Shown here: one piece after another, positions 1 through 64,000 of the stretch | Position numbering within the stretch: position 1 is the stretch's first letter | How the letters are laid out: every line of letters starts with the position of its first letter | Source: Ostreococcus lucimarinus | Taxonomy: Eukaryota | NCBI GenBank assembly: GCA_000092065.1 | Contig: CP000585.1 | DNA length: 64,000 nt | Direction: 5' to 3' (one strand) | Position numbers and translations under genes: made by a program | Notes under the pieces: generated by a model | What the model was told of the DNA's origin: nothing | Seen by the model: only the letters and a program-made list of their open reading frames with translations | The model's database searches: none

Positions 1-3000
1 AGCCCAAGCTCGACACTAAACCGACGAGGTATCGATCGCTTATGGTGGCGTATAAAACCCCGTAATCTGAAGGCGGTAGCGTCGAGTCAATTCCACAGAA
101 ATCCGGCGCAGCGGTTGGGAAAGAGGGCGACGTCGGAGTCACTTCCCACAAATTCGCCGTCGGCGTCGATCCTAGCGTCATGTTTAAGCCGATGTACGCC
201 GACGTGTTGAAATCCAAGATCTCGACCATGGTCTCAGGTGTGAGATGAAAGCCGCGCGGTATCACGTTTGCGAACTGGATACTCCCTTGACCGTTGGTGA
301 TGACGCCGGCGAGCGCGGCGCAATGCGCGTTGGTGAGCGTCGCCACCAAGTCTTGCGAAACCGTCTTCGCCTTCAGCGGGCCGAGTCTAGTGAACTCCGT
401 CGTGATAGTCATCTTGGCCGTGCACGTGGATGCTGCTGCTGCTGTGTTGAGCGACTGTGCGAGAGCTAGTTTCGAACTTTGCGGCAAAATCCAAGCGCTT
501 TGAGAATACTTTGGAAACCGCACGCAGTCGGAGTCAATGCTGCGAAAGGAAAGACCTCTGAGAAGTTCTGACTTCATTGCCTCTTGCGAGATCGAAGACA
601 TCCCGTAACCGGTCGCGAACCCAGAGTATATCCTGTGACGCTCCGTCTTTTCATCCGCGTAGAAGTCTAATTGCACCTGCATCGTCGCAGCTTCTATTCT
701 GTTGCTCGTCAACGCCGGATTGAATGTGCTAAAGATGAAAATCGGCCCGGTGAGCAACAGCATGATGATGGCGATGATGCCGCCGCCGAGTAGAATCTTA
801 AGGGGCCAAGGCACAGGTTTTGCTCCGCTGTAATACTGGCGTCTGTTCCGTCTCCACGAGATGAGCATGTCCGTTTTGTGCAACAGGTAGTAAAGCGTCT
901 CGTACCGGAACCACATGACGTAATCTATGCTCGTGTCGCACACGACCCAGTCCAAAAGAGTTCGTATTTCGAACAAGAATGGCAACGTGTTGATGAGGTT
1001 GTACACGAATCGTCCTACAGGGGTATTCCCGAAACGCATGAGGACGATTTTGAACTGATACCCCTCCCTAAAACCTTCTCGAAGTTGCAACGCGCTGACG
1101 ATGAATTGGAAGAGCATCAAAACCGTAAACGCCTTGAGATGCGAGTTATGTCGCGGAGACACGAATGAACGCGTGTCCAGTAACGGAAGGAAAATGAAAA
1201 CCAGTGAGACGTATAGCACGACTTGTGCAAAGTGCAAGTAGAACTTCAACTTGATGTTCTGCGAAAGATACACCAAGCGCATCACAATTATCCACATCAC
1301 AGACGACACGATGGAAATCGTCAGTCCCGTTCCAAAGGACTCCGTCGAACTCAGCGCCGTGCCAGACTCGAAGACTAAGTTACGGTAACCCGTGACAAAC
1401 CAACAAGTAATGATTAATTGTAAGAAAATCTCCAAGGAGTAAAGGTCGACGCCCGGTTTGCCGACATTCCTTTTCGGCATTTTGGCGGAATTGCTAAGAC
1501 AAATCTGCGTCACCAATTCTCTGAAACGAGTTTGTGCAACGTGTATACCCCTAGTGAAGAGGCCGAACGTCCTCATATACGCCCTTCTCCGTTCACGTCG
1601 TCTCAAAGCACGAGTGCGTTCCTTACTAGTGCGTCCTTCTAGATGGTGCGTCTCGACTTGCCGTGTTTTTCCTGTCGCGACATCCTCAAGCGGCGGCGAC
1701 GTCAACGCCGCCAAGTCGATGTCGTCCTTGAATTCACCAGCATGGTACGTCTGATAATCTTCTCGAGGAGCTAGCGGGATGGCATCGCGCCTCGTGCATT
1801 GACCCAAACTATGCATGTGTGACATGTGTAAGACGAGCGTGACAATGAGAAATATGTCTGTCCAGACTTCATCGCGAACCAAATTTCGAGCGCGTGGGAC
1901 GGTGAGAAGAGTCGCACTCAACGTGCTAAACTCACTGTCCGCGGCCGGGTCATACAACGTCATCGTCGGACAATACGGTTGCGCACTGATGTACCACTTG
2001 TTGCGGTTGTCAAACTTTGCGTTCGCATCAAGTTCCATGCAGAACGCCTTGCTTCGGAGCAAAATCCGTGCGTAAAAGCACGCGACGGAATACCAGAAGA
2101 TGAAACGCCACATCTCCGGCAGTGGCTGCGGATTCCACATCGCCGCGAACGCCAAAATGAAGATCACGAGACATGCACTCATCAAATCGACGTGATCGAT
2201 GAAGTTACACACCAAAGCGATGTACAACAAGCGCTCGCTTTGAGAATAGATGATCTTTCCGAAGCCGGTAATGATATTCGCGCCGCCCCAGTCTCCTTTT
2301 CGAGTCCACTCGCTTTCGCCGCCTTTGTCGTTGGGCAACGGATATAGCGCGGGATCGAGCAAGTAAGCGGCAGAATTTCTCGCAGCGTGGACAACCTTGG
2401 CAACGCCATTTATCAACTTGTCTTTGCCCGATAAAACCTCTTCACCTTCCTCGTCGTCTTGCGGCATTGGCATGGTGACGACGTCGGATGGCTCTGACGG
2501 AGGTCCGTAACCAATCGACCTTGAACACGATTGCACGGTGAAGGAGTAGCTCATACCCGGAGTTAGACCAGAGATCACATGTGATGACGGTGCCCGTGAC
2601 TCTGCATCAACGTCCACTTTCACTGGGTTCACGTGATGTGGAAATATCGTTGTCCGCGGCGAACGCTCGCGCTTTATAGTGAATTGTTCGATGTCGTCAG
2701 TCGAGCCGCGCATCTTCCACTTCACCTCGACGGTGGTTGAGTTTTGTGCCCGCACAGTGACATGTTCAGGAACATATTTTTCCGCCGCCGTCTCTTCGTC
2801 GATTGTGTGCCTGAACTTTTGGAAATGAGTCCATTCAGACGCTTGCAAGGCGCTCGCTCGAACTTTGTCGGTGATCATTTTGTACTCTTCATCAATCTCC
2901 TGTTGAATCTTTGCTCGCCATCCAAGAATGTATTTGCGATACAAGATGGAACGGCGAGCACGCTTGTCCATTGCGTTTTTTTCTAATCGCAAGACTTCAC

Positions 3001-6000
3001 GGACGTATCGTTCGTTGGAGAAAAGTTGCGCTTGAACCGAGCAAAGAATGAATAGCGCGACGTCGACGCCTATGGAACCAGAGCTGTAACCCAACACAGA
3101 CACACAGTCTGCAGCGAGCATGGTAGCGTCACACGCCGAGCCGAGTTTACGGACACCGAACAAGGAGTTAATTGTTTCGCACATGCGCGTACCCACAACA
3201 CATGACCCAAGTCGCGCAGTGCGACCATTGAGAAGTATCGGCTTGATATAGGGGATCTGATACACAAGTTTCGCCGCGAGGACGGTGAAGACGTACACGG
3301 GCAAGAGACGGAACAACTCGCCATTCCACCATTTGTGGGCGCGACTCGGGAATATTCGAGTGTTTATTCGCAACTCATTGAAGCGCATCGAAAACAAAAT
3401 CGTGATTCCCGCATAGCACAGTGATATGAAATCACTATCGTGCTGCGCCACGGCAGCCGTCGTAGTGAGAATAACGATGACCAAAAGTAGATACTTGTAG
3501 AAGAACTTCAAGAAGAATTGACCCATGATCTCTTCAATTCTCCGTCGCACAGTCGTTCGTCGCTCGTGAATCGCCATCGAAGCGATTTGGCTGAAAGTGT
3601 AGTGCTCTTGAATGACTTGCAATTCTTCCTTAATTGAAACTTGCCTCGATAGATTTCGATTCGTCCAATTGGCGCGCTTCATTTCTTCCCTTTGAAGGTC
3701 TGCGTCCACGCTCGGAACGTACTCTTGGAGTTGCACGTTTACCGCGTCCCATCGCTTTATTTTGTCATCGTAGGAAAGTTCTGATGTTTCATCGAGCTTG
3801 CGCCGTTCTGCGAGGCGAGTATTGACTTTGTTTGCGAGAGATGTAAACGCCTCTGACTGCACCCACTCGCTACCCATCTTTTGGCCTTTCGCTTTCACGT
3901 AGCCGCGCATCCATGCCGTGCGGACGTCGTCCCGAACCATGTTTTTGTGTCCTTTTCGCACGTAATGTCCCACGAGTAACATCACGAGGATGTCAGATAT
4001 TATTTCGTACTCATGTACAAAAACTGGCCTCGAGTTGCAATCCAAATACGCTGACGGCGCAGGCGCTGCGGCAGCGGAGGACGGACAGTCCCAAATATCG
4101 AGCCAAAACCGTTTTTCAGGGCACGTCTCACAGTAATTTGTATTGAGCCAACTCGGCGGCAGGCGCAAGGCGGCCATGATGTGTATCGCCAAGATGGCGC
4201 CGATGATGAGAAGTATTGCGTAACCTTGAGACTGAAATCTCACAACTCCTGCGCGATTGTTGAAGGCCAAAAAGTATCCAAGGATGATGATATATATAGA
4301 ACTCGTCACATCTGATTTTAAGAAGGCATTGATCAGTAACACGGCCATCGCGAGCAGATACTTCAAGCTCGCGAGCTGCTCAATCGCGGAATCTAGTGTC
4401 TCGAAGGTATTCTTGACATCCCACTTCACGAATCGATAAACCATCCTTATGACGATTGGGCGCCATCCGTACAGTGCGATTTTACTTTTGCTATGCTTCA
4501 AACTCCCGGCATTCACCTGTTTGACGAGATTGGCGAATATATCTTCTTCTGCGCGAATCGGCGTCTGCTGCACCATGGGGGACATGCCTTCATCCGTCGT
4601 GACGATTTTCTTCTTGCCCACTGGCGTTTCGATGTTTTTGTTTTTCATGCGCTCGGCGACGATGAGCAATTTCAACTTCTTTGCCACATCGCATCCCTGA
4701 ACTTCACCGCGAAGCTTTGCCCAATAACTCGCTCGCGGAACTGCGGTCGCCGTCGTCGATTTTGCTTTCCGTTGCACCTTGACATTGTGTCGTCTCTGCA
4801 AGAATCCGTGTAAAACGGCGAAAATGATCACCGCATAATGCGCTCCAAAAATGTACCAGTTTGTCGTAAAAGTCAAGCACGCTTGCGTCGGGAACTGGTT
4901 TGATGATGACGCCGCAACACTAGCATCCTGACAAAATGTCTTGGTGGAATCGAGAACGTAAGGCCACGCACAACAACTCGTGGTGGTTTGCAAGTCATCG
5001 CCGAGACGTGGATCGTAAAGTGAAATCAAGCCAAGCCAACTCCCCCAATTTTCGTTTACTAACGTGTTCAGCGATCCCGATTGGAAGATCGTCAAGAGCG
5101 TGAGCTGTTTGAACACGATGGAAATCGTCGCCAGTAGAGCCAAATAAAATCCGTAGTCATTCACCTCAGTGTGAATTGATACTGGCGCGGCATGATGATA
5201 GTCTGATTCCCTCAGGTGACGCCTGAACCACCCAGACGATCCAGATGGACTGCGCCTTGTCTGAATCGGCGGCGGCGTTATGTCGGCGGCCGTGATAACA
5301 TTGCTTCGTATCCGACGCATTCGGTTCAAGAATCGCCATGAATCCGTCAAAATTCTCATCGACGTTCCAATGACGCTAAAAGTTCCATACCGAAGCGGTA
5401 CGGGAGCCTTGCCGCGGATTGTTGGCACAGCGAGTTCTATGCATGCAAACATTATAACCACGACGTAGAGCATACTCACGACTTCGACTCGAAACGCCAC
5501 ACAGATTGTTGCCACGAGTAAAAGCAGCTCCATGGATACGCCGTGTAACGCGGATTCGAATTCATCACCTACCGAGTCTTTCACGTGCTTTAATACCGTA
5601 GCGGTAGCGTGATACAGAAAGATAGACGGACGCATGGTGTTGATGTCCTCGACCTTCGTCGACTCGGATTCCTTACTCATATCGAGACGACGAATCGGTG
5701 TTCCCTCAGGCAGCCCATCTTCGTACCAGTCACTGTCGTAATCTTCACTATCGCGCTGCAAACGCTCGTTAAGCCAGTAATACAACATCACGCACATGAC
5801 CAGTGTAAGGTAACGCGGCCACATGTACTTCCAAGAAAGGAGCGCCGGCGTCTGCAGTAAACCAAAGTCGAGCGGGGTGAGCTGTCGACTCAAACTACTC
5901 GGCCACGCGTCCATGAGACTACCGGCGACCTCTGGTATGTTATAGACGTACAAAAGCGAGATGTACACGTACTGAAATGCGATATAATACCAAAGCGTAT

Positions 6001-7081
6001 TTCGCAAACGCACCAGCCACTTATCTTGGAACTTCTTGGCGTCAACATCGGCGCCTCTCGTACCACTGAGGTTTCTCGCTGACGCCAGCATTCGCAAAAT
6101 GGTCACCAAAACTGTGACTATGTCCACAACTTGAATCATACTCATGGGCAATCCTCCAACGGTTGCTAAACCAGTGAACGTGATTGCGGCGGCTAAGATT
6201 GGAGCGTAGAGCAAAGGTCGATACCCTCCCACGCGGACTCTGAATCCCATCAGCTCTTGAAACTTGAATGAACTATCTATATCGCCGTGTGACACAGCCA
6301 AGGCGAAGCATGCGTTGGCCAACAGAGCGAAAATGAACCCAACAGTTTGCGCCGGTTTCATGCAACAAAGCCGTCCATTCCTACCCAAGGTCCAAAAGCC
6401 AAAGATGTTTGCGACTTTGGACGTTTCTAATTCCTGCGACGTCGCCCCGAGCGAAGTAAACACATACGACCCGAATATGATCAATCCCGTCAGGAATTGC
6501 ATTTTACCCGTGGTTGAAATTGCGTGCTCAAGTCGCGTCAAACGTGACGTGCGTGGATCACCGCGCCCGCCGACGAAACGCGTGTGCACCGCGACGAAGA
6601 GGAGAAACTGCAACACTCCGTTTGCCGAGTATCCCACGACGCCGCAACAAATGAAACCGAGCAGACGCCACCATTTCTGTATCGTATTCCGCAAATCTTC
6701 CTCTGTCAGCCCGACGACGAACATCAAACCTCGTCGCAAGTACTTCGCAATCGCTGTGGTTCTTCTCGACCCGCCAGCCTCCAAATGAGCCAACTCTCGT
6801 CTCAATTCGCCTCGCGCCCACAGCGACGTCAAAGCCACGAACGCATCCGGAATGAGCGAACGCGTGCCGACCGTCGCTTCATCGAACTTTTGCAACCCGA
6901 ACACTTCCAGCCATTTCGTTGGGACTCGTTCCGCCCCGATCGCGGCGTACGACGTTTGAAAAACGACCTGCACGAACAAAAATCCTCCGGCGACGAACGT
7001 CGTAAACGTCACCGCCTTTGTCGACCGTAACACCGCCCTCGCCACCGGTCGCGTCGACGCGCACAGCGCGAGGTAACACAT
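1..7081 (-). CDS. Piezo-type mechanosensitive ion channel homolog. The C-terminus is truncated by the left window edge. The gene appears intronless and is about 2360 codons long in the window.
   Basis: The minus-strand frame (codon high coordinate = 1 mod 3) is continuously open. It starts at ATG 7081-7079, just after an in-frame TAG at 7102-7100, and runs down to position 2 with no stop. It was hand-translated in full over 2-601 and spot-checked near 982, 2578, 3002-3061, 5821-6000 and 7021-7129. It encodes many hydrophobic helices. The Piezo anchor hallmark PFLFEIRTLLDW = PF(X2)E(X6)W lies at 947-982. It is followed by WVVCDTSIDY...KPVPWPLKILLGGGIIAIIMLLLTGPIFIF (outer-helix-like) and then a cap-like domain that runs off the window. 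The track lists no competing ORF of 60 aa or more here in either the minus phase or the plus phase antisense to it over most of 500-7100. The gene itself is absent from the supplied track. Confidence 0.8.
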   Translation of the reverse strand, partial: MCYLALCASTRPVARAVLRSTKAVTFTTFVAGGFLFVQVVFQTSYAAIGAERVPTKWLEVFGLQKFDEATVGTRSLIPDAFVALTSLWARGELRRELAHLEAGGSRRTTAIAKYLRRGLMFVVGLTEEDLRNTIQKWWRLLGFICCGVVGYSANGVLQFLLFVAVHTRFVGGRGDPRTSRLTRLEHAISTTGKMQFLTGLIIFGSYVFTSLGATSQELETSKVANIFGFWTLGRNGRLCCMKPAQTVGFIFALLANACFALAVSHGDIDSSFKFQELMGFRVRVGGYRPLLYAPILAAAITFTGLATVGGLPMSMIQVVDIVTVLVTILRMLASARNLSGTRGADVDAKKFQDKWLVRLRNTLWYYIAFQYVYISLLYVYNIPEVAGSLMDAWPSSLSRQLTPLDFGLLQTPALLSWKYMWPRYLTLVMCVMLYYWLNERLQRDSEDYDSDWYEDGLPEGTPIRRLDMSKESESTKVEDINTMRPSIFLYHATATVLKHVKDSVGDEFESALHGVSMELLLLVATICVAFRVEVVSMLYVVVIMFACIELAVPTIRGKAPVPLRYGTFSVIGTSMRILTDSWRFLNRMRRIRSNVITAADITPPPIQTRRSPSGSSGWFRRHLRESDYHHAAPVSIHTEVNDYGFYLALLATISIVFKQLTLLTIFQSGSLNTLVNENWGSWLGLISLYDPRLGDDLQTTTSCCAWPYVLDSTKTFCQDASVAASSSNQFPTQACLTFTTNWYIFGAHYAVIIFAVLHGFLQRRHNVKVQRKAKSTTATAVPRASYWAKLRGEVQGCDVAKKLKLLIVAERMKNKNIETPVGKKKIVTTDEGMSPMVQQTPIRAEEDIFANLVKQVNAGSLKHSKSKIALYGWRPIVIRMVYRFVKWDVKNTFETLDSAIEQLASLKYLLAMAVLLINAFLKSDVTSSIYIIILGYFLAFNNRAGVVRFQSQGYAILLIIGAILAIHIMAALRLPPSWLNTNYCETCPEKRFWLDIWDCPSSAAAAPAPSAYLDCNSRPVFVHEYEIISDILVMLLVGHYVRKGHKNMVRDDVRTAWMRGYVKAKGQKMGSEWVQSEAFTSLANKVNTRLAERRKLDETSELSYDDKIKRWDAVNVQLQEYVPSVDADLQREEMKRANWTNRNLSRQVSIKEELQVIQEHYTFSQIASMAIHERRTTVRRRIEEIMGQFFLKFFYKYLLLVIVILTTTAAVAQHDSDFISLCYAGITILFSMRFNELRINTRIFPSRAHKWWNGELFRLLPVYVFTVLAAKLVYQIPYIKPILLNGRTARLGSCVVGTRMCETINSLFGVRKLGSACDATMLAADCVSVLGYSSGSIGVDVALFILCSVQAQLFSNERYVREVLRLEKNAMDKRARRSILYRKYILGWRAKIQQEIDEEYKMITDKVRASALQASEWTHFQKFRHTIDEETAAEKYVPEHVTVRAQNSTTVEVKWKMRGSTDDIEQFTIKRERSPRTTIFPHHVNPVKVDVDAESRAPSSHVISGLTPGMSYSFTVQSCSRSIGYGPPSEPSDVVTMPMPQDDEEGEEVLSGKDKLINGVAKVVHAARNSAAYLLDPALYPLPNDKGGESEWTRKGDWGGANIITGFGKIIYSQSERLLYIALVCNFIDHVDLMSACLVIFILAFAAMWNPQPLPEMWRFIFWYSVACFYARILLRSKAFCMELDANAKFDNRNKWYISAQPYCPTMTLYDPAADSEFSTLSATLLTVPRARNLVRDEVWTDIFLIVTLVLHMSHMHSLGQCTRRDAIPLAPREDYQTYHAGEFKDDIDLAALTSPPLEDVATGKTRQVETHHLEGRTSKERTRALRRRERRRAYMRTFGLFTRGIHVAQTRFRELVTQICLSNSAKMPKRNVGKPGVDLYSLEIFLQLIITCWFVTGYRNLVFESGTALSSTESFGTGLTISIVSSVMWIIVMRLVYLSQNIKLKFYLHFAQVVLYVSLVFIFLPLLDTRSFVSPRHNSHLKAFTVLMLFQFIVSALQLREGFREGYQFKIVLMRFGNTPVGRFVYNLINTLPFLFEIRTLLDWVVCDTSIDYVMWFRYETLYYLLHKTDMLISWRRNRRQYYSGAKPVPWPLKILLGGGIIAIIMLLLTGPIFIFSTFNPALTSNRIEAATMQVQLDFYADEKTERHRIYSGFATGYGMSSISQEAMKSELLRGLSFRSIDSDCVRFPKYSQSAWILPQSSKLALAQSLNTAAAASTCTAKMTITTEFTRLGPLKAKTVSQDLVATLTNAHCAALAGVITNGQGSIQFANVIPRGFHLTPETMVEILDFNTSAYIGLNMTLGSTPTANLWEVTPTSPSFPTAAPDFCGIDSTLPPSDYGVLYATISDRYLVGLVSSLG
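2520..2810 (-). other. Fibronectin type III-like module embedded in the Piezo homolog
   Basis: The translation is ...PEHVTVRAQNSTTVEVKWKMRGSTDDIEQFTIKRERSPRTTIFPHHVNPVKVDVDAESRAPSSHVISGLTPGMSYSFTVQSCSRSIGYGPPSEPSDVV. This is the classic FN3 pattern of W, Y-x-V, LxPGxxYxFxV and a GxGxxS tail. The segment VISGLTPGMSYSFTVQSCS was verified at 2521-2580. Confidence 0.5.
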
Positions 7082-7147
7082 AATGTAACAACACGACACC
7101 TACATCGCGGCATCGCCATTCATCAGTCTTTCACTCTTCGCTCGCGA

Positions 7148-7204
7148 ATTGTTCGCGTTCGCGTTCGCGTTCGCGTTCGCGTTCGCGTTCGCGTTCGCGT
7201 TCAT
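7148..7204. repeat. (GTTCGC)n hexanucleotide microsatellite, about 9 copies
   Basis: Read directly as gttcgcgttcgcgttcgc.... It lies in the putative Piezo 5' flank. Its translation gives the FAFAFAFA artefact ORF 7149..7622. Confidence 0.9.
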
Positions 7205-7578
7205 ACCAAATCACACCGCGCCGTCGACGCCGCGATCAGCGCCGCGCCGTGCACCGCCCTCGACATCGCCATCAGCGCGTCCGCGTCGGACAGCGACACC
7301 GATGCGTCGTCATCGGCTCCATCGTCGTCGGCTCCATCGTCGAAACTCAAACTTTTATTCGTCGTCGTCGCTCGATCCGCGCGCGACGACGACGCGCGCA
7401 TCGACGACGCGACGCGCGCCAACATGGTACTTTCGCGCTCGCCCCGCGCGCCGCGCTCGCGCGCGCGCGTGTGCGGCGCTTTCGAAAGATGACGAGTTAG
7501 TTGGTTGGGTGAAAAAGGAATTTCAAACTCTGGAGCGACAAAACGCGAATACAGTTACAACAACAAAGATGATAAATA

Positions 7579-8748
7579 TTAGCGACTGGACGACGCGCGC
7601 GCGGCGGCGAGCGCGGAGGTGAACCATGAATGGGTGTCGATGCGCACGATGCCGGCGTCGGCGACGTTGGAGGCGTCGAGGGTGACGAAACTGCCCTCGG
7701 CGGCGGCGGCGACTTTGCGAGCGACTTCGTCGGCGGAACCGTGGACGAGACGCGCGCGAGCGGTCGGTGGCGCTGATTTTACGCCCTCGACGCCGTCAGC
7801 GGAGGGAAGTTGGACGATATCGTCGACGATCGCGTCGCGGTAGACGCCGATGACGTGTGGTTGGGGAGAGAAGCCGCTCGGAAAGGAGGCGTCGATGCCT
7901 CCGCCTCGAGAATTGACGTGCGCGATGTGCACGCGCTCGGCGAATTTGACAGACACGTCGCCGCCGCCTGAATCGATACCGATCATTTCTTCACCCGCAC
8001 CCTCTAAACTTCCGATGGAAACGGCGCCACCACTCGTGCGCACGAGACCGAATTCACCCACGCGTAGACTCTTCGCCGTCGCGTCGCCGCCGCCGGTGTT
8101 GACGTTCACTTTATCCCCAAAAACCGCCTCAGCGTGAAACTTCCCTTCTGGTTCGGTGTCTACGTACACCACCGACCCAACAAACTTACCGCGCATCGTC
8201 ACGTCCCCCCCCGCGGTGCGCACTCTGGAATCCGCGCTCACCGATCCTCGCGCGCGCACCGCGCCTCCGCTCGTATCCAGGTCCATCGTCGACCCTTTGA
8301 TCGTCCCCAATTCCACGTCCCCGCCGTTCGTGCGCACTTTCACCCCCGCCTCGACGACCGATTCCACCGAAATCGTCGAATTCTCCCCCCTCAACCGCGC
8401 GTCGACGCCGCAAAATCTCGGCGGTATCCTCGCCCGCACCGCCGCGCGCGTCCCGTCCCTCGCCCCCGTCCTCGCGTCCCGCACCAGCACCACCTCCCCT
8501 CGCCCGCCGTCGCCTCGCGCGCGCGTGATCTCGAACTCGGCGTCGTGCGCGTCGTCCGCGATCTCGATCTCGATGCGCTCCGTCGCCGACGCGTGCGGCG
8601 CGACGACGACGTCCACGCGCGCGCGTTCGCTGTCGAACGCCACCGTCGCGCCCGGCGCGACGCCGTCGAACGTCGTCGTCGCGTGCGTCGCCGCGCGCGC
8701 GAACGGCGCCGACCGCAGCGTCGCGCGCGCGCGCGCGAGTCGACGCAT
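7579..8748 (-). CDS. Hypothetical protein with reiterated G-G-D/GGxV beta-strand repeats (DUF4097 / putative-adhesin-like beta-helix). The N-terminus is Arg/Ala-rich and presequence-like.
   Basis: 389-aa ORF. It has periodic motifs TNGGDVELG, TSGGAVRARG, TAGGDVTMRG, NTGGGDATAK, TSGGAVSIG, DSGGGDVSVK and NSRGGGIDASF. Three long overlapping ORFs (8134..8925 +, 8156..8977 +, 8186..9193 -) are low-complexity R/A/S-rich and are judged GC artefacts. Confidence 0.45.
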   Translation of the reverse strand: MRRLARARATLRSAPFARAATHATTTFDGVAPGATVAFDSERARVDVVVAPHASATERIEIEIADDAHDAEFEITRARGDGGRGEVVLVRDARTGARDGTRAAVRARIPPRFCGVDARLRGENSTISVESVVEAGVKVRTNGGDVELGTIKGSTMDLDTSGGAVRARGSVSADSRVRTAGGDVTMRGKFVGSVVYVDTEPEGKFHAEAVFGDKVNVNTGGGDATAKSLRVGEFGLVRTSGGAVSIGSLEGAGEEMIGIDSGGGDVSVKFAERVHIAHVNSRGGGIDASFPSGFSPQPHVIGVYRDAIVDDIVQLPSADGVEGVKSAPPTARARLVHGSADEVARKVAAAAEGSFVTLDASNVADAGIVRIDTHSWFTSALAAARASSSR

Positions 8749-8834
8749 CGCGCGCGACGTCGCGCGCGCGGAGTGGCGACGCGCGACAGAGGGCGACGCG
8801 CGCGAAACGAATTCGCGACGCGTTCGATCGCGCG

Positions 8835-9956
8835 ATGGACGCGAACGCGAACGCGACGCGCGAGAGGGACGCGCCGGACGCCGTCGCGGACGCGGCGTGC
8901 GACGTCGAGCGACGCGCGCACGTGATCAGTGGACGCGTGGCGCAGTTGGATTCAAACATGAAGTCGCTGAAACTTGAACTCTCGGCGCTGAACGATGCGC
9001 TGATGGACATGGAGGGGAAAGCGAAGGAGGGGGACGGGGCGTACGATACGATGGAGACGCGCGCGGCGCTGTACGGCGCGAGACGGGTGATACAAGGCGC
9101 GGGACCGGGTGGAGACTTGTACGGGTACATGAAGCCGAAGACGACGCACTCGCGGTTTCTGCGACTGTTCGTCGGGGGAGCGGTGGAGATCAATTCCGTG
9201 AGACAAGAGGCGAGATTGCGGTTGAAGGAGGAGTATTATCACTTTCGCGATCAAAATACGGTGGTTTACGTGTTGGCGCCGTTGGCGTTGTTGCTCGGAT
9301 ACAGCGAACGCGTGCACCCGAAGGCGCTGGACGCGACGCAGATTGGATACTTGAGGGCGTTTTATCCGATCGCACTGCAGCTGTATTGGGTGTGGCTTTT
9401 GTACTTTTACACCGCACTCGCGCTGCGGGAGAACATTTTGCGCGTGAACGGGTCGACGATTCGTCCGTGGTGGATTAAGCACCACTACTATTCGGCGGCG
9501 ATGGCGCTGTGCGTGTTGACGATGGATTTAGATTCGCCCGCGTGCGAGGCGTTCACTTTGAGATTCTTACTCTTCACCACGCTTCAGGGAGTGGTGATGT
9601 TAGTCCAAAATAGATACCAGCGTTTCCGCTTGTACACGCGCGTGGCGATGGGGAAAGCGTCGCCCATGGACGTGGCGTCGATTGAACTCTCGGGCGGACA
9701 GCTCAAGCTTTTGTACCCACTCCTGTTCGGTTTGCAGGCGATGCAACTGTACGTCGGCGCGAGCGTGCTGTTCGTGGTCATGACGACGTATCGCATAGAA
9801 AGCCACATCATGCGAGAGTGGCAAGCGTCCGTGGCGGGCGTCTTATTCGTTCTCATGGCGGTTGGCAACTTCACCGCCACGCTCAACACGCTGCGATCCA
9901 AGCGCTCATTCGCGCACAAGAAGCGGACTCGCAGCCAAAGTTTTCATCAGGATTAA
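8835..9956 (+). CDS. TMEM120 / TMPIT (TACAN) family membrane protein
   Basis: 373 aa. The N-terminus is coiled-coil-like (LKLELSALNDALMDMEGKAKE) and is followed by multi-pass hydrophobic segments. It carries the conserved WWIKHHYYS motif and FLLFTTLQGVVMLVQNRYQR, as in TMEM120 proteins. Confidence 0.7.
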   Translation: MDANANATRERDAPDAVADAACDVERRAHVISGRVAQLDSNMKSLKLELSALNDALMDMEGKAKEGDGAYDTMETRAALYGARRVIQGAGPGGDLYGYMKPKTTHSRFLRLFVGGAVEINSVRQEARLRLKEEYYHFRDQNTVVYVLAPLALLLGYSERVHPKALDATQIGYLRAFYPIALQLYWVWLLYFYTALALRENILRVNGSTIRPWWIKHHYYSAAMALCVLTMDLDSPACEAFTLRFLLFTTLQGVVMLVQNRYQRFRLYTRVAMGKASPMDVASIELSGGQLKLLYPLLFGLQAMQLYVGASVLFVVMTTYRIESHIMREWQASVAGVLFVLMAVGNFTATLNTLRSKRSFAHKKRTRSQSFHQD

Positions 9957-10021
9957 AACAACTTTAGCGCACTGTCAGTTTATTCACTGCACTACTACCA
10001 TTATAATTACTCCTTACATAA

Positions 10022-11989
10022 CTACAGCTCGTCGCGGCTCGCGATCTCCGGATCCAGGTTTGGCTTGATGTTCGCCAGCCCCTCCGGAAGCGGCAAGAAA
10101 AACTTGTGATCGCCGCACGTTTGCATGATTTGATACACGGATGACCATATATAACTGTTCGCCTCTTGAAACTGCCTGAGCATCCACGTGCGAACGATAG
10201 CGACGTGGTACGGGTTGATGTTGTGCACACCATCTTGAGGATCGAACGGCAGTAATACGCCTTCTCTTCGCGTCTGAGCCACGGCGATGACGTAATAATC
10301 TCCTGAACTTGTCGCTTGAATCAACATCCGCTGAATCGTATCGTAATCAACTTCGACGCCCGGATGGTGGTACAGCGTCCAAGGAGTGTCCCACGTCGCG
10401 AGTCTCGGATATTCATCGGTGGTCACGGTGAAGAGCGGTCTAGTTTTGTACGTGTCGACTTGGCTCCACGGTGTACGCTTTGCGTGCGCAATCTTGGCTT
10501 CGCCGAGGAGAGATTCGAACTTTGTAAAGACCGCGCTCAAGGAAAGCTCTTCATCGATCCACTTGTACACGTCTTCGACCAGAGGAAGACTTGCCGCGCC
10601 CGTGGCAATAGCCGTCAAAGCCGCGGCGCCGCCCGGTACGCTCGGCGCTGCGAAATACGCACCTTGTATCGATTCACGTGCCCCAATTTCGACCGCTAAC
10701 CCATATTTGGTGTAATCGCGCATCGCGGTGTAGTTCGTCGTCACTACGGGCGTACCCAGCGCTTGGCACTCGAGGACGACCATGCCGAAACCTTCCGATT
10801 TCGACGTGTGCAAACACACGTCGGCGTGTCTTTTCAGTGCCGACGTGAAAACCTTGTCGTGCAAATTCTCATCCAGCGTGTACATGTTCGATGGAATTTG
10901 TGCGCGTTGAAGCGCGGCACGTAGGGATATACCCGTTCGCAAAACCGCGACGGGCGGCTTGCTCTTGTGGTTCAGATCGTTTTGCGTCATAGCGCTGTCC
11001 ACCGTATGAATCCAGAGGTGCGTCTTTAATTTCGGGTTCGCTCGTTGAAATTCAGCGAACGCGTTGATTGACGCCACCCATCCTTTCCTGTCAGAGTTTT
11101 CGTAGTTGCCACCTTGCATGAGCACCAAGAAGGTGTCGTCGTCGACTTCGTCGATGCTCCTCGAGAACATTCTGTCGTACTTTTTAGAATCAAACACCGC
11201 GCGGCGAATGACTTTGCGTCTATTTTTGACATCGTCGGCGATTTTCAGTTTCGTCTCGAAAGAGTCCGCGAGCGCGTTGAGCGACGCGCGATCGATAAAA
11301 TGAGGAATCGTGCGCGTGAGCGGCTGCTCCGTCGCGATCGCGCGACCCGTGGTGTCGGACAACGCCGCCACGCCCGAGTACGTCCGGACCACCGCCACCG
11401 ACGCGTCCGCTTCTTCGTGGTGATACGGCATCCACAAAACCACGGGCACGGCGAAATCGTACCCATCGAAATACATTTGTCCGATATCCATGAGCAACAC
11501 GAAGGCGTCCAGTCGGTGCGTCGACGACGCCTCGTTCACCTGCTTCATCGTCATCGACAGCTCGTTTATCCGCGCGTACGGCGCGTGCACGTCCGGCACG
11601 CCCAAAAACGTCAGGTGCTCCATCGCCTTTTGCTCCGCTTTCGTCGGCGCGCGCACGTCGCCCGCGAAGCGTTCGCGAGCGCGGCGCCAATCCGCGTACT
11701 CGCCCGGAGGCAACCGCACCCCCGGCACGCGCGGCATCCAAAACGTCTCGTACCCATTATCCGCGAACGCTTTAGAGAGTCCCAGCGCCTGCGCCTGGTA
11801 CGCGCCGAACGTCCACGGAACCGTCGCCGCGACGAAGCACACGCGCCGATCGTCCGCCGCGCCCGCGCTCGCCGCGTTCGCCCCCCCCCCGCGACGTCCC
11901 CACAGCGCGTCCGCGCGCGTGACCCCGCTCGCGATCGCCCACGCGACGCACGCGACGACGACGATCGCCCGCGCGCGTCGCGTCGCCAT
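10022..11989 (-). CDS. GT1-family glycosyltransferase with an N-terminal signal peptide and a C-terminal RDEL ER-retention motif
   Basis: The ORF 10022..12118 carries an Arg-rich upstream extension. The likely true start is MATRRARAIVVVACVAWAIASG at 11989. It has the GT1 C-terminal catalytic motif HTSKSEGFGMVVLECQALGTPVVTT (E-x7-E). The protein ends ...IASRDEL. Confidence 0.7.
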   Translation of the reverse strand: MATRRARAIVVVACVAWAIASGVTRADALWGRRGGGANAASAGAADDRRVCFVAATVPWTFGAYQAQALGLSKAFADNGYETFWMPRVPGVRLPPGEYADWRRARERFAGDVRAPTKAEQKAMEHLTFLGVPDVHAPYARINELSMTMKQVNEASSTHRLDAFVLLMDIGQMYFDGYDFAVPVVLWMPYHHEEADASVAVVRTYSGVAALSDTTGRAIATEQPLTRTIPHFIDRASLNALADSFETKLKIADDVKNRRKVIRRAVFDSKKYDRMFSRSIDEVDDDTFLVLMQGGNYENSDRKGWVASINAFAEFQRANPKLKTHLWIHTVDSAMTQNDLNHKSKPPVAVLRTGISLRAALQRAQIPSNMYTLDENLHDKVFTSALKRHADVCLHTSKSEGFGMVVLECQALGTPVVTTNYTAMRDYTKYGLAVEIGARESIQGAYFAAPSVPGGAAALTAIATGAASLPLVEDVYKWIDEELSLSAVFTKFESLLGEAKIAHAKRTPWSQVDTYKTRPLFTVTTDEYPRLATWDTPWTLYHHPGVEVDYDTIQRMLIQATSSGDYYVIAVAQTRREGVLLPFDPQDGVHNINPYHVAIVRTWMLRQFQEANSYIWSSVYQIMQTCGDHKFFLPLPEGLANIKPNLDPEIASRDEL

Positions 11990-12568
11990 CTCGAGTCGAG
12001 ACGAGCGTCGCGTTCTGCGGCGTCGCCCTCGCGTCCCGCCCGCGTCCCGCCCGCGTCTCCGTCTCCGCCGCGTCTCCGTCTCCGCGCGCGCCTCAAAATC
12101 CGTTATCGCACTCCCCAAAGTAATCGTGCGTCGCCCACGTCGCCCTGTCGCCGTCGTCGCTCGTCGCGATCGCCCTCGCCGCGTCCGCGATGGCTTCGGC
12201 GCACGCGCTCAAGCTCTCGCCCTCGTCCGGCTCCACGTCGACGCACCACGCCTCGCCGTCGCCCACGGGCGCGCACCGCGCGACGTTTCGTCGCCCGATG
12301 GCGCGCTCGACGACGCTCACCGCGTCCGCGCCGCGCGCGCCGCGCGCGATGCGCGCCGACACCCGACACCGCGCGGCGTCGGCGTCGACGCGAACGCGCA
12401 GCGACCGCGCGCGCGCGTCGACGTCGTCGAGCGTCAGCGGACGCGCGTCGCGCTCGACGCGCGCGTCTCCGCGCGCGCGCGCGTCGCGCTCGACGACGAC
12501 GACGAATCGAGGCGTCATGGGCCGGGCGCGACGCGACGTGACGGCACACGCGCGCGCGAGCGACGGCG

Positions 12569-15424
12569 ATGGCGACGACGGCGACCGGGACGACGACGAC
12601 GACGCGGGCGGGCGTCGCGCGCGCGCGGCGCGCGCGCGCGACGGCGACGCGTCGAACGGCGACGCGCGTCGGGAGGGGCGTCGAAGACGCGCGACGCGAT
12701 GACGAAGCCTCGGCGCGACGACGAGGGCGCGCGGTCGCGCGCGCGAGCGCGGGCGCGGGCGGGAGCGGAGGGAAGAAGATAAGCCAGAATGAGTTCACGG
12801 CGCGCGCGTGGGACGCGATCGTGCGGGCGCCGGAGGTGGCGAAACAGAGCAAACAACAAATCGTGGAGACGGAGCACGTGTGCGAGGCGCTGTGCTCGCA
12901 AAAGGACGCGTTCGCGATGCGGATATTCGCCCAAGCGGGAGTGAAGGATTTGAAATTAGTGATATCGAGAACGCGTGATTTCATCGCGGGGCAGCCGCAG
13001 GTGAGCGGGGCGGCGCAACAGGTGCTGGGGAGGTTTTTGGAGTCGCTCGTGGACGACGCGCGGACGATTTCGAGCGGCATGTCGGACGAGTTCGTGGCGG
13101 TGGAACATTTGGTGCTCGCGCTGGCGCGAGACGAGAGATTTGGGAAAGGATTGATGGCGGATTTGGGGATCACGTACGCGAATCTCGAGGCCGCGGTGAT
13201 CACGCTGCGTCGGGGAGAGAACGTGACGGATCAAGACGCCGAGGATAAGTACGAGGCGCTGAAAAAGTACTCGCGGGATTTGACGGAGGAGGCTCGGGCG
13301 GGGAAGTTGGATCCCGTCATCGGCCGAGACGATGAAATTCGTCGCACGATTCAAATCTTAAGTCGTCGCTCGAAGAATAATCCGGTGTTGATCGGAGAAC
13401 CCGGGGTAGGGAAGACGGCGGTGGCGGAGGGACTGGCGCAACGCGTCGTTCGAGGCGACGTCCCGACGTCTCTCCAAGACGTGAAAATCATGTCATTGGA
13501 CATGGGTTTGCTCATCGCCGGCGCAAAGTTTCGAGGGGAGTTTGAAGATAGGCTAAAGGCGGTGATGAAGGAAGTTTCCGACTCCATGGGGAAAATTATC
13601 CTTTTCATCGACGAGATTCACACCGTCGTCGGCGCCGGAGGCGGAGGCGGCGGGGGCAACGGCATGGACGCGGGTAACTTGCTCAAACCCATGCTCGGGC
13701 GAGGTGAGCTGCGATGCATCGGAGCAACGACGTTGGATGAGTATCGCACGTACATCGAGAAAGATCCCGCGCTCGAACGTCGATTCCAACAAGTTATAAT
13801 CGCGCAGCCGACGGTGGAGGACACGATCAGTATCTTGCGAGGTTTACGCGAACGCTACGAGCTTCATCACGGGGTCTCGATCTCTGATTCTGCCTTGGTC
13901 GAAGCGGCGACGCTCAGCGACCGATACATCGCCGATCGCTTCTTGCCGGACAAGGCGATCGATCTCGTAGATGAGTCCGCAGCCAAGCTCAAGATGGAAA
14001 TCACGTCGAAACCGACGGTTTTGGATGAAATCGATCGCGAGATTTTGAAACTTCAAATGGAGAAGATATCGTTGTCGCGACCAGGCGCTTCGCGAGACGC
14101 GCGCTCGATCCAATCCAAAGTTGAGAAGCTCGACAGCGATCTGAAGGCGCTCACCGAAAAGCAGTCGGTGCTCAACGATCAATGGCAAGGTGAACAAAAC
14201 AAGTTGAAGGCGATTCAGACTTTGAAGGAAGAAATTGATTCGGTTACGAACAGCATTCAGCGCGCCGAGCGTGAGTATGACTTGAATAAAGCGGCTGAGT
14301 TGAAGTACGGTACGCTCATGACGTTGCAGCGAAGACTAAACGAGGCAGAGGAAGTGCTCGAGCTCGCTACTTCGGAGGGACCGACTCTTTTGCGCGACGA
14401 AGTCACCGAGGCCGACATCGCGGACGTCATCTCCAAGTGGACCGGTATTCCCGTCGCCAAGCTCCAGCAAGGCGAGCGGGAAAAACTTCTTGATTTACCC
14501 GCCGAACTTCACAAGCGAGTCGTCGGCCAAGATGAAGCCGTGCAGTCTGTGTGCGAGGCTATTCAGCGCTCTCGCGCGGGTCTCTCTGACCCGAACCGCC
14601 CGATTGCGAGTTTCATGTTCCTCGGCCCCACGGGCGTGGGTAAAACGGAGCTGTGCAAAACATTGGCAAACTTTTTGTTCAACACCGAGGAAGCGATGAT
14701 TCGCATCGATATGAGCGAGTATATGGAAAAACACTCTGTGAGTCGCTTGATTGGCGCTCCGCCCGGGTACGTCGGTTTCGAGGAAGGCGGTCAACTCACC
14801 GAGGCGGTACGACACCGTCCGTATTCTGTCGTACTTTTCGACGAGATGGAAAAAGCACACGGTGATGTTTTCAACGTATTGCTTCAGATTTTGGACGATG
14901 GTCGCGTCACCGATTCGCAAGGGCGTTTGATCAACTTCAAAAACACTATTCTCATCATGACGTCAAACATCGGTAGTCAATATGTGCTCGACACCAACGA
15001 AGCTTCGAAAGAAACTAGACGCGAGCGTGTGATGGATGCTGTGCGTGGACACTTCCGACCGGAGTTCATCAACCGTGTGGACGAGTGGATCGTCTTTGAT
15101 CCGCTTGCGAAGGATCAAGTCACCGCCATCGTTCGACAACAAGTCGAACGCGTCACCTCCCGTCTCGCTGATCGTAAGATTGGACTCCGAGTCTCCGACG
15201 AAGCCGTTGCGTTACTCTCCGACACCGGCTACGACCCCGCATTCGGCGCTCGTCCCGTGAAGCGCGCGGTGCAGAGCTTATTAGAAACCGCCGTAGCCCA
15301 AGCCATCCTTCGAGGCGACGTCAACGAGGATCAAACCGCCGTCGTCGACGTCGACCCGTCGTCCACGGGGAAGCTTGTCGTCACCGCAAAAGATTCTCCC
15401 AAGTCTGCAAACGTCATCGCATGA
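12569..15424 (+). CDS. CLPB: ClpB/Hsp104-type AAA+ disaggregase chaperone. An organellar form is suggested by the N-terminal presequence.
   Basis: 951 aa. The Clp N-domain reads [18 protein letters not shown]. It has two AAA modules (GEPGVGKTA, Walker [10 protein letters not shown]; second [20 protein letters not shown]) separated by a long coiled-coil middle domain. The C-terminal domain reads [10 protein letters not shown]. Confidence 0.92.
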
Positions 15425-15458
15425 CCGAGCACTGATTCTTCTCTCGCACTCGCATTGG

Positions 15459-15463
15459 TGTAA
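15459..15463 (+). terminator. TGTAA poly(A) signal candidate 35 nt after the ClpB stop
   Basis: UGUAA is the usual green-algal poly(A) signal. The motif lies at the expected distance downstream of TGA 15422-15424. Confidence 0.4.
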
Positions 15464-15481
15464 TACGCAAAGCCTTCATTT

Positions 15482-17047
15482 TTGACTCCTCGCGCCTTCG
15501 AACCGCACTTCGCGCCGCGAACGCACCGCGCACAATGGGCGAAGACGACGATGAATGGCGCTCGCGCGTCAATCGCGACGAGAACCGCGAGGAACTGTGC
15601 GTTTCGAAGCGTGGTGCTCCCGAGCGACGACGAACCGCGCGCGCAAAGTCAATCATCAATCATCTGGAATTGTCGACGAAAACGCGCCGACGGGCGAAGA
15701 CTGACCGCGCACGCATCGTCCGCGCTCGACAGCATGACCGCGATGCTCTCCGCGAAAGATCCGCCCTACGCGGACGCGGTCGTCACGAACGCTAGGGTGG
15801 CGGCGACGAAGCTGGAGAAGATGCTGTTCGAAAAGTGCAAGAGCGAAGAGTCGTACAAGCGCAAAGTTTTAAACAAAATAGAGTCGATCTCGGAGAAGAT
15901 CATACGCGACAGGGCGCAAAAGAATATGGAAGCGCAAGGCTTAAAAATGGCGGAAGCGCCGGCGAAGCGGGCGAAGACGGAGGGTGTGGGAGGTGGCGAA
16001 GCGGCTTCGACTTCGACGGCGCGTTCGCCGTACGAAGAGGGGCGAGCGTATTTTGAAGCGTTGTCGCCGGTGGATCAGAAAACCATGCGAAGGGACATCT
16101 TGAAGCGATGGTTGGAAGAGAATAAAGGGAAGACGGCGATCGCAAACGAGTTTCAATCGACCGAAGACGCGCAGGTGAGGAGGCAGATTTACGTTAACAA
16201 GCTCAAAGATCACCTCGATTTGCACATGTTCAAGTCGTTGACGAATCAGTTACGGGCGCAGCGTCCGACGATAATCAATCCCGAGCTTCAAGGATTTGTC
16301 GCCGATCTCGTGGCGACGGATGCGATGGCGATGCAAGCGGAAACTAAGCGTCAAGCCATCGCCGCCGCCACCAAGTCGTCGACGGTTCAACCTACGTCAG
16401 AGTATTGGCTCAAGGTGCACGAGTTGCACGAAAAATATCACGCCACGCTTAGCCGGGCGCTGAAGAATATTCAAAGCTTGACGAAGAGCGGAGAAAAGCT
16501 ATCAGCGATTCGACAAAAGTTTGTCGACTTGCTGTCCAAGGTAATCTTGCCCGCTATCGAGCAAACTCCGAACAATCGCAACTTGAACGTCGAGGCGACG
16601 GTGACGCATCTCGAGGAAATCGAGCGATCGATCAAGAAAGCGTTGTCATCGTACGACGTGCACGCACAGCGCATGCAAGACCAGAAACGTTTGTTGACGA
16701 TGGCACCGACGCAACGCGCCATCGTATCTCTCACCGAAGGCGTGGAGAACAAGAACAGAACCGACGCTCGTGCCGCCATCGCCGAGACGTGCTCGAAATT
16801 AAACATCGATTTCGACGACTTCACCGCCGATCTGTTCGACTCGGACGAGGAAGAAGACGAAGCGATCGACGTGAACGTACTCTTAAAGGACGTCTTCGCG
16901 AGCGCGGGTGATCAGGCACTCGAAATCGTCCCCGCGGGCGCGCCCGAAACCTGGACGCTCGAGCTCGGCAAGGACGTCGTCGCCGTCGGGTTTCGCGGCG
17001 ACGCCATGTCTGAAACCGAGCGCATCGCCACCGTCGCCGAGTATTAA
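15482..17047 (+). CDS. Nuclear protein with a KIX-like N-terminal region, possibly Mediator Med15-like. The start is probably internal, for example MTAMLSAK.
   Basis: 521-aa ORF. The segment ARVAATKLEKMLFEKCKSEESYKRKVLNKIESISEKI resembles a KIX helix bundle. There is an acidic C-terminal stretch DSDEEEDEAID. No strong enzymatic motif was seen. Confidence 0.35.
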   Translation: MTPRAFEPHFAPRTHRAQWAKTTMNGARASIATRTARNCAFRSVVLPSDDEPRAQSQSSIIWNCRRKRADGRRLTAHASSALDSMTAMLSAKDPPYADAVVTNARVAATKLEKMLFEKCKSEESYKRKVLNKIESISEKIIRDRAQKNMEAQGLKMAEAPAKRAKTEGVGGGEAASTSTARSPYEEGRAYFEALSPVDQKTMRRDILKRWLEENKGKTAIANEFQSTEDAQVRRQIYVNKLKDHLDLHMFKSLTNQLRAQRPTIINPELQGFVADLVATDAMAMQAETKRQAIAAATKSSTVQPTSEYWLKVHELHEKYHATLSRALKNIQSLTKSGEKLSAIRQKFVDLLSKVILPAIEQTPNNRNLNVEATVTHLEEIERSIKKALSSYDVHAQRMQDQKRLLTMAPTQRAIVSLTEGVENKNRTDARAAIAETCSKLNIDFDDFTADLFDSDEEEDEAIDVNVLLKDVFASAGDQALEIVPAGAPETWTLELGKDVVAVGFRGDAMSETERIATVAEY

Positions 17048-17079
17048 TCGCTTCATTAGTTCGTGAATATACAAATGTA

Positions 17080-17511
17080 CTACTTTCTCCCACTACTTCC
17101 TTCCCCATCGTCCGGGTCGTGACACGCGTGCAACCACGCGCGATCCGCCACCTGCGTCGGCTTTGCTCGCTCGCACTCGTCCACCAACCGTCCGTTTCTG
17201 TAAAACGCCACCGTCGGCGTCCATCGCACCGCGCGCGCCGTGAACGGCAGCGCGTCCACGTCCGCGTCCACGAACGCGACCTCGCCGCCCCAGCGCTCGC
17301 GCAGCGCGTCGATCGCGGGCGTCAACTTTGCGCAGTGTTTGCACCACTCGGCGCCGTAGTTGACGACCAACAGCCTCGATTTATGCGTCCTGAGCGCGTC
17401 CGCGAACGCCGCCTCGCTCTTGATCACCGCGCGCGCGGTCGCGCCGTCGCTCGTCGACGCCTCGGCCGCGCTCGCGCGACGCATCGCGCGCGCGACGCGA
17501 GATGGCGCCAC
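17080..17511 (-). CDS. Thioredoxin with a WCKHC active site, probably organelle-targeted
   Basis: 143 aa. The motif is LVVNYGAEWCKHCAKLTPAIDAL followed by FVDADVD...TPTVAFYRNG, the thioredoxin fold order. The N-terminus is Arg/Ala-rich and presequence-like. It converges on the upstream gene with a 33-bp gap. Confidence 0.8.
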   Translation of the reverse strand: MAPSRVARAMRRASAAEASTSDGATARAVIKSEAAFADALRTHKSRLLVVNYGAEWCKHCAKLTPAIDALRERWGGEVAFVDADVDALPFTARAVRWTPTVAFYRNGRLVDECERAKPTQVADRAWLHACHDPDDGEGSSGRK

Positions 17512-17549
17512 ACTTCGGGACGCACCGCCTCGGGACGGCGACGCCTTTG

Positions 17550-18404
17550 ATGGATCACGAACGAGAATTACGCGTCGCCGAGCGCGCGGCGCGCGTCGCG
17601 GGAGCGGAGATCGCGCGCGCGTGGACGCGCGATCGCTCGAACGAGACGAGCGTGGAGTACAAAGGCGCGGTGGATCTCGTGACGGCGACTGATAAACTGT
17701 GTGAAGATTTAGTCTTGAGCGCGCTGCGGGAAGCGTTTCCAGAGGATGATGTCGTCGGAGAAGAGACGCACGCGGCGAGCGGGGCGAAAGAATTGTCGAA
17801 AACGACGTCGGTGAGGTGCTGGTACGTCGATCCGCTGGATGGGACGACGAATTTTGTGCACGGGTATCCGTTTAGTTGCGTGTCGGTGGGGTTGTGCGAG
17901 GGCGGCGAACCGACGGTGGGCGTCGTTTTTAATCCGATATCGGACGAAATGTTCACCGCGGTGCGAGGACGCGGGGCGTTTTTGAATGGGAAGAAAATTT
18001 CGTGCAGTGCGGTGCGAACGCTGGGGAAGGCGCTGATCGGAACGGAGATTGGCGTGCACAGGGACGGGAAGACGGTGGACGCGATTATGGGTCGCGTGCG
18101 AGCGTTGGTGGAAAAGTCACGCAGCGTGCGGTGCTCAGGGTCGTGTGCGATGAATATGTGCGGCGTGGCGATGGGTAGACTGGATGGGTTCTTCGAGATC
18201 GGGTTCGGCGGACCATGGGATTGCGTGGCGGGAACGATTATTGTGCGCGAAGCTGGCGGCGTCGTGTTCGATCCTTCGGGAGACGCGTTCGACATTTACG
18301 CGCGACGAGTGCTGTGCGCGAATGGAAATATCGGTGATGAATTCGTGAAAGCGCTAAGCGAGGTCCCAGATGGGCCGGGGGAACCTCAGCGACCGGAGAT
18401 CTAG
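17550..18404 (+). CDS. Inositol monophosphatase family (IMPase / L-galactose-1-phosphate phosphatase, VTC4-like)
   Basis: ORF 17502..18404. The likely start is MDHERELRVAE at 17550. Motifs are WYVDPLDGTTNFVHGYPFSCVSVGL and GGPWDCVAGTIIVREAGG (WD-x-AG). The two start codons of this head-to-head pair are under 70 bp apart. Confidence 0.85.
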   Translation: MDHERELRVAERAARVAGAEIARAWTRDRSNETSVEYKGAVDLVTATDKLCEDLVLSALREAFPEDDVVGEETHAASGAKELSKTTSVRCWYVDPLDGTTNFVHGYPFSCVSVGLCEGGEPTVGVVFNPISDEMFTAVRGRGAFLNGKKISCSAVRTLGKALIGTEIGVHRDGKTVDAIMGRVRALVEKSRSVRCSGSCAMNMCGVAMGRLDGFFEIGFGGPWDCVAGTIIVREAGGVVFDPSGDAFDIYARRVLCANGNIGDEFVKALSEVPDGPGEPQRPEI

Positions 18405-18556
18405 TGTGTTTTCCCGAGGCGGCGCTTGACGGCGCGCGAGCTGGCGTGCAGCGCGTGCTCGACGAAAACCGAGCACGTGTACAAGCCGCCCAAAATCGCA
18501 CTGCACCCGAGCACCCATTCGAGGAGTGGTTTGCGCGTCTCCCGTGTAATGACCTA

Positions 18557-20161
18557 TTAGCGAACGTGGTTAGTGTTTTGTAATTTTCGAGTTGAGTTTT
18601 TTACCTGCATTGGCGACAAGTCGTACGAAAACTTCACCACGGGACCGCGAGGGCGGCGAAATTCATCATCCATCGCATGCTCTTCCACGCGATCGTAATA
18701 TATCATCTCGCGTTCTTCAGCGCTTCCGTGCACGTCGAAATGGTTGCTCGAAAATGTGTACTCGTAAATCTGAATCGGTGCCCCGTCAATCGGCGCAAAC
18801 GTGCGTGGAATCACCTTCATGTAGTGTTCAAAAGCCGTTCTTCGATTTTCACGCGCGTCAAACTGGGCGCCGCCGCCGCCGTTGTCTTTCTTTGCGAATC
18901 TCCCTCCCATGTCCACTGGAATGAGGCTCCAAGCTTTGCGCAAATGTCGTGGAATGAAACTGGGTTTACCTGGAACGTGCTCGCCGAATGATAAGTGTCG
19001 AACGACGTGCGTCATGTCCACGTCCGCGAGCGAGTGCGATCGCGATCGAGGCACAAAATAAAACGCTCCCGGCACTCGATTGACGTTGAATTGACCATTC
19101 ACGGAGCAACCAGGCGTTCTCACGACGGAATCGTGCCGACCGTCACCATCGGCATCGTGTCCAAAAACCGTGCCTCGTTTCTTTGGCGATGCCTCGTCGT
19201 TGCCGTCCTCTGTCGCGGCTTCGATTTCTTTCAGCAGAGAATCTGCGAAAGCCGCGATCGCTTCAGCGCTGCGCTTGCCGTGATACACCTCGAATTGAAT
19301 GTTCTCAGCCTCGCGGTGTAACTCTGCAATCGACGTTTGATTTTCTTTCGAAGGATGCAAAGACCCGGCGCGATAGACGCGCACGGATGGGTACGCTTGC
19401 ACGTGCAATTTCGAGCACAACTCGTCGTTCTTTTCCGTCGAGCAGTCCACGGAGGCCATGCCGAGCGAAAGTCGGGAGCGTCCGGTGCGACGCAACTCGA
19501 GACGCACCATCTCAGCCGCGTGCTCCCAGATCGGCGCGAAATTCCGACAGTGCAAACACCACGGCGCGTGAAAGTTCACGAGGAGTAATCCATGATGAAC
19601 GCGAACCATGTGCTCGAACATGTCTAACCCCGCGATGTCGAATGCGATTCTTTTGTTGCCGTAGTGGTCGTAGTCGGTCGTAGTGCCGTACTCGAACGCG
19701 TCGTCCAGCGTCTCGGCGTTCACCGGCGCCGCGTGTTGAATGTTCATGTACTTCATAGGCCCGCTCAACGGATGTTTGTAGACGTTTTCACCGCTTATGT
19801 TCGTCTTTCGCGAGCCGATGGCGTCGACCACGTCCAGATGAAGGAACTCGCATTCGACGAATGGGAAATCCACGCGAACGTTCACTCGTAGCTTGGCGTC
19901 CGCGGTGTGATCGACGACGATGTCCGTGACGTACGTCGCCGCGAACAGCGCACTGACTTGCATCGTAAACAGCGCGATGAAGATCAACGAGACGACGATT
20001 GTGAATAAACCACCTCCAACCGTGCGCTCGGTGAAGCCTGAGATTTCAGGCGGCGCGTGGGCGTACATGTCAAGGCGTCGAAGGGCGTTGGCGCAGCGAC
20101 CATCGTCGGGATAGTCGCCGGGAAGCGATGTCGCGCCAGTGCTCGTTCGACGAACCACCAT
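18557..20161 (-). CDS. PDI-C type protein disulfide isomerase-like (ERGIC-N domain + thioredoxin WCLHC + COPII-coated ERV domain)
   Basis: 534 aa. The N-terminus FTERTVGGGLFTIVVSLIFIALF...VDFPFVECEFLHLDVVD is ERV41/46-like. The thioredoxin core is LVNFHAPWCLHCRNF. The C-terminal part ...FYFVPRS...KFSYDLSPMQV is COPII-ERV-like. Confidence 0.65.
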   Translation of the reverse strand: MVVRRTSTGATSLPGDYPDDGRCANALRRLDMYAHAPPEISGFTERTVGGGLFTIVVSLIFIALFTMQVSALFAATYVTDIVVDHTADAKLRVNVRVDFPFVECEFLHLDVVDAIGSRKTNISGENVYKHPLSGPMKYMNIQHAAPVNAETLDDAFEYGTTTDYDHYGNKRIAFDIAGLDMFEHMVRVHHGLLLVNFHAPWCLHCRNFAPIWEHAAEMVRLELRRTGRSRLSLGMASVDCSTEKNDELCSKLHVQAYPSVRVYRAGSLHPSKENQTSIAELHREAENIQFEVYHGKRSAEAIAAFADSLLKEIEAATEDGNDEASPKKRGTVFGHDADGDGRHDSVVRTPGCSVNGQFNVNRVPGAFYFVPRSRSHSLADVDMTHVVRHLSFGEHVPGKPSFIPRHLRKAWSLIPVDMGGRFAKKDNGGGGAQFDARENRRTAFEHYMKVIPRTFAPIDGAPIQIYEYTFSSNHFDVHGSAEEREMIYYDRVEEHAMDDEFRRPRGPVVKFSYDLSPMQVKNSTRKLQNTNHVR

Positions 20162-20343
20162 GAATATCGCGCGCTGATGTGACGCCTCGTGAGCACGAGC
20201 AGTCGCGTCAGCAAAGGCGTTTGATTGTCCGAGGAAGCAACGTCGGCGCGACGAGACGGTTCGTCTTCAAGACGGCGGAGTTTCAAGAGATATTGAGAGT
20301 TTACAACAGAAAGATAAACTAACTAAAAAAATAGAACAAGACC

Positions 20344-21918
20344 CTACGTCGTCATCATGCTCAAGTTGTTGCGCACGTCAAAGTCGTTGTCATCGCACAG
20401 AGTGCGTCGGATGCACTTGTCCCAAATCAACAACGCCTCGTCGTTCGATTCGGGAAGCACACGGCGAAGGCGAACGGGCTCGCCCGTGGTCGTGCCGTCC
20501 GCCTCGGCGAATTCGGCGACGTTGAACTTGAAGAAGAATTTATTAGCCACCGCAGAGGTGACTTTATGAGGGTTGGTAACGATGGCGCGAACTTCGAGGT
20601 AGACGCTCGGCTTGCCGCATCGCGCTTCCTCCGCATTCACCGTGTGCAATACTTTGCATTTGAAACGAACGAGATCACCGATGTTCACGGGAAGCGTGAA
20701 ATCGATATCGCTCATCTCAACGAACATCGGGTGCCCACCGGAGAAGAGCTGACAGTTCGCGAACGCGAGCTCGTACGCTCGGCGAAGTAGGAACCCGCCA
20801 AAGACTCTGCCAGAGAGGTTTCTTTGCTGCGGCTGCGCGACAAACATATTTTCCGCCATTGTCTGCGTCGTCATGACTTCATTATAACCGGCAGTCAACG
20901 CTGGCATCTCTTGGTTCAAGCATGCGCGTTCACGAATCGAGCGCACCCACTCCGTTCGATGTTTTATGAGCGTCTCGTTCAACACGGCGTCGCCCTTTTT
21001 CGATCTCAAACGCTTGCGCAAAATCGACGCTTGAATCTCTTGCGCTCGTTCTTTGTGTCGCCTCGACACGCAAACCAACGGGTTTACCGGCCATGATTTG
21101 TTTGTCTCCGGATCTCTCGCCACGAAGGTAAAATCTGCCGCCAATGCCGGTTCCGTGCGGTCGTCGTCCACCGTCGCATCCTCGACGGCGCCGTCGTCGT
21201 CCGCCTCCATACGAATCACCATACTCGACGTCCCCACGAACGCCACCTCCCCCCGCAATACCACATCCTTATCTAGCGACAAAGGTCGATTCAGTCGCAC
21301 TCTATCGACGCTCGCCGTCACCAACTGCGGCGTCTTTGTCGTATCGTCGTCGTCGTCTGCGTGAAAAAACGCGATGTTTCCCGCGAGCGAGTCCAAATCT
21401 TCCAATATCCTCCCCATCCGCACCGCCCCACTGCCGTGCGATTTATACATTTCCCGCATTTCTTCATCGCTCTGCCACACGTACACGGCGCTGTGCGTCC
21501 TCGGTTCGCGCGGCAGAAGCTTTTCGCTCAGCTTCGTCGCCGCCTTGCCGCTCTCCGCCTTGCGCAGTCTCTCCCTCCACAGGTGTTTCGTGACGTGCGT
21601 GCGCGTGTGCGCGATGTGCACGTCCTCGGGCGTGCGCGAGGACGTCGAATACCACCGCGGAACGTCCGCTCGCGTCGCGCGATCGCTCGACGCGCGCGCG
21701 CGCGGCGACGAAACTTCCTCCGTCGACCTCGACGCGTCCGACCGCGGGACGCTTTCGAGCGATCCCGTCGCCGCGACGTCGCGCGCGCGCCAGGACGACG
21801 CCGCGCGCGACGCCGCGTGGCGTTTACGAGCGATCGCGCGCGCGAGCATGGGCGATGCGCGCGCGCGCGGGGCGTCGGAGTGTGTCGAGCGCGCGCTATC
21901 CAAATCTCGCGGAGGCAT
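20344..21918 (-). CDS. Acyl-CoA thioesterase with a double hotdog fold, ACOT9-like and probably mitochondrial
   Basis: 524 aa. The N-terminus is Arg/Ser-rich and presequence-like. The hotdog motif is GRVFGGFLLRRAYELAFANCQLF. There are two thioesterase-like halves. Confidence 0.6.
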   Translation of the reverse strand: MPPRDLDSARSTHSDAPRARASPMLARAIARKRHAASRAASSWRARDVAATGSLESVPRSDASRSTEEVSSPRARASSDRATRADVPRWYSTSSRTPEDVHIAHTRTHVTKHLWRERLRKAESGKAATKLSEKLLPREPRTHSAVYVWQSDEEMREMYKSHGSGAVRMGRILEDLDSLAGNIAFFHADDDDDTTKTPQLVTASVDRVRLNRPLSLDKDVVLRGEVAFVGTSSMVIRMEADDDGAVEDATVDDDRTEPALAADFTFVARDPETNKSWPVNPLVCVSRRHKERAQEIQASILRKRLRSKKGDAVLNETLIKHRTEWVRSIRERACLNQEMPALTAGYNEVMTTQTMAENMFVAQPQQRNLSGRVFGGFLLRRAYELAFANCQLFSGGHPMFVEMSDIDFTLPVNIGDLVRFKCKVLHTVNAEEARCGKPSVYLEVRAIVTNPHKVTSAVANKFFFKFNVAEFAEADGTTTGEPVRLRRVLPESNDEALLIWDKCIRRTLCDDNDFDVRNNLSMMTT

Positions 21919-21986
21919 TCCGAGGCGCGCGGGCGGCGACGGAGCGGTCTGCGCGACGCCAGCGCGCGATCGAAGAGGCGCCCGCG

Positions 21987-23117
21987 ATGGGGCTTCCGAC
22001 GCATCGCGACAGCGACGCGCGCAGGCGTCGTAAGGGCGCGTCCGCGTCTTTGTTTTACGGTTCGACGTCCATCGCGACGGTGTTTCTCAACAAGTCCATC
22101 TTCGCGACGTGGAAGTTTAAGTTCCCGGCGACGCTCGTCACGGCGCAGACGATATTCACGGTGTTTGCCATCGTCGCGCTGGAGCACGTGGGCGCGATCT
22201 CGCCGCGGGGGGGGAAAGGGTTTCGCGGGAACTTTAACGCGAAGGCGTTCAAGCGCGTCGGCGTGGTGAGCGCGGTGTTTCAAATGAAACTCGTGCTCGA
22301 CATGAAGGCGCTGTCGATGATAAACATCCCGATGTACGGGGTGTTGAAGTCGGCGACGACGCCGTTCGTGATGGCGATCGATTGGGTGATGATGGGGAAA
22401 GTGGCGCCGGCGCGCGTGCAGGCGGCGGTGTGGTTGACCACGCTCGGGGGAGTGTGCGCCGGTACGGGAGATTTGGAGTTTAATTTCCTAGGGTACCTAG
22501 TTGCGCTGTGCAGTGCGCTGTGCACGGCGATGTATGTTGTGTTGGTTGGTAAGATTGGGGACGAATTGCAGTTGGATTCGTTCACATTGTTGTTGTACAA
22601 CTCGTTGTGGAGCGCGCCGTTGAGCTTGGCGATTTGTTTCGTGTTCGGCGAGCACCGCGGGTTATTGGATTATCCCTACCTCGGCCACTTTGGGTTTTTG
22701 ATTGCTTTTTTGTGCTCGTGCTCGAGCGCGTTCATATTGAACTACGCGACGTACCTGTGCACGCAGCTGAACGAGGCGCTGACGACGTCGGTGGTGGGAC
22801 GGACGAAAGGCATAGTTCAAGGCGTCTTCGGTTTGTTTGCGTTTCACGTGCGGGCGAGCGCGACAAACGTGGCTGGTATAATTTTGAACTCAGCGGGCGT
22901 GGCTTGGTATGCGTACGAAAAGTACACCGGGGCGAAGCGCTCGAGTCCGCGTGCTATCGCGCCGGCGACGCTCAACGCCTGCGTAATTCACCGCGAAGAT
23001 AGCCAGCTCACGCTCGAGTCATCGGCACGGTCGGAGGGTGCGGTCGCGAACGAAAGACCGGTGGTTCCGACGAACGGGCGCATGGCGCTGAAAAACTCGC
23101 ACCAGCACGCGCATTGA
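21987..23117 (+). CDS. Nucleotide-sugar / triose-phosphate transporter family (TPT/NST, SLC35-like) membrane protein
   Basis: The ORF 21855..23117 overlaps the divergent thioesterase gene. The likely start is MGLPTHRD at 21987. There are about 10 TM segments. It has the KSATTPFV motif and GIVQGVFGLFAF, typical of the DMT/NST superfamily. Confidence 0.7.
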   Translation: MGLPTHRDSDARRRRKGASASLFYGSTSIATVFLNKSIFATWKFKFPATLVTAQTIFTVFAIVALEHVGAISPRGGKGFRGNFNAKAFKRVGVVSAVFQMKLVLDMKALSMINIPMYGVLKSATTPFVMAIDWVMMGKVAPARVQAAVWLTTLGGVCAGTGDLEFNFLGYLVALCSALCTAMYVVLVGKIGDELQLDSFTLLLYNSLWSAPLSLAICFVFGEHRGLLDYPYLGHFGFLIAFLCSCSSAFILNYATYLCTQLNEALTTSVVGRTKGIVQGVFGLFAFHVRASATNVAGIILNSAGVAWYAYEKYTGAKRSSPRAIAPATLNACVIHREDSQLTLESSARSEGAVANERPVVPTNGRMALKNSHQHAH

Positions 23118-23209
23118 CGGGTTTCTAGAATAAGCGATTTAATACATTCGTTGGCACATTGTTTTACTGTTACATGCTCGGTGTTTGAAAGAATCGTTTC
23201 GTAAGTTCA

Positions 23210-24613
23210 TCAATCTTGGTGCTCGCGCACGGCCGCTCGCGCGTCGCGTGCCTCGTGCAACCGAGGGGGCAACCACGATGGGAAGATGGACGCAAACAAG
23301 CTATACACGAAAATTTTGATCTCGCCTATGTACGATGTCGGCATCGTCGTGTGCCCCGCCGCGTGCGTCGCCCTGAAAGGGGCGACGATCGGTTGATCTT
23401 CGTTCGCTGCACCGTCGGCGTTTCTTCCCTCGCCGCCGTTTCGTCTCGCATTTTGTCGCTCTAATCCGTTTCTACCGATGTTATCGTTGCCGGTGATCCA
23501 CCGCGCGACCGGCGCCAGGGCGCCGGTTTGCTGCAGGTACACTAAGATCGCGACGCCAACGTACATGGCCGTCTTTGCCGCGCTCGCATCCTGCGACATA
23601 AAGAAAACCATCATGGCGAGCTTTAGGATGAGTTTCAAGTCGATGCGAATGTGAATCACTCGCACGCGCGCGCCCGGGGGAATGTTTAGCTCTGGCGGCA
23701 GCCCGTTCTCCATGCGTTGTCGCTGCTGCGCGTCGTCTACTCCGGTGCGCTCGTTCGCAGCATGTTCGCCGCTCGAAGCCGCATCGACGCGTAAAAAGTT
23801 GCCCACTCCCACGAGCGGTGGTGGACCCGGCGGCGTGGACGACGGCGATAAAGCCGCGAACGCGGCGTAGTACGCGGCTTGATACGTCGCGTTCATCAAA
23901 GGCGACGTCGCGTGCTCCAGGGCACTCGGCGACGCGCGCGGTGCGTCTTCGCGAAACATCGACACCGGTGATGCGAACGCGTTCGCCGAAACGTCTCCCC
24001 GAAACATCGCGGGCGTTCCCGGATCGGACGCGCCCGCGTCTCGCGCGTCGCCCCGCGTCGCCGTCGTCTCCCGCGCCTCGCTCGCCGGCACCGCAGTCTC
24101 GTGACCGCCCTCTTCGCGCGCGTCGCCCTCGCCGCCGCGCGCGTTCACCGCGCCCTCCGCCGTCGTCGTCGTCGTCGCCCGCGAATCCTCCGCCGACGTC
24201 TCCCGCGCGCTTCGCACCACGATGTGCACCACGTACTCCTCCGCCGCGCGCGCCTCTCCCTCCGTCCCCGACTCGTCTACCGTCGCCATTTCCGTTCGCC
24301 CGTCCCCCTCCCCCGCCGTCTCTCCGTACGCCGCGACGCTCTCTCGTCCCCGCGCGAACGCGTCTCGCAGCGTCTCGTCGTCTCGCAAAACCTTCCCCCC
24401 GTAAATCAGCACCACCGACTCCGCGTTCGGCGCGTCCCACACCGCGTTCACCACGAATCGTCGCTTCAGCGTCCCCACGTCCACGTCCAGGCTCCGCACG
24501 CGCACCGTGACGTCCGCGTTTTCGCCTCGCGCGTCCGGCGTCGCGCGTTTCAGCGTGATTTTGATCTCGCGTTCGCGTCGTCCCGGTGACGCGTCGCCGC
24601 TTCGCGTCGCCAT
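23210..24613 (-). CDS. Herp-like protein: N-terminal ubiquitin-like domain, long low-complexity acidic middle, C-terminal hydrophobic region
   Basis: ORF 23210..24877. The likely start is MATRSGDASPG at 24613. The UBL-like segment reads IKITLKRATPDARGENADVTVRVRSLDVDVGTLKRRFV...VLIYGGKVLRDDETLRD. A C-terminal hydrophobic hairpin reads LAMMVFFMSQ...YVGVAILVYL. The 499-aa ORF 23481..24980 on the same strand is an R-rich artefact. Confidence 0.5.
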   Translation of the reverse strand: MATRSGDASPGRREREIKITLKRATPDARGENADVTVRVRSLDVDVGTLKRRFVVNAVWDAPNAESVVLIYGGKVLRDDETLRDAFARGRESVAAYGETAGEGDGRTEMATVDESGTEGEARAAEEYVVHIVVRSARETSAEDSRATTTTTAEGAVNARGGEGDAREEGGHETAVPASEARETTATRGDARDAGASDPGTPAMFRGDVSANAFASPVSMFREDAPRASPSALEHATSPLMNATYQAAYYAAFAALSPSSTPPGPPPLVGVGNFLRVDAASSGEHAANERTGVDDAQQRQRMENGLPPELNIPPGARVRVIHIRIDLKLILKLAMMVFFMSQDASAAKTAMYVGVAILVYLQQTGALAPVARWITGNDNIGRNGLERQNARRNGGEGRNADGAANEDQPIVAPFRATHAAGHTTMPTSYIGEIKIFVYSLFASIFPSWLPPRLHEARDARAAVREHQD

Positions 24614-24724
24614 CGCGCCGTCGGAAACGCGTCGGAAACGGGCCCGCGCGCGCGCGCGTCGCGCGCTCGCGCGCGCGTCGACGCGCGTCGCGTCGCGTCG
24701 CGTCGCGTCGCCGTCTGCGTCTCT

Positions 24725-24850
24725 TTTCTGACACACGGACGCAAAGAGGCGACGCCACGCATGAGATATCACACGGACCCAAAGAGGCGACGCGACGCGT
24801 GCGTCCGAGACGCGACGCATGCGTCTGACACACGGACCACACGCGCGCGC
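24725..24850. repeat. Imperfect ~38-bp tandem repeats (acacggac-S-caaagaggcgacgc-S-acgc-R-tg, 2.5 copies) plus (GCGTC)n in the divergent promoter between the Herp-like and SLC35B-like genes
   Basis: Read directly at 24732-24766, 24770-24804 and 24826-24843. Nearby are a G12 homopolymer at 25186-25197 and (GA)6-7 runs at 25213-25255. Confidence 0.7.
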
Positions 24851-25368
24851 CGACGCGCCGCCTCCGCCGCGACGCAATCCGCGACGCGCGAACCGACGCG
24901 ACGAACGACGCAGAATGATCTCGCGCGCGACGACGGTGGCGATCGCGCCGAACGCACGCGCGCAAACCCACGCGCGCCAACGACGCGCGCCGAGCGTGCG
25001 GGCGTCGACGTCGGCGCCGACGCTGGGCGGACGACGATCGGCGATCGTCGGCGGCGGCGCGGTGGCGCTCGAACAGCGCGCGATGGCGACGCGCGCGGAG
25101 CGACGACGGGTGGTGACGTGCGTGAAAACGAAGCGATGCGCGCGAGAGGGGTCGGACGCGACGAAAACGGCGACGGGCGAACGCGGGGGGGGGGGGATGA
25201 GTGAACGCGCGCGAGAGAGAGAGAGGGTTTGCCGTCGACGCGAGAGAGAGAGAGGGCGCGAGGGCGAGACGCGGTGCGGGAGAGACGCGGTGCCGGAGGG
25301 TGCGAAGGAAAGGGGATGAAGACTGACGAGGAGGCGCGTTTTCGGAACGTCGCAGTCGCGCCGGTGGT

Positions 25369-26355
25369 GTGGCGAAAGCCGCGCCGGGCGAACCGAAGAA
25401 GGTGTTCGGGTTGACCTTGCCGGAGGGCGAAGGGATCTCTTTCGCGATTCTCGCCGCCGGTTCCCTCGGTTCCGCGCTCGGTTTCGCCGCGCTTCAAGAG
25501 GGCGTGTTCCGCATTCCGGGCTTCAAGTTCTCGGCGTGGATGACGGTTTTGACGACGTTTACGTACTTTTTGTGCGGCGCGCTCGAGATGAAGCTCACCA
25601 AAGACTCCCGTAAGGGTTCTTGGAAGAACTACGGTATTCTTTCCGTGTACACCTACGGTGGTATGGCTTTGACCAACTACGCGTTGTCCTACTTGAACTA
25701 CGCCACCCGCATCGTGTTCAAGTCCGCGAAGATCATCCCCGTCATGGCCTTCTCCGTCTTGATCGTCGGCAAGAAGTACAACTGGAAGGAGTGGTTGTCG
25801 GCGGCGATTCTCGTCGCGGGCATCGTCCTCTTCACCCTCGGTGACGTCGCGTCCTCCCCGGCGTTCGCGCCGATCGGTGTTGCGCTCATCGCCGCCGCCT
25901 TGTGCGTCGATGCGATCTGCGCTAACTTCGAGGAGAAGAACTTCTTCCGTTGCGAAACCCCGTCGACGACGCAGGAAGTGCTCTGCTACGCGTCCTTGAT
26001 CGGTACCGCGTACGGTCTCGTCCCGCTCATCGCGTCCGGTGGCCTCGCTCCGGCGCTCGCTTTCTCTCAAGCGAACCCGCAAGTGGTGCCGATGATCATG
26101 GCCTTCTCCGTCATGGGCTACTCTTCCGTGTCTTTCATCCTCTCCCTCATCAAGTACTTCGGTGCCACCGAGGCTGAAATCGTGAAGTCGCTCCGCAAGG
26201 TGCTCTCCATCGTGATCTCCTTCGCCCTCTTCCCGAAGGAACTCAACTGGAAGTACATCGCTGGTTTCGCCGCCGTCGTCGTCTCCACGGTCTACACCTT
26301 CTACCTCAAGCAACAAAAGAACGCCGCCAAGGCTGCCGCCAAGGCTGCGGAATAA
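25369..26355 (+). CDS. UAA/SLC35B-family nucleotide-sugar or PAPS transporter (UDP-galactose transporter-related)
   Basis: 328 aa. GC3 is high but codon usage is that of a highly expressed gene. There are about 10 TM segments. Motifs FKSAKIIPVM and VLIVGKKYNWKEW are typical of SLC35B/UAA. The antisense ORF 24769..26316 is open only because of GC3 bias. Confidence 0.75.
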   Translation: MAKAAPGEPKKVFGLTLPEGEGISFAILAAGSLGSALGFAALQEGVFRIPGFKFSAWMTVLTTFTYFLCGALEMKLTKDSRKGSWKNYGILSVYTYGGMALTNYALSYLNYATRIVFKSAKIIPVMAFSVLIVGKKYNWKEWLSAAILVAGIVLFTLGDVASSPAFAPIGVALIAAALCVDAICANFEEKNFFRCETPSTTQEVLCYASLIGTAYGLVPLIASGGLAPALAFSQANPQVVPMIMAFSVMGYSSVSFILSLIKYFGATEAEIVKSLRKVLSIVISFALFPKELNWKYIAGFAAVVVSTVYTFYLKQQKNAAKAAAKAAE

Positions 26356-26767
26356 TTCCGCCCGTCTTTCTCGCCGAGAAGGAGTGCGTTTTTTTTTCGA
26401 AGGGACAATTGAAATTTATCGACCACTTCGTTTAGCACGAAGTTTATTAGGGCAAACGATGGATTGGGTCGTCCGCTTTCTCGTCCGATCGAGCAAGCGC
26501 TTTCGAGTCATCGTTCGTCAATCGATTTAATTATGATGCATCACAAACACAGTTTTCGGTTCGTTCGCGTTCGCTTTTTCGTCGAGGTTTCTTGAAGTAA
26601 ATATTGATTGCAGAATTCTATGTGTGCAATTAATCAACGCAACGCGGCGCATCATTACGATGCCCGCGCCGTCACTTCTCGCTAGGGAAGTGCGAGCCAC
26701 AAACGCTCGGCGGAAGATCGAACGTCCTCGACGCGTATGTTTAGGCCAAAACTTGCGCCGGCTTGAC

Positions 26768-28357
26768 TTAGGCGACGGCGTCGAAGTCAACCGGGTCGGA
26801 CTTCCAGATGAGGAAGACGAACACGGAAACCAATTGAAGGGCAGCGATCGGGAAGAACAAGGAGTACGCCCAGTTGCCGCCGGTCATGGAAAGGAAAAGA
26901 CCGGTGAAGAAGGTGGAAAGAGTCGACGCGATGGCCGCCGCCGTGTTGGTGACGCCCAACATGATGGACGCGTACTTCGGCGAAAGGTCTTGGTGACCGC
27001 AGAACAAACCAGTGCGGATGAACGCGGCGAAGCCGAAGGTGACGGACAGGAGACCGACAACCATGCCGATGGTTTGGTTCGTCACCGCGGCCACCGGGGT
27101 GGCGTTCACGATCAAGCCAATCATCGTGAGCGTCACGGCGCCGACGCCAAAGCAGAGCGTCTGCGAGCCCTTGCGAATTTGCGTTCGCGTGAGCTTCTTC
27201 TTCGCCTCGAGTTCACCGGCGAGTGGGGCGATGAGCGCGGTCACGATGACGGTGGACAAGTAAGGAAGAATGGAGAGGAAAGACGACTTGGACAAAGTCA
27301 CGCCCATGGCGCTCGCCAAGAAGGACGGCAACCACGCGAGCAAGCCGTAGGAAAAGTAGTTCCACGTAAAGTGCGCGACGGTGAGCGCCCAAAACTGCGG
27401 GTTGCGCACAAAGGCGGCCCACGGGATGGAGAGACCCTTCTTAGCGCCGGTGGTTTCGACTTCCTTCATGTCCGTGGAGGAATCGCGCATGTAGGAGATG
27501 AACCACCACGCGCCCCAGAAGAAGCCGAGGGCGCCGAACAAGTAAAAGACGGCGGCCCAGCCGCCGAGGTGGAAGATGATCGGCGGCGCGATGAGCAAAC
27601 CCAACAACGAGCCGACGTCGAGACCGCCGAAGGCGGAGGTCACGGCCTTCGATCGCTGGCTCGGCGGAACGCCCTTCGCCAACACGCCGGTCGCCGCGGA
27701 CGGCGCGACGCCTTCGCCGAGACCGACCAAGAATCTCGACGCGAGCAGCGCCGGCATGCCGAGCGCCGCGCACCACGGCGCGATGAGCGTACCGAACGAC
27801 CAGAGCATGACGCCCCAGAACAAGACGGCTTTACCGCCGTACTTACTCGCCAACCACCCACCCGGGATCTGCGTGAACGAATAACCCCAGAAGAACGCGG
27901 ACGCGACCAAGCCCTTTTGCGTCGCCGTCCACCCGAACGACTCCGCCATCGGCACGATGGCCACCGACATGTTCACCTTGTCCAAGTTACACAGCACGAA
28001 CGCGATGAACAGCGCGAACACCATCCCCCATCGCTTCTTTTGCCCTCCCTCGGTCATATCGAACACCTCTTCCTCCGGCGGATCGTTCGGGTTGATCTCG
28101 ATCGCCCCGCCCCCCGCGCGTCTCGCCGCGCGCGCCGCGCGCTTTTGCCCTAAGCCGATCGCCGATCGCGTCTCTCGCGCGCTTTTCGCGCCCACCGTCG
28201 ACGCGCGCGAGGCGCGCGCCCCCTCACATCGCGCGATCGTCACCGTCTCCGCCCGCATCGCCCGCGCGCGCGTCCCTCGTCGTCGCCTCGTCGTCGTCGT
28301 CGTCGCCCGCGCCGTCGCGTTCGCCATCGCCGTCGCGTTCGCCATCGCCGACATCAT
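26768..28357 (-). CDS. MFS anion:cation symporter, PHT4/SLC17-like Na/phosphate transporter, plastid-targeted
   Basis: 529 aa. The N-terminus carries an MANATA tandem repeat and an Arg-rich presequence. It has 12 TM segments. MFS motifs include GGWLASKYGGK and SRFLVGLGEGVAPSA. Confidence 0.8.
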   Translation of the reverse strand: MMSAMANATAMANATARATTTTTRRRRGTRARAMRAETVTIARCEGARASRASTVGAKSARETRSAIGLGQKRAARAARRAGGGAIEINPNDPPEEEVFDMTEGGQKKRWGMVFALFIAFVLCNLDKVNMSVAIVPMAESFGWTATQKGLVASAFFWGYSFTQIPGGWLASKYGGKAVLFWGVMLWSFGTLIAPWCAALGMPALLASRFLVGLGEGVAPSAATGVLAKGVPPSQRSKAVTSAFGGLDVGSLLGLLIAPPIIFHLGGWAAVFYLFGALGFFWGAWWFISYMRDSSTDMKEVETTGAKKGLSIPWAAFVRNPQFWALTVAHFTWNYFSYGLLAWLPSFLASAMGVTLSKSSFLSILPYLSTVIVTALIAPLAGELEAKKKLTRTQIRKGSQTLCFGVGAVTLTMIGLIVNATPVAAVTNQTIGMVVGLLSVTFGFAAFIRTGLFCGHQDLSPKYASIMLGVTNTAAAIASTLSTFFTGLFLSMTGGNWAYSLFFPIAALQLVSVFVFLIWKSDPVDFDAVA

Positions 28358-28730
28358 CGTCGCGCGCGTCGCGCGTTTTGACGCCCGCGGTCCGGTGCGC
28401 CGTCGCGCGTTCGAACGCCGTTCGATCGACGGTCTCGCGAGTCGGGTCGATCGCGATTCGCACGTCGCGCGCCGTCGTCTCGCGTCGCGTCGCGTCGATC
28501 GCGCGATCGCGCGATCCGCCGCCGGCGCGCCGAGCCGTTCGAACGCGCGTTTCAGTACACCTAAACCCTATACTTTTTTATGTATTTCGCGCGCGCGTCG
28601 TGATCTTTGATGCGGTCGAACAGGCGTCGAAGGCGACGATGCGAGACGACGCGAGACGACGCGGCGTCGCGGTCGGTCGCGCGCGGCGATCGGCGTTCGC
28701 GACGTCACTCGACGGGCGACGACGACGACG

Positions 28731-29201
28731 ATGATGATGGCGATGACGACGACGACGACGACGTCGATGAACGCGGGACGACGACGAGACGCGAGGACGT
28801 CGTTCGGACGCGCGACGACGACGCGGGCGACGCGGGCGACGCGCGCGACGACGACGACGACGACGGCGTTCCTGAACTTTGGCGGGAACAGGGCCGCCGC
28901 GGGGGGGGCGGTGGACGCGACGCCGTACGTGTGCGTCGACTGCGGGTACGTGTACAGGGGGGGGGACTTTAAGAAGTTGCCGAACTCGTACCGGTGCCCG
29001 ACGTGCAACGTCGGGAAGAATCGATTCAAGGCGCAGGGAGGGTCGTCGATGCTGGCGCAAAAGAAGGCGAACAAGGCGGCGTTTCGGGCGAGACGCGAGG
29101 CGGCGAGCAAGGGAGGGAAGGCGACGAGCGGACGCGAGGCGTTGAAGCAAAAGATGATGGACGCGCAGGCGGAGAAGGATAAAAAGCGCGGGTGGTTTTA
29201 A
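28731..29201 (+). CDS. Rubredoxin-like domain protein with an organellar presequence and a Lys-rich C-terminal tail
   Basis: YVCVDCGYVY...LPNSYRCPTCNVGKNRF matches the CxxCG...CPxCG rubredoxin knuckles. The N-terminus is Thr/Arg-rich. Confidence 0.55.
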   Translation: MMMAMTTTTTTSMNAGRRRDARTSFGRATTTRATRATRATTTTTTAFLNFGGNRAAAGGAVDATPYVCVDCGYVYRGGDFKKLPNSYRCPTCNVGKNRFKAQGGSSMLAQKKANKAAFRARREAASKGGKATSGREALKQKMMDAQAEKDKKRGWF

Positions 29202-29299
29202 ACGTCGATCGAACGGACGCCGAGGCGCGAAAATCGAAGCGCTTCTCGCTTTTAATTAAAGACCTCTTCTACTCGAGCGCGCGACGATCGTCGTCTCGT

Positions 29300-30233
29300 C
29301 TAGTCCAAAACCTTGGCGACGACGCCCGCGCCGACGGTGCGACCGCCCTCGCGAAGGGCGAAGCGCAAACCGGGCTCCATCGCCACCGGATGGATGAGCT
29401 CGAAGACGGCGGTGACGTTGTCGCCCGGCATGACCATCTCCGTGCCCTCGGGCAAGGTGATGTTGCCGGTGATGTCAGCCGTGCGCATGAAAAATTGCGG
29501 GCGATAGTTGGAGAAAAACGGCGTGTGTCGACCGCCCTCTTCCTTCTTCAGCACGTAAATCTCAGCCTCGAACTTGCTGTGCGGCTTGATCGACCCGGGC
29601 TTGCACAAGACTTGCCCGCGCAAAATTTCGTCGCGCTTCAACCCGCGAAGCAACAACCCGCAGTTGTCGCCGGCTTGACCTTCGTTGAGCGTCTTCTTGA
29701 ACATCTCCACCCCGGTCACCGTGGTCTTCTTCGTGGGCGTGATGCCGACGACGTCGACGTCGTCACCGGTGCGAATGATGCCTTGCTCGACGCGACCGGT
29801 GGCGACGGTGCCGCGGCCTTGAATGCTAAACACGTCTTCGACGGGCATCGAGAACGGCTTGTCCAAAGCGCGCGCGGGTTCGGGGATGTATTCATCGATC
29901 GCCTTCATCAATTCAACGATCTTGTCTTTCCCGATCGCGGGCTCCGTGCCCTTCAACGCGTGCAAAGCCGAGCCTTTAATGATCGGAATGTCGTCGCCGG
30001 GAAACTTGTAAAAGCTCAACAATTCGCGAAGCTCCATCTCGACCAACTCCACGAGCTCTTCGTCGTCCACCATGTCCACCTTATTCATGAACACCACGAG
30101 CGATGGCACGCCAACTTGTCGGGCGAGCAAAATGTGTTCCCGCGTCTGCGGCATCGGCCCATCCGCCGCGCTCACGACGAGAATCCCGCCGTCCATCTGC
30201 GCCGCCCCGGTGATCATATTCTTCACGTAATCC

Positions 30234-30267
<34 letters not shown>

Positions 30268-30667
30268 TCGTCGCCGTCTCGTACTCCACGTGCGAGGTCG
30301 AGATCGTGATCCCTCTCGCCTTCTCCTCGGGCGCCTTATCGATCTGATCGAACGCGATCTCCTTCGCGCCTCCGATCTCCGCCATCACCTTCGTGATCGC
30401 CGCCGTGAGCGTCGTCTTCCCGTGATCGACGTGTCCGATCGTCCCCACGTTCAGGTGCGGCTTCGATCGCGTGTTGATGTCGTACGCCGCGTACGTTCGC
30501 CGCATCTCGCCTCGTCCCAGCGCGCGTCGCGCCGTCGCCGTCGCCGTCGCCGTCCCCGTCCCCGTCGTCCCCATCATCGCCGCCGCCGAGGTTTCCATCG
30601 TCGCGTGCGGCGCGCGTCGCGTCGCCGTCACCTTCGCGAGGCGCGTCATCGCGCGTCGCATCGCCAT
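29300..30667 (-). CDS. Elongation factor Tu, mitochondrial type (nuclear-encoded with presequence)
   Basis: The 788-aa ORF 29300..31666 is EF-Tu over its last ~400 aa: [24 protein letters not shown], and the full domain 2/3 sequence ending [15 protein letters not shown]. The presequence starts [18 protein letters not shown] at 30667, verified on the sequence. The region 30668-31666 is a stop-free GC extension. Confidence 0.88.
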
Positions 30668-30943
30668 CGTCGAGACGCGCGAGCCGTCGCGGTGTGACGC
30701 GCGTCGGTCGCGCCGCGCATCCGATTCCCATCGTTCGCGCGATTCGCGTCGACGCTTTCGTCGGCGCGTCGCGGACGCGTCTCGTGCGCGTCTCGGGACG
30801 GGATTTGGTGCGACGTGTCCGAATGTCCGAACGTGCGCATCCAACCGATCGTGTGGGTAAACAGTCCGCGGTGTGGATCGCGCGCGACGGTCCGCGGCGC
30901 GGATTCGAATCCGCGGCATCGCGCGTCGCGACGGACGACGACG

Positions 30944-31954
30944 ATGGCGAACGCGACGCGACGACGAAAAAGCCGCGACGACGAAAGAGACGACGCCGAG
31001 AGCGACGAAAAAGACGCGCGGACGACGACGACGCGGACGCGGACGGCGACGACGCGGAAAGGCGGAGACGAGGCGGACGCGCGGACGCGCGATGGGAAAA
31101 AAGATGCGGACGACGACGGCGCGGAAGACGACGGACGGGACGAGACGCTGGAGCGAGGGAACAGCGAGTACGTGGGGGTGCGAGACGAGGACGCGGCGGC
31201 GCTGTCGCGACGGTACGCGGAAAACGCGGAGGCGCGGTTGACGCGAGCGGGGAAGGACGCGGAGACGATGAGCGCGGAGGAACGGGAACGGTTGACGAGC
31301 GAGGTGATGCGGTACGTGCTGTTCGCGTCGCATCAAAATCGAGGCGCGCCGGTGCTGCGAAGCAAGATCGGGGAGGCGATGAGCGCGATCGGGGGGGCGG
31401 GAACGAAGAAGGGGGCGGGATCGTACATCGTGGCGCTGGCGCAAAAGAAATTTTTGGATATTTTTGGGTTTGAAATGATAGAGCTCTCGCGGGCGCAAAG
31501 TCGGAATAAGAGACCGGCCAAGACGGTGAACGAATCGCAAGCGGCTTCGGCGAAGTGCTACGCGTTGCGAAGCGTTCTTCCGGCGCAGATGCGAAGGAAA
31601 TTCGTGGACGATCCGTCGGCGACGGCGGCGCGCGGATTCGCCATCGTCGTCGCCGCGCTCGTGCAAATCTCAAACGGTTGCATTCGCGAGGAAACGCTGT
31701 TCGAGCAACTCGCCCAGCTCGGCGTGGTGTCGGGTGAGCATCTCAGCGAAAATCACGCCGAACTTGGCGATGTGCGTGCATTAATGGCGCTGCTCGTAAA
31801 GCGACGCATCTTCATGCGCGAGCACTCGAGTTACGACGATCCGACGATGGGGTACTCCTACGAGCTCGCCGAAGGTGCGGAAGCCATCATCGGCTACGAA
31901 AACATCGATAAATTCATCAACGAGTCCATGCGCTCGCAAATTGCGACGGTTTAG
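30944..31954 (+). CDS. MAGE-homology-domain protein, NSE3-like (non-SMC element of the SMC5/6 complex)
   Basis: ORF 30815..31954. The likely start is MANATRRRK at 30944. The acidic/basic N-terminus is followed by [26 protein letters not shown]...[21 protein letters not shown]...[16 protein letters not shown], the double winged-helix MAGE pattern. Confidence 0.6.
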
Positions 31955-32048
31955 CTGTAATTGTTCGTTTTTAACGCGAACCGAAACTCCTCTTCCATTT
32001 CGACGTGCTCGCCCCTCGAGTCTTCAAACGTCCGCGCGTCGACGAATC

Positions 32049-32879
32049 ATGGCCTTCTTCGCCCGCGCGGCGAAAGAAATCCCTCCGGGGATCACGAGTG
32101 ACGACGTGCGATACATCTCGATCACCATCGTCGCCCTGACGTGCGTTTTCGTGACGTTGAATCGGTTCCTCTGTCCCAAGTTTGCCCCGAGGTTCATGCG
32201 TAAAGAGCCGTTCTTGCTCGCGTTTGAGCTCACGTGCTTCGCGCCGTTGGCGTATTGCGCGTACGTCGGCACCCGTGGATGGTTGTACGACCTCAACGTC
32301 GGCTACGAGACGCCGCATCAGCGGCTGCACAAACCCCTTCCGTTGAGCTCGCGGAAGATGATTTTGTGCAACTGCGCGTTTCAAATCTGGGACTTCATTA
32401 TTTCGCTGCGACACGCGCAGTTGAACTCGATCGAGATGTTGATGCATCACGCCCTAGCCGCGGCGTTGTGCTTGGCGGGTTTGCACATTGGATTTGGGCA
32501 GTATTACGGCTTGTTCTTTATGGGCGTCACGGAGACGTCTTCGCTCCCGCTCGTGTGGGTGGATCTCGGAAAGTATTATCCAGAGCTCGCGAAGCGATGT
32601 TCCGGCATGGATTTACTCGCGAAGGTGATATTCGGTCTGATGTTTATAGCCGTTCGTGACGTTTTGTTCATGAAACATTCCATCACGCTTTGGAAGGATT
32701 CGTTCGCGGTGCTCGCCGCGGGCACGGCTAAATTCCCAGGCGTCACGAAGGCGTTCTTGGTGACCAATCTCTTCTTCAACGTCTTGCAAATCGCTTGGAC
32801 GAAGAAGCTGCTCGATGGACTATTTGAACTGATCAACGGGGGCGGCAAGGACGAGGCGGACAAGGACAAGGAAGAGTAG
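32049..32879 (+). CDS. TLC (TRAM/LAG1/CLN8) domain membrane protein
   Basis: ORF 31875..32879. The likely start is MAFFARAAKEI at 32049. It has six hydrophobic segments and a conserved HH pair (MLMHHALAAALCLAG). Confidence 0.55.
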   Translation: MAFFARAAKEIPPGITSDDVRYISITIVALTCVFVTLNRFLCPKFAPRFMRKEPFLLAFELTCFAPLAYCAYVGTRGWLYDLNVGYETPHQRLHKPLPLSSRKMILCNCAFQIWDFIISLRHAQLNSIEMLMHHALAAALCLAGLHIGFGQYYGLFFMGVTETSSLPLVWVDLGKYYPELAKRCSGMDLLAKVIFGLMFIAVRDVLFMKHSITLWKDSFAVLAAGTAKFPGVTKAFLVTNLFFNVLQIAWTKKLLDGLFELINGGGKDEADKDKEE

Positions 32880-32915
32880 ACTAAACGACTTGTAAATATT
32901 GAAAGTGTGAGCGCG

Positions 32916-34475
32916 TTATTGCACTCGACATCCGTGCGTACCCGGTGAGTCTAATCTATCAATCACTCTGCTCGCGTCGAGGTGCTTACCCGGTGACCGC
33001 GTCGAGCGATCGAATAACGCGCGACGCGTGCCATCCGGAGTGGCATCCGGTTCCGGATGCGACGCGTATGACCGTGGCGTCCTCGGCGAATCGCGCGCGA
33101 GGTGTACTCTCGACGCTTGAGAATCCTTAAACGTCACTCGTCGCGGAGACGAGGAGACTTGCCCGAGTCTCGAGGGCGTCGTCGGCATCGAAACAGTTCT
33201 CACTCGCGATGGCGTCGATGGTGCGCTGGCACCAGTTTGATGGGTGGAGTCTCGACTCGTGTTCAATACGGTTTCGTACCCTTCTCTGCGCATCCTCGCG
33301 AGCTCGCTCAGCAAGCGATCTCGACTGAGCAAAAGCTCTTGCTCTGTCGCGCTCGCGACGGCCACGGCGTGAGATGAGCGACGACGAACGTCCGCTAATT
33401 CGCCCTCGTGCTTTAACTCCAGCTCTTCTATTCGATTTTTAGCCTCATTCAACTGCGACTCTAGCTGTCGCTGGCGTTGGAACTCTTCCGCCTCGCGTTG
33501 GCGCAGGTAGTCTCCCTCGCTCATCAGGGCCTCTTCCATGCGTTCGCGCGTTGATCTAGCGTCCGCCAGCTCTCTATCTAGACGCTCGATTTCCATCGTC
33601 GCCGCCGCCGCTGTATCTTCCATCTCAGTCGCGTGCACGAGCGCCTCGTCGAGCTGCTCCCTGAGCTCGGACGAGTACGCTTTTTCGACTTGTAAATTCT
33701 CTCGTACCAACTTCAACTCCTTCTCCCTGTTCTCTAATCTCTCCTTCAGCGAACTCACGCGTTTCTGCAACTCCGCGCTGAGCTTGGTCTCCGACCGCAG
33801 CGCGCTCTCGAGCGATTCCCGCCCCGCGGCCTCGGCCGCCAGAAGTTCATCCTTTGCTTGCAGAGCGATTTCCATAGCGCCAAAGGTATCGATGATTCTC
33901 CCTCGCGTGTCCATCGTCGACCCCGAGTGCTGCGGAGAGTCGATATAGGCACCAGAATTAACCTCGCCCGGCGATGCCGCCGTCGGTATCAGCGCTCGCA
34001 CGCGCGCGTCTCGAGGCTTTTCCGCCCGCGCGTTCGCCCGCTTCGTCCCGTTCGCTCGCGCGTCCCGAAACGCTTCCACGAACGCCGTCGCCTCCCCGGG
34101 CGTCTCCGCGCACAAAAACACACCATCATTCACATTCTTCACCTCGATGTACACCCCACATCCCGCCTTCCCTCGTTCGCCGTGTATGTTCAACGACGAC
34201 GCGACGCACCCGCGCACGTCGTCGAGCGCCACCGACGAGCTCGCCTTATCGCTCGTCGCGTCCTTCCGAAACTCCAATCGATCGCCCACGACGCGCGCGA
34301 AGCGACGATTCCAGCACTTCGTCACGTCGTTGCGCTTCGAGATCCACATCCCTCGCCGCAGGCATCCGTCGTCGTCGCCGTCGTCCGCGGCGTCGTTCGC
34401 GACGTCATCGCCTCTCGCGCGCGCGCCGTCGACGCTCGACGCGCGCGCGTTCGCCGTCGACGCCGCGTTGGGCAT
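32916..34475 (-). CDS. PH-domain plus long coiled-coil protein
   Basis: 519 aa. The PH-like segment reads GMWISKRNDVTKCWNRRFARVVGDRLEFRKD...GVFLCAETPGEATAFVEAF. A roughly 200-aa heptad-rich E/L/R coiled coil follows. The gene converges on the TLC gene with a 36-bp gap. Confidence 0.55.
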   Translation of the reverse strand: MPNAASTANARASSVDGARARGDDVANDAADDGDDDGCLRRGMWISKRNDVTKCWNRRFARVVGDRLEFRKDATSDKASSSVALDDVRGCVASSLNIHGERGKAGCGVYIEVKNVNDGVFLCAETPGEATAFVEAFRDARANGTKRANARAEKPRDARVRALIPTAASPGEVNSGAYIDSPQHSGSTMDTRGRIIDTFGAMEIALQAKDELLAAEAAGRESLESALRSETKLSAELQKRVSSLKERLENREKELKLVRENLQVEKAYSSELREQLDEALVHATEMEDTAAAATMEIERLDRELADARSTRERMEEALMSEGDYLRQREAEEFQRQRQLESQLNEAKNRIEELELKHEGELADVRRRSSHAVAVASATEQELLLSRDRLLSELARMRREGYETVLNTSRDSTHQTGASAPSTPSRVRTVSMPTTPSRLGQVSSSPRRVTFKDSQASRVHLARDSPRTPRSYASHPEPDATPDGTRRALFDRSTRSPGKHLDASRVIDRLDSPGTHGCRVQ

Positions 34476-34589
34476 CGTCGGTGACGCCGCGCGCGCGCGC
34501 GACGCCGTCGCCGTCGCGCGCGCGCGACCGGAGTCGCCGTCTGACGCCGCGACGCAACGGTCGGTCCCGCGTCAGACGGCGACGCGCGA

Positions 34590-35483
34590 ATGGACGACGA
34601 CGGCGACGGCGACGACGCGCTCGCGGCGCGACGATGCGAATCGAACGCGAGCATGCGCTCGATCGATTACCTCGTGCGCGGCGAGCGGGTGAAGACGAAC
34701 GCGCGGCTGCGCGCGTTCGCCGAGACGGAGGTGTGTCGAAAAATGCTGCGCGACGAAAACTACGCGAGCTGGGCGCGGCGCAAGGGGCGCGCGCTGCGAA
34801 AAGAGATCGCGGAGGCCATGGTGACGTGCGCGTTCATTCGTGAGGAGCTGGTGGCGATGGATGGGAGCGCGCGCGGGGAGAAATCTATCGTGGTGTTTGA
34901 CTTGTGCAGCGGTAAAGGTTTGACGTCGAGCGTGTGCGCGGAAACGTTGGGGAAGAATTGTGAGGTAATCATGGTTGACAGCGATCGTAAAATGAAGTTG
35001 ACGCATTTGGATAGCGAGAGACAGGTGGTCCACTTCGCGCTGGACGTGTACGACGAGGCGTTGGACGAGATGATGGCGCGAGCGCGAGCGAGCGGCGCTC
35101 GGGTCGTCGTGTGCGGCGTACACCTGTGCGGCGATTTGTCGCGAAGAAGCATCGAGTTGTGGTCGAAATACGGGGATATTTTAGTATTGTCGCCGTGCTG
35201 CTTAGTGCGCGAGGTTCGTTCGCAGAAGCGCCCGCACGGGACGTTTGGGTACGGCTTGCCCGAGGTGGCGACGCGCGTCGGCGGAGATTCGTACGATTTG
35301 TGGAACAAATTGCTCTTCGCGCACGTCCCCACGCACGTCGGGCCGTTTTTCGCGCGCGTCATTAAACGTCAAGCCGTGGTCGAGGATATGTTGACCGAAA
35401 AGAATCGATTCATCATCTGTCGACGATGCGAAGACGTCTCGGTGGAGCGTTGCGAAGTCGCCGTGGCGCGCGCGAGCGTCTGA
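34590..35483 (+). CDS. Putative class-I SAM methyltransferase-like protein. Family assignment is uncertain; TRM13/Methyltransf_32-like is possible.
   Basis: The motif-I-like segment IVVFDLCSGKGLTS and an acidic loop VIMVDSD were seen. The acidic N-terminus suggests the true start may be MRSIDYL. Confidence 0.35.
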   Translation: MDDDGDGDDALAARRCESNASMRSIDYLVRGERVKTNARLRAFAETEVCRKMLRDENYASWARRKGRALRKEIAEAMVTCAFIREELVAMDGSARGEKSIVVFDLCSGKGLTSSVCAETLGKNCEVIMVDSDRKMKLTHLDSERQVVHFALDVYDEALDEMMARARASGARVVVCGVHLCGDLSRRSIELWSKYGDILVLSPCCLVREVRSQKRPHGTFGYGLPEVATRVGGDSYDLWNKLLFAHVPTHVGPFFARVIKRQAVVEDMLTEKNRFIICRRCEDVSVERCEVAVARASV

Positions 35484-35634
35484 AAATGTCTGAGAAATTA
35501 CAACACATCATCGTCATGGTAGATTTAGAGTAAGTAGTCGTATAAGATGTTGTTAGCAGCTTAGCATCCACGCGACTTTGAGCGTCGGCGTGGAGCACGT
35601 CGCGTCACTTCGCTCGCGGCGGCTGAATCATCGT

Positions 35635-36234
35635 TTAAAATCGACGTTCGCTCTCGAAAATGTGATCCATGTTCATGGACACCCCCGACACAAGCTGGGA
35701 CAAATCCTCACCGGGTTGGTCCGCCAACTTCCAAACGCGCTTATCCGCAGCCGTGAGCGGGAATTCCTTGAAGTACGCCTCGGAGCCGCCTTGAATAATC
35801 TTGCACTGGGTGTACCCAGCCTTCGTGATCCCTCGCCACGCGATCTCGCTTCGCTCCGTGCCGTCATCGCACACCAACAAAATTCGGCTCAGCGTGTTCG
35901 GGAACTCGTCTCTGATCTGGCCCATGAAGTACGGGTTCATCTCGACTTCGCCCGTCTCTTCGTCGAACACCGCCAGGCAAATCTTCTTCCACGTCGACTT
36001 GCTCCCCTCTTGCCACTCCTCGGGCGAGCGAATGTCGACGATGACGAAACCGCGTCCGATGGTGTCTTTGACGTCCGCGATCGGGCACTGCGCCTTGGCG
36101 AGCGCTTCGTCCACGTCCGCGGACGCGCGCGCGATGTGTCTCGCGGGGCGGCGCGCGTTCGCGCGCGACTTGGACGTCTTGAAGGCGGTCGTGCGCGCGA
36201 TGGCGCGCGCGCTGAGCGTGGCGATGGAAGACAT
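35635..36234 (-). CDS. Rhodanese-domain protein, plastid/organelle-targeted
   Basis: 199 aa. Motifs are FVIVDIRSPEEWQ ... LVCDDGTERSEIAWRGITKAGYTQCKIIQGG, with the active-site Cys in a CDDGxR loop. It has an N-terminal presequence. Confidence 0.75.
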   Translation of the reverse strand: MSSIATLSARAIARTTAFKTSKSRANARRPARHIARASADVDEALAKAQCPIADVKDTIGRGFVIVDIRSPEEWQEGSKSTWKKICLAVFDEETGEVEMNPYFMGQIRDEFPNTLSRILLVCDDGTERSEIAWRGITKAGYTQCKIIQGGSEAYFKEFPLTAADKRVWKLADQPGEDLSQLVSGVSMNMDHIFESERRF

Positions 36235-36445
36235 GGTGCTTCGTACGGTTTAGGGAATTGGTCCGGTGCGGAGAGTGGCGCGGGCGACGTCGACGCGTCG
36301 CGTAAGGGCCGGCGCGATGTCGACGTCTCGACTTGGGATGCGCGTACATTTAGATGGCGTTTAAAATTCTAGAATATTGCATCCAGGGACATTTATGACC
36401 ATTATCCAAAACGAGGCCCCCCTGAGTCGCGAGCGCGCGCGAGCC

Positions 36446-38341
36446 TCACGACGCGCTCGAGCGCTCCTTCGACGCGGCGTCGACGCGGTCGTCGCGCAAG
36501 ATGGACTTGAACGCGATGCCGTTGATGCGGCAAAATAATATAAAGCTCGCCAAACCGTAGTACGCGAATGTGATCCACCAGATGTAGGAATACTTGGCGA
36601 GGCCGAAGACGTGCGTGTTGAGATACGACATCGCCGCGCCGAAACCGAGCAACCCGATGGCGGTGAGACCGGCGAGGAAATTCAGCGCTCGAGCGGCGAC
36701 CATGACGCCGTAGAGCGATTTGGAGATGATGTTTGCGGAAACCGCGGCGGACATGGGGAGAACGACGGAATGGAGCTGCGCGATGACGGCGGCGTCGGTG
36801 GTGAAGACGCCGGCGCAGAGGTAACAGCACGCGGCGAAACCGGAGGAACAGGTGGCGGCGGTGAACAGACCGAACTGGAACAGGATCATCGCCATCTTAC
36901 GTGCGTTCGCCTTCGAGGGCGTGATTATGTGCTCGGGCATGAACGCTTGCCCGGCTTGCACCAAAGGATCGCCGCAGAGGACGGTGAAGGAGAAGAGCGT
37001 CGCCGCGATTCTGTGCGCCGCGGAGACAGTGACACCGAGCGAGTTTGCCTGGAGGATCTGCGTGGTATAAATAGCCAACAACGCTGCGACCAAAAACGTG
37101 ATCGGGCCGAAGAACGCCATAGTCGGCGCCATTTGCGCCTTGGTGGGAATCATCGCTCGAAGAAACGAACGCGAACCGTCGCCAAAATTTTGCCTCGGTG
37201 GAAACTTTAAGAGTCCGCGTCGATGAAGCAAGACCGTGATGGCGATCAAACCGGTGTATAATGACGCCGTCGTCGCCCACGCGGCGCCCGCGGCGCCGGT
37301 TTTAAACACCGCCACCATGAGATAATCACCCACGAAATTCACCACCGCCGCGAGCGCGACGCAGAGCAGCGGCCCCACGGTGTCTTTTCTCGCCACCAAA
37401 GTCGCGTACGCCGACGCCGTCAAGAACGCCGCGGGCATCGCCAAGCCACGAATGCGCGTGTATCCCGCCGCGATCGTTTTCACCTCTCCCGTGACGCTCA
37501 GTAAATCTAACAGCGCGTCCGTGCGAGCGAGCAACAGCGCGCCCACGGCGAGCGAGCTCGCGCCGGCGATGAACAGCGCGCCGTACACCTTCCCGTTCAG
37601 CTCATCTTCGTCCTCGCCGCTCGCCACGCCTCGACTCACGATGGACGTCAAACCAGCGGTGATGAACGCGAACAACGACACCGAATAATCCGTCAACGGC
37701 GTCGACACCCCCAACGCCGCCAGCGCCACCGCGCTCGCCTCCCCCGCGCACCGTCCCACGAACGCCGTGTCCGTCATCGTCAGCAGCGGCGATATCAAAT
37801 TCGACGCCAACAGAGGCGCGCAAAATCCCATCAGCGCTCGCAGCTCTCGTCTCGCGTTCAGCGTCCGTCCGTCCGTCCCCTCGTTCGCGCTCGCCGCTCG
37901 CGTCCGCTCGCGCGCGCGTCGCCCCGCCTCCTCGCGCGCGCGCGCGCGCGTCGCCCGTCCCGCGCCCGATCTCGTTCCCGTTTTCACCGTCGCCGCGATC
38001 GCGTCTCGCGTCGACGCGCGCGCGACGCGTCCGCGCCGTCGCGTCGTCGTCTCTCTCGTCGTCGTCGCCGTCCCCGTCGTCGTCGTCGTCCCCGTCGTCG
38101 CGCGCCGTCGTCCCCGCGCCGCGCGCGCGACGCCCGCGGTCGCCGCGGTCGCCGGCGTCGTCGTCGCCGCCGTCGTCGCCATCGCGTCGACCGACGCGCG
38201 TCCGACGACGACCGCGACCGGCCGCGCGCGGGTCGTTATGAAACCCGAGGGTTCGCGCGCGCCGCGTCGTCGGGAATGCAAAGCGTCATTTCGAGGCTGA
38301 GCGATTGAAGGCGGGCGAACGGAGGACGACGAGCGATTCAA
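36446..38341 (-). CDS. MATE family efflux transporter with a long N-terminal transit-peptide-like region
   Basis: 631 aa. Twelve TM segments begin after about residue 170. It has the MATE-like duplicated 6-TM architecture. The presequence is Thr/Ala/Arg-rich. The start could instead be MATTAATTTP at about 38182. Confidence 0.75.
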   Translation of the reverse strand: MNRSSSSVRPPSIAQPRNDALHSRRRGAREPSGFITTRARPVAVVVGRASVDAMATTAATTTPATAATAGVARAARGRRRATTGTTTTTGTATTTRETTTRRRGRVARASTRDAIAATVKTGTRSGAGRATRARAREEAGRRARERTRAASANEGTDGRTLNARRELRALMGFCAPLLASNLISPLLTMTDTAFVGRCAGEASAVALAALGVSTPLTDYSVSLFAFITAGLTSIVSRGVASGEDEDELNGKVYGALFIAGASSLAVGALLLARTDALLDLLSVTGEVKTIAAGYTRIRGLAMPAAFLTASAYATLVARKDTVGPLLCVALAAVVNFVGDYLMVAVFKTGAAGAAWATTASLYTGLIAITVLLHRRGLLKFPPRQNFGDGSRSFLRAMIPTKAQMAPTMAFFGPITFLVAALLAIYTTQILQANSLGVTVSAAHRIAATLFSFTVLCGDPLVQAGQAFMPEHIITPSKANARKMAMILFQFGLFTAATCSSGFAACCYLCAGVFTTDAAVIAQLHSVVLPMSAAVSANIISKSLYGVMVAARALNFLAGLTAIGLLGFGAAMSYLNTHVFGLAKYSYIWWITFAYYGLASFILFCRINGIAFKSILRDDRVDAASKERSSAS

Positions 38342-39081
38342 CGAGAGACGCGGGCGAGTCCGGAGCGATGCGCGACGCGGTGGAGGACGCGATGGCGCGC
38401 GCGACGCGAACGCGGGCGCGAAGGCGCGCGACGCGGGACGCGCGAAAGGGGGAACGACGGACGTTCGGGACGGCGGCGAACGCGCGGGACGACGCGGGGC
38501 GCGAGCGCGGGTACCTGAAGAAGAACGAAGGCGCGTGGGCGGCGATCGGGGCGGCGATCGCGCGCGAGGAAGACGCGGTGAGGCGGGAGGCGCGAGTGAG
38601 ACGCAAGGCGGCGACGCCGGGACGGGGAGAGACGTGGACGGCGCGAAGAGACGGCGAGGCGAGGAATTGGGTGCGGGAAAACGCGCTCGAGGCGATTCGC
38701 GGCGAGGCGTCGACGGCGCGCGGCGCGCGAAAGGGATCGAGCGAAGGCGCGTTCGCGAAGGAAGACTACGGTCGAGTGCCGGCGTATTTGGTGGAGTTTA
38801 ATCGCGAGAGAGAGCGCTCGGAACGTCTCGAACGCGAGACGCGCGATAAAAATAGTCGCGAGCGCGAAGCCGCCGGGAGAATGCGAGACGACGAACGTCG
38901 AGCGCTGATCGAGGGTCTGCGCGCCGAGCACGCGAAAATCAGTTCTTCGTATCAGAAACTTCCCTTCGTCGTGGACACGCCGAACAGGCGCGCGCGAAAG
39001 GAGGCGCACGAGCTCAAGCTCGCGCGCATCGAATCCGACATCAACCTTCTCGGCGCGCGAACGGTGTTCATCGAAGGCTGA
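38305..39081 (+). CDS. Enkurin-domain protein (flagellar/ciliary). The start is probably internal, for example MRDAVEDAM at about 38368.
   Basis: The C-terminal 100 aa match the enkurin domain: EDYGRVPAYLVEFNRERERSERLERE ... ERRALIEGLRAEHAKISSSYQKLPFVVDTPNRRARKEAHELKLARIESDINLL. Confidence 0.55.
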   Translation: MKAGERRTTSDSTRDAGESGAMRDAVEDAMARATRTRARRRATRDARKGERRTFGTAANARDDAGRERGYLKKNEGAWAAIGAAIAREEDAVRREARVRRKAATPGRGETWTARRDGEARNWVRENALEAIRGEASTARGARKGSSEGAFAKEDYGRVPAYLVEFNRERERSERLERETRDKNSREREAAGRMRDDERRALIEGLRAEHAKISSSYQKLPFVVDTPNRRARKEAHELKLARIESDINLLGARTVFIEG

Positions 39082-39253
39082 GCGCGCGCGCGAGGCCAAG
39101 ACCGCGACGCGCCCTCGCGCTGGATTTGAAATCATCATCGCCATCGTCGTTCTCTTCTCTTCTCTTCTCGATCACGCGCACCCGATCGGCGGCGCCGCCC
39201 AACCGCCGCGCGGCGCCCGGCGCGGCGCCACACGCCGACGCGCCGGTCGCGCC

Positions 39254-41578
39254 ATGTCCGCCCTGTTCGACCACGTCGAGCGCGCGTCGAAACCGACCGA
39301 TGTCGCGTCGAGCAGACCCGTGAACGCTCGCTTCGCGTGCGCGTGCGAGGACGAGCGCGGTTCGTTTTACGTTTTAAATCACCGAGGCGAAATTCGATCG
39401 ACGCTCAGTCGCGACGTCGTGCGCTACGCCGTCGATCTCGACGCGAACGACGGCGCGCGCGCGCGCGTGGTCAAGCACGTCCCCGCGTACGGTAAGCCGT
39501 TCGACGCCGAGCGCGTGAGCGTGAGTCCGAGCGGGAGACACGCGTGCGCGAGCGGGGAGCGAGACGAGGGTTCGGGAGCGCGCGTCGTCGCGGCGTGTTA
39601 CGTCGCCTGTCTCAGCGCTGGCGTCTCCACGGGGTTTACGGGTGATGACGACTCGATTCGTCAAGCGAAAGAGCTCGATGATGGCGTGGAGACGCGCGCG
39701 TGCGCGGCGATAGGGGTGTGCGAGGAGGAATTCGAGGCGGTACCAAACGTGCGCGTCGTGCGGTGCGCGTGGCACCCGAGCGCGGACGCCACGCTGGCTA
39801 TGTTGACCACGGATGGCGTCTTTCGCTTGATTAATTGCGATAACGTCGCCGCTGGGGGTAAACCCGTGGTGGAACGGTGCTGGAAGTTGGATTTGAACGG
39901 GTCGTTTCCCGAGGCTTCGCCGTTGCGGCCAGACGTCGTGGACTTCGCGTTCGCGCCTGCGAACGGTTGGGGAGCTTTCACGGTGTATTTTCTCGCCAAG
40001 ACCGGCGATTTGCACGCCATGTGCCCCGTGGTCCCGCGTGGCGCGAAGTATCCGCGAGTCACGCTCAAGCATTTGGCGGCGGAGAACGCCGCCGCCGCGG
40101 CGTGGCTCGATGAAACGTTTCCCGAACTCGACGACACGCGTGTGCCCATGCTCGCCGCGCACGTGAGCAAGGACGAGGGAAGACCTGTGGCTTTGCAAGG
40201 ACCGTTACCGAGATCTGTTTCTTCCACGCAAGGTGCGTCCGAGGGTGAGGATGCCCTCGCGCTCGCGGTGTCGCCTGCGTTTTTCGATCTCGGCGTCGGT
40301 GGCACGGTGGCGACGCTCCACGCAAACGCCGCGCACGTGCACATTCTACCGAGCGAGGTGAAGCCGTCCTGGTGTGATGGCCCACATAGAAACGTCCGCG
40401 GATATACCTTCGTGATGAGTGATGCGTCGCCGTCGGCTCCCGATCTCCCCAAACTACTCACGGTGGACACCGTTCGTCTGAGCGCAACGCCGGGCGAACA
40501 AAGTTTGGCAAAGGTAAAATTTGCCAGTGTCACGTGGGATCCGGCTTTGCGAGAAAGAGTCTTCGTGTGTGTCAACGGTATCGTGCACTCCATAGTTTTA
40601 ACATGGCTTCCCGTCCTCGAAACTGCGGCCGAGGACGCGGTGGATGAAAATCACGCCGACTATGGCGCGTTGCCGATGCCTCAAGTTGCGGCGTTGTGCG
40701 ACTTTGACGCCCCGCTCGTCGGTCTGCAACCGCTCGGTGATCCCCTGGCCGAGGGAGTCGTTGTGACTATTAGGAGCGATGGTACACACAGAATGCTCAT
40801 CCCGCCCCCAGCGAGCGCTATGGCGGAGTCCGGAGGCGATCTGGCAACGTCCGCCGTCGCCGTGCAGCCGCAAACGCTCGAGGCGGGCTCTAGGAGCGAG
40901 CTGCGGGCGCTGTCCGAAGGTATTCGTAAAGATAAGATGAAGGGGGTAGACGAAATCATGAAAGAGTGCGGCGTGACGCCCGAGATGAAAACTGGAGATC
41001 CCGGCTCGAATGAGGCGCTCGCAAAGTGCGCGAGAGCGTTGAAGGAAATTTACGTCGACTACGCGAGAGACGTGCACGACGAAGTTCGCACGACAGCGCT
41101 TAGATTGACGGCGGAGATCAAAAGGCAAAAAGAAGAGGTTACCTCTCTTTTGAAAAGCGCCAATGATGCCATCGAACGCCACAACGCGCTCGTCGAGCGC
41201 ATAGAAGACTCGGCTGCGACGCACGAAAGTATTCGAGAGCGCCTACGGGATTTAGCCGAGCAGGAAAAGACCATTCCTCATCCACTCTCCAAGGCGGAAA
41301 AGTTGCTCAGATCACAAATGGAAGCGTACGAAGCGGATCTGCCGCTCTTGAAACAGCGCATCGACGAACTAAACGAGCGAGCGTCGGTGGCGACGGAACG
41401 AGACGACGACGACATCGGATACGTCGGCTCGCGGCGCGTCGTCGGTCAGTCCACCCCCACCGACGAGTGCGGCGAAGACGAGCGCAAAGTTCGAAAGGCA
41501 CTCACAGCGCAGGGTGATTCGATCAAAGAAAACGTCGCGAAAGCCAAATTAATTCGCGAATTGTTGCTAGATGACTAG
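39254..41578 (+). CDS. Beta-propeller plus C-terminal coiled-coil protein. A Nup88/Nup82-like nucleoporin is a tentative assignment.
   Basis: 774 aa. The first ~500 aa have WD/propeller-like periodicity. The last ~250 aa are an E/K/R-rich coiled coil. The architecture, not a motif, suggests Nup88. Confidence 0.3.
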   Translation: MSALFDHVERASKPTDVASSRPVNARFACACEDERGSFYVLNHRGEIRSTLSRDVVRYAVDLDANDGARARVVKHVPAYGKPFDAERVSVSPSGRHACASGERDEGSGARVVAACYVACLSAGVSTGFTGDDDSIRQAKELDDGVETRACAAIGVCEEEFEAVPNVRVVRCAWHPSADATLAMLTTDGVFRLINCDNVAAGGKPVVERCWKLDLNGSFPEASPLRPDVVDFAFAPANGWGAFTVYFLAKTGDLHAMCPVVPRGAKYPRVTLKHLAAENAAAAAWLDETFPELDDTRVPMLAAHVSKDEGRPVALQGPLPRSVSSTQGASEGEDALALAVSPAFFDLGVGGTVATLHANAAHVHILPSEVKPSWCDGPHRNVRGYTFVMSDASPSAPDLPKLLTVDTVRLSATPGEQSLAKVKFASVTWDPALRERVFVCVNGIVHSIVLTWLPVLETAAEDAVDENHADYGALPMPQVAALCDFDAPLVGLQPLGDPLAEGVVVTIRSDGTHRMLIPPPASAMAESGGDLATSAVAVQPQTLEAGSRSELRALSEGIRKDKMKGVDEIMKECGVTPEMKTGDPGSNEALAKCARALKEIYVDYARDVHDEVRTTALRLTAEIKRQKEEVTSLLKSANDAIERHNALVERIEDSAATHESIRERLRDLAEQEKTIPHPLSKAEKLLRSQMEAYEADLPLLKQRIDELNERASVATERDDDDIGYVGSRRVVGQSTPTDECGEDERKVRKALTAQGDSIKENVAKAKLIRELLLDD

Positions 41579-41654
41579 GGCAAAAGACTGTAAGAAGAGA
41601 CTGCGAGCTCGACGATTCCTCACACCTCCCTCACTCGGACGCGCGCGCGCGGTG

Positions 41655-41855
41655 ATGCCACCGACGGGGCCCTCGACGTCTGGGAAACTCGTCGTAGGTG
41701 TTCTAGTGACGGTTGCGACGTGCGCGGCGCTTGCGTCGAGCATTTATCCAGTGCTCATCGCCCCAGAGAAGCAGAGTGACAAAGCGCGCGCGCAGACGAC
41801 TGGGCTCAAACGCGCCGGGATGTGGGACACCGTCGATCGCAAAGCCAAATCGTGA
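41655..41855 (+). CDS. Hypothetical small single-pass membrane protein (66 aa)
   Basis: MPPTGPSTSGKLVVGVLVTVATCAALASSIYPVLIAPEKQSDKARAQTTGLKRAGMWDTVDRKAKS. ATG 41655 was verified. GC is lower than in the surroundings. Confidence 0.3.
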   Translation: MPPTGPSTSGKLVVGVLVTVATCAALASSIYPVLIAPEKQSDKARAQTTGLKRAGMWDTVDRKAKS

Positions 41856-41933
41856 CGTGTCGTTTGCGTTCGATGCGAGCGATGCAGTGTAGATAATGTA
41901 GAATAACAACGCACGCGTAGCTCAACGCGTCAA

Positions 41934-42350
41934 TCAAATGCCCAAACGCTTACGCATCTCTAACATGCGCTTCTGGTTCGTGTCAAACTCTCCTTCGTAC
42001 GCGTCGAACGGCACCGATAAGTCCGAAATATCGATACCCTTTTCACTGCATCGCTTGGAGAGATCGTGCATCTTATTTCGCAACTGCACGTTCCCCAACA
42101 TTCGCGACGGCAAGAAACGAGCGTCGCCCTTCTTCGGCGGTTTCCAATCCTTCGGCACCCAATCCATCCCTTCGGCGTCTCCGAATGGGTACGCATCACC
42201 CGGGAGGTCGAAATCGTAATACAAATCGTCCAGTTCGATCCCATTCGCCTTGGCTAAGGCGATCTCTCGCTCCAAATTTTTCTCGATGGCTTTCTGGCTG
42301 AGCACCGTCGCCCCGACTGCGACGCCGGTGAGGGCGAAGAACGCCGTCAT
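41934..42350 (-). CDS. Hypothetical N-terminally anchored small protein (138 aa)
   Basis: The N-terminus has a TM segment, MTAFFALTGVAVGATVLS, followed by a soluble acidic domain. GC is moderate and codon usage is coding-like. No family was recognised. Confidence 0.45.
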   Translation of the reverse strand: MTAFFALTGVAVGATVLSQKAIEKNLEREIALAKANGIELDDLYYDFDLPGDAYPFGDAEGMDWVPKDWKPPKKGDARFLPSRMLGNVQLRNKMHDLSKRCSEKGIDISDLSVPFDAYEGEFDTNQKRMLEMRKRLGI

Positions 42351-42913
42351 TCCACCCGCACGCGTGGTGACCGTCGACGCTCTCCTTGCAGAGCTCGAAG
42401 TCGGCGCGACGTTCGGCGTCGTGCGCTACGTGAGCGTCAAGCCAAAATTTTCGTCGTCAGTCGGTGGTTGGATACGATCGTCGTCGTGCGCGCGTTCGGC
42501 GTGTATATCACGCCTGGGGGTCTCGAGAGCACCGCGCGCGCGAATACAATCGACTTTACGTACCTTGACCGCGAGGGCTCGAGGCGCGGCGGCGATGCGC
42601 GCGTTCGCGGTGACGGTGAAGGACATCGTACGCACGAGGCAAGATATGCGGCGCGCGCGCGGAGAACGCGCGTTCGAATCTTAGTTTCTTCCCGCCGGTG
42701 ACGAAGACGCAGACGTAGATACACGCGCACGTCACGTGCTCATGACACTGGTGACGGCGCAAAGTTCGCGCGCGTTTTGAAATGATGAACAGATCTCCTC
42801 CGTTACAAGTTACGACACAAACGCGGCTATGAACACGTTTGTCGCCTGACACAACCCCCGACCCTCTAAGAACTTTAATTCAAACTCGTACGCATCCTAA
42901 GCGTTCGAAATTT

Positions 42914-44048
42914 TTACAATTTCGCAAGCTTGGCGGCTTCCTCCGCGTCCTTTTCGGCTTTGATAGCCTTGAGAATGCGCGGGCCGACTTGGCGCACGTT
43001 CATGCGCTCGACGCGAAGCTTTCTGTAAGCGCCGAAGTTCTTCATCTCATCGGTAACCGCGACCATCTCAACCGCCTTCTCAACCTTCTCAATCGGCATG
43101 ATGACAGAGCCCTTGTGTTGCGTCGCCGTGGCGAGGTCAGCCGCCGGGCTATCGCCGTGCTTCGGCTTGGAGTTCTTGCGCGGGAACAAGATCAACTTGG
43201 CCTTGTATTCCTCGAGGCGCTTCTTGTTGAGCTGCGTAATCGTAAAACGTAATATCATCAGTCTCGCGTTCGTCGTCGTTTCTCATCCCTCGCGCGTCGT
43301 CTCGCGCTCATCGCATCCTTCATCGGCGCTCAGTTAGGGTCTGCGCGCGCGGACCCTAACTGAGCGCCCCCGTCTCGCGTGAGCTCCCGCGCCGTCGCGC
43401 TCGAATGTACGCACCGCCAAAGACTCCTCACTGCGGTTACGACGACGGTGGTCGACGCAGATCCCGATCGTCGGGGCCATCTTCTTGGAGATACCAGCCG
43501 CCTGTCGCGCGTACACGATCGGTCCGTCAGTCTCGGTTCGCGATCGAGGGTCGCATCGCACGCGCGTTCGTGCGGCGCCTGTCGTCGTCCGTGACGCCCG
43601 TCGAGCATCGACGCGCGAAAGCTCAATACGTACCTTCAATTCCTCGAGCGTGAACCCACGACCGAGACGGGTCTTGAAGTTGTACCGCTGCGTCGGCGGG
43701 TGCACGAGCGGGCGGAGCGAGCCCGCGACGGGGCGCGGGAACGTCTTCTTCGCCTTCAACTCACGCGCGTTACGGCGAGACTTCTTGCGACCGGCTGCGT
43801 GCGAGGTAAAACGTAATTCGTTCGTCAGTGTGCGTTCGTCGAGATCGCGTCGTCGTCGCGCACGGCGTCGCATCGAGCGTCATGAGACGTCGTGACCGAT
43901 GAAAGACCTAATCACGCAGCCGCGTCTCGGATCGCGCGCGCGACGCACCTTGGTTGAGCCACGTGCGCACGCGGCATTGGCCGTTGATGGTGTTACCCTG
44001 CCAATCCTTCTTGAAGTGCGCGTTGGGTAATTGGTTGTTGCCCTTCAT
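42914..44048 (-). CDS. RPL13: 60S ribosomal protein L13 (eL13), 4 exons: complement(join(42914..43231,43415..43501,43634..43794,43949..44048))
   Basis: Exon 1 encodes [17 protein letters not shown]...RVRTWLNQ. Exon 2 encodes [54 protein letters not shown]. Exon 3 encodes [29 protein letters not shown]. Exon 4 encodes [19 protein letters not shown]...AKLAKL. All align to eL13. The donors are GTGCGT, GTACGT and GTGCGT. Two acceptors are ...ACGCAG. Splice phases were checked by hand and total 221 aa. Confidence 0.85.
43328..43365. repeat. Inverted repeat in RPL13 intron 3: 14-bp perfect stem with a 10-nt GC spacer, containing the telomere-like TTAGGG/CCCTAA
   Basis: gctcagttagggtc-tgcgcgcgcg-gaccctaactgagc was read directly. 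Confidence 0.8.
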
Positions 44049-44226
44049 CTTGACGCGTCGGTAAAAGGCGGAGGCTGCACGCGCTCGATCGGGCATGGGC
44101 GAAAATTCCCAAACCCTCGCGCGCGCGCTCGCGATCGAAGGCAAGGGCGAAGAGTGCGTTTCAAATCTATCATAACAACAACGCGTGCGTGCGAAATGCG
44201 AGCAAATAATGGTTTTGTGTGCGTGA

Positions 44227-46935
44227 CTACGCGGATGCACCGCCGAAAACGTCGCGAATGGCTCGAGCGGCGACGCGCGAACTGAGCCGGCGGGCGAGCT
44301 CGGGGACGATTTCGGTGGCCACGGCGGGCAAGAGTGGTGAGATTTCGTTGAATGCACGCGCGTTGACGCGGGAGGATGCATCGGCAAAGTTGAAATCTCG
44401 AACATCGAATTGGACTTCGTCACTTCGCTTGCCGCGAAGAAGGAAATTCAAGAGCTTGGTCGTGCTCGCGAGCGTCTCCTTGTCCGCGTTCGTCATCTTC
44501 GGTGACAGCGGCACGAAGCTCGGGAAACCAGGTAAGAACACGGGGATGCTGGTGTTTTGGAGCCCAAACGCGGTTAAGAGCCGGATGACGTTATCTCGAC
44601 TCAACGCATCGATCCCCTTGACGGCTTCATCGAGTAAGAACTCCCGGAAGAAGGAGCCGTCGGCGGAGAGGACGAATTGCAGCGCGTCGCGCGTCGCCTT
44701 TTCCTCAGCCGTCGCTGGCGCTGGAGCGTTCAGCGCCAAACGCGGGCTCGCCGCTTGTTTCGTCGGGTCACCTTGCGACATCACGCTCGCCGCGCGGAAC
44801 GTTTCCAACGCTTCGAGGAGATCAATCATTCTGTCGGCGTCGAAGACTTCTTTTTTGCCGTACACCATGTAACGAAGCGCCTCGCGAAGACGCGGAGAGT
44901 CGTCCGTTAACAATCGCTTAGCGATGTACGGATACGCTTCGTCGACGAGCGCAAACTCAGGGTTGCCCACGAGCGCGATACCCTCCAACACGCCGATGGC
45001 TCGAATGATGAGCGCAAAGTACGGCGGGATGCGGAACGGGTAATCGAACGTGATTTGCGCCAAGTCCGCCGCCAACTCTTGGAAGTTGATGTTTTTCGCC
45101 CCACCACCCTCGAGCGCTTGGTCGAACACGCGACCGAGGACGGGTAGGATCGGTCGTAAATCCGTGCCTTCGGGAATGAAATCGAGGGTGACGAAATCCT
45201 TCACAATGGCTTCGTAGTCACGATGGATGAGATGCGAAATCGCCTCAATCATCCCGTACTTGATGTTGTCGTCGATGTCCGTCATCAGACCAAAATCGAG
45301 AATCGCGAGTCGTCCATCGGGGGTGCGAATCAGGTTTCCAGGATGTGGATCTGCGTGGAAAAACCCGGTGTCTAGCAGTTGCTTCAAGTAGCAAATGACG
45401 CCGATGTTCACCAAGTCGCCCACGTCGTCCGCCGTGCTCTGCGAAAGTTTTTCACCCTCGAGCCATTCGGAGGTGATGACTTTACGGCGCGTATACTTGG
45501 CGAAAGTCTTAGGAACGACGACTTGCGGCAAATCCTTGGCGATGCTCGCCGCGAATTTGGTTTGATTTTCGCCTTCGAGGTTGTAATCGAGCTCTTCGAA
45601 GAAACGCGCAGCCCACTCGTCGAGCAAGCCGACGACATCCGTCGTGATGGCGGGAAACCGCTTCAGGAACATTCCAATTTTTCTCAAAACGTACAAATCA
45701 ACCGAGACCGTCTCCAACACTGCCGGTCGCTGCACCTTGACGGCGACGATGTCGCCAGTCTCCTTGAGCACGCCTTTGTACACTTGTCCGAGCGACGCCG
45801 CGGCGACGGGTTCGGGGCCGAGCTCGGTGTAGACGTCTTGCCACTTGCATCCGAGTTCATCCTCGAGCGTGGCGAACGCCAATCCGTTATCGAAACTCGG
45901 AACCTTATCGCAAAGCTTTTGCAACTCATTCATCGCCGCCGGGGTCAAAATGTCTGGACGAATGGACAACGCCTGACCCAACTTGATGTACGCCGGTCCG
46001 AGCGACGTGACGATTTCTCTCAACTGAATCGCCCGCTTCACCGCGTTCTCCTCCACGCTCTTCGTCACGAAATCACTGATGATGCCCGTGATGAAAGAGC
46101 CACCGATCGTGGATAACTGTGCCACGCGCTGCGCCACCGCCGCGGGACGTCTCGACCAATAATTCGCGATGAGCTCTGGGTCGTAATACAACGGCAGCTC
46201 GTCCCCGAGCTCGTCGTTCTTCAATTTGTCCACGTCCACCACCTTCATCCGCACCCCATCCGCGGCGAAATCGCTCGCATCGATGTTCGTTCCTCGCAAT
46301 CCAGCCATGAGCACGCTCAAATCCTCATCCTCTTCCATCTGTCTCCGCACGTCGCTCATCTGTTTCTTCATATCCGCCACGGACGACGACGACGACGACG
46401 ACGATTGCGTCGCCCCGCGTCGCCCGCCCTCCGCGCCTTCCCGCGCCGTCTCCACCTCCGGTTCCCGTATCGCTCGCGTTCGCGCGTCTCGCGTCGTCGT
46501 CCGTCTTCCTCGCGCGCCGTCCGCGCCGTCGCGCGTCGCCCCGTCGCCCCGTCCCGCGCGCGTCGACGTCGACGCGCGCGCGCGCGTCTCTCTCGCGCCC
46601 GCCGCGCGCGCGCGTCGCCCGATCGCGCGCGTCGTCGTCGGCGTCGTCGCCATCGTCGTCGACGTCGCCATCGTCGCCATCGTCGTCGTCACCGCGTCGT
46701 CGTCGCCCTCGTCGTCGTCGTCGTCGTCGCGCGGTGTGCCGTCGCCGCGGGACCGCGCGACCGCGCGACCGCGGGACCGACGGACGGCGAAGACGCGCGC
46801 GCGAGGCCGGCGCGATGCCGGCGCGGCCTGCGCGTTTACCGTCCGACTGTTTGCGCGTGCGATCGAACGTGGACGAAAATACCGTATTGAAGCGCCCAAA
46901 AGCGCGATGTCGCGCGTCGATCGGCGATCGCGCAA
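44227..46935 (-). CDS. ABC1/ADCK atypical kinase (ABC1K, plastoglobule-type), plastid-targeted
   Basis: 902-aa ORF. The ABC1 domain includes YDPELIANYWSRRP, LGQALSIRPDILTPAAMNELQKLCDKVP, AASLGQVYKG, and HADPHPGNL...DFG. The long T/R/A-rich N-terminus means the true start may be about 46680 (MATMATSTT). Confidence 0.8.
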   Translation of the reverse strand: MRDRRSTRDIALLGASIRYFRPRSIARANSRTVNAQAAPASRRPRARVFAVRRSRGRAVARSRGDGTPRDDDDDDEGDDDAVTTTMATMATSTTMATTPTTTRAIGRRARAAGARETRARASTSTRAGRGDGATRDGADGARGRRTTTRDARTRAIREPEVETAREGAEGGRRGATQSSSSSSSSVADMKKQMSDVRRQMEEDEDLSVLMAGLRGTNIDASDFAADGVRMKVVDVDKLKNDELGDELPLYYDPELIANYWSRRPAAVAQRVAQLSTIGGSFITGIISDFVTKSVEENAVKRAIQLREIVTSLGPAYIKLGQALSIRPDILTPAAMNELQKLCDKVPSFDNGLAFATLEDELGCKWQDVYTELGPEPVAAASLGQVYKGVLKETGDIVAVKVQRPAVLETVSVDLYVLRKIGMFLKRFPAITTDVVGLLDEWAARFFEELDYNLEGENQTKFAASIAKDLPQVVVPKTFAKYTRRKVITSEWLEGEKLSQSTADDVGDLVNIGVICYLKQLLDTGFFHADPHPGNLIRTPDGRLAILDFGLMTDIDDNIKYGMIEAISHLIHRDYEAIVKDFVTLDFIPEGTDLRPILPVLGRVFDQALEGGGAKNINFQELAADLAQITFDYPFRIPPYFALIIRAIGVLEGIALVGNPEFALVDEAYPYIAKRLLTDDSPRLREALRYMVYGKKEVFDADRMIDLLEALETFRAASVMSQGDPTKQAASPRLALNAPAPATAEEKATRDALQFVLSADGSFFREFLLDEAVKGIDALSRDNVIRLLTAFGLQNTSIPVFLPGFPSFVPLSPKMTNADKETLASTTKLLNFLLRGKRSDEVQFDVRDFNFADASSRVNARAFNEISPLLPAVATEIVPELARRLSSRVAARAIRDVFGGASA

Positions 46936-46949
46936 TCGCGTCGGTCGAC

Positions 46950-47230
46950 CGCGCGTCCGCCCGACGCGACGCCGGCCGCGTCGGGCGCGTCGGACGCGCG
47001 CGCGCGATTCGACGCGACCGCGACGCGCGCGATTCGACGCCGGGGGGGGGCGTCGAGGCGACGACGCGACCGCGACCGCGACCGCGACGACGACCGCGAC
47101 CGCGACCGCGACCGCGACGCGACGCGACGACGCGCGACCGACGCGCGCGCGATTCGCGTCGCGCGACGCGATTGCGCGAATCGCATCGACCGCTCGAGAC
47201 GAAACGAAACGAAACGACGACGACGCGGTC
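46950..47230. repeat. GC-rich low-complexity promoter region with a (CGCGAC)n microsatellite and (GAAAC)3
   Basis: cgcgaccgcgaccgcgaccgcgacgacgaccgcgaccgcgaccgcgaccgcgacgc was read at about 47075-47130. The overlapping 500-aa ORFs on both strands are artefacts. Confidence 0.7.
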
Positions 47231-47306
47231 GCGCGGTCGAAGACGGACGACGGACGACGCCGAACGGTGCGACGAGATCGACGGTCGCGCGTGACGGGGG
47301 CTCGAG

Positions 47307-49736
47307 ATGCGGGCGACGTCGTGCGCCGCGGCGGGCACGAGCGGGACGTCGAGCGAGAGACGCGCGACGGGGACGCGGCGAACGCGAGGAGCGAGTCGAA
47401 GGTGCGGATGCGGGACGACGACGACGAAGACGACGATGCGCCCGCGCACGCCCACGCGCACGCGCGCGGTGGCGCCGAAACCGAACGACGATCCCGAAAC
47501 CGCCACGGGTTGGGAACACATCACGCCAGAGTTTTTGTGGAACACCGAGCTCGCGAGACGGGTTCGGTACTTGGACGAATTCGAGCGCGCGGAGGTGCGA
47601 GACGCGCTGGAAGTGGCGTTCAACGCGCACGATGGACAAGCTCGAAAGAGCGGGGAGCCGTACATCACGCATCCGGTTGCCGTGGCGGCCATCTTGGCGG
47701 AGATGGAACTCGACCACGAGAGTCTCGTCGCGGGTTTGTTGCACGACACGGTGGAGGACACGGACGCGGTGACGTTTGAATCGCTCGAGAAGCGCTACGG
47801 CACCGCAGTGCGAAGGATCGTCGAGGGTGAGACCAAGGTGAGTAAGGTGAGTTCGTCGCTGAGCAAAGAGTCGCAGCAGATCAACGGAACTTCTGCGGAG
47901 GACGTCAAGTCGGAGGATTTGGCGCAAATGTTTCTCGCCATGACGGAGGAAGTTCGCATCATCATCGTCAAGCTCGCCGATCGCTTGCATAACATGCGCA
48001 CGCTGGAAGGTTTGAAGCCGGAGAAGCGAGTGAAGATCGCAAACGAGACGTTACTCGTTTTCGCGCCCCTGGCCAAGCTTCTCGGGATGTACAAGGTTAA
48101 GAATGAATTGGAGGATTTGTCCTTTCGGTACGCCAACCCGGACGCGTACGCGGAGATGTCGCGACGTTGCGACGAGCTGAGCAAACAGCAAGAGAGTGTG
48201 ATCCAAAGGGCAGCGGTCACATTGCAAGAAACAATGCAAGGCGACGATTTCTTGCGCGGGAACACGGTGGGTGTGACGATTCAAGCCAAGGCTAAAGAGT
48301 TGTATGGTTTGCACCGCAAATTAAGCGCCGGCGGGAGACGAAGCGGAAGCGCCTTGAACGGGGACTCAAAGAACATCGATGACATTTTCGAAGTAGCTCA
48401 GCTTCGTGTCATTTTGCACGACACCGGAGCCATGGCCGGTATGACCGGCGAAGCGCGCAGATTACAAGCGAGTAGAGTGTGTTATCACGTCCTCGGCATT
48501 GTGCATGCGATGTGGCCGCCTGTTCCGGGCAACATGAAGGACTACATTGCGACGCCGAAATTGAACGGCTACAAGGCTCTGCACACGGTGATTTTACCCA
48601 TCAGTCCAGATGATGCAAATCCTACCGGTGGTATCGAAGAAACTCCCGTGTTCCCGATGGAGATTATGATTCGCACCGAGGCGATGCACATCTTGGCTGA
48701 AAACGGCATCGCCGCCGACGCGGAGATTCGGCAGCAGTGGCGCGCGGGCGCGCGCAGGACGAGCCGTGCGCTCCGCGCGCGCAGGCGCGCGGAATTACGT
48801 TACGCCGCGAGTCAAGAAGGTCGAGACGTGGACTTGAAGGCGTTGGAAAGGGAGGAGGCGCTCGACATGGCGGCGGCGGCGGCGGACAAAGGCACCGAGG
48901 AAAACGTCGACGCGTCGTTGCGGCAAGTGGCTTGGTTGAAAAACATACAGTCTTGGCAAAAAGAATTCATTGACGTTTTGAGCGCGCGTGAATTCGTAGA
49001 CACGATCACGTCCGATCTACTCGGCCGTCGTGTGTTCGTTTTCACTCCGAAAGGGCAAGTCACCAACTTGCCTCACGGCGCCACGGTGGTCGACTACGCG
49101 TTTTACACGGGAGAAACGGGAATGCTCATGGAGTACGCCAAGGTGAATGGAGTGCAGGTGGAATTTGATCACGTGCTCACAAACGCCGAGGTTGTTGAGA
49201 TTTTCAACGAAGGAAAAGAGTTACCCGCGCACGTAATGCTGCGGCGGTTGCGAAAATTAAGACTCAACGCGTCGACTCGCTCGGCGCGGGCAAAAATCCA
49301 GAAGCAGCTCGCCCGCCTGGGAAGTGGCGATATCAAAGAGTTGCGCGAGTCTTTGCAAGTCGAAGCCCTCACCCTGTGTGGGGAGTCGATTCCAGACAAT
49401 CTCGGCCCAGGCCCTCGCACGGTGACGTATTGCGCATACATGTTTGAGCTCGTCGCCGCCGATCGTACGGGATTGCTCGCGACGGTGAGCGCCGCCATCA
49501 CGAAGAGTGGTGCCAACATCGATTCATACACCGGGGTGAAGGTTGCCGATGACTGCTTCAAAATGAGCTTTGCCATTCACTTCGACGACAACGAGCTTCG
49601 CAACGGCGCGAGTTTGAAGAGCTTGGATGAAAATTTGAGTCGTCTGTTCACCGAAGTCACGTCGTTCAAGGGCGTCGCGAGCGGGTCTTTGTATTGCGAC
49701 GTCGACGCCGCGGTGCGCGCCGCAGGGCAGGAATAA
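47307..49736 (+). CDS. RelA/SpoT homolog (RSH), (p)ppGpp synthetase/hydrolase, plastid-type
   Basis: 809 aa. The HD hydrolase motif is ITHPVAVAAILAEMELDHESLVAGLLHDTVEDT. The synthetase region reads ...RVCYHVLGIVHAMWPPVPGNMKDYIATPKLNGYKALHTVI. It also has TGS-like and C-terminal ACT-like segments and an N-terminal presequence. Confidence 0.85.
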   Translation: MRATSCAAAGTSGTSSERRATGTRRTRGASRRCGCGTTTTKTTMRPRTPTRTRAVAPKPNDDPETATGWEHITPEFLWNTELARRVRYLDEFERAEVRDALEVAFNAHDGQARKSGEPYITHPVAVAAILAEMELDHESLVAGLLHDTVEDTDAVTFESLEKRYGTAVRRIVEGETKVSKVSSSLSKESQQINGTSAEDVKSEDLAQMFLAMTEEVRIIIVKLADRLHNMRTLEGLKPEKRVKIANETLLVFAPLAKLLGMYKVKNELEDLSFRYANPDAYAEMSRRCDELSKQQESVIQRAAVTLQETMQGDDFLRGNTVGVTIQAKAKELYGLHRKLSAGGRRSGSALNGDSKNIDDIFEVAQLRVILHDTGAMAGMTGEARRLQASRVCYHVLGIVHAMWPPVPGNMKDYIATPKLNGYKALHTVILPISPDDANPTGGIEETPVFPMEIMIRTEAMHILAENGIAADAEIRQQWRAGARRTSRALRARRRAELRYAASQEGRDVDLKALEREEALDMAAAAADKGTEENVDASLRQVAWLKNIQSWQKEFIDVLSAREFVDTITSDLLGRRVFVFTPKGQVTNLPHGATVVDYAFYTGETGMLMEYAKVNGVQVEFDHVLTNAEVVEIFNEGKELPAHVMLRRLRKLRLNASTRSARAKIQKQLARLGSGDIKELRESLQVEALTLCGESIPDNLGPGPRTVTYCAYMFELVAADRTGLLATVSAAITKSGANIDSYTGVKVADDCFKMSFAIHFDDNELRNGASLKSLDENLSRLFTEVTSFKGVASGSLYCDVDAAVRAAGQE

Positions 49737-49782
49737 AATCGCGCAGATTCAGCATCATCGCAAAAATTAGCCATTGACGACT

Positions 49783-49787
49783 TTGTA
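49783..49787 (+). terminator. TGTAA poly(A) signal candidate about 47 nt after the RSH stop
   Basis: The motif lies in gactttgtaacgcgg downstream of TAA 49734-49736. Confidence 0.35.
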
Positions 49788-49954
49788 ACGCGGCGAACAA
49801 AGCATAACTTAAGCGCGCCGCAGGAGCGAGCGCCGAAGGAACGACGACAACCCCACCGCCCATCACTTTGCGACGCTCGACGCCCGTGCGAACGCCTTTG
49901 CGACGCTCGATCGCGGAGGAGACGAACATAAACGTTCGCGCGCGCGCAATCATC

Positions 49955-50791
49955 ATGGCGAAACCGCCCGCGCGCTCGAGCGCGTCAAAGAAATCGACGA
50001 AATCCACAACCAAAAACGCTTCGGCGGCGGCGGCGGCGACGGCTGGCGCGAACGATGCCTCGCGCGTGGACGTCGATCAAGTGCGCAAGGCGATCGAAGC
50101 ACTGGCGACGCACATAGAGAAGGTTGCGAGCGAAAAACCCCAGAGCGCTCTGTTCGAAGACGAGGCCGAGACGTTCAGCGCGCTCATCTCGCTGCGAAGG
50201 ACACCCAAGGAGGCGACGAGCGCGCGACTGGTGCCGGTGCCGATTCCGCACCCGTTGCTCGATCTCGCCAGCGCGGAGTTGTGCTTGATCGTGAAGGATC
50301 ATCAGGGCGAAGGACATAAGGAGGCGAAGAAGCGCGTGGCGGAGATGGCCAAGTGCGGGGTTGCAAAAGTGTTGGGGATATCCAAGTTGAAGGCAAACTA
50401 CAAGGCGCACGAGCAAAAGCGCAAGCTGTGCGACTCGTACGACATGTTCTTAGCCGATGATCGCGTGTTGCCTCTGTTGCCCAAGTTACTGGGTAAGAAT
50501 TTCTTCAAAAAGAAGAAGCAGCCGGTGGCGGTCGATTTAACTAAAAAGGATTGGGTGGCTCAGATTCAGCGCGCTGTCGGCGCGACGTACTTGCACGTCT
50601 CCGGAGGCACGTGCGTCAACGTCAAAGTCGGCAAGAGCACGATGGAAGTGGACGAAATCGTAGAAAACACCATGGCGGCGATCGAAGGAGCGGTAAGCAA
50701 GATTCCGCGAAGGTGGGGGAACATCCAGAGCATCTACATCAAGACGCCAGATTCCGTGGCGTTACCCGTGTACGTCGCGCCGCCGGAGTGA
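49955..50791 (+). CDS. Ribosomal L1 domain-containing protein (Cic1/Nsa3/RSL1D1-like ribosome biogenesis factor)
   Basis: ORF 49868..50791. ATG 49955 (MAKPPARSS) was verified. The Lys-rich N-terminus is followed by an L1p-like fold: LPLLPKLLGKNFFKKKKQPVAVDL...TYLHVSGGTCVNVKVGKSTM. Confidence 0.55.
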   Translation: MAKPPARSSASKKSTKSTTKNASAAAAATAGANDASRVDVDQVRKAIEALATHIEKVASEKPQSALFEDEAETFSALISLRRTPKEATSARLVPVPIPHPLLDLASAELCLIVKDHQGEGHKEAKKRVAEMAKCGVAKVLGISKLKANYKAHEQKRKLCDSYDMFLADDRVLPLLPKLLGKNFFKKKKQPVAVDLTKKDWVAQIQRAVGATYLHVSGGTCVNVKVGKSTMEVDEIVENTMAAIEGAVSKIPRRWGNIQSIYIKTPDSVALPVYVAPPE

Positions 50792-50945
50792 GTTTCGTGA
50801 ACGTTTTAGCAGACTGTAACTTCTATATTACACGTGAAGAAATCTACCACGCGTATTGTATCGCATCGTATCGTGTCGCCGCGCGCGTTTGTTTCATCCC
50901 TGCGCATATCTCTGTGAACGCGCGCGTCGTCAGTCGTTTCGTCTT

Positions 50946-51557
<612 letters not shown>

Positions 51558-51813
51558 CTACGGTGTCGTCTATCGATCGTCGTGCACACGGTCGAGGCGT
51601 TCGGGTGCGTGCGATCGGTCTACGGGTTTCTCGATCGACGCCTCACGCGTCGCCGTCTCGCCTCGTCTCGTCCTCGTCGTCGTCGCGTGGCGCGTCGTCG
51701 TCTGACGCGTCGGTCTCGAAAGTTCAAACGAACGAACGTCCGCGCGAATTTCGCCGCGCGCGAGGGTTTACGAGTGCTTTACGGGTGCTTGTTGAATAAA
51801 CGTGGTTTTCTAT

Positions 51814-51867
51814 ATCGTGCGCAAATTTCTCCTAAATCGTATCGTGCGCAAATTTCTCCTAAATCGA
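51814..51867. repeat. 27-bp tandem duplication (2 copies, 26/27 identical) spanning the ChlD stop codon and last three codons
   Basis: atcgtgcgcaaatttctcctaaatcgt occurs at 51814-51840 and again at 51841-51867. The ChlD stop cta (minus TAG) is at 51859-51861 inside copy 2. Copy 1 lies in the 3' UTR. Confidence 0.85.
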
Positions 51868-54129
51868 CTTGGCTTCCGCCATTGCCGAAGCCGTCGCCGC
51901 CGCAATCTCTCTCTCGGTACCGTTCGGCAAGTAGTAGTACTTGCCTTGGGCGTTTTGGGCGAGCTTCTCGGCGGTGCCAGACGAAAGGAACTTGTTTTCG
52001 GTGTCAATGACGAGCACCGACATACCGGCGGCGCCGATTCTCGCCGCCGTGTCAGCCACTTCCTGTTCGAGCTCTTCGTTCGTGGGCTTCTTGGCGTCGG
52101 GGCCGAGATACTCCGGATCTCGTTGCGACTTGTTGATGGACACGTTGGCGCGACCGTCGGTGAGGCACACAATCATGACGCGTCCGACGTCTCCCGTGGA
52201 CATGGCGTTGAGTCCGACGCGCGCCGCGACGGACAACCCGTGCGCTAAGGGGGAACCACCACCGCACGCCATGGTGTCGAGACGGTTTCTCGCCATCGCG
52301 ATCGATCGCGACGGCGGCAAGAGCACTTCAGCTTCGTCACCTCGGAAAGGGACGATGGACACCATGTCGCGGCTTTGGTACGAGCTTTCCAAGATTGAAA
52401 GTGCGGCGCCCTTCGCGCCTTGCATTCTGTTCAACGCCATCGAACCGGAGGCATCGACGAGGAAAATGACCAATGCACCGGATTTACGCGCGAGCTTCTT
52501 CGCTCGCATGTCACCCTTTTCGACATAAACCTTCTTCTTCTCCGCGTTGGGATCGCGCTCGCGTCGAGCGCTTTGGTACGGAGCAGCGGCGCGCAACGTC
52601 GCGTCAACCGCCAAACGAATCGTCTTACCCTTGGGTAAAATGGGCTTAATATAGCGACCACGATCGGTGGAGAAAATGACGCTCTTCGAACGACCGGAGC
52701 GGCCGCCTTGTCTGTTGGTTTGTTGCGCGAACTGAGTCACATCCTTGTCGAGGATGACGCCCTCGGCGTCAAAGATGAACTCCTCCGGAACGTCCGGAAT
52801 ATCGTCCTCTTCTTCCTCGTCTTCCTCGTTCTCTTCCTCGTTCTCTTCATCTTGGTCTTCGTCTTCCGCGTTATCTTGCGGCGGCGGCGGTGGCGGCGGC
52901 GGTTCCTGCATGTCGTCTTCATCCGGCGGCGGCGCGTCTTGCAAAATATCAGAGCGCGGTACGATAACCAATCGCACGGCTTCCTTCAAGTCGTCAGCGT
53001 TCACCTTGGATCGACCGTCGAGTGCGGCGAGTGCCTTGGCCGCCTTGACGGCGAAAAGTTCGGCGCGATGACCTTGAATCTGACCGCGAATGGACTCGCG
53101 CACCAAGTACTCGACTTGATCTTGCGAAATCGTGCAATCCTTCAACCACTCGCGCGCCAAGATGATGTTCGTCTTGATACCTTCCGTCGCCTCTTCCACG
53201 CTCTTCACCGAGTTTTCGGCCGCGTTTTGGAAGTTCATCGCTTGGCTAACCGCCTCGACGCGGTCCTCAAATGTCAACATCTGATCCGCCGAGAGCGTCA
53301 CCGCGATGCGGTCCAACAGGTGCTCGCGAAGGTTACCCTCCTCCGGGTTAAACGTCGCGATCAAAAGCGGCTTACACGGGTGCTTGAGCGTGATGCCTTC
53401 GCGCTCGACGACGTTTTCACCCTCGGCAAGCACGGAAAGCAACAAGTTGGCGACCCCGTCGTCGAGGAGGTTGATTTCGTCGACATAAAGGATGCCCCTG
53501 TGCGCCTGCGCCAACAGCCCGGGTTGGAAAATCGTCTTCCCTTGCTTCATGGACTCTTCGATGTCGACCGTACCGATCAAACGATCTTCCGTCACTCCGA
53601 GCGGGAGCTGCACGAACGGCGCGTCGCGGATGATCGTCTCCACGTTCCCGTCGGCGTTCCTCGTTACCTTTTCGCTCAACCCCTCCTCCCACTCATCCGG
53701 CTTGGACGGGTCGGCGTTGCAATACGAATCCTTCACGCACTCGATCGGCGGTAACAGCGCGTGCAAACCGCGAGCCATGATGGATTTCGCCGTTCCTCGT
53801 CGTCCCGAGATCGCGATCCCTCCCAACGTCGGGTCGATCCCTCCCAAAAGCAGCGCCGACTTGATCTTTTCCTGCCCGATCACCGCCGCGAGCGGGAACG
53901 TCTGGCGCATGGTGCTCTCCTCCTTTTCGACCTTCATGTCTTGTTCCATCTGCATCACCTCCTTCATGCGCTGTTCGAGTTCGGACTCCGACGCTTCATC
54001 CGCCACCGCCGCGCGCACGACGCGTCGAGGCGTCGCGCGCGCGCGCGCCGCGCGCGCGCCCGCGCGCGAGGTCTTCGTCTGGCACACGCGAGACGCGGGA
54101 CGCGCGGTGGCGGGCGTTCGCGCGAGCAT
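51859..54129 (-). CDS. CHLD: Magnesium chelatase subunit D (ChlD), plastid
   Basis: 756 aa. The AAA+ N-terminal half reads [40 protein letters not shown] poly-Pro/acidic linker reads [34 protein letters not shown]. The C-terminal VWA domain has the MIDAS motif DASGSM. It has an N-terminal transit peptide. Confidence 0.9.
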
Positions 54130-54284
54130 GGCGCTTCGCTTCGATCAAGCGACGCACGTGTGCGTGTACGTCCGACAGCGCGCGCGGTCGCGAGCGTCGC
54201 GGTCTGCGACGCGCGACGACGACGACGACGACGACGCGCGACGATGGGTCGGGCGTTTGGATAAAATCGACGCGCTCGGGGAGG

Positions 54285-54350
54285 GAGAAATGTATCATCA
54301 CGTATTATAAGTACATTTATGTCTATGTAAAATAATCAATCGTGTGATAA
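54285..54350. promoter_or_regulatory. AT-rich island in the ChlD promoter / helicase 3' flank
   Basis: atgtatcatcacgtattataagtacatttatgtctatgtaaaataatcaatcgtgtgataacg sits in a sequence that is otherwise about 70% GC. It contains TATA-like elements and a plus-strand TGTAA motif. Confidence 0.4.
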
Positions 54351-54371
54351 CGTGGTCTATCCAAGATTCCA

Positions 54372-57300
54372 CTACGCCGCGAGCCAGGTGCCGAGCAAGC
54401 CGTCGAGGACAATCTTCGAGTCTCTCTTCGCGAAGCCGGCGTCGCGGCCTCTTCTGCCCGCTTGTACGCAGGATGGACATCCTGACGCACAACCACAGCT
54501 TTTCAAAGTCTCCAGCGCCCGTCGCCACAATTCTTCGCAATTCTCAAACACCTTTTCGGCGATGCCGATGCCGCCCGGCGTCGTGTCGTATAAGAAAATA
54601 CGCGCGGCGGCGGGTCCGGTTTCATTCGGGTTCGGGAGCTGCGTAGCACCGGCGACGTCTCTCGTATCACACATCGCGATACTCGCGACGAGTCCACCGC
54701 ACACGTTCGCGACCCCATTCGTCGCTTCCCGGAGCGCGTCTGCTGCGACGCGGCGATTGACGACTTCATCGGGTAGATTGAAAAACACCGCTCGAGTGCG
54801 GTACTGCGCCGCAATCACGGGCGTCTTCCAAATCTCTTCGTGGAGCAATTTTCCAGTTTTATGATCACTCCTGGCGTACCCGAGTACTTTTTCAGAGACG
54901 ACGATGTCGCCGAGATGGACACGCGTGGCGGCGCAATTCTTCGAAACCAATTCGCCGACGCCTTGCTCTGGGTCTGGCGCGAGAACTTCAACTTCCGTCC
55001 GTTCGCGCGTCTGCGTCGTTTCGAACTTTTCGTAAGGTGCCGCGTGCGCGATACGGTTTTCAATGTCAAGCCGCTGTACAATGAAAGCCTTCCGTCGAGC
55101 GATGAATACGCAACCCACGTACAGTCTCGCGAGAGCGCGATGGCCTTCAATTTCTTCAACCAACGACCCGCTAGGGGACTCGAGTAGTTTCCAAGCTTCG
55201 CCGCTCTGCACGCCGCGTAGCATGACAGATCTGTGCGGATATACGTTCGGCGCGCACTCGATCGTCTTTGTCGTTTTGTTGAAAACGCACGTGCGCGCCG
55301 ACGTCGACGAGCCCAACGCGCGCTTAATGGCGAGATGCAAAGGCGCCTTGAAGTTTGGCGCAATCGACGTCATTCCCGGCGCCGCATCATCGCGACTCGC
55401 CGTGAACATGACTGCGTCATCACCTCGCAAATCAAGCGCGACTTCTTTCGCCGCACACGGCAAATGTATCTCTAAAATTGCAGAATTGTGTGGGTCGACG
55501 AGCGCCTCTTCGCTCTGTCGCTCAAACAATTCACCAGGCCTGGTGACGTAGTGGTAGTCCAGAGGACGCTCGCACGCAATGACGATGGCGACAGATGCCC
55601 CTCGGCGACGTCCCGCACGACCAGCTTGCTGCCACATTGCCGATGCCGTTTCAGGAACTCCCACGTGCACGGTTGCGTCCAACGATCCGACGTCGATGCC
55701 CATCTCCAAAGCGCTCGTGCACACAAGCGCGCTGATTTCGCCGTTCTGCAAACGACGTTCTAGTTTTCTTCGTTCAATTTGATTGTATCCCGCTCGATAA
55801 GAGTCGACTTTTGAGGCCAATTCTGGGTTCTTTTTCGCTAAATTTGCTTTTGCGTCGCGCGAAACCGTCTCCGCCAACGTTCGCGCGCTGACGAAGACGA
55901 GACAGCGTATTTTGCTTCGCACTAAATCGGCAACGATATCTGCAGCTTCGGCATAGGGCGAACGACGCTGACGTTGCGTGCCCGAAGCATCCTCACCCGA
56001 AAGACTCGCAAGATTTGGTTGCTGAAACCACGTCGCCGCGCTCATCCCGCCCGCTTCCGACTCGGGCGGTTGCCACAAAATCATCGCCTTCTCACCACTC
56101 GGCGCGCCGGAGATATCCACGCACACTGGCGTGCGCGTCGTAAGGCGTCGGATGTGCTGAACTGGGTTAGAGATCGTCGCCGACGTACAGATGAACTCTG
56201 GTCTTGTCGTCGGGTCCCACGACGCGCACACGCGCGAAAGTCGCCGAAGAACGTTGGCGACGTGACTGCCACTCACGCCCGTGTGCGTGTGCGCCTCGTC
56301 CAAGACTATGTACCGCAACGACCCCCAAAACTTTTTACCCCACGTCCTGTGACCTGGAAGCATGGCGTGATGCAATGAATCGGGATTGGTCAAGATGATT
56401 TGCGTGCCTTGAATTTTTATCTGTTTCTTCGCCGCCTCGTCGGTGTCGCCGTCGCACACCGCCAACTTTGCGTCGGCGAGGCGCTCTAATCGTTTCATGT
56501 CGATGTCTGGAAAGTTCAACTTCATGAACTCTTTCTTCGCCTTCGCTGTCGCATCACCGTGCTTCTTCATCCGTTCATCGATTTCGTACTTGAACTCTTG
56601 CGCCGCTTGCACGACGCGGCGCATCTTGTGTAACTGGTCGTTCGCGAGAGCCTTCAACGGAAACATCAGCAGCGCCTTGGACTGCTTCGACCTTTCGTCC
56701 ATGATCGCTTCGAAAATCGGCACCACGTAGCATATCGATTTCCCCGAAGCCGTGGGCGTCGAAACGACAACCGAGCGCCCCGAGCGCGCGGCTTTAATCG
56801 CCGCGCTTTGATGCGAATAGAGGCGCGTCGTTCCGCAACGAGCCAGTACCGCGGCGAGGGTGCCATCGACCTCAAAGTCCGGCGGTGATGTGTTGTCCTC
56901 TTCGCGTCGATCGAGCCATTTCACGCCCACGCACTGCGGTTTCGCCGACATGTTTGACACGAACGCGCGCACGTCGCCGTCTTCGACGAGCACGCGGGCC
57001 TTGGACTTTTTACCGCCCGTCGACTTTGTCGTTCCGCCGTACGATGTTTCGGGCGTCGACTCGCACGCGTTTGCGCTCGGTCGGGGCGTCAACACGCCGT
57101 CCGGTACCGCCGACACCTTCCTTTTCTTCGCAGCCTCGAACGCGATGTGAAAAATCTCGTCGTCGTCGTCGTCGTCGTCGTCAAGACTTAACGGTCGTGT
57201 AGTCGTCGCGCCGTCGTCCACGCGAGCGCGAGAACGCGCATCGCCGTCGTCGTCGCCACCGCGCATCGTCGCCACCTCCCTAGCGGCGATCGACGCCGCC

Positions 57301-57545
57301 GGCGACGCGCGCGGTTGTGGCGCACCGTTGGCCCCGAGGATGTGGGTATAGCGCATCCGAGGCTCCGTGCCGGCGTCGGCGCCGGCGCTCGAACAACCGT
57401 AGACACGTTCGTAGCTGTCGCCGTAATAAAATATAGTCTTATGAGCGTGCTCGTCGCGGTCACGCGCTACCTCGCCGCGAAGTCGTTCCGTCGCCGCGCC
57501 CTGGGCGCGGCGCTTCGCCCACAAGGTGACGCGCTCGCCACTCAC
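54372..57545 (-). CDS. DEAD/DEAH-box superfamily-2 helicase with a C-terminal DUF1998/MrfA-type zinc-finger domain (HRQ1/RecQ4-like). The start is uncertain.
   Basis: 1057-aa ORF. Motif I is VVVSTPTASGKSICYVVPI. Motif II is YIVLDEAHTHTG. Motif III is TSATISNP. Motif VI is QQAGRAGRRG. The C-terminus has ...LKSCGCASGCPSCVQ. An acidic run DDDDDDDDE lies near the N-terminus. Confidence 0.65.
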   Translation of the reverse strand: MSGERVTLWAKRRAQGAATERLRGEVARDRDEHAHKTIFYYGDSYERVYGCSSAGADAGTEPRMRYTHILGANGAPQPRASPAASIAAREVATMRGGDDDGDARSRARVDDGATTTRPLSLDDDDDDDDEIFHIAFEAAKKRKVSAVPDGVLTPRPSANACESTPETSYGGTTKSTGGKKSKARVLVEDGDVRAFVSNMSAKPQCVGVKWLDRREEDNTSPPDFEVDGTLAAVLARCGTTRLYSHQSAAIKAARSGRSVVVSTPTASGKSICYVVPIFEAIMDERSKQSKALLMFPLKALANDQLHKMRRVVQAAQEFKYEIDERMKKHGDATAKAKKEFMKLNFPDIDMKRLERLADAKLAVCDGDTDEAAKKQIKIQGTQIILTNPDSLHHAMLPGHRTWGKKFWGSLRYIVLDEAHTHTGVSGSHVANVLRRLSRVCASWDPTTRPEFICTSATISNPVQHIRRLTTRTPVCVDISGAPSGEKAMILWQPPESEAGGMSAATWFQQPNLASLSGEDASGTQRQRRSPYAEAADIVADLVRSKIRCLVFVSARTLAETVSRDAKANLAKKNPELASKVDSYRAGYNQIERRKLERRLQNGEISALVCTSALEMGIDVGSLDATVHVGVPETASAMWQQAGRAGRRRGASVAIVIACERPLDYHYVTRPGELFERQSEEALVDPHNSAILEIHLPCAAKEVALDLRGDDAVMFTASRDDAAPGMTSIAPNFKAPLHLAIKRALGSSTSARTCVFNKTTKTIECAPNVYPHRSVMLRGVQSGEAWKLLESPSGSLVEEIEGHRALARLYVGCVFIARRKAFIVQRLDIENRIAHAAPYEKFETTQTRERTEVEVLAPDPEQGVGELVSKNCAATRVHLGDIVVSEKVLGYARSDHKTGKLLHEEIWKTPVIAAQYRTRAVFFNLPDEVVNRRVAADALREATNGVANVCGGLVASIAMCDTRDVAGATQLPNPNETGPAAARIFLYDTTPGGIGIAEKVFENCEELWRRALETLKSCGCASGCPSCVQAGRRGRDAGFAKRDSKIVLDGLLGTWLAA

Positions 57546-57563
57546 CGACGCCCGAAATTTTAC

Positions 57564-58637
57564 ATGAGCGATCGCGTCGAAGTTTTCGTGTGCGGAGGCA
57601 CCGGTCTGGTGGGATCGGCGTTGGTGACGCAGCTGCGCGCGAACGCGGCGTCGCGCGCGAACATCAAGCTCGTCGGCTTTTGTTCGTCAACCAAAATCAT
57701 CGCGTTCGAGGGCGAGCAGAAAGAAAGCGTCGTTCGCGAGAGCGCGGACAGACGAGTGCCGAGCGACGATGAAATCATGCAGTGCTGCTCCTCGCCAAAC
57801 GCCACCGTGTGTGTTGTGGACGCCACGTCGAGCGAAGACGTGTCGGCGTTGTACGCCCCGTGGCTCGAGCGTCGCTGGCATGTGGTGACGTGCAACAAAA
57901 AGGTAAATAGCGGCAATCTCGAGTATTACACTCGGTGCATGGACGCGACTAAAAATGGAGGAGGGAAGTGGTTTGTCGAAGCGACGATTGGCGCCGGTTT
58001 ACCCATCGTCAGTACGCTCCGAACGCTCGTCGCGACGGGAGACGAAATCGAATCCGTGCAAGGCATTTTTTCTGGAACGATGAGCTTCTTATTCAACACT
58101 TGGGACGGCGAAAGCGCATTTTCGGAGACCGTAGCGCTCGCAAAGGCGGCTGGGTACACCGAACCGGACCCACGCGAGGATCTCAACGGTTTAGACGTCG
58201 CGAGAAAAGTCGTCATCGCCGCGCGCGAGTGCGGCGTCGCGCTCAGCCTGGACGACGTCGTGGTGCAATCAATGGTACCCTCCGAGCTTGCGTCGTGCTC
58301 CGCGGATGAATTTCTCGAACGGTACGCTGAAAATGACGCGGCGATGGCTCAGGCCGCGGCGAACGCTTCGAAGAAAGGATGCGTTCTTCGCTTCGTCGGT
58401 CACGTCGACGTCAAGGCGCGCTCGGCATCAGTTCGTCTCGTGGAATTCGCCAAGGCGCATCCCTTCGCTACGCTTTCGGGCGCTGATAATATTTTCGAAA
58501 TCAAAACGGCGCGTTACGGTCCCACGGGAGGATCGACCCCGTTGATCGTTCGAGGTCCTGGCGCCGGCGCCGCGGTCACGGCTGCCGGGGTGTTCGGCGA
58601 CATCGTCGGATTGGCAAAGAATTTGTCGCTCGCGTAG
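57564..58637 (+). CDS. Homoserine dehydrogenase
   Basis: ORF 57315..58637. ATG 57564 (MSDRVEVFVCGGTGLVGSA) was verified. The NAD-binding motif is GxGxVG. The catalytic region reads EATIGAGLPIVSTLRTL...GIFSGTMSFLFN. The C-terminus reads PLIVRGPGAGAAVTAAGVFGDI. Confidence 0.8.
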   Translation: MSDRVEVFVCGGTGLVGSALVTQLRANAASRANIKLVGFCSSTKIIAFEGEQKESVVRESADRRVPSDDEIMQCCSSPNATVCVVDATSSEDVSALYAPWLERRWHVVTCNKKVNSGNLEYYTRCMDATKNGGGKWFVEATIGAGLPIVSTLRTLVATGDEIESVQGIFSGTMSFLFNTWDGESAFSETVALAKAAGYTEPDPREDLNGLDVARKVVIAARECGVALSLDDVVVQSMVPSELASCSADEFLERYAENDAAMAQAAANASKKGCVLRFVGHVDVKARSASVRLVEFAKAHPFATLSGADNIFEIKTARYGPTGGSTPLIVRGPGAGAAVTAAGVFGDIVGLAKNLSLA

Positions 58638-58729
58638 GGCTCGCGTAGGGCTCGCGTAGGCACTAGATACATCGTCGGATTGGCAAAGAATTTGTCGCTC
58701 GCGTAGGGCTCGCGTAGGGCTCGCGTAGG
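58601..58729. repeat. 60-bp unit tandemly duplicated with a 9-bp spacer (69-bp period) across the HSD stop codon. Each unit holds three ctcgcgtagg sub-repeats.
   Basis: catcgtcggattggcaaagaatttgtcgctcgcgtagggctcgcgtagggctcgcgtagg occurs at 58601-58660 and identically at 58670-58729. The HSD stop TAG is at 58635-58637 in copy 1. Confidence 0.9.
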
Positions 58730-58805
58730 AGATATAACTATGCATCACAAACACGAATATTTGCGCTAGCGGTCTCTCGATCGATTGTTTTCCATTCGTT
58801 GATAT

Positions 58806-59861
58806 TCAGTCGGCGACGCGCTTTTCGAATTCTCGCTCGAGGATACGAGTTAAGAATCCTTGGCTCAGCATATCCCTCACCGCCACCCCACACTCGCTCG
58901 ACGCTTTAAAAACATCCATGACCGCCGGCGGCGAGATGGGAAGGAACAGCTCGGCGAGCGCGCGCACTGAATTTGCCACGCGGGATATATTTTCGCGTTG
59001 AACCGGAGACACTTCATCGCCGTGAAGCTCGCGCAGCTCGTCCACGACATCACTCGGCTCGCGGCGAATCTCCGACTCGCGCGGTGCGGTGGCGCCGCTC
59101 GGCGCACCAACCCAAATGAAACCGTTGCACCCGAGTAAGATTTCCACGTCGTTCGCTTCAGCGGCGACGCCGTCGTGAAACTCGTCCATCTTAAGCCTGT
59201 GAAAATGCTGAGGCAATCGGCGCACTAAATTCGCAGTCACTCGCACGAGCTGACCATTCTTCAAGCAACCGTACTTCAAGCTTCGCGTGTGCAGCGCGGC
59301 GGCGCCATCGGCGTACACGCTCTGCACTTCGGCGCTCACGACGTCGTCTTCGGCGTACAGCATGCGCATGTTCAACTCATCCACATCGTTCCGTCGTCTC
59401 TGCACGTTCCCGGGCAAATGCACCGCACTGAGCTGCAATACCCCATTCTGTCGCGCGTTCACGTCTAAAATCCAACGCTTACCAGATATCTCTTTCACGC
59501 GCCCAAGCACGACGTCACCCGTTTCTGGCGCATAGCGCGCTTTCAACGCTCGCACTGAGACGAGTTTATTCACGCGTTCAACCACGCCCGCGGTCGTGGC
59601 CACTAACCCACGATCATCGTCGCCGTCACCGTCGGTTCCATTGTCCTCTGCGATCGGTCGCGTGCCGTGTCCTCGCAAGAAACCTTCAGACGAATCGATC
59701 CCTGGGATGCGTTCGCCCGGGCTCACGAACGCGCGCGCGGACGAGCTCGCCGTCGCGCATTGCTCCAGCGCGCGCTTCGCGCGCTTGAACGCGCGCGTCG
59801 TCGACGCGTCGGCGTCTCGAAAACTCACCACCATGCGTCCACGGACGCGCGCGACCGACAC
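58806..59861 (-). CDS. Exosome complex component RRP4 (S1 + KH domains)
   Basis: 351 aa. The S1 segment reads GDVVLGRVKEISGKRWILDVNARQNGVLQLSAVHLPG..RRR..DEL.MR. It continues ...AEVQSVYADGAAALHTRSLKYGCLKNGQLV and the KH-like LLGCNGFIWVG. Confidence 0.75.
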   Translation of the reverse strand: MSVARVRGRMVVSFRDADASTTRAFKRAKRALEQCATASSSARAFVSPGERIPGIDSSEGFLRGHGTRPIAEDNGTDGDGDDDRGLVATTAGVVERVNKLVSVRALKARYAPETGDVVLGRVKEISGKRWILDVNARQNGVLQLSAVHLPGNVQRRRNDVDELNMRMLYAEDDVVSAEVQSVYADGAAALHTRSLKYGCLKNGQLVRVTANLVRRLPQHFHRLKMDEFHDGVAAEANDVEILLGCNGFIWVGAPSGATAPRESEIRREPSDVVDELRELHGDEVSPVQRENISRVANSVRALAELFLPISPPAVMDVFKASSECGVAVRDMLSQGFLTRILEREFEKRVAD

Positions 59862-59924
59862 TGAAAGCTGTCGAGCGCGGCATTCCGTCCCGGCGGCGGC
59901 AGTGCGAGTCGCGTCTTCGCGTCT

Positions 59925-61226
59925 ATGACGCGCGCGAGCGCGGTGAACAAACCGGATTCGGACGACGAAAGCGATGACGATCGCGAAGACGGAGACGCGC
60001 CCGCGCCCGCGCGCGCGCCCGCGCCGCGCGACGTCGTCGAGGGCAAGGCTGCGCGAGCGGCTCGTAAGCGGGCGGCGAAGCGCGCGAGAGACGCGGCGTC
60101 GCGGGCGCTCGCGAATGCAGACGATGAGGACGTCGACGATGTGAACGTGAATGACGCAGACGCGTCGCGCGTGCGCGCGTGCAAGCTTTGCGCAAGGTCG
60201 TTACCCCTTCGAGCGTTTCCGCCTCGACAGCTTCGCAAGGCGAGGAGCGCGTGCGCCGAGTGCTGCGCGACGCAAGCAGAGAAGGATGCTCCCGCTCCGG
60301 AACGGAAGCGAAAGATGACGAAACGCGAGAAACTAGCCGAAGCGATTGAGGCGAGAAAAAAGAAGAGGAGCGAGAAGGTGGCAGAAGAGCCCACGGCTGA
60401 GGCGAAGAACGAAGAGCGAAGAGCGAAGAAAGTCGCTGCGGCAAAAGCTGACGACGAGAGCGAGAGCGAGAGCGAGAGCGAGTCTGCTTCTTCGAGCGGT
60501 GAAAGCTCATCTTCGTCGAGTTCATCATCATCTTCTAGCTTAGACGAAGAGGCGCCGAAGAAGCCAAACGACGACCGAGCCTTGACGGCCGAAGAACGCG
60601 AGCTGCGAGCCCGACAAGTCTTCGTAGGCGGTATTCCCTTCAACAAGACAGAAGAAGACATCGAAGAGGCATTCATGGATGATACGCTCACCGTCGAAAG
60701 CGTCGATTGCATGACTTTTCCGGATACCGGGCGTTTCCGCGGTATCGCAATAGTCACCTTCGCCTCGGCGAACATCGCGAACGAGGCTTTGCGATGGCAC
60801 GACACCGAATGGGACGGAATGGTACTCGTCGTGAAACCGTACGAGCCAAAAACACCTGAAGCGCCCAAACCTAAGCTTAATGTGGGTAAAGTTGAAGGTC
60901 AACACATCGCCTTTGTGGCAAACTTGGATTACAGCGTCACGGAGGACATTCTTAGAGAAACGTTTTCTCCAAGCGACGGCGCTATTACGGATGTTCGCAT
61001 GGGTGTGGACAAGGAAACCGGCGATTTCCGTGGCTACGCGCACATTGAATTCGCTAGTGATGGCGATTTAGAGCGTGCGTTGCTAAGAGACGGAGAAGAA
61101 CTCGTCGGTGGACGGGCAATGAAAGTGACGTACGCGACGGCGCGGAAGCAAACCACGACAAAACCGGAACGGAAATACGACAAAGGTAGACCGAGGTTCA
61201 AGGGAGCGGCGCGGCGGAAAAAGTGA
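59925..61226 (+). CDS. Nucleolin/NSR1-like RNA-binding protein: acidic/Ser-rich and K/E-rich N-terminus plus two RRMs
   Basis: 433 aa. RRM1 is QVFVGGIPFNKTEED...RFRGIAIVTFAS. RRM2 is HIAFVANLDYSVTEDILRETF...DFRGYAHIEFAS. There are poly-Ser and ESESESES tracts. Confidence 0.65.
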   Translation: MTRASAVNKPDSDDESDDDREDGDAPAPARAPAPRDVVEGKAARAARKRAAKRARDAASRALANADDEDVDDVNVNDADASRVRACKLCARSLPLRAFPPRQLRKARSACAECCATQAEKDAPAPERKRKMTKREKLAEAIEARKKKRSEKVAEEPTAEAKNEERRAKKVAAAKADDESESESESESASSSGESSSSSSSSSSSSLDEEAPKKPNDDRALTAEERELRARQVFVGGIPFNKTEEDIEEAFMDDTLTVESVDCMTFPDTGRFRGIAIVTFASANIANEALRWHDTEWDGMVLVVKPYEPKTPEAPKPKLNVGKVEGQHIAFVANLDYSVTEDILRETFSPSDGAITDVRMGVDKETGDFRGYAHIEFASDGDLERALLRDGEELVGGRAMKVTYATARKQTTTKPERKYDKGRPRFKGAARRKK

Positions 61227-61540
61227 CTAGGATTTTCTGAGCTGATCGCGAACTAGTCGCGGACTAATCGACTAGGTAGTAACTAAGTAGCAAGTACTGT
61301 AGCTTTTGCGAATACTAGAATACTATGGAGAGTTTCGGATGCTTGAGCGCGGCTTTCTGCGCGGCGGCGACGATGGCTGGATCCGACCACGTGCCAATCC
61401 TCTTGATGAGCTTTTTCGTGTAGCACGAGCGATAAATCGCCCACTGGATGATGCACAGCGCTACGCCGACGGCGATGGCGACGCCGGCGACCACGTCTTT
61501 CTGCAGAGGGCAGCAGTCGTAATATTTATCGGGAATATTA

Positions 61541-63373
61541 GTGCAGCACCATTTTCAAGCTTTTTTTCTGTCGTGCGTTTTTCCCGGTCGTTCTTTCGGC
61601 ACTGCGCGTCGCTCGTTGCCGTCCATGGTGACGAAGGCCGGGCCGCCCGACCCGTGCGACCAATCGTCGTCGTCCGCGTCGTCGTCGGCGTCGTCGTCCT
61701 GCTTTGAAATTCTCGGCCTCGACGGCGCGGCGGCGGACGTCACGCGCGAGGATGTCCGACGGGCGTTTCGAAAACGCCTCGTGCGTGCACATCCCGATCG
61801 CAACAGCGGGTGCTCGCGCGCGTACGACGCGTTGTGCGCGGCGCGAGACGCGGCGTACGACATGGTCGATCGTAAGGACTTGTTAGCGTGCGCGGCGAGG
61901 TACGATTGGCGGGCATCGATGCGGAAAGACGAACGGGCGAACAAACGCGCGGCGGGCGTGGCGAAGCGCGAGGAGCTGAAGACGACGCCGACGAGTCCGC
62001 GTCGACGTTCGGCGGTGAATACATCTTCGTCTTCGATAAACAAGACGAAATTCGGCCCGCACGAATCGCGCGTGACGGTGATGACGGCGCGAGACGATGG
62101 TGTGGTGGCGACGGGCGAGGCGAGCGGACGCGTCAGCGTCTGGCGAGCCGACGGCGCGCGCGTCGACTCGTGCGACGCGCCGTCGACGACGGACAAAACG
62201 AACGATGCGGTATCTATATTGCAATTTAATCGTCATCATGGACTGGTGGCGACGTACGTGACGAGTAAGCCGAGGTTTTGGACCGTCGGCTGCGACACGA
62301 TGTCCGCCGCCGCCGCGACGGAGGTGGACGCACACTCGCGAAGAATAACCGCCGCGAAGTGGTTTGAAGGCGTCGAAGGCGCCGAGATTTGTGACGTCTT
62401 GGTCACCGCAGCTTTAGATGGCACGGTATTCGTGCAAACGTTTTTCGACGGCGCGCTCGGTCCCTCGGCGCTCGCGTCACGCGATGGATTTCGCGCCGTC
62501 AAAGCCGTGGACGCGCTCGCGACGAGCGCCGACGGCGGCGCGTTCGTTGTCACGGACGTCGTCGGAAATTTCAAACTCTGGCGCGTTCGTCTAGAAAATT
62601 CGAAAACATCGCTTACTGTGGAGCCAATCACGAACATCGTGACTTGGAATGGGTTCGGCGGCGTGTGCTTTGCTCGCTTGGCGCGCTCGCCGATGGCGCC
62701 CGACTCGCTTCGATTACTTACAACGTTCACCGATGCAAGCGCTAGACAGTCGCGCGTGTTGGAGTGGTCGGTACCGCATCTCGAAAACGGTGCGGTCGCA
62801 GACGTGCGTGGGTACGTCGGCGCAATACCGAGCGCGAATGGAGTCATACGAGGCGTGGCGAGCGATTTTCTCACCATCGCTCGCTCGAAGGAAGACGACG
62901 ACGACGACGACGACGCCGACGACGACGACGACGAGATGTACCTCCTCGCCGCCAACGACTTGATTTTTGCCGTCGATGCGCGCGCTCGGTGCGTACTATA
63001 TACCATGGACTCCGCGCACTGTCGCGCGCTTCATCCATCGACGACAATTCCCGGCGCCTTTGTCTCGTGCCGCGTCGCCGCCGCTCGCGACGGGGTCGGT
63101 TTCGACGTCTGCGCGCTCGACGATGGTCGAATTATCGCAAAGCTCGATTTCACCGCGGACAAGTTCTTCGATGATGTTGATGACGTCACCGATGGTCGAA
63201 TTATCGCAAAGCTCGATTTCACCGCGGACAAGTTCTTCGATGATGTTGATGACGTCACCGACGCCACCGACGTCAACGCCCAGCGCGCGGCGTCTTCAAT
63301 CCTCGTCGCCTCTTCCTCGTCTCAAGTCCTGCTCCTCGCGCGACGCAGCACCGTCGTCGCGGTGCGTCTGTGA
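61541..63373 (+). CDS. DnaJ (J-domain) protein with a C-terminal beta-rich/WD-like region. The likely start is about 61625 (MVTKAGPPD).
   Basis: The J domain reads CFEILGLDGAAADVTREDVRRAFRKRLVRAHPDRN (HPD motif). A long beta-strand-rich region follows. The coding sequence contains the 2 x 69-bp duplication listed separately. Confidence 0.6.
   Translation: MQHHFQAFFLSCVFPGRSFGTARRSLPSMVTKAGPPDPCDQSSSSASSSASSSCFEILGLDGAAADVTREDVRRAFRKRLVRAHPDRNSGCSRAYDALCAARDAAYDMVDRKDLLACAARYDWRASMRKDERANKRAAGVAKREELKTTPTSPRRRSAVNTSSSSINKTKFGPHESRVTVMTARDDGVVATGEASGRVSVWRADGARVDSCDAPSTTDKTNDAVSILQFNRHHGLVATYVTSKPRFWTVGCDTMSAAAATEVDAHSRRITAAKWFEGVEGAEICDVLVTAALDGTVFVQTFFDGALGPSALASRDGFRAVKAVDALATSADGGAFVVTDVVGNFKLWRVRLENSKTSLTVEPITNIVTWNGFGGVCFARLARSPMAPDSLRLLTTFTDASARQSRVLEWSVPHLENGAVADVRGYVGAIPSANGVIRGVASDFLTIARSKEDDDDDDDADDDDDEMYLLAANDLIFAVDARARCVLYTMDSAHCRALHPSTTIPGAFVSCRVAAARDGVGFDVCALDDGRIIAKLDFTADKFFDDVDDVTDGRIIAKLDFTADKFFDDVDDVTDATDVNAQRAASSILVASSSSQVLLLARRSTVVAVRL
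63121..63258 (+). repeat. Perfect 69-bp in-frame tandem duplication inside the DnaJ gene, duplicating 23 aa (DGRIIAKLDFTADKFFDDVDDVT)
   Basis: cgatggtcgaattatcgcaaagctcgatttcaccgcggacaagttcttcgatgatgttgatgacgtcac occurs at 63121-63189 and again at 63190-63258. Confidence 0.9.
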
Positions 63374-63845
63374 ACGAATGGTGAAAGCGTCGAAACCTAG
63401 AAACCTAGAAAGAGGTGAAACTGAATTTGAAAGATATAGAATGCAAAGCGATTCACCCACGTCGCCGTCGTCGTCCCGCGTCGTCTCCCAGCGCGCGTCG
63501 CCGCACTCGCCTCCCTGAAACTAGGGCTAGAAACTAGGGTTAGCAGTTTCTCTGGAACATGACGCTTTTGCCGCCCTGGAAGTTGCGCGAGTAAAGGGGT
63601 CACCAAAACCACTACACTGGCGGTCGACGACGTTGGAATTTTGCGTACACGCAGGAAACACGCATTTGCATCTGTGTACGCGCGCGTTTCGCGAACCTCT
63701 GGGTGCCGGCGGCGACCCGGACCTTCACGTCGTCGCGGGCGTAGGCCGCGGTTTGGGTTTTTTTGGAAATGTGTGATGGTGGTTTTGGGTTGAGACTACG
63801 TTAGTGAGGGCGGGGTAAACTAGGGTTTGGAGGACTAGGGTTCGG
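63374..63845. repeat. Short subtelomeric region with degenerate telomere-like motifs (aacctag, ctagggctag, aaactagggttag, ggtttgg) and no recognisable gene
   Basis: Read directly. Motif density rises toward the perfect array. Confidence 0.6.
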
Positions 63846-64000
63846 GTTTAGGGTTTAGGGTTTAGGGTTTAGGGTTTAGGGTTTAGGGTTTAGGGTTTAG
63901 GGTTTAGGGTTTAGGGTTTAGGGTTTAGGGTTTAGGGTTTAGGGTTTAGGGTTTAGGGTTTAGGGTTTAGGGTTTAGGGTTTAGGGTTTAGGGTTTAGGG
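63846..64000 (+). repeat. Telomere: (TTTAGGG)n, about 22 perfect copies, running off the window
   Basis: The perfect tttaggg array has the G-rich strand 5'->3' toward the end, as expected for a right chromosome terminus. This is the Arabidopsis/green-algal-type telomere repeat. Confidence 0.95.

Follow-up and report, generated by a model that had tools for sequence, protein, structure and literature searches.

A predicted Piezo-type channel gene with an embedded fibronectin type III domain in Ostreococcus

In a 64,000-nucleotide stretch of Ostreococcus lucimarinus DNA (contig CP000585.1; hereafter the window), a very long minus-strand reading frame runs off one end. What does this frame encode, where does the gene begin and end, and how does its product compare with the Piezo channels of animals and land plants? 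The initial annotation had read it as an intronless gene for a Piezo-family mechanosensitive channel, of a kind poorly characterised in algae. The latter description is fair, but the Ostreococcus Piezo is not new, as the O. lucimarinus protein XP_001418409.1 already appears in published trees as a Piezo orthologue, 'OlPiezo' (PMC6395819, PMC7796506).

Coding frame and exon structure

Translation of the window confirmed that the minus-strand frame is uninterrupted, with 2360 codons and zero stops from ATG 7081 to position 2. With the six codons before this ATG it reaches 2366, and no other stop-free frame in the window is as long (the next has 1104), as had been proposed; the probability of such an open frame from base composition is about 1e-48. 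The frame is indeed missing from the list of open reading frames, but this is no biological anomaly, because the list leaves out frames that run off either end of the source and this one crosses position 1. Beyond that position, a 99.5%-identical protein (P0001) and a contig with 99.6% nucleotide identity (L001) supply 92 further codons and a stop, which encode the inner helix and the C-terminal domain. The initial estimate of about 100 codons was thus close.

At the other end, two claims had to be given up. The gene is not intronless, since an upstream coding exon and a 107-nt intron precede the long frame (Table 1), and ATG 7081 is not its start. The predicted true start is ATG 7425, the first ATG downstream of an upstream in-frame stop. 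The intron has in-frame stops at both its ends and the canonical spliceosomal features, namely GT..AG ends, a branch-site-like motif and an in-frame join. The join is backed by orthologues and by a transcript: the sequence ...ARCDL/VS.CY... (the slash marks the junction) is unbroken in the intron-free orthologues P0003 and P0004 and in the O. tauri model P0078, and its counterpart ...VRVDL/VTMTY... is unbroken in the O. mediterraneus transcript P0105. Furthermore, the intron position is shared. Introns of 101-130 nt sit there in three other Ostreococcus lineages (L005, L006 and L007); each has GT..YAG ends and, 25-35 nt upstream of the acceptor, an ACTGAY motif. O. tauri and O. mediterraneus have an intron at the same position as the window gene. 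It is missing from L004, and the position is kept in four of the five Ostreococcus lineages. The O. tauri record XP_022839111.1 begins at the splice acceptor and therefore lacks exon 1. Within the intron lies a microsatellite; the intron of the metagenome contig L001, 119 nt long, has two extra units of it, indicating that its length is polymorphic.

A role of the N-terminal MLARVASSMRASSSRA in targeting to an organelle was considered and rejected, as the extension is unconserved in sequence and charge across the other lineages.

It is highly probable that the locus is the single Piezo-type channel gene of an Ostreococcus species (Mamiellophyceae), with two coding exons, 7425-7207 and then 7099 to past position 1. 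Its full predicted product has about 2531 residues.

Table 1. Features of the gene in the window (amino-acid numbers refer to the frame starting at ATG 7081)
Feature	Position	Strand	Description
Coding exon 1	7207..7425	-	73 codons, MLARVASS...STARCDL; cytosolic N-terminal tail and first half of first hydrophobic helix
Phase-0 spliceosomal intron	7100..7206	-	107 nt, GTATGA...ACTGAT (branch-site-like)...TAG
Microsatellite (AACGCG)n / (GTTCGC)n	7151..7202	.	Inside intron, 8.7 copies
Coding exon 2	1..7099	-	VSCCYIMCYL... onward; 2366 codons inside window, cut at window edge
N-terminal blade	3023..7099	-	aa 1-1353; hydrophobic helices in fours, long Cys-rich loops between third and fourth helix (alignment-averaged hydropathy)
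Beam-like helix	2780..3013	-	aa 1357-1434, ERYVREVLRLEKN...; one predicted 78-residue helix after last helix of seventh-unit equivalent
fn3 domain	2480..2770	-	aa 1438-1534, between beam-like helix and THU8; Pfam PF00041
THU8, four helices	1799..2245	-	aa 1613-1761; Pfam THU_Piezo1, profile alignment, hhalign
THU9, anchor and outer helix	728..1450	-	aa 1878-2118; Pfam PF24874 Piezo_THU9_anchor
Anchor motif PF(X2)E(X6)W	947..982	-	aa 2034-2045, PFLFEIRTLLDW
Outer helix	731..802	-	aa 2094-2117, LKILLGGGIIAIIMLLLTGPIFIF; AF2 helix H806-834
Extracellular cap, N-terminal ~three quarters	2..727	-	Pfam PF12166 Piezo_cap, aa 2182-2357

Family assignment and parts of the protein

Sequence, profile and fold comparisons all placed the predicted protein in the Piezo family. 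The Pfam profile PF24874 Piezo_THU9_anchor matched over its full length (1-238 of 238) at 120.1 bits against a cutoff of 28 (E 1.3e-34), and phmmer against the Piezo chains of the PDB gave E 9e-15. A profile of 11 orthologues aligned to mouse Piezo1 (5z10) with E 8e-23, covering residues 1863-2515 including the inner helix and C-terminal domain. These two parts come from P0001 and L001, and their alignment extends to residue 2515 of the mouse protein. In a comparison with 14 diverse Piezos, the stretch from THU8 to the C-terminal domain had an hhalign probability of 100% and E 1e-76. The 13 best Foldseek matches in the PDB were all Piezo1, Piezo2 or PEZO-1. As far as these comparisons indicate, the locus is a real gene for an ordinary member of the Piezo family, with an anchor, an outer helix and a partial cap, as the initial annotation had proposed.

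Two Pfam checks had been suggested there, and they came out differently. Piezo_cap (PF12166, formerly named Piezo_RRas_bdg) matched at 43 bits against a cutoff of 26.9. The alignment covers only positions 32-211 of the 298 in the profile, because the window ends within the domain, which had been described as cut by the edge; the domain is complete in P0001. PIEZO (PF15917), on the other hand, was absent from the matches at E up to 1. This profile covers a less conserved segment of the blade and is not needed for family membership.

The anchor motif PFLFEIRTLLDW lies exactly where it had been placed. It is the sole match to PF..E......W across all six frames, aligns to PFLVELRAVMDW of mouse Piezo1 and recurs in most full-length homologues. 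The outer helix follows it, also as described. Upstream of the anchor, the THU_Piezo1 profile scored 25.7 bits in the window protein, slightly under its cutoff of 27.2, and exceeded the cutoff in orthologues. The orthologue profile aligned THU8 to mouse Piezo1 residues 1658-1717, and the hhalign probability was 100% from column 1610.

Both AlphaFold (AF2) models, which had 11-13 aligned sequences each, were of low confidence (mean pLDDT 48.6 for the C-terminal 1166 aa and 40.9 for the N-terminal 1200 aa). Trimer geometry, helix count and fn3 placement were inferred from homology for this reason; the N-terminal model was unusable, and use of the models was confined to secondary structure and the fn3 region. 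The beam-like helix corresponds to H71-148 in the AF2 secondary structure, where pLDDT is about 45-57, and was assigned from this prediction and its position. It had no direct sequence match to the mouse Piezo1 beam.

A Piezo blade consists of nine four-helix units, with 38 helices per subunit (PMC9256749). Hydropathy revealed about 21-24 clear helices before the beam versus 28 expected, single-sequence and alignment-averaged runs giving no firm count. Possibly one or two N-terminal units are absent, or too weakly hydrophobic to be detected. Pfam returned no match in the N-terminal 1430 residues, and its Piezo domains begin only at aa 1613. In addition, the O. tauri orthologue (XP_022839111.1/CEF98156.1, OUS47755.1) is labelled only 'Fibronectin, type III', not Piezo. 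The Pfam result and this label would suit a chimera in which an fn3 gene or an unrelated multi-pass membrane protein was fused to a Piezo pore module, with only the last ~750 residues derived from Piezo. However, a profile of the N-terminal 1360 aa aligned collinearly (2-1351 to 12-1225) with the N-terminal part of the 14 diverse Piezos, at an hhalign probability of 95.9% and E 5e-9, arguing that the first 1350 residues correspond to the blades of other Piezos. The same full-length architecture also occurs in independent assemblies of five Ostreococcus lineages, in a single O. mediterraneus transcript, in Cymbomonas and in oomycetes. A fusion is therefore already largely refuted, and we consider it very improbable.

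Comparison of the predicted full-length Piezo with mouse and human Piezo1 and Piezo2 (PDB 5Z10, 6B3R, 6KG7 and others) revealed a similar length (~2531 versus 2547 aa) and the same predicted order of parts: blade units, beam-like helix, THU8, THU9, anchor, outer helix, cap, inner helix and C-terminal domain. From THU8 to the C-terminal domain, sequence, profile and fold all match significantly, although identity in the aligned part is only ~16-18% and the N-terminal blade is without a Pfam match. After the beam, Piezo1 has a plug, latch, clasp and disordered loop, whereas the Ostreococcus protein has the fn3 domain. Of the four mouse Piezo1 positions M2493/F2494/E2495/E2496, the first three differ in Ostreococcus (F/V/N/E); the glutamate matching E2496 is retained (...FVNEI...) in the HMM alignment. 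The PIEZO of land plants (Tripterygium wilfordii P0013; Arabidopsis, moss), which also belong to the green lineage, has the same C-terminal module and anchor motif, but P0013 is only 20-22% identical to the Ostreococcus protein.

Conservation, neighbourhood and composition

Conservation and a transcript speak for a functional gene. Uninterrupted orthologues of 2381-2559 aa and 52-93% identity were found in every Ostreococcus lineage, and some orthologue clusters hold hundreds of metagenome members. The window protein is 99% identical to P0001, 93% to P0002 and 52-62% to the orthologues of named species. For O. mediterraneus there is a complete 2498-aa protein derived from an MMETSP transcript (UniRef A0A7S0PJP6), which is collinear with the genomic ORF at 97.2% identity with one gap. 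The Ostreococcus orthologues share both the architecture, including the fn3 domain, and a collinear gene neighbourhood, in which ClpB, ChlD and RSH are of photosynthetic-eukaryote type. The gene had been described as the most centromere-proximal of a telomere-adjacent block. Telomere adjacency holds: positions 63836-64000, the last of the window, are a (TTTAGGG)n array. The proximal limit is only the end of the window, and the same collinear order runs on past position 1.

A TMEM120/TACAN gene lies nearby, and this adjacency is kept in all Ostreococcus lineages. We considered a functional meaning for it and rejected it, since the whole block is equally kept within Ostreococcus and no TMEM120/TACAN gene was found near the Cymbomonas or Saprolegnia genes. 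The adjacency is probably coincidence.

In base composition the gene stands apart, with 51% GC and 61% GC3 compared with 55-68% and 65-80% in neighbouring genes. Such values, both below those of the neighbours, might be taken as signs of a decaying or unexpressed relic, its low GC reflecting relaxed selection or a foreign segment. However, all lineages keep the frame of about 2400 codons unbroken, their alignment has hundreds of invariant columns, and in each of the five lineages no gene of the neighbourhood is lower in GC or GC3 than the Piezo gene, whose flanks are normal on both sides. The drop is thus a trait of the gene itself and not of the region. The relic explanation is already largely refuted by these data and has, in our view, hardly any likelihood left. 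That the low GC belongs to the gene in all lineages also means that there is no regional boundary here, and we rejected the idea that the locus marks the edge of a low-GC outlier chromosome (51% versus ~60% elsewhere). The low GC at first and second codon positions fits a hydrophobic membrane protein.

The fn3 domain and the proposed function

The initial annotation had overlooked the one unusual feature of the protein, its embedded fn3 domain. The domain scored 38.1 bits with Pfam PF00041 (cutoff 25; E 1.8e-9). AF2 predicted seven strands with pLDDT ~70, and Foldseek matched this part to solved fn3 domains from LAR, titin and other proteins (target-normalised TM 0.70-0.75, rmsd 2.8 A). All 11 Ostreococcus orthologue clusters carry the domain. 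It is predicted to lie on the cytosolic side, because on one side it adjoins the helix after the seventh unit and on the other the first helix of THU8, and both of these ends are cytosolic in mouse Piezo1 (PMC9256749).

The same placement was found outside Ostreococcus. In Cymbomonas tetramitiformis (KAK3279946.1), the nearest relative outside Ostreococcus according to an exhaustive search (30% identity, E 1e-84), fn3 directly follows the beam-like helix and precedes THU9 by a few hundred residues. The homologues of Saprolegnia parasitica/diclina (XP_012201597.1, XP_012197598.1, XP_008608165.1) and Aphanomyces astaci (RHY83709.1) share this arrangement. In these Cymbomonas, Saprolegnia and Aphanomyces proteins Pfam fn3 scores 47-53 bits, and with 2773-3269 aa they are longer than the Ostreococcus protein. 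In Cymbomonas the gene has many introns and occupies ~41 kb, in contrast to 7.7 kb for the gene described here. One fn3-bearing relative may add a PH-like domain after fn3, at a weak match. Animal and land-plant Piezos are without the fn3 that Ostreococcus carries; in P0013, neither the fn3 profile nor the precomputed Pfam domains placed one after the beam. Searches of the literature for Piezo channels with an fn3 domain in algae or in oomycetes returned nothing relevant.

Tentatively, the post-beam fn3 may mark an old, distinct branch of Piezo channels comprising prasinophytes (Ostreococcus, Cymbomonas), oomycetes (Saprolegnia, Aphanomyces) and several protist sequences, in which a folded cytosolic module under the pore would replace the plug, latch and clasp. 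A BLOSUM62 neighbour-joining tree of 258 columns grouped all fn3-bearing Piezos; with Kimura distances this split was not recovered, and its bootstrap was 28/200. The most plausible role of the domain, though speculative, is that of a protein-binding or gating-accessory module. If such a branch exists, the fn3 module could control the opening of the lateral ion portals or link the lever to a partner in the cytosol, and the Ostreococcus Piezo would be no simple orthologue of land-plant PIEZO. The domain would then offer a handle on beam-pore coupling in an organism that is open to genetics and has a very small genome.

By homology, three subunits would most likely assemble into a curved propeller. 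Membrane tension would flatten the blades, the beam would relay this movement to the pore module, and cations would enter. Ostreococcus is a naked picoplanktonic cell about 1 micrometre across, among the smallest free-living eukaryotes, and the channel may serve to sense osmotic or membrane-tension stress in this small wall-less cell.

Alternatively, a true Piezo could reside inside the cell, at the vacuole, the ER or some other endomembrane, and act on organelle shape or ion balance instead of sensing tension at the plasma membrane. In published moss work, land-plant Piezos are reported to act at the vacuolar membrane and not the plasma membrane. The Ostreococcus protein belongs to the same green lineage, and nothing in its sequence points to a particular membrane; a moss PIEZO preprint carries in its title the statement that PIEZO channels regulate vacuole morphology. 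However, in a rough tree the Ostreococcus protein stood apart from the land-plant representative P0013, and because the two do not group, there is little ground for transferring the location known from plants. Nor is the N-terminal extension kept as a targeting peptide across lineages. Moreover, Ostreococcus is not known to have a large central vacuole. We regard an internal location as possible but rather unlikely.

The Ostreococcus Piezo gene does not overturn current understanding of the family. The main value of the analysis lies in corrected annotation. An exon upstream and a single intron have to be added to the gene model, and in the public records of O. tauri the protein carries the name of the inserted fn3 instead of that of the Piezo channel, XP_022839111.1 also missing its first exon. 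A full-length, nearly intron-free Piezo in a cell of such small size provides a compact system outside animals and land plants, in which the conserved post-beam fn3 is a concrete, testable contrast with the well-studied channels.

The reading frame and an upstream exon

Between 7081 and 2 the minus strand translates into 2360 codons without a stop. The initial annotation had read this frame as uninterrupted from ATG 7081 to the window edge and as the longest in the window, and both points were reproduced. Counting the six codons before the ATG, no other stop-free stretch in any frame is as long (2366 codons, against 1104 for the next), and the chance of such an open frame is about 1e-48, as calculated from the local base composition. 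Its reported absence from the ORF list is real but, as a finding, is an artefact of the listing rule, because the lister omits ORFs running off either source end and this frame runs off position 1.

The gene had also been described as intronless and as starting at ATG 7081, neither of which held. Upstream of this ATG there are six open codons and then a TAG at 7100-7102, which lies at the end of an intron preceded by a coding exon (see table). Across the junction the spliced product reads ...STARCDL followed by VSCCYIMCYLALCAS...; P0003, an orthologue with 62% identity, and the related P0004, both single continuous ORFs, read ...SVARCDLVSACYAGCFLTLSGS..., the O. tauri model OUS47755.1 (P0078) reads ...CARCDLVSLSYAVLF... 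and the transcriptome-derived O. mediterraneus protein P0105 reads ...VVRVDLVTMTYAVLF.... In the genomic locus of the latter (L007), 122 nt with stops separate the two coding parts, so mRNA from a congener attests to the same intron. Introns of 101-130 nt occupy this site in four of the five Ostreococcus lineages, all of them GT..YAG with an ACTGAY motif 25-35 nt upstream of the acceptor. In the lineage of P0003 and P0004 (locus L004, 10001-17674) the intron is absent and the N-terminus lies in one continuous ORF; within the genus, then, the intron was either lost here or gained in the other lineages. Further introns are not expected, because the O. mediterraneus transcript is collinear with its own genomic ORF (97.2% identity, one gap across 2433 aa) and no insertion private to the window lineage exceeds 4 aa.

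Roughly 100 codons had been expected beyond position 1; the number is 92, as supplied by a 99.5%-identical protein (P0001) and a metagenome contig (L001; 99.6% nucleotide identity over 12 kb). These hold the inner helix and the C-terminal domain, which lie outside the window, and bring the full protein to 73 + 6 + 2360 + 92 = 2531 residues. The microsatellite inside the intron is two units longer in L001 (119-nt intron) than in the window (107 nt). The O. tauri RefSeq model XP_022839111.1/CEF98156.1 (P0077; locus L005) opens with MQ, the intron's last two codons, followed by VSLSY..., and so lacks exon 1, which is present in OUS47755.1 from another strain.

Positions of features in the window and in the protein (aa, residues counted from ATG 7081)
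Feature	Position	Strand	Details
Exon 1	7425-7207	-	73 codons, from ATG; ends ...STARCDL, then GTATGA
Intron	7206-7100	-	107 nt, GT..AG, phase 0
Microsatellite (AACGCG)n	7151-7202		inside Piezo intron
Beam-like helix	aa 1357-1434		predicted single 78-residue helix, directly after last blade helix; Piezo1 beam position
fn3 domain	aa 1438-1534		Pfam; seven predicted strands, pLDDT about 70
Anchor motif PFLFEIRTLLDW	947-982 (aa 2034-2045)	-
Proposed outer helix	731-802	-
TMEM120/TACAN homologue	8835-9956	+	Pfam PF07851, 217 bits
Telomere repeat (TTTAGGG)n	63836-64000		written TAGGGTT; 23.7 copies, plant-type, reaches window end

Piezo assignment and protein architecture

The anchor motif lies exactly where it had been reported and is the sole PF..E......W match in the six-frame translation, and the outer-helix-like segment described after it could be placed. 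In Pfam searches, Piezo_THU9_anchor matched over its full profile (120 bits), fn3 scored 38 bits and THU_Piezo1 fell slightly below its cutoff (25.7 bits against 27.2). Of the two Pfam families named in the initial annotation, Piezo_RRas_bdg (now Piezo_cap) matched with 43 bits and was truncated at the window edge, where the cap had been said to be cut; PIEZO (PF15917) was unmatched. Pfam gave no match within the first 1430 residues.

Phmmer against PDB sequences retrieved Piezo chains only (best E 9e-15), and a profile of 11 orthologues matched mouse Piezo1 (5z10) with E 8e-23; the match spans residues 1863-2515 and takes in the inner helix and the C-terminal domain. When profiles were compared with 14 diverse Piezos from eukaryotes, the part running from THU8 to the C-terminus gave a probability of 100% (E 1e-76), and the N-terminal 1350 residues gave 95.9% (E 5e-9), collinear throughout. 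The AlphaFold model of the C-terminal part was of low confidence (pLDDT 48.6); its top 13 Foldseek matches in the PDB were all Piezo1, Piezo2 or PEZO-1. On these results, Piezo identity is secure for the whole protein, beyond the pore module, and the family named in the initial annotation was correct. The gene is real, and almost certainly functional. The family is already known, and the gene is a new member of it, or possibly one catalogued before; two papers on plant Piezos (PMC6395819, PMC7796506) include O. lucimarinus XP_001418409.1 among the Piezo orthologues.

The protein begins with a tail and a first hydrophobic helix, the latter being split by the intron. In the helix-rich blade, groups of four helices are discernible, with Cys-rich loops between helices three and four of a group. 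After the beam-like helix and fn3 come THU8, a basic, partly disordered loop, THU9, anchor, outer helix and cap. Mouse Piezo1 M2493/F2494/E2495/E2496 align by HMM with F/V/N/E.

Gene neighbourhood and chromosome end

The orthologue clusters include named O. tauri and O. mediterraneus proteins, and the window's lineage is plentiful in marine metagenomes (335 cluster members). Genes for ClpB, Mg-chelatase D subunit and a RelA/SpoT homologue lie nearby. The order ClpB, GT4 glycosyltransferase, TMEM120, DUF4097, Piezo, VEFS-box, ankyrin protein, ADH, G6PD, DnaJ is retained in all five Ostreococcus lineages and extends past position 1; thus the supposed centromere-proximal end of a block, at which Piezo had been placed, is only the window edge.

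Only the DUF4097 gene separates the TMEM120/TACAN gene from Piezo, whose start is about 1.4 kb away. Animal TMEM120A modulates PIEZO2 and interacts genetically with C. elegans Piezo (PMC9280072, PMC10755168). The adjacency occurs in five of five Ostreococcus lineages, where the entire block is equally retained, and TMEM120 was not found near Cymbomonas or Saprolegnia Piezo genes. It is probably a coincidence.

In every Ostreococcus lineage (L001, L004-L007) both GC and third-position GC are lower in the Piezo gene (1-7099) than in any of its neighbours; one example is 0.51/0.61 against 0.57-0.68/0.68-0.80. The low GC belongs to the gene, not the region, and may reflect low expression.

The telomere array runs to the window end, which is thus a chromosome end. 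Tandem duplications of 69-bp units, exact or nearly so, occur at 58600-58754 and 63121-63261, less than 6 kb from the telomere, the former holding an 11-bp GCTCGCGTAGG triplet.

An fn3 domain behind the beam-like helix

The fn3 domain resembled solved fn3 domains with target-normalised TM scores of 0.70-0.75 (Foldseek). It sits between the beam-like helix and the first THU8 helix, in the stretch where animal Piezo channels instead have plug, latch and clasp, and would be cytosolic, because both flanking ends are cytosolic in mouse Piezo1 (PMC9256749).

The C-terminal 1200 residues, used as the query of an exhaustive HMMER search, returned 773 homologues. All Ostreococcus sequences fell in one 50% cluster, and the nearest outside the genus was Cymbomonas tetramitiformis KAK3279946.1 (30% identity). 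Using a profile of the Ostreococcus fn3, we found the domain at the equal position, right behind a beam-like helix, in Cymbomonas, two Saprolegnia parasitica paralogues, S. diclina and Aphanomyces astaci, and with the same placement in several additional sequences. Pfam fn3 scored 47-53 bits in three of those homologues and was borderline in two (24.6 and 24.7; cutoff 25). Neither this profile nor Pfam detected fn3 in a land-plant Piezo representative. A rough neighbour-joining tree placed all fn3-bearers together; another distance measure did not recover this split (bootstrap 14%). Their common position makes a single origin of fn3-bearing Piezos plausible.

The Cymbomonas gene (locus L008; LGRX02004599.1, 10001-50819) spans about 41 kb for 3269 aa. 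In Ostreococcus, 2531 aa are encoded in about 7.7 kb, which clearly illustrates gene compaction. Another fn3-bearing relative (P0135, a Logan protein) has a weak PH-domain match after fn3 at about aa 1700-1800 (20 bits, below cutoff); if real, it would hint that this cytosolic linker also carries a module that binds lipids.

In UniProt and NCBI the proteins of O. tauri, Cymbomonas and the oomycetes are labelled 'Fibronectin type-III domain-containing'; automatic annotation has thus flagged the domain. The O. tauri records XP_022839111.1/CEF98156.1 and OUS47755.1 are called 'Fibronectin, type III', not Piezo. Neither plant Piezo paper (PMC6395819, PMC7796506) mentions fibronectin, and we found no discussion of a Piezo fn3 domain in the searchable literature. 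It is the sole domain-level peculiarity of this gene, and as such merits mention.

Follow-up and report, generated by a model that had tools for sequence, protein, structure and literature searches.

A fibronectin type III domain in the probably cytosolic THU7-THU8 linker of an algal Piezo channel

The structure and mechanism of Piezo channels are known almost entirely from the animal proteins PIEZO1 and PIEZO2, in which the cytosolic linker that follows the beam is largely disordered and yet controls permeation and stimulus sensitivity. The initial annotation of the window (the whole 64,000-nucleotide stretch of DNA that was analyzed) described a fibronectin type III (FN3) module inside a Piezo homolog, and supposed it to be an extracellular or lumenal addition to the blade or cap. 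Is this FN3 genuine, on which side of the membrane does it lie, and what might it do there? The reading that we favor, with a probability of about 0.6, is that a genuine FN3 occupies the cytosolic THU7-THU8 linker of an algal Piezo, that it is a conserved marker of a subfamily, and that it serves as a docking (clasp-like) or protein-binding module.

Judged by its sequence, the window holds most of a gene for a Piezo-type mechanosensitive channel from an Ostreococcus-like green alga, and the host protein had thus been recognized correctly. A single stop-free frame of 2366 codons on the minus strand (2..7099) runs through the FN3. Its product matches the Pfam families Piezo_THU9_anchor (PF24874; 120.1 bits, 1.3e-34, cut-off 28) and Piezo_cap (PF12166; 43 bits, 5.9e-11, cut-off 26.9), and in a phmmer comparison its THU9/anchor region matches solved Piezo chains (9uox at 4.8e-15 and mouse Piezo1, 5z10, at 1.8e-8). 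The PF(x2)E(x6)W motif reads PFLFEIRTLLDW (residues 2040-2051, positions 947-982) and lies about 500-590 residues downstream of the FN3 (the distance given originally was some 530 residues).

All parts of the gene lie on the minus strand. A probable exon 1 (7207..7425, MLARVASS...STARCDL) was recognized from its translation and its match to the N-terminus of a relative, P0003; it is followed by a probable GT..AG intron of 107 nt (7100..7206) that contains a (GAACGC)9 microsatellite. Joining the exon 1 end (...AASTARCDL) to the start of exon 2 (VSCCY, from position 7099) gives a match to the ...AASVARCDLVSACY of P0003. The N-terminal part of the blade (3518..7099) is encoded in the same continuous frame, and THU7 (3020..3517) follows. 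A hydrophobicity scan finds four-helix groups at THU7, THU8 and THU9, the units counted in detail. The THU7 helices fall at positions 1192, 1221, 1260 and 1340 of P0001, with a Cys-rich loop between the third and the fourth. THU8 (1799..2239, residues 1621-1767, four helices) is placed by the scan together with a match to PF23188 (THU_Piezo1) that is just below threshold (25.7 bits at residues 1619-1767, cut-off 27.2); the same family is recorded for eight of nine relatives (P0002-P0009). THU9 with the anchor and outer helix (716..1450) is located by PF24874 and phmmer, and the cap, the C-terminal extracellular domain, by PF12166 (2..715). The window edge interrupts the cap and leaves out the inner helix and CTD, some 90 aa in all; the 99% identical protein P0001 runs on into both and could be aligned to mouse Piezo1 up to residue 2515.

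The FN3 itself spans 2468..2767 on the minus strand, a strand left unstated in the initial annotation, and corresponds to residues 1445-1544 of the frame (EHVTVRAQ...SDVVTMP), a total of 100 residues with seven predicted strands. The range first proposed, 2520-2810, needs correction: it leaves out the GYGPPSEPS string (2486-2512), and its top 40 nt or so encode the preceding helix. The translated segment 2480-2830 matches PF00041 (fn3) at 44.7 bits (E=1.6e-11), far beyond chance and well above the gathering cut-off of 25, and in the whole 2366-aa frame the match scores 38.1 bits over residues 1444-1540. The translation holds VEVKW, SGLTPGMSYSFTVQS and GYGPPSEPS, and all FN3 core residues are found: the strand B Trp in VEVKW, the L-x-P-G that precedes strand F in GLTPG, the Y-x-F of strand F in YSF, and GYGPPS before strand G. 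Of the textbook signature that had been reported, only the Y-x-I element is absent: the usual Tyr of strand C is Phe here (F-T-I). The core signature residues are invariant across the Ostreococcus, Cymbomonas and oomycete-type proteins.

Structure prediction leads to the same conclusion. AlphaFold2 folds the isolated domain into seven strands (domain residues 9-15, 21-26, 34-44, 57-60, 69-73, 81-90 and 94-98) with a pLDDT of 83.8 and a pTM of 0.77. A Foldseek search of the PDB with this model returns exclusively FN3 domains as its top matches, at a probability of 1.00 and target-normalized TM-scores of up to 0.81; these include titin Fn3-56, PTPRZ, LAR FN5, Robo3 FN1, irisin and integrin beta4. 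A profile built from nine homologous FN3s likewise matches canonical FN3s in the PDB, among them intracellular domains from titin, from myomesin and from the tail of integrin beta4 as well as receptor ectodomains (PTPRD, contactins and pikachurin). The domain in the window is a genuine fibronectin type III beta-sandwich.

A genuine fold could still have reached a Piezo frame by accident, and the initial annotation had itself raised assembly chimerism. That an assembly chimera or a gene-model artefact has fused two unrelated genes, one for an FN3 protein and one for a Piezo, has virtually no chance of being right, and nothing was found in its favor. The stop-free frame of 2366 codons continues across the FN3, and four Ostreococcus lineages show the same arrangement on independent contigs whose flanking genes are conserved, as do Cymbomonas and the oomycetes. 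The FN3 is kept at the same place by all nine Ostreococcus-like relatives (52-99% identity), with a length difference of at most one residue. Its composition is that of the gene (GC 0.54, compared with 0.51), and its dN/dS, calculated against a 93% identical ortholog, is 0.108, versus 0.215 gene-wide and 0.132 for the pore-adjacent core. Mean pairwise identity is 58.9% in the FN3 versus 43% and 32% in the flanking loops, the value of 43% being that of the linker that follows the FN3. Comparison with relatives shows the FN3 to be a conserved, selected part of the protein. A recent insertion or foreign origin of the domain was also considered and was rejected on its gene-like composition, its retention in all relatives and its presence in distant lineages.

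The neighboring gene encodes TMEM120. Only Ostreococcus-like genomes keep the two genes in this order, and these genomes have a longer block of common gene order here; a functional link between Piezo and TMEM120 was considered and set aside on these grounds.

Where, then, does the FN3 lie with respect to the membrane? It is preceded by a long helix, predicted to be cytosolic (2768..3016, residues 1362-1444), that comes after the fourth hydrophobic helix of THU7, is strongly basic, and corresponds in position to the Piezo beam; AlphaFold2 draws it as an 80-residue helix directly before the FN3 (model residues 71-150), at low pLDDT. The FN3 begins 2-3 residues after this helix and ends about 75 residues ahead of THU8. 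The intervening linker (2240..2467) contains, in the alignment of nine homologs, an acidic stretch, a predicted helix and a conserved LDPALYP...EW..GDWG segment. By the hydrophobicity scan, there are nine hydrophobic helices between the FN3 and the cap: four in THU8, four in THU9 and the outer helix. Because of these nine crossings, and because the beam-like helix that follows THU7 lies just before it, the FN3 sits in the THU7-THU8 linker and should be on the side opposite the cap. The THU7-THU8 linker is intracellular in solved animal Piezos, and the human PIEZO1 map puts the beam, plugs, latch and clasp there (PMC12308237, PMC8924262). From homology to animal Piezos and the count of hydrophobic segments, the linker with its FN3 most likely faces the cytosol. 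With a linker that is cytosolic by topology, the FN3 would occupy the place of the animal central and lateral plugs, latch, disordered loop and clasp. A model of the 1166 C-terminal residues, made from a six-sequence alignment, has a pLDDT of 41.9 and was used only for secondary structure and for its FN3 part (pLDDT 68-85).

The placement first suggested, outside the cell or in the lumen as a lineage-specific ligand- or matrix-binding addition to the blade or cap, draws on the fact that most textbook FN3s are extracellular, and the receptor ectodomains among the closest PDB sequence matches speak for it as well. The intracellular FN3s of titin, myomesin and the integrin beta4 tail are equally good matches, however, and the nine helices between FN3 and cap, together with the intracellular linker of all solved Piezos (PMC12308237), point the other way. 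The domain itself has a single Cys, and its N-S-T sequon is not kept among relatives. PH domains are a cytosolic domain type, and in P0106 a PH domain (PF00169, 26.2 bits, cut-off 25.1) directly follows the FN3 in the same linker. In a Saprolegnia protein the FN3 is followed by a PH match below threshold, and the Ostreococcus and Cymbomonas proteins have no PH match there. Nor is the architecture confined to one lineage. An extracellular FN3 is thus very improbable, and we infer that the domain is not a matrix-binding ectodomain.

The favored reading goes on to ask what a cytosolic FN3 might do. It would form a rigid cytosolic module on the pore-proximal end of the beam lever, and could dock on the underside of the blade or of the pore module in the manner of a clasp or latch; alternatively, it may be a protein-binding platform through which the channel is linked to the cytoskeleton or to partners in the cytosol. 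The PH domain (in P0106) or the LDPALYP...EW..GDWG segment (in Ostreococcus) that follows might then return the chain to the inner leaflet at THU8. The analysis turned up neither a binding partner nor a conserved patch on the surface, which leaves a docking, clasp or tether role as pure inference.

The segment from strand C to strand E (RSPRTTIFPHHVNPVKVDVDAES, 2597..2665, minus strand) is specific to the clade and includes the motif R-(E/Q)-x-x-P-x-x-T-(I/L)-(F/L), which follows strand C, can be aligned with the Cymbomonas and oomycete sequences and is common to other FN3-bearing Piezos. Thirteen positions around it (R41, R43, P45, T48, I49, H52, N55, P56, V59, V61, D62, E64 and S65) are invariant in the nine Ostreococcus-like sequences. 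A clade-specific motif that is invariant in the nine and can still be recognized in Cymbomonas and the oomycetes is a pattern more suggestive of a conserved interface than of core. The same pattern tells against a passive structural spacer, which would have no specific interface and would only give the THU7-THU8 linker its length and geometry, as does purifying selection that is stronger in the FN3 than in neighboring loops. The spacer would be in keeping with the animal linker, which is largely disordered and yet suffices (PMC8924262), and with the finding that most residues invariant across the subfamily are plain FN3 core (W, L-x-P-G, Y-x-F and G-x-G-P-x-S). On balance we consider a mere spacer rather unlikely.

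The FN3 could instead be a pore-proximal gate element that replaces the animal central and lateral plugs and latch: rather than bind partners, it would control the ion exit portals on the cytosolic side. Since it is attached to the beam at its inner end, the three FN3s of a trimer would lie under the pore. In favor of such a gate, the FN3 starts within 2-3 residues of the beam-like helix, the animal segment right after the beam forms plugs and a latch that control permeation (PMC12308237; PMC8924262), and the constraint on the FN3 resembles that on the pore-adjacent core (see the dN/dS values above). A sandwich of 100 residues is far bigger than the 10-34-residue animal plugs, however; moreover, how the algal helix is oriented toward the pore is an assumption drawn solely from homology, and the low-confidence C-terminal model does not place the FN3. 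We regard the gate as distinctly unlikely, and the docking or protein-binding module remains the preferred reading.

The FN3 is a feature of more than one lineage, contrary to the initial suggestion. A look for the same insertion in other prasinophyte Piezos had been proposed, and the domain is found in the Ostreococcus relatives and in Cymbomonas, a prasinophyte. An FN3 lies upstream of THU8 in Cymbomonas P0103 (49.7 bits) and in the Saprolegnia proteins P0108 and P0110 (52 and 59.6 bits), and also in P0106, P0114, P0116, P0124, P0196 and Aphanomyces proteins, with the motif after strand C common to them; in P0117 and P0127 the FN3 appears, by eye, to be split by an insertion. This distribution was drawn from the best 150 matches of an exhaustive profile search and from local HMM scans. 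Homolog searches with the beam-FN3-THU8 and THU9-anchor alignments returned just fragments or generic FN3 proteins. The proposed subfamily is defined by an FN3 that comes right after a beam-like helix, lies upstream of THU8 and carries the motif after strand C, and the window protein has all of these; its membership is based on an alignment with Cymbomonas, Saprolegnia and two other members and on local HMM and jackhmmer matches at the equivalent position.

In a rough neighbor-joining tree of the THU9-anchor region, calculated without support values, the FN3-bearing proteins cluster, and P0106 groups with the oomycete proteins. P0118, in which no FN3 was detected, nests among FN3-bearing sequences. 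A single origin of the FN3 in Piezos is likely from these sequences, and is not proven, given a tree without support values and the nested P0118. A bolder proposal is that the FN3-bearing Piezos are an ancient, distinct branch found in green algae and stramenopiles, through common ancestry or through endosymbiotic or horizontal transfer, in which the animal plug, latch and clasp give way to a folded cytosolic module (FN3, or FN3 plus PH) that is placed at the beam's inner end and acts as a gate element or as an attachment point for signals from the cytoskeleton or inner-leaflet lipids. We offer this as speculative and doubtful; if true, it would mean a different solution to the problem of coupling the lever to the pore.

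As findings go this one is modest: automatic annotation had already flagged the FN3, and its proposed role is read from sequence and topology. It does correct a tempting reading, in which any FN3 of a membrane protein is taken for an ectodomain. A rigid folded domain at the post-beam spot would also offer a means of testing how the end of the beam communicates with the pore and with partners in the cytosol, and the hypothesis can be tested because O. tauri is genetically tractable. In addition, since the FN3 is often the sole domain that automatic annotation names in non-animal Piezos, it is useful as a clean sequence marker for classifying them.

Public databases already give FN3-bearing Piezos the automatic name 'Fibronectin type III'. 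The O. tauri entry CEF98156.1/A0A090M1T7 ('Fibronectin, type III') is an ortholog of the window protein with 60% identity; it comes from another Ostreococcus lineage, the protein nearest to that of the window being the metagenomic P0001. The same architecture and post-strand-C motif are present in Cymbomonas KAK3279946.1, Saprolegnia XP_012201597.1 and XP_012197598.1, and Aphanomyces RHY83709.1, whereas P0106 differs from the window protein in its extra PH domain. No paper discussing an FN3 in a Piezo was found in the literature searched, and Ostreococcus and oomycete Piezos are mentioned without reference to one (PMC6395819, PMC7796506, PMC4820453).

Among more distant systems, the cytosolic FN3 sandwiches of the integrin beta4 cytoplasmic tail, titin and myomesin are used as protein-docking modules and are among the best sequence and fold matches to the window FN3; they belong to unrelated hosts, with only 20-30% identity and no common binding motif shown. 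Canonical animal Piezos, as the initial annotation held, have no FN3: the human PIEZO1 domain map lists none (PMC12308237), solved Piezo chains match the full-length protein only from THU8 onward and have no similarity to residues 1362-1620, and the 60 matches listed for the FN3 profile against the PDB include no Piezo chain, all being ordinary FN3 proteins. The closest parallel is one of place. In animal PIEZO1 and PIEZO2, as in the window Piezo, the THU7-THU8 linker comes after the fourth helix of THU7 and the beam and before THU8, and in animals it tunes permeation, conductance and velocity sensitivity (PMC12308237, PMC8924262). The window protein does not belong with the animal plug, latch and clasp proteins, its FN3 and non-homologous linker being analogous to those elements in position only: the place that in animal PIEZOs is taken by short peptides (plug and latch), a clasp of 56 residues and long stretches of disorder is filled in the algal channel by a complete FN3 of 100 residues.

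The fibronectin type III (FN3) domain lies in a stop-free minus-strand reading frame of 2366 codons (window 2..7099), which overruns the window start and leaves about 90 C-terminal residues outside. Judged by the sequence-level features that define the family, the protein is a Piezo. Pfam matches include Piezo_THU9_anchor (residues 1884-2124; 120 bits, E=1.3e-34) and Piezo_cap (43 bits), with THU_Piezo1 (residues 1619-1767) at 25.7 bits, slightly below its cut-off of 27.2, and residues 2040-2051 (PFLFEIRTLLDW) carry the PF(x2)E(x6)W motif of the family. The PDB chains matched by phmmer are solved Piezo chains only, from THU8/THU9 to the CTD, and residues 1902-2515 of mouse Piezo1 (5z10) align to residues 1809-2418 of P0001, a 99% identical metagenomic protein with a full-length C-terminus. 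Near the 5' end, a probable intron (7100-7206, minus strand; 107 nt, GT..AG, with a (GAACGC)9 microsatellite inside) has a probable exon 1 upstream (7207-7425, minus strand). Joining the exons gives a product that runs from ...AASTARCDL directly into VSCCY and matches the N-terminus of the relative P0003. The true start is therefore upstream of where prokaryote-style or metagenomic gene calls, P0001 for example, begin.

By profile, fold and signature residues alike, the inserted domain (2468-2767, minus strand; residues 1445-1544) belongs to the FN3 family. PF00041 scores 38.1 bits in the whole frame (residues 1444-1540; cut-off 25) and 44.7 bits (E=1.6e-11) on the translated segment alone. 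AlphaFold2, given the nine-sequence alignment of close Ostreococcus-like relatives, folds the isolated domain into seven strands (mean pLDDT 83.8, pTM 0.77), and Foldseek against the PDB returns exclusively FN3 domains (probability 1.00, target-normalised TM-score <=0.81), including titin Fn3-56, PTPRZ, LAR FN5, Robo3 FN1, irisin, integrin beta4 and myomesin. Searching the PDB with a profile of all nine domains likewise gives canonical FN3 proteins only, with no Piezo chain among the 60 matches listed. These results bear out the initial annotation, which recognized the domain from the strings VEVKW, SGLTPGMSYSFTVQS and GYGPPSEPS, all found in the translation, and expected an fn3 profile match and a beta-sandwich. 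Its supposed Y-x-I reads F-T-I, however, and its range of 2520-2810, on the minus strand, is offset by about 45 nt and leaves out the last strand; GYGPPSEPS itself (2486-2512) is outside that range.

The same annotation suggested that the domain could be an extracellular or lumenal addition to the blade or cap region, and here the helix order points elsewhere. A hydrophobicity scan of P0001 places the four helices of transmembrane helical unit 7 (THU7) at 1192, 1221, 1260 and 1340, those of THU8 at 1621, 1636, 1662 and 1742, and those of THU9 at 1883, 1924, 1955 and 1987, followed by the anchor (2035), the outer helix (2104), the cap and the inner helix (2368). Between THU7 and THU8 there are about 265 residues without a hydrophobic segment, and the FN3 domain is in this linker. 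The gap opens with a strongly basic stretch, modeled by AlphaFold2 at low confidence as one 80-residue helix; this beam-like helix stops 2-3 residues short of the FN3, which is followed in the nine-relative alignment by an acidic stretch, a helix, a conserved LDPALYP...EW..GDWG element and then THU8. Nine membrane crossings separate the FN3 from the cap, and the two should therefore be on opposite faces. Human PIEZO1 has the same order, namely THU7 (1117-1304), beam (1305-1367), latch (1412-1425), latch-to-clasp (1426-1514), clasp (1515-1570), clasp-to-THU8 (1571-1656) and THU8 (1657-1802), and its THU7-THU8 linker is on the intracellular side (PMC12308237). In PIEZO2 the lateral portals are plugged by the part of this linker that runs from beam to latch; IDR3 positions the plug, and velocity sensitivity is set by IDR2, which extends from clasp to THU8 (PMC8924262). 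From homology and helix counting, we infer that the FN3 is a cytosolic domain, not an extracellular one on blade or cap, and takes the site that plug, latch and clasp have in animals. A longer AlphaFold2 model (pLDDT 41.9) is too poor for the geometry of the FN3.

The domain is well conserved. PF00041 and Piezo domains occur together in all nine close relatives (52-99% identity), and the FN3 alignment contains one single-residue length difference and is otherwise equal in length. The nine sequences have a mean pairwise identity of 58.9% over the FN3 versus 57.5% over the whole protein, with 43.4% in the post-FN3 linker, 32.1% in the THU8-THU9 loop and 69% in THU9. Between strands C and E is a clade-specific segment, RSPRTTIFPHxVNPxKVxVDxES, in which 13 positions are invariant among the nine. 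Contig L001 carries an ortholog of 93% identity, and comparison with it by the Nei-Gojobori method yields a dN/dS of 0.108 in the FN3 (from 4 non-synonymous and 11 synonymous differences, small counts with a consistent direction), 0.132 in THU9-anchor-outer helix and 0.215 gene-wide. The FN3 is thus under constraint equal to that of the pore-adjacent core. The FN3 does not stand out in composition from its host gene, with GC 0.54 against 0.51 and GC3 0.58 against 0.61, and the Piezo gene has the same neighbours on independent contigs of three other Ostreococcus-type lineages. An assembly chimera is rejected on these grounds and by the presence of the FN3 in 9/9 relatives.

The initial annotation also suggested that the insertion could be lineage-specific, and this proved too narrow. 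When the C-terminal 1166 residues were used in an exhaustive profile search, 1219 relatives came up at E<=1e-3, and clustering at 50% reduced all Ostreococcus-like proteins to a single representative. The next best full-length matches likewise carry an FN3 upstream of THU8 (local HMM and jackhmmer, with a Pfam check; cut-off 25 bits for P0103-P0116). They include another prasinophyte, Cymbomonas tetramitiformis (P0103, KAK3279946.1; 49.7 bits), two Saprolegnia parasitica proteins (P0108, 52 bits; P0110, XP_012197598.1, 59.6 bits), P0106 (46.2 bits), P0114 (25.2 bits) and P0116 (23.1 bits, just below the cut-off). Local scans place an FN3 at the equivalent position in S. diclina, Aphanomyces astaci, P0124 and P0196, and by eye the same FN3 is interrupted by a long insertion in P0117 and P0127. 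Among the 64 non-Ostreococcus representatives that reach 450 residues or more upstream of THU8, the HMM finds FN3 in 8, or 10 with the two split ones. Neither the best 150 of the 1219 relatives (as a separate representative) nor the names of the nine close relatives include Micromonas or Bathycoccus. P0126, a 2483-aa JGI/IMG metagenome protein, is a Piezo relative without FN3 whose source name mentions ankyrin repeats; the name hints that Piezos of other lineages are fused to other cytosolic modules.

FN3-bearing Piezos have in common a motif after strand C, R-(E/Q)-x-x-P-x-x-T-(I/L)-(F/L), that is absent from generic FN3s. In a rough neighbour-joining tree built on the THU9-anchor region they fall on one side, and FN3-less proteins, among them the PIEZO homolog of Andalucia godoyi and an Effrenium protein, fall on the other. 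A single origin is likely but not established, because the tree carries no support values and P0118, with no FN3 detected, nests among the FN3-bearing proteins. In P0106, which groups with oomycete proteins, the FN3 is directly followed within the linker by a PH domain (PF00169, 26.2 bits; cut-off 25.1; residues about 1700-1825). P0110 has a sub-threshold PH match (17.7 bits) after its FN3, and Pfam gives no PH match in the Ostreococcus and Cymbomonas proteins. PH domains are cytosolic, and the one in P0106 is therefore independent support for the cytosolic side.

Two genes upstream of Piezo, and divergent from it, is a TMEM120A/B (TACAN) homolog (8835-9953, plus strand; PF07851, 217 bits). 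Between them is a DUF4097 'toastrack' protein (7582-8748, minus strand; 34.5 bits) whose N-terminus is very rich in Arg and Ala; the long overlapping open reading frames on both strands here result from high GC content. Three related loci share the order ClpB, GT4, TMEM120, DUF4097, Piezo, VEFS-box; for the fourth, L001, the flank covered is shorter and starts at TMEM120. L001, L002 and L003 all keep TMEM120, DUF4097, Piezo, VEFS-box. Mammalian TMEM120A is reported to modulate, more precisely to inhibit, PIEZO2; here the adjacency may be mere synteny within the genus. The Piezo gene (2-7099) is about 51% GC with GC3 0.61, compared to 58-66% GC in its flanks, about 60% in the rest of the window (7500-64000) and GC3 of 0.72-0.78 in neighbouring genes. 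The drop recurs in all four Ostreococcus-type loci examined (the window, L001, L002 and L003), which makes it a conserved gene property rather than a recent insertion; it could result, for example, from weak codon bias in a gene that is long and expressed at a low level.

The raw FN3 observation is recoverable from existing annotation. NCBI and UniProt automatically mark the FN3 in O. tauri, Cymbomonas, Saprolegnia and Aphanomyces; the O. tauri relative (CEF98156.1 / XP_022839111.1 / A0A090M1T7) is named only 'Fibronectin, type III', and UniProt calls the named FN3-bearing relatives 'Fibronectin type-III domain-containing protein'. Full-text searches, and papers that use Ostreococcus or oomycete Piezos (PMC6395819, PMC7796506, PMC4820453), yielded no discussion of a Piezo FN3. 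The new element appears to be a proposed Piezo subfamily whose beam-to-THU8 linker contains a folded, probably cytosolic FN3 (or FN3 then PH). This placement sets right a plausible misreading and offers a natural experiment for Piezo structural biology.

A rigid 100-residue beta-sandwich is attached to the end of the beam-like helix. In animal Piezos the inner end of the beam is under the pore module and the following segment regulates the cytosolic exits, and the FN3 is therefore well placed for docking or for a partner role. It could act like a clasp or latch by docking under the blade or pore module; alternatively, it may be a plug-like gate or a purely structural spacer. The algal FN3 shares only the position of the plug, latch and clasp of animals and does not belong to that set, because phmmer finds no similarity to these in solved Piezo chains. 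The domain could also provide a surface for cytosolic partners. Titin, myomesin and the integrin beta4 tail contain intracellular FN3s with this partner-binding role, and these are among the best matches of the algal domain.

What the first reader, a model, noticed from the sequence alone, without database searches (positions are those of the whole stretch)
1..7600. Sharp compositional boundary: the Piezo gene is ~50% GC against a ~68-70% GC background
GC drops from about 70% in every gene right of ~7.1 kb to roughly 48-55% across the whole Piezo ORF. Some stretches, for example 4257-4330, are AT-rich, and codon usage differs. In Mamiellophyceae, low-GC blocks mark the outlier chromosome regions. 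Alternatively, the low GC could reflect foreign or recent acquisition, or relaxed codon bias of a lowly expressed giant gene.
Basis: seen in the sequence. Interest (0 to 1): 0.5.

Follow-up and report, generated by a model that had tools for sequence, protein, structure and literature searches.

The report
Low-GC Piezo gene, ordinary cause
The giant Piezo channel gene at the left end of this Ostreococcus lucimarinus window really is about 10 GC points poorer than its neighbours, but the dip covers only that gene, is inherited across related species, and follows from the protein's composition, the gene's length and weak codon bias, so it is ordinary.

Summary
Bases 1-7099 are 51.2% GC and the rest of the window is 60.5%, not 68-70%; only 4 of 37 other genes reach 68%. 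The Piezo ORF (2-7081, minus strand) has the lowest GC, the lowest GC3 (0.609) and the least biased codon usage (Nc 54) of 38 genes.

The dip is not a regional block. In conspecific contigs (99.5-99.7% identical), GC returns to 0.65-0.75 directly after the Piezo stop codon.

The window is O. lucimarinus CCE9901, the last 64 kb of an 848-kb chromosome with the telomere at 63836-64000. It is colinear with O. tauri record CAID01000005.2. The same gene-sized dip occurs in the orthologue of five other Ostreococcus-type lineages. This argues against both an outlier-chromosome region and recent foreign acquisition.

The 0.096 GC deficit breaks down as follows:
- About half comes from amino-acid composition: a hydrophobic membrane protein, poor in Ala, Arg, Asp, Glu and Gly.
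- About 15-30% comes from a 5'-to-3' GC3 decline that all genes here show and that a 7.4-kb gene samples most deeply.
- About 15-30% comes from weaker use of GC-ending codons, within the range of other genes in the window.

Verdict: real, explained and of low interest.

The parts
2..7081 (-). Main ORF of the fn3-containing Piezo homologue: 2360 codons in the window, with the last 95 codons and the stop lying left of position 1. GC 0.513, GC1 0.503, GC2 0.426, GC3 0.609, Nc 54. This is the low-GC tract.
   Evidence: full length of 2455 aa taken from the conspecific contigs L001 and L007
6300..7500 (-). The 'boundary'. It is a gradual GC ramp from 0.50 to 0.65 across the 5' end of the Piezo transcription unit, the same 5' GC enrichment that all genes in the window show.
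7207..7425 (-). Putative 5' exon of the Piezo gene (73 codons, GC 0.667, GC3 0.81). It reads in phase into the main ORF across the putative intron. This is an inference, not a demonstrated splice.
   Evidence: 75% amino-acid identity to the 93%-related lineage L002, with only in-frame indels; weak match in L004 (E 7.6e-4)
7100..7206 (-). Putative 107-nt phase-0 intron (GTATGA...TGTAG, GC 0.57). It holds a perfect (GAACGC)8.7 microsatellite at 7151-7202.
4257..4330 (-). It encodes the hydrophobic segment NAFLKSDVTSSIYIIILGYFLAFNN, so the AT-richness comes from Ile, Tyr, Phe, Asn and Lys codons.
2480..2770 (-). Fibronectin type III domain inside the Piezo protein (residues 1444-1540 of the translation that starts at 7099).
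   Evidence: the same domain order occurs in Cymbomonas KAK3279946.1 and in P0009
7579..8748 (-). First gene to the right of the Piezo gene (389 aa, faint DUF4097 match), GC 0.679 and GC3 0.795. This is the GC-rich side of the contrast.

Best explanation
The low-GC tract is the coding sequence of one vertically inherited, about 7.4-kb Piezo gene on an ordinary, non-outlier chromosome of Ostreococcus lucimarinus. Three ordinary effects add up to its 0.096 GC deficit.

1. Protein composition, about half (0.049). This large multi-pass membrane protein is rich in Leu, Ile, Phe, Tyr and Trp and poor in Ala, Arg, Asp, Glu and Gly. That lowers GC at codon positions 1 and 2.

2. Position in the gene, about 0.015-0.03. 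In this genome GC3 falls with distance from gene 5' ends: 0.81 in the first 300 nt, about 0.67 beyond 1.2 kb, 0.72 in divergent promoters and 0.48 in convergent 3' spacers. The longest gene therefore spends most of its length at or below the plateau.

3. A gene-specific remainder, about 0.015-0.03. GC-ending codons are preferred less strongly (Nc 54). I infer this reflects weak translational selection in a weakly expressed gene, drifting towards the AT-biased mutational equilibrium.

Shown here: the gene-limited extent of the dip, its conservation, the synteny and the decomposition. Inferred: low expression, and the cause of the 5'-to-3' gradient (promoter-centred recombination with GC-biased gene conversion, or selection).
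For: Extent of the dip
- In L001 and L007 (99.5-99.7% identical to the window over 11.8-18.7 kb), GC is 0.50-0.53 through the gene and 0.65-0.76 from the stop codon onward.

Identity of the genome
- Window proteins are identical to O. lucimarinus CCE9901 XP_001418110.1 and XP_001417872.1, which lie on an 847,696-bp record.

Conservation
- The block KIX-ClpB-x-GT4-TMEM120-DUF4097-Piezo-VEFS-x-Ank-ADH-G6PD is kept in O. tauri CAID01000005.2 and four metagenomic lineages.
- Piezo GC is 0.49-0.53 against flanks of 0.56-0.66 in every one.

Decomposition
- Other genes pooled: GC 0.609.
- Piezo protein recoded with their codon usage: 0.560.
- Recoded with their usage beyond 900 nt from the ATG: 0.545.
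- Observed: 0.513.

Position model
- A log-distance model trained on the other genes predicts Piezo GC3 of 0.64-0.65. The observed value is 0.609 and the other genes average 0.735.

Gradient in other genes
-; also the 1209-aa gene in L011, which runs from 0.47 at its 3' end to 0.68 at its 5' end.

Effect size is ordinary
- The position-matched odds ratio for Piezo is 0.64. Other long genes range from 0.58 to 2.58.
- After regression on length, Piezo GC3 lies at z = -1.1.
- GC at positions 1 and 2 combined is only the 5th lowest of 38 genes.

Independent replicate
- An fn3-less Piezo paralogue in a roughly 50%-GC Mamiellales contig is also the lowest-GC gene of its neighbourhood: 0.461 against 0.475-0.60.

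Literature
- Codon bias rises with expression in O. tauri, and preferred codons end in G or C (PMC3673656).
- Mutational equilibrium GC is 36.8% against 59% observed in O. tauri (PMC5455958).
Against: - No expression data were examined, so low expression is an inference.
- An Akashi-type test found no excess of GC-ending codons at conserved residues within Piezo (OR 0.89, p 0.21). This fits relaxed selection but gives no positive sign of selection on codons.
- The size of the length effect rests on extrapolating a log-distance model beyond the range of the other genes, none of which exceeds 3 kb.
- With the non-extrapolated estimate, the gene-specific remainder is about a third of the deficit.
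- Only 37 comparison genes were available, from one subtelomeric 64-kb window, not the whole genome.
- My gene models are ORF-based and ignore introns.
Confidence: 0.8

Rival explanations
1. The window's left end is the edge of a Mamiellales outlier low-GC region: BOC1 on the big outlier chromosome, or the small outlier chromosome.
For: - The GC level of 51% is close to that published for outlier chromosomes: 53% for O. lucimarinus chromosome 18 (PMC3491373) and 54.3% for O. tauri (PMC5455958).
- The window alone cannot show what lies to the left of position 1.
Against: - Conspecific contigs show GC of 0.65-0.76 immediately beyond the Piezo stop.
- The block is colinear across six lineages and lies on O. 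tauri CAID01000005.2.
- The 7.08-kb ORF is uninterrupted, whereas BOC1 genes carry many 40-65 bp AT-rich introns and BOC1 lacks colinearity (PMC3491373).
- The record is 847,696 bp, not the roughly 150 kb of the small outlier chromosome.
Confidence: 0.01
2. The Piezo gene was acquired horizontally or recently and keeps the donor's lower GC and codon usage.
For: - It has the lowest GC, GC3 and codon bias of the 38 local genes.
- Outside Ostreococcus, the nearest relatives are only 28-30% identical in the conserved C-terminal part.
Against: - Orthologues are present at the same syntenic site in six lineages with 53-64% protein identity. Each shows the same dip, so any transfer would predate the genus, and composition would have ameliorated since.
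- The best outside hit is a chlorophyte, Cymbomonas tetramitiformis, sharing the unusual domain order fn3, THU, anchor, cap.
- No tRNA genes occur anywhere in the window, and no repeats flank the Piezo gene as a mobile element would leave.
- Half of the deficit is amino-acid composition.
Confidence: 0.02
3. The synonymous part of the dip is entirely a recombination effect. GC-biased gene conversion is centred on promoters, and the interior of a 7.4-kb gene lies too far from any promoter. Its silent sites therefore decay towards the AT-biased mutational equilibrium, and expression level or codon selection plays no role.
For: - GC3 falls with distance from gene starts in all genes.
- Divergent spacers are 0.718 GC and convergent spacers 0.477.
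- Piezo GC rises again at its 3' end (0.56-0.58) where the convergent downstream gene is short. It stays at 0.47 in L011, where that gene is 3.6 kb.
- No Akashi signal was found.
- Published evidence exists for gBGC in Ostreococcus (PMC5498103, PMC5635611).
Against: - Distance to the nearest start fits no better than distance to the gene's own ATG (log-likelihood -9131 against -9129).
- At equal distance, Piezo GC3 is still 0.03-0.09 below other genes in bins from 600 to 1600 nt.
- Codon bias is known to track expression in O. tauri (PMC3673656).
- No recombination map was examined.
Confidence: 0.25

Closest known systems
5'-to-3' GC3 decline and the negative length-to-codon-bias relation in eukaryotic genes (known in grasses and other taxa from my own knowledge; length against codon bias is cited in PMC3673656)
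   Same: - GC3 is highest in the first few hundred nucleotides and declines along the gene.
- Longer genes have lower GC3 (Spearman rho -0.33, p 0.045 in the window).
- The longest gene is the least biased.
   Different: I found no paper describing such a gradient for Ostreococcus (0 papers for 'GC gradient' plus Ostreococcus). Here it is measured on only 38 genes.
Expression-linked codon usage bias in Ostreococcus tauri (Michely et al. 2013, PMC3673656)
   Same: Preferred codons end in G or C, and bias weakens in weakly expressed genes. Piezo has the weakest bias (Nc 54) and lower GC3 in 17 of 18 amino acids.
   Different: Expression of this gene was not measured here. The within-gene conservation test was negative.
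Mamiellales outlier low-GC regions, BOC1 and SOC (PMC3491373, PMC5498103)
   Same: The GC level is similar, about 51-54%.
   Different: - Size: 7.4 kb and one gene, against hundreds of genes or a whole chromosome.
- Full colinearity between species.
- No small AT-rich introns.
- Normal-GC flanks on both sides.
Piezo mechanosensitive channels, plant and green-lineage branch (O. lucimarinus XP_001418409.1 is used in the tree of PMC6395819)
   Same: THU9-anchor and cap domains, a length of about 2450 residues, and sequence matches to solved Piezo1 structures.
   Different: - It carries a fibronectin type III domain upstream of the last helical units, shared with Cymbomonas.
- A second, fn3-less Piezo family also exists in Mamiellales.
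- I did not establish which of the two XP_001418409.1 is.

Membership tests
Big outlier chromosome low-GC region (BOC1) of Mamiellales | The low-GC tract spans a large sub-region with 193-633 genes (PMC3491373). | tested here: not met
   The dip covers one gene of 7.4 kb. Flanks are 0.60-0.66 GC on both sides.
Big outlier chromosome low-GC region (BOC1) of Mamiellales | [quoted passage not shown] | tested here: not met
   The ORF is uninterrupted for 7.08 kb. At most there is one putative 107-nt intron, with GC 0.57.
Big outlier chromosome low-GC region (BOC1) of Mamiellales | Little or no colinearity between species; located on chromosome 2 in Ostreococcus. | tested here: not met
   A 12-13-gene block is colinear in six lineages. 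The O. tauri copy lies on CAID01000005.2 at 759-786 kb.
Small outlier chromosome (SOC) | A whole small chromosome (about 150 kb in O. lucimarinus) at about 53% GC, made mostly of species-specific genes. | tested here: not met
   Window proteins lie on an 847,696-bp record. The rest of the window is 0.605 GC. The genes have orthologues in all lineages examined.
Horizontally acquired gene or island | Patchy distribution: absent from the syntenic site in close relatives. | tested here: not met
   The gene is present at the same site in all six lineages.
Horizontally acquired gene or island | The nearest relatives belong to a distant taxon. | tested here: inconclusive
   The best outside hit is the chlorophyte Cymbomonas, with the same fn3 architecture.
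Piezo channel family | C-terminal THU9-anchor module and cap (CED) domain. | tested here: met
   PF24874 at 120 bits (cut-off 28) and PF12166 at 43 bits (cut-off 26.9). PDB Piezo1 matches at 1.2e-14.
Piezo channel family | A long N-terminal blade of repeated four-helix units, with a total size of about 2100-2800 residues. | tested here: inconclusive
   The protein is 2455 aa. THU_Piezo1 scores 25.7 bits, just under its 27.2 cut-off, in this copy, although precomputed Pfam hits list it for the orthologues. No structure was predicted.
Piezo channel family | A trimeric, mechanically gated cation channel. | not testable with these tools
   This needs electrophysiology or structure determination.
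Weakly expressed, weakly codon-biased gene class in Ostreococcus | High effective number of codons and reduced use of GC-ending codons. | tested here: met
   Nc is 54.0, the highest of 30 genes with at least 200 codons. The position-matched odds ratio is 0.64.
Weakly expressed, weakly codon-biased gene class in Ostreococcus | Low measured mRNA or protein level. | not tested
   No expression data set was accessible through the tools.

The most novel reading that the evidence does not exclude
Ostreococcus genes may carry a strong promoter-centred GC gradient: 0.72 GC at divergent promoters, GC3 of 0.81 at gene starts falling to about 0.56-0.60 beyond 2.5 kb, and 0.48 GC at convergent 3' spacers. 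Promoter-associated recombination with GC-biased gene conversion would produce it. On this reading the Piezo gene, as the longest uninterrupted ORF, acts as a natural ruler showing the composition that silent sites reach when they are out of range of any promoter. The comparison with L011 would be the first hint: there GC stays low across the Piezo 3' end because the downstream gene is long. I found no description of such a gradient for this genus.
Probability: 0.3. Interest if true: 0.4.

Novelty: already known. Interest (0 to 1): 0.1.

Why it matters
It matters mainly as a caution. In compact GC-rich genomes such as Ostreococcus, a single long gene for a hydrophobic protein can look like a compositional island or a horizontal transfer. 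Before calling either, one should check amino-acid composition, position in the gene and conservation of the dip in orthologues. The case also documents a steep promoter-to-terminator GC polarity that could be used to study GC-biased gene conversion in picoalgae.

Tried and rejected
- A second homology search, using only the conserved C-terminal 585 residues, returned three fragments of the same species group and no named distant relatives. The word-index search is not useful at this divergence.
- The exhaustive HMMER search gave 751 relatives but no names. Only 10 could be labelled, so I built no real phylogeny.
- Akashi-type test for translational-accuracy selection inside Piezo, comparing conserved with variable residues stratified by amino acid: no signal (OR 0.89, p 0.21). 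There was also no correlation between conservation and GC3 in 100-codon bins (rho -0.09).
- I tried to separate 'distance from own ATG' from 'distance to nearest gene start' as the predictor of GC3. The two fit equally well.
- Literature search for a described GC gradient in Ostreococcus found nothing. An earlier attempt failed on query syntax.
- The tRNA scan of the window found none.
- Membrane-protein status as the cause of low GC3 is rejected. The UAA, MFS and MatE transporters in the window have the highest GC3 values, 0.81-0.86. Hydrophobicity therefore lowers GC1 and GC2 but not GC3.
- Functional meaning of the TMEM120-Piezo proximity is not supported. The whole 27-kb block is equally conserved.
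Full report
**1. What is in the sequence**

A windowed count gives 0.594 GC for the whole window, 0.512 for 1-7099 and 0.605 for 7100-64000. The low tract coincides with one open reading frame on the minus strand (2-7099 open, ATG at 7081) that runs off the left end.

Its product is a Piezo homologue:
- Pfam Piezo_THU9_anchor at 1.3e-34, Piezo_cap at 5.9e-11, and an internal fibronectin type III domain.
- Matches to solved Piezo1 chains at 1.2e-14.

So the dip and the gene identity are real. The stated background is not. I called 38 genes with a codon-usage score. The 37 others average 0.616 GC (sd 0.052); only four reach 0.68 and fifteen are below 0.60.

The 'sharp' boundary is a ramp. GC rises from 0.50 at about 6.3 kb to 0.65 at about 7.3 kb, which is the 5' end of the Piezo gene.

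The AT-rich stretch 4257-4330 (33.8% GC) encodes NAFLKSDVTSSIYIIILGYFLAFNN. Equally AT-rich 74-mers are as common outside the gene as inside it.

**2. Where the window comes from**

- Several window proteins are identical to Ostreococcus lucimarinus CCE9901 proteins (XP_001418110.1, XP_001417872.1) on an 847,696-bp record.
- The right end of the window is a (TTTAGGG)n telomere at 63836-64000. The window is therefore the terminal 64 kb of that chromosome.
- The O. tauri orthologue (XP_022839111.1, named 'Fibronectin, type III') lies at 759-786 kb of the 835,544-bp record CAID01000005.2.
- The published outlier chromosomes are 2 and 18 in O. lucimarinus and 2 and 19 in O. tauri (PMC5635611, PMC5498103).

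**3. The dip is one gene wide**

The window cannot show what lies to the left of position 1. Metagenomic contigs that are 99.5-99.7% identical to the window over 11.8-18.7 kb can. In them GC is 0.50-0.53 through the Piezo gene and 0.65-0.76 from the stop codon onward. The next genes, a VEFS-box gene and an unnamed one, have GC of 0.66-0.69 and GC3 of 0.76-0.81.

**4. The dip is old and the gene is vertically inherited**

The block KIX-ClpB-x-GT4-TMEM120-DUF4097-Piezo-VEFS-x-Ank-ADH-G6PD is colinear in six lineages: the window's own species, a 93%-related lineage, O. tauri, and three further metagenomic lineages. Their Piezo proteins are 53-64% identical to the window's.

In every one the Piezo gene is the trough: 0.49-0.53 GC against 0.56-0.66 in the 10-kb flanks, with GC3 0.08-0.16 below the neighbours.

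Outside this group, the best hit among 1.84 billion representatives is a protein of the prasinophyte Cymbomonas tetramitiformis (KAK3279946.1). It has the same unusual domain order: fn3, THU, anchor, cap.

No tRNA genes occur in the window, and no repeats flank the Piezo gene.

These facts argue against both the outlier-region reading and recent acquisition. BOC1 is defined by hundreds of genes, many 40-65 bp AT-rich introns and loss of colinearity. SOC is a whole chromosome of about 150 kb made of species-specific genes (PMC3491373). None of these features is met here.

**5. Why the gene is GC-poor**

I split the 0.096 deficit as follows:

| Step | GC |
|---|---|
| Other genes pooled | 0.609 |
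| Piezo protein recoded with their codon usage | 0.560 |
| Recoded with their usage more than 900 nt from the ATG | 0.545 |
| Observed | 0.513 |

*Amino-acid composition accounts for about half.*
- Piezo has less Ala (8.1 against 12.6%), Arg, Asp, Glu and Gly. It has more Leu, Ile, Phe, Tyr and Trp.
- Its GC at positions 1 and 2 is only the fifth lowest of the 38 genes.

*The synonymous half has two parts.* The first is a positional effect shared by all genes.
- The first 300 nt have GC 0.68 and GC3 0.81. Beyond 900 nt the 300-nt bins are GC 0.55-0.58 and GC3 0.62-0.69.
- Divergent spacers are 0.718 GC and convergent spacers 0.477.
- A log-distance model trained on the other genes predicts a mean GC3 of 0.64-0.65 for a gene with Piezo's geometry. 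The observed value is 0.609 and the other genes average 0.735.
- Regression on length puts Piezo GC3 at z = -1.1, against z = -2.1 uncorrected.

The second part is a gene-specific remainder.
- Piezo has the least biased codon usage (Nc 54.0; the other genes range from 31.7 to 50.0).
- Its position-matched odds ratio for GC-ending codons is 0.64 (p 3e-16). That lies inside the spread of other long genes, 0.58-2.58.
- Low-GC3 neighbours are a helicase, an RRM protein, Nup88 and an ERGIC protein. High-GC3 ones are EF-Tu and three transporters.
- The transporters show that hydrophobicity lowers GC1 and GC2 but not GC3.

Published work supplies the likely forces. Codon bias rises with expression in O. 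tauri, and preferred codons end in G or C (PMC3673656). The mutational equilibrium is 36.8% GC against 59% observed (PMC5455958). GC-biased gene conversion is supported by population data (PMC5498103).

From these I infer that the interior of a long, probably weakly expressed gene sits closer to the AT-biased equilibrium. That inference was not shown here.

**6. Checks on the mechanism**

- An Akashi-type test inside Piezo found no excess of GC-ending codons at residues invariant across five lineages (OR 0.89, p 0.21). I therefore detect no accuracy selection in this gene.
- 'Distance from own ATG' and 'distance to nearest gene start' fit GC3 equally well.
- One comparison favours a promoter-distance effect. 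Where the convergent downstream gene is short, GC rises to 0.56-0.58 at the Piezo 3' end. In L011, where that gene is 3.6 kb, GC stays at 0.47 across the junction and climbs to 0.68 only at the neighbour's 5' end.
- An independent replicate exists. A second, fn3-less Piezo family in a Mamiellales contig of about 50% GC is again the lowest-GC gene of its neighbourhood, at 0.461 against 0.475-0.60. A 1196-aa SMC gene nearby is also low.

**7. Verdict**

The compositional contrast is real but overstated, and it is gene-limited rather than regional. It is fully compatible with known determinants of within-genome GC variation.

- The outlier-chromosome and foreign-origin readings are not supported.
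- The 'relaxed codon bias of a giant gene' reading is partly right but covers at most half of the effect.
- The O. lucimarinus Piezo is already in public databases and in a published Piezo tree (PMC6395819).

Interest is low. The only mildly novel thread is the steep promoter-to-terminator GC polarity. It would need genome-wide and recombination data to interpret.

Noticed in passing
window 63836-64000: About 23.7 perfect copies of the plant-type telomere repeat TTTAGGG run to the end of the window, with the G-rich strand reading 5'-to-3' outward. The window is therefore the terminal 64 kb of the chromosome, and the Piezo gene lies about 57-64 kb from the telomere.
   Followed up: partly
window 8835-9956 (+); L002-L005, L011: A TMEM120 (TACAN-family) homologue lies two genes from the Piezo gene. 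The arrangement is kept in all six Ostreococcus-type lineages. The whole 27-kb block is equally colinear, so this shows no specific functional linkage.
   Followed up: partly
window 7100-7425 (-): There may be an unannotated 5' exon of Piezo (7207-7425, 73 codons) joined to the main ORF through a 107-nt GT...AG phase-0 intron. The intron contains a perfect (GAACGC)8.7 microsatellite at 7151-7202. The exon is 75% identical in the 93%-related lineage, with only in-frame indels.
   Followed up: partly
window 2480-2770 (-); P0199, P0009: The Piezo protein carries a fibronectin type III domain between its helical units. The chlorophyte Cymbomonas tetramitiformis has the same architecture. O. tauri annotators named the protein after this domain only.
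   Followed up: partly
L009/L010 10001-17146: A second, fn3-less Piezo family (2381 aa, about 25% identical in the C-terminal part) exists in Mamiellales. One member of its 90% cluster is labelled Ostreococcus sp. RCC789, but the contig is only about 50% GC. Its species assignment is therefore unclear.
   Followed up: partly
whole window; L011 17400-21029: There is a strong GC polarity around genes. Divergent (5'-5') spacers are 0.718 GC, tandem spacers 0.602 and convergent (3'-3') spacers 0.477. GC3 falls from 0.81 to about 0.67 within 1.2 kb of gene starts. Many of the GC-rich 5' ends hold CG-rich triplet or hexamer repeats (for example 28717-28865, 38036-38184, 46630-46729).
   Followed up: partly
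window 58600-58754 and 63121-63261: Two perfect 69-bp tandem duplications (two copies each, 100% identical) lie in the subtelomeric part of the window. The first contains a nested 11-bp triplication (GCTCGCGTAGG).
   Followed up: no
window 25540-28357 and 36446-38182: Three membrane transporters (UAA/SLC35, MFS, MatE) have the highest GC3 (0.81-0.86) and the strongest codon bias in the window, the opposite of the Piezo gene.
   Followed up: partly

Follow-up and report, generated by a model that had tools for sequence, protein, structure and literature searches.

A telomere-motif palindrome in intron 3 of Ostreococcus lucimarinus RPL13: a probable recent template-switch product on an older conserved intronic element

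The third intron of the RPL13 gene of Ostreococcus lucimarinus carries a long palindrome that presents TTAGGG in one arm and CCCTAA in the other, which raises the question of whether this structure is a functional RNA element, a protein-binding site, a mobile element or the by-product of a mutation. We addressed this within a 64-kb stretch of DNA (64,000 nucleotides, hereafter the window), which is nuclear DNA of O. lucimarinus, identified as CCE9901 through exact protein matches, and represents the right end of a CCE9901 chromosome, closing in a true telomere, a (TTTAGGG)n repeat at 63836-64000. The window contains a single cytosolic ribosomal-protein gene, RPL13e (eL13); its spliced product of 221 aa is identical to XP_001418121.1 and matches Pfam L13e (PF01294, E = 9.8e-76). 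The features discussed below are collected in Table 1.

Table 1. Coordinates of the genes, introns and sequence elements considered in the window
Feature	Position	Strand	Sequence or structure	Remark
RPL13e (eL13) gene	42914..44048	-	ATG to stop	Spliced product and Pfam
RPL13e exons	44048-43949, 43794-43634, 43501-43415, 43231-42914	-
RPL13 intron 1	43795..43948	-	154 nt, GTGCGT ... ACTGAC ... ACGCAG
RPL13 intron 2	43502..43633	-	132 nt, GTACGT ... GACTGACG ... CGACAG
RPL13 intron 3	43232..43414	-	183 nt, GTGCGT ... ACTGAT ... ACGCAG	Host of the palindrome
Palindrome	43325..43368	.	44 nt (22+22 nt), one mismatch, 17-bp perfect arms, CG core
5' arm in the transcript	43352..43368	-	GGCGCTCAGTTAGGGTC	Older arm; same in all three O. 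lucimarinus alleles
Conserved core motif inside the 5' arm	43352-43359	-	TTAGGGTC
Derived segment	43325..43351	-	Inverted CG core (43342-43351) and 3' arm (43325-43341)
Intron-1 motif, sense strand	43901..43911	-	TTAGGTCTTTC	11-mer common to 5/5 Ostreococcus lineages compared
Telomere-like leader motif	44111..44117	-	AGGGTTT (AAACCCT on the + strand)	68 nt upstream of the ATG
Pyrimidine-rich leader motif	44064..44072	-	TCCGCCTTT	Conserved; 5' leader, 24-40 nt upstream of the ATG
3'-UTR motif	42862..42869	-	TTAGAGGG	Conserved, resembles the intron motifs; shuffles 6/2000
Polyadenylation-signal region	42803..42808	-	TTGTAA	Conserved, with the green-algal TGTAA polyadenylation signal
UBC E2 intron 1	51275..51403	-	129 nt, GTACGT ... 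ACGCAG
UBC E2 intron 2	50912..50969	-	58 nt, GTACGT ... GACTGACG ... CACAG	MMETSP transcript
UAA/DMT transporter intron	25118-25355		238 nt	Annotated; spliced product is XP_001417875.1
Intron of the small gene adjoining RPL13	42563-42426	-	138 nt	Exact protein match
Further candidate intron	15597-15732			Putative

The introns themselves proved to be unexceptional. The original prediction had recognised the three introns of RPL13 and one in the UBC E2 gene, and all four are genuine, with their spliced products matching the annotated proteins exactly (XP_001418123.1 upon removal of UBC E2 intron 1); the three homologous RPL13 junctions are also visible in polyadenylated or spliced transcripts of a sister lineage. 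The accompanying claim that introns occur only in these two genes did not survive, as the window contains at least three additional supported introns, one in the UAA/DMT transporter gene, one in the small gene adjoining RPL13 and a second one in UBC E2 itself. This second UBC E2 intron is absent from the annotated gene model and had been overlooked; the spliced product (157 aa, ending ...EWTKRYAQG) has an exact match in an MMETSP transcript record, and for both this intron and that of the small gene, support comes from protein records of transcriptome or short-contig origin that match exactly. Two annotated gene models appear to need correction, at the C-terminus of UBC and at the N-terminus of the small gene.

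The splice signals of the four introns first listed were as described, with GT[GA]CGT donors throughout (GTGCGT, GTACGT, GTGCGT and GTACGT) and ACGCAG acceptors in three of the four, the fourth being CGACAG. Across the seven supported introns and the one candidate, every donor is GTGCGT or GTACGT, and the eight acceptors comprise ACGCAG (three), CGACAG (two), TCGCAG, ACGTAG and TCACAG. Each RPL13 intron contains ACTGAC or ACTGAT starting 29-34 nt before its 3' end, and in intron 2 this branch point is the sole part conserved across lineages; GACTGACG recurs in three further introns, those of the UAA transporter and the small gene and the second one of UBC; UBC E2 intron 1 showed no clear branch-point match. 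The published consensus for O. lucimarinus consists of the 5' splice site GTGCGTG and the branch point GACTGACG (PMC2483917); the shared splice-site flavour had thus been correctly perceived but was known already. All four listed introns belong to the ordinary U2 type and carry the strong consensus signals established for O. lucimarinus.

The inverted repeat in intron 3 had been described as 14 bp of perfect pairing around a GC spacer. The repeat is real, and its perfect arms extend to 17 bp (GGCGCTCAGTTAGGGTC / GACCCTAACTGAGCGCC) within a 22+22-nt palindrome that has no spacer. It lies far above chance expectation: the 22-nt arm is present solely at the two palindromic positions in the window, none of 100 shuffles produced a match, and no other high-complexity near-perfect palindrome occurs within the 64 kb. 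As RNA, it folds into a hairpin of -39.3 kcal/mol (z = -6.4). We found no second copy in the window within 3 mismatches and zero matches to the arm in a scan of viral contigs, and a metagenome scan with the arm pattern yielded five loci, all of them the orthologous RPL13 locus (four with RPL13 intron 3 and flanking exons, and the fifth, L023, with the same intron-3 sequence aligning to the RPL13 locus). A permissive Rfam search of positions 42700-44300 returned only sub-threshold generic miRNA-hairpin matches (17-20 bits versus gathering thresholds of 78-84), and no snoRNA match was obtained in the introns. A miRNA or mirtron precursor or a snoRNA was rejected on the lack of an Rfam family and on the hairpin being missing from other species, and a C/D-box snoRNA, which UGAUGA-like strings in introns 1 and 3 might have suggested, was rejected likewise, these strings being unconserved and without an Rfam match. 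The telomeric label given to TTAGGG also required revision, the telomere unit of this organism being TTTAGGG; the hexamer alone is at chance level, because it occurs 6 times outside the telomere against about 6 expected in the window. The palindrome arm matches seven contiguous telomeric bases (TTAGGGT).

Comparison with relatives placed the palindrome within a single lineage. O. tauri (L001) and the lineages represented by L002 and L013 have introns at matching positions and lack the palindrome; intron 3 sits at the identical codon position in these three and in L025. The region equivalent to the palindrome in O. tauri, L002 and L013 showed no significant structure (z from -1.05 to +1.08) and carries only a single sense-strand TTAGGGTCT. 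Uniqueness and lack of conservation in relatives had been named in the original prediction as counting against it, and for the hairpin both were found (window, viral contigs, metagenome and relatives). Within the O. lucimarinus lineage, wild contigs revealed three alleles of the region, two of them imperfect. The perfect allele is carried by CCE9901 and the wild contigs L024 and L026; an imperfect allele, V, is found in L027 and L023, whose background is about 99% identical to CCE9901; and another, W, is native to the L025 lineage, which is about 4% diverged. The hairpins of the three alleles reach -39.3, -33.0 and -33.1 kcal/mol, with z from -4.2 to -6.4.

Several contigs call for caution in counting alleles. 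L007, L008 and L012 combine a W-type intron with a CCE9901-like background (L007 is identical to CCE9901 across 6 kb save for 21 differing columns in intron 3) and may be either assembly chimeras at the palindrome or true recombinants, and L006 has an N run at the palindrome spot; allele frequencies are uncertain because of these four. A hypermutable intron 3 was considered as an explanation and excluded by L025, whose W-type intron belongs to a lineage that is about 4% diverged throughout. In L009-L011, an intron 3 of the L002 type adjoins exon 4 of O. lucimarinus, with the junction inside a 59-nt stretch identical between both species; these contigs are probable assembly chimeras. The O. mediterraneus contigs L032-L034 show an uninterrupted coding sequence; they look, like L035 and L036, like transcript assemblies fused with the upstream gene, and are therefore uninformative on the introns of that species.

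The origin of the perfect form emerges from its comparison with the V allele. The first 63 and the last 100 intron nucleotides are identical, and all differences (5 substitutions and 1 indel) fall within a block of 19-20 nt, with the other 163 nt unchanged. The 32-nt segment of the perfect allele that includes every difference is the exact reverse complement of V positions 46-78, the core TGCGCGCGCG of V appearing as CGCGCGCGCA; in terms of the palindrome, reverse-complementing the 5' arm together with the ancestral core gives precisely the inverted core and 3' arm of the perfect allele. This allele is derived, since W and V have the TGCGCGCGCG core and the shorter 3' arm in common, and the T after GGGTC is shared by the polarity outgroups O. 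tauri, L002 and L013. Template switching between imperfect inverted repeats is described as leaving homogenised arms and an inverted spacer (PMC8604942, PMC5453318, PMC8794818). We therefore regard the perfect palindrome as probably a recent, still polymorphic template-switch product on an older conserved element of an otherwise ordinary intron, a reading that draws on allele comparison. The proposed course of events would begin with an older, telomere-repeat-like sense-strand element, TTAGGGTC(T), in RPL13 intron 3, which in the O. lucimarinus lineage would have come to lie within an imperfect inverted repeat composed of the 5' arm, TGCGCGCGCG and an imperfect 3' arm. The core and 3' arm would then have been replaced in one haplotype by a single short-range template switch as the DNA was synthesised, with the nascent strand copying the 5' arm and core as their reverse complement (quasipalindrome correction). 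The outcome would be homogenised arms, an inverted CG core and the near-perfect 44-nt palindrome present in CCE9901 and some wild cells, with the second telomere motif, CCCTAA, as a by-product of the reverse copying. The same sequence would also be given by 4 to 6 independent mutations, or by gene conversion between the arms in a cruciform, which is mechanistically close to a template switch. The perfect palindrome appears to be selectively neutral or nearly so.

The element beneath the palindrome is older and more widely shared. In all Ostreococcus lineages examined, TTAGGGTC(T) recurs as a phylogenetic footprint at a distance of 53-57 nt from the intron-3 donor site, and TTAGGGTCT, at a near-constant position, was reached in 15 of 5000 shuffles; for the intron-1 motif TTAGGTCTTTC, none of 2000 dinucleotide shuffles reached its length (three lineages). 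In the 5' leader, every lineage has the core GGGTTT at 68-104 nt before the ATG, as AGGGTTT in O. lucimarinus, AGGGTTTAG in L002 and L013 and GGGTTTAG in O. tauri, and sister-lineage transcripts begin at or just before the leader AGGGTTT. At the other end of the gene, the sister-lineage transcript L039 carries a poly(A) tail about 20 nt past TTGTAA. The core motif, the related intron-1 and 3'-UTR motifs and the leader GGGTTT(AG) may be cis-regulatory signals, and their candidate action would be that of a telobox-type DNA site (e.g. TTTAGGGTCT) or a single-stranded UAGG(G)U RNA site (e.g. UUAGGGUCU). Taken further, TTAGG(G)TCT in introns 1 and 3, TTAGAGGG and the leader GGGTTT(AG) might constitute an undescribed telomere-repeat-derived cis-regulatory code of Mamiellales ribosomal-protein genes, or the target of an RNA-level UAGGG-binding regulator, a proposal that we consider conceivable though doubtful; the conservation behind the regulatory reading comes from a single gene, RPL13. 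As a separate observation, which we do not count as evidence, the intergenic stretch of a divergent RPS16-RPL13 pair in a distant picoeukaryote contains AGTTAGGGTTCAG in L040, and this is absent from the near-identical L041.

Two alternatives assign a function to the palindrome itself. It could be a selected RNA structure in the RPL13 pre-mRNA that might bring the 5' splice site effectively closer to the branch point, or mask or present UUAGGGUC for (auto)regulated splicing; the perfect form would then be an improved version. All three O. lucimarinus-lineage alleles form a strong hairpin, and the stable hairpin of -33 kcal/mol predates the perfecting event; the AA versus GG difference between W and V preserves pairing in RNA (U-A versus U-G wobble) and not in DNA, and the transcribed strand carries all of the related conserved motifs, in introns 1 and 3 as well as in the 3' UTR. 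The stable older hairpin and the wobble-preserving change leave room for selection on RNA structure. We nevertheless consider this alternative unlikely: splicing of the homologous intron proceeds in O. tauri, L002 and L013 with no such structure present, a two-sided compensatory change was seen in no pair, the Rfam search assigned the hairpin to no family, and a mutational mechanism suffices without selection for a perfect form that is polymorphic. The suggestion of a structured RNA element is weak, the structure being confined to the O. lucimarinus lineage and polymorphic in the wild, with its perfect form derived. The palindrome could instead be a DNA site that enhances a ribosomal-protein gene from within its intron, its two inverted telobox-like half-sites being bound by a telomere-repeat-binding Myb dimer. 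Consistent with this, the conserved TTAGGGTC(T) core agrees with the telomere repeat of O. lucimarinus itself over 7-8 contiguous bases, the leader retains GGGTTT(AG) across lineages, a distant GC-rich relative (L028/L042) has TTTTAGGGTTTTC in its only RPL13 intron, albeit at a different position, and telo-boxes mark ribosomal-protein genes in plants (PMC1794593). However, the inverted second half-site is confined to the derived allele, with a single site in other species; the intron-1 motif is one G short of the telomere unit; the intron-3 motif is some 700 nt past the ATG, beyond the -60 to +140 interval relative to the transcription start that telo-boxes occupy in Arabidopsis (PMC2576244); and Chlamydomonas ribosomal-protein genes are reported to lack telo-boxes, whose link to these genes is described as land-plant-specific (PMC3212954). 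Such a dimeric site seems quite improbable to us, and the telobox-like idea finds partial support in the conserved core motif and the leader GGGTTT(AG), not in the palindrome.

Neither a mobile element nor an artefact accounts well for these observations. An introner, or the footprint of a MITE or transposon with terminal inverted repeats, would be in keeping with the perfect inverted repeats typical of MITEs and with the introner elements known in the related genus Micromonas (PMC4540971). Such an origin is very improbable, since no other copy appeared in the window, the viral contigs or the metagenome scan; in addition, the intron position is an old one, common to lineages without the palindrome, and imperfect precursor alleles occupy the same site, so that the introner reading offered in the original prediction was abandoned. 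An error of sequencing or assembly in the reference, or a mutation acquired in culture, is hardly credible either: palindromes do disturb assemblies, and one metagenome scaffold has its N run exactly there, but the independent environmental contigs L024 and L026 carry the identical perfect palindrome and differ from CCE9901 at only one other intron position.

The importance of a template-switch origin would be modest: an unusually clean natural template-switch mutation that is still polymorphic, with the precursor and product alleles both present in ocean metagenomes. The locus would illustrate how a single step can turn an imperfect repeat into a perfect hairpin, and the prominence of its telomere motif would be owed to the copying event. 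The leader, intron and 3'-UTR motifs of RPL13 provide a concrete and cheaply testable lead on ribosomal-protein regulation in the smallest free-living eukaryotes, for which we found no description of telobox-type control in the literature searched. If the regulatory code were true, telobox-type control over the translation machinery would originate at the base of the green lineage instead of in land plants, or alternatively an RNA-level UAGGG-binding regulator would come to light; in either case, the O. lucimarinus population would represent a natural allelic series in which the element is buried in increasingly strong hairpins.

Set against known systems, the introns show no substantive difference from the canonical Ostreococcus introns outside chromosome 2 (Irimia & Roy 2008, PMC2483917; Lanier et al. 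2008, PMC2367439), which they resemble in GT[GA]CGT donors, the branch point (G)ACTGA(C/T)(G), lengths (58-238 nt in the window) and highly expressed hosts such as ribosomal-protein genes; the ACGCAG acceptor first emphasised is not general among the eight window acceptors. With the introners of Micromonas and other algae, the RPL13 intron shares the order of alga and an unusual repeat-like feature, whereas its element is single-copy, occupies an old intron position and belongs to no copy family. What RPL13 would have in common with the plant telo-box (AAACCCTAA) is a short interstitial match to the telomere repeat, kept across species and, judging by the sister-lineage transcripts, probably close to the transcription start, with more telomere-like matches downstream in the transcribed region. 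In contrast to the plant element, the leader motifs and the intron-3 (T)TTAGGGTCT match just 7-8 of the 9 bases of the telo-box AAACCCTA(A), and the intron motifs run into non-telomeric TCT(TT), one of them without a G, are one-stranded and lie far from the transcription start. With short-range template-switch mutations, or quasipalindrome correction (Ripley model; Loytynoja & Goldman 2017, PMC5453318; Monttinen & Loytynoja 2022, PMC8794818; a yeast inverted-repeat study, PMC8604942), this locus shares substitutions and an indel clustered in some 20 nt, new sequence that exactly reverse-complements the neighbouring arm, homogenised arms, an inverted spacer and a perfect RNA/DNA hairpin. The anatomy, uniqueness, polymorphism, polarity and exact reverse-complement relation are read directly from the sequences, and the switch itself is inferred from comparing alleles rather than observed. 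Unlike the known cases, this one is a segregating polymorphism of a marine picoalga, situated in a ribosomal-protein intron and involving a conserved motif.

Exact look-ups of the translated open reading frames and of the spliced RPL13 product identified the source as nuclear DNA of O. lucimarinus CCE9901, on an 847,696-bp chromosome record. The four introns of the original prediction, three in RPL13 and one in the UBC E2 gene, proved real, with spliced products identical to XP_001418121.1 (221 aa; Pfam Ribosomal_L13e match, E = 9.8e-76) and XP_001418123.1 (159 aa), respectively, and the donors and acceptors it listed agreed exactly with these introns. Three RPL13 transcripts of a sister lineage (L037-L039, ~1 kb each, one with a poly(A) tail), aligned to the genomic contig L002, showed gaps at all three homologous intron positions. 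The splice-signal flavour is already known from the literature, which describes a GTGCGTG 5' splice site and the branch point GACTGACG in O. lucimarinus (Irimia and Roy, PMC2483917); an intron excess in highly expressed genes has also been reported (Lanier et al., PMC2367439). The accompanying claim that all other genes are single-exon was wrong, as a scan for donor, branch point and acceptor, followed by exact protein look-ups, supported three additional introns, one of them, in a UAA/DMT nucleotide-sugar transporter gene, being GA/GAG-rich. The small gene directly downstream of RPL13 has an extra upstream 63-nt exon (from ATG 42626) that is missing in the 138-aa single-exon NCBI model (XP_001418120.1), and the spliced product of 184 aa, with an N-terminus resembling a transit peptide, is matched exactly in JGI/Logan records. 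Removal of the second UBC E2 intron gives a 157-aa product ending in ...EWTKRYAQG, with an exact match in an MMETSP transcript record and similar to the end of human UBE2D2 (...EWTQKYAM); the annotated UBC C-terminus looks like read-through into this intron. A further candidate intron would link a 62-nt first exon (from 15535) in frame to an open reading frame at 15733-17047, and its spliced product had no match in the protein collection. Even with these additions introns are still sparse, at seven or eight in the ~37 ORF-defined genes of the window.

Coordinates of introns, motifs and other features of the window
Feature	Position	Strand	Remarks
RPL13e gene	44048..42914	-	introns of 154, 132 and 183 nt
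Palindrome arms, RPL13 intron 3	43325-43346 and 43347-43368		
TTAGGTCTTTC	18-37 nt into RPL13 intron 1		0/2000 shuffles
TTAGGGTC(T)	53-57 nt into RPL13 intron 3	sense	
GGGTTT	68-104 nt upstream of RPL13 ATG		extended to AGGGTTTAG (L002, L013) or GGGTTTAG (O. tauri)
TCCGCCTTT	24-40 nt upstream of RPL13 ATG		
TTAGAGGG	RPL13 3' UTR		6/2000 shuffles
TTGTAA (green-algal TGTAA poly(A) signal)	42803-42808		conserved ~85-105 nt past RPL13 stop codon
Intron, small gene downstream of RPL13	42563-42426	-	138 nt
UBC E2 gene	start 51554	-	intron 51403-51275, 129 nt
UBC E2 second intron	50969-50912	-	58 nt; absent from NCBI model XP_001418123.1
Intron, UAA/DMT transporter	25118-25355	+	238 nt; annotated; spliced product = XP_001417875.1
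Candidate intron	15597-15732	+	136 nt; GTGCGT ... GACTGAC ... CGACAG
Non-coding AGGGTTT/AAACCCT	RPL13 leader		
Non-coding AGGGTTT	25224		UAA/DMT transporter intron
Non-coding AGGGTTT/AAACCCT	51763-51769		209 nt upstream of UBC start codon
Non-coding AGGGTTT/AAACCCT	28563-28569		intergenic promoter region between two divergently oriented genes
Telomere repeat	63836-64000		TAGGGTT 7-mer x23.7, i.e. (TTTAGGG)n
Tandem duplication (perfect or near-perfect)	58600-58754		69 nt; three GCTCGCGTAGG units in each copy
Tandem duplication (perfect or near-perfect)	63121-63261		69 nt; ~600 nt from telomere
Tandem duplication (perfect or near-perfect)	51813-51866		27 nt
Single open reading frame	1-7081	-	>2,360 codons, continues past left window edge; G+C clearly lower (0.50-0.52 vs ~0.59 elsewhere)

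The inverted repeat noticed in RPL13 intron 3 is also real, although its size had been put too low, at 14-bp arms around a GC spacer: two 22-nt arms abut directly, with one mismatch between them, reading GGCGCTCAGTTAGGGTC-CGCGCGCGCA-GACCCTAACTGAGCGCC in the transcript direction with perfect arms of 17 bp. Its folding energy as RNA is -39.3 kcal/mol (z = -6.4). No other high-complexity near-perfect palindrome occurs in the 64 kb, where all remaining long inverted repeats are CG-rich low-complexity runs, and no further match to the arm at ≤3 mismatches was present in the window (none in 100 shuffles). In the metagenome collection, the pattern GCTCAGTTAGGGTC-N10-GACCC matched five loci, four of which were RPL13 intron 3 with flanking exons, while the fifth (L023) had the same intron-3 sequence and aligned to the RPL13 locus; the scan of viral contigs for the arm returned nothing. 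With no family of copies in the window, the metagenome collection or the viral contigs, the introner origin originally suggested, and likewise a MITE, fails as an explanation. The orthologous locus was compared in O. tauri (L001), two other Ostreococcus lineages (L002 and L013, with ~82-83% identity in ABC1, a neighbouring gene) and a lineage ~4% diverged from CCE9901 (L025). All four have three RPL13 introns at unchanged positions. Conservation in relatives, which had been named as a check on the hairpin, was not found: the palindrome is absent from O. tauri, L002 and L013, and the equivalent stretch is not significantly structured there (z between -1.05 and +1.08). The palindrome is thus unique, lineage-specific and, as described below, polymorphic, and the original observation was real but partly mis-measured.

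The RPL13 introns are otherwise unalignable between lineages and have only short blocks in common (Table), together with conserved branch points. The 9-mer TTAGGGTC in intron 3 was common to three independent lineages in 15 of 5000 dinucleotide shuffles, its constant position not counted, and in three of four lineage groups the block has the form TTTAGGGT, one base longer than a full telomere unit. The two intron motifs of L002, TTTAGG-TCTTT and TTTAGGGTCTTT, are clearly versions of one motif. The 5' ends of sister-lineage transcripts coincide with the leader GGGTTTAG or precede it by a few bases, so that the leader motif lies in the 5' UTR or at the start of transcription; in one of them (L039) the poly(A) tail begins ~20 nt downstream of TTGTAA. 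In a more distant, GC-rich (69%) relative (L028/L042, 76% protein identity), RPL13 has a single intron of ~380 nt at a different codon position (L028 1770-2150; L042 1270-1650), which contains TCCGCCTTTTAGGGTTTTCC, where TCCGCCTTT and a telobox, two motifs that stand apart in the Ostreococcus 5' leader, are joined.

Since the window terminates in (TTTAGGG)n, it represents the right-hand chromosome end, with RPL13 ~20 kb from the terminus; in O. tauri the orthologue is about as far from the end of the sequence record. The telomere unit of O. lucimarinus is the plant-type heptamer, not TTAGGG. The hexamer by itself carries no weight, occurring six times outside the telomere on both strands (~6 expected), twice as the palindrome arms. 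The AAACCCT/AGGGTTT 7-mers occur five times outside the telomere, four of them in non-coding DNA, which is a weak pointer to the role of the conserved motif.

Two readings would fit the conserved motif. It may act at the RNA level: the motifs of intron 1, intron 3 and the 3' UTR share the transcribed strand and continue into non-telomeric TCT(TT), and hnRNP A/B proteins bind UAGGG-type sites, which the RPL13 intron and 3'-UTR motifs resemble. Alternatively, it could be a telobox-type element at the DNA level. In plants, AAACCCTA(A) is the motif with the strongest tie to genes for ribosomal proteins and ribosome biogenesis, and its place is close to the transcription start (PMC1794593, PMC2576244); the RPL13 leader motif agrees with this picture. 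Chlamydomonas ribosomal-protein genes are reported to be without telo-boxes, and the link has been called land-plant specific (PMC3212954); in the literature searched, we found no description of teloboxes in Ostreococcus ribosomal-protein genes. Coming from one gene, a regulatory role is a lead of modest interest rather than a finding.

Three hairpin alleles were present among O. lucimarinus-lineage contigs. The perfect C type occurs in CCE9901 and in the wild contigs L024 and L026, which show one base change against CCE9901 elsewhere in intron 3 and thereby rule out a reference error or culture mutation. The V type (L027 and L023, in a background ~99% identical to CCE9901) consists of the 5' arm, TGCGCGCGCG and GACCCGGGCGAGCGCC, and the W type, of the 4%-diverged lineage (L025), of the 5' arm, TGCGCGCGCG and GACCCGAACGAGCGCC. 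An apparent hypervariability of intron 3 was dropped: over 6 kb, L007 departs from CCE9901 at 21 columns only, every one of them in intron 3, and this intron is the W type native to the L025 lineage. L007, L008 and L012, otherwise ~99.9% identical to CCE9901 and carrying the diverged lineage's intron-3 allele, are therefore mosaics, for which chimeric assembly and real recombination appear equally likely. In L006, a sister scaffold, a stretch of Ns coincides exactly with the palindrome; perfect palindromes obstruct de Bruijn assemblers, and the pattern suggests that this one breaks short-read assemblies. Separately, three contigs obtained with different assemblers from different samples (L009, L010 and L011) carry exon 4 and the region downstream in the O. 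lucimarinus form and intron 3 in the L002 form, with the switch inside a 59-nt stretch identical in both species; chimeric assembly or natural recombination between lineages may account for them.

Over the first 63 and the last 100 nt the C and V introns do not differ, and all their differences fall in a single block, CGCGCGCGCAGACCCTAACT in C versus TGCGCGCGCGGACCCGGGC in V. The 32-nt C segment with all the differences matches V positions 46-78 (5' arm and core) exactly in reverse complement. Because W and V share the core and the shorter 3' arm, and the other species share the T following GGGTC, the perfect allele is derived. Judged from these sequences, its origin is best explained by a single template-switch mutation on an imperfect repeat that was already there and in which the conserved telomere-like motif happens to lie; one such event would account for four changes (T>C, G>A, G>T, +T) from a W-like ancestor, or six from V, and the CCCTAA of the palindrome would have arisen as a complementary copy of the conserved TTAGGG(TC). 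When a polymerase switches template between imperfect inverted repeats, the arms end up homogenised and the spacer inverted, a published signature (PMC8604942), and this mechanism has been proposed to produce a perfect RNA hairpin in a single step (PMC5453318, PMC8794818); the RPL13 palindrome would be a further instance of this known mutational kind.
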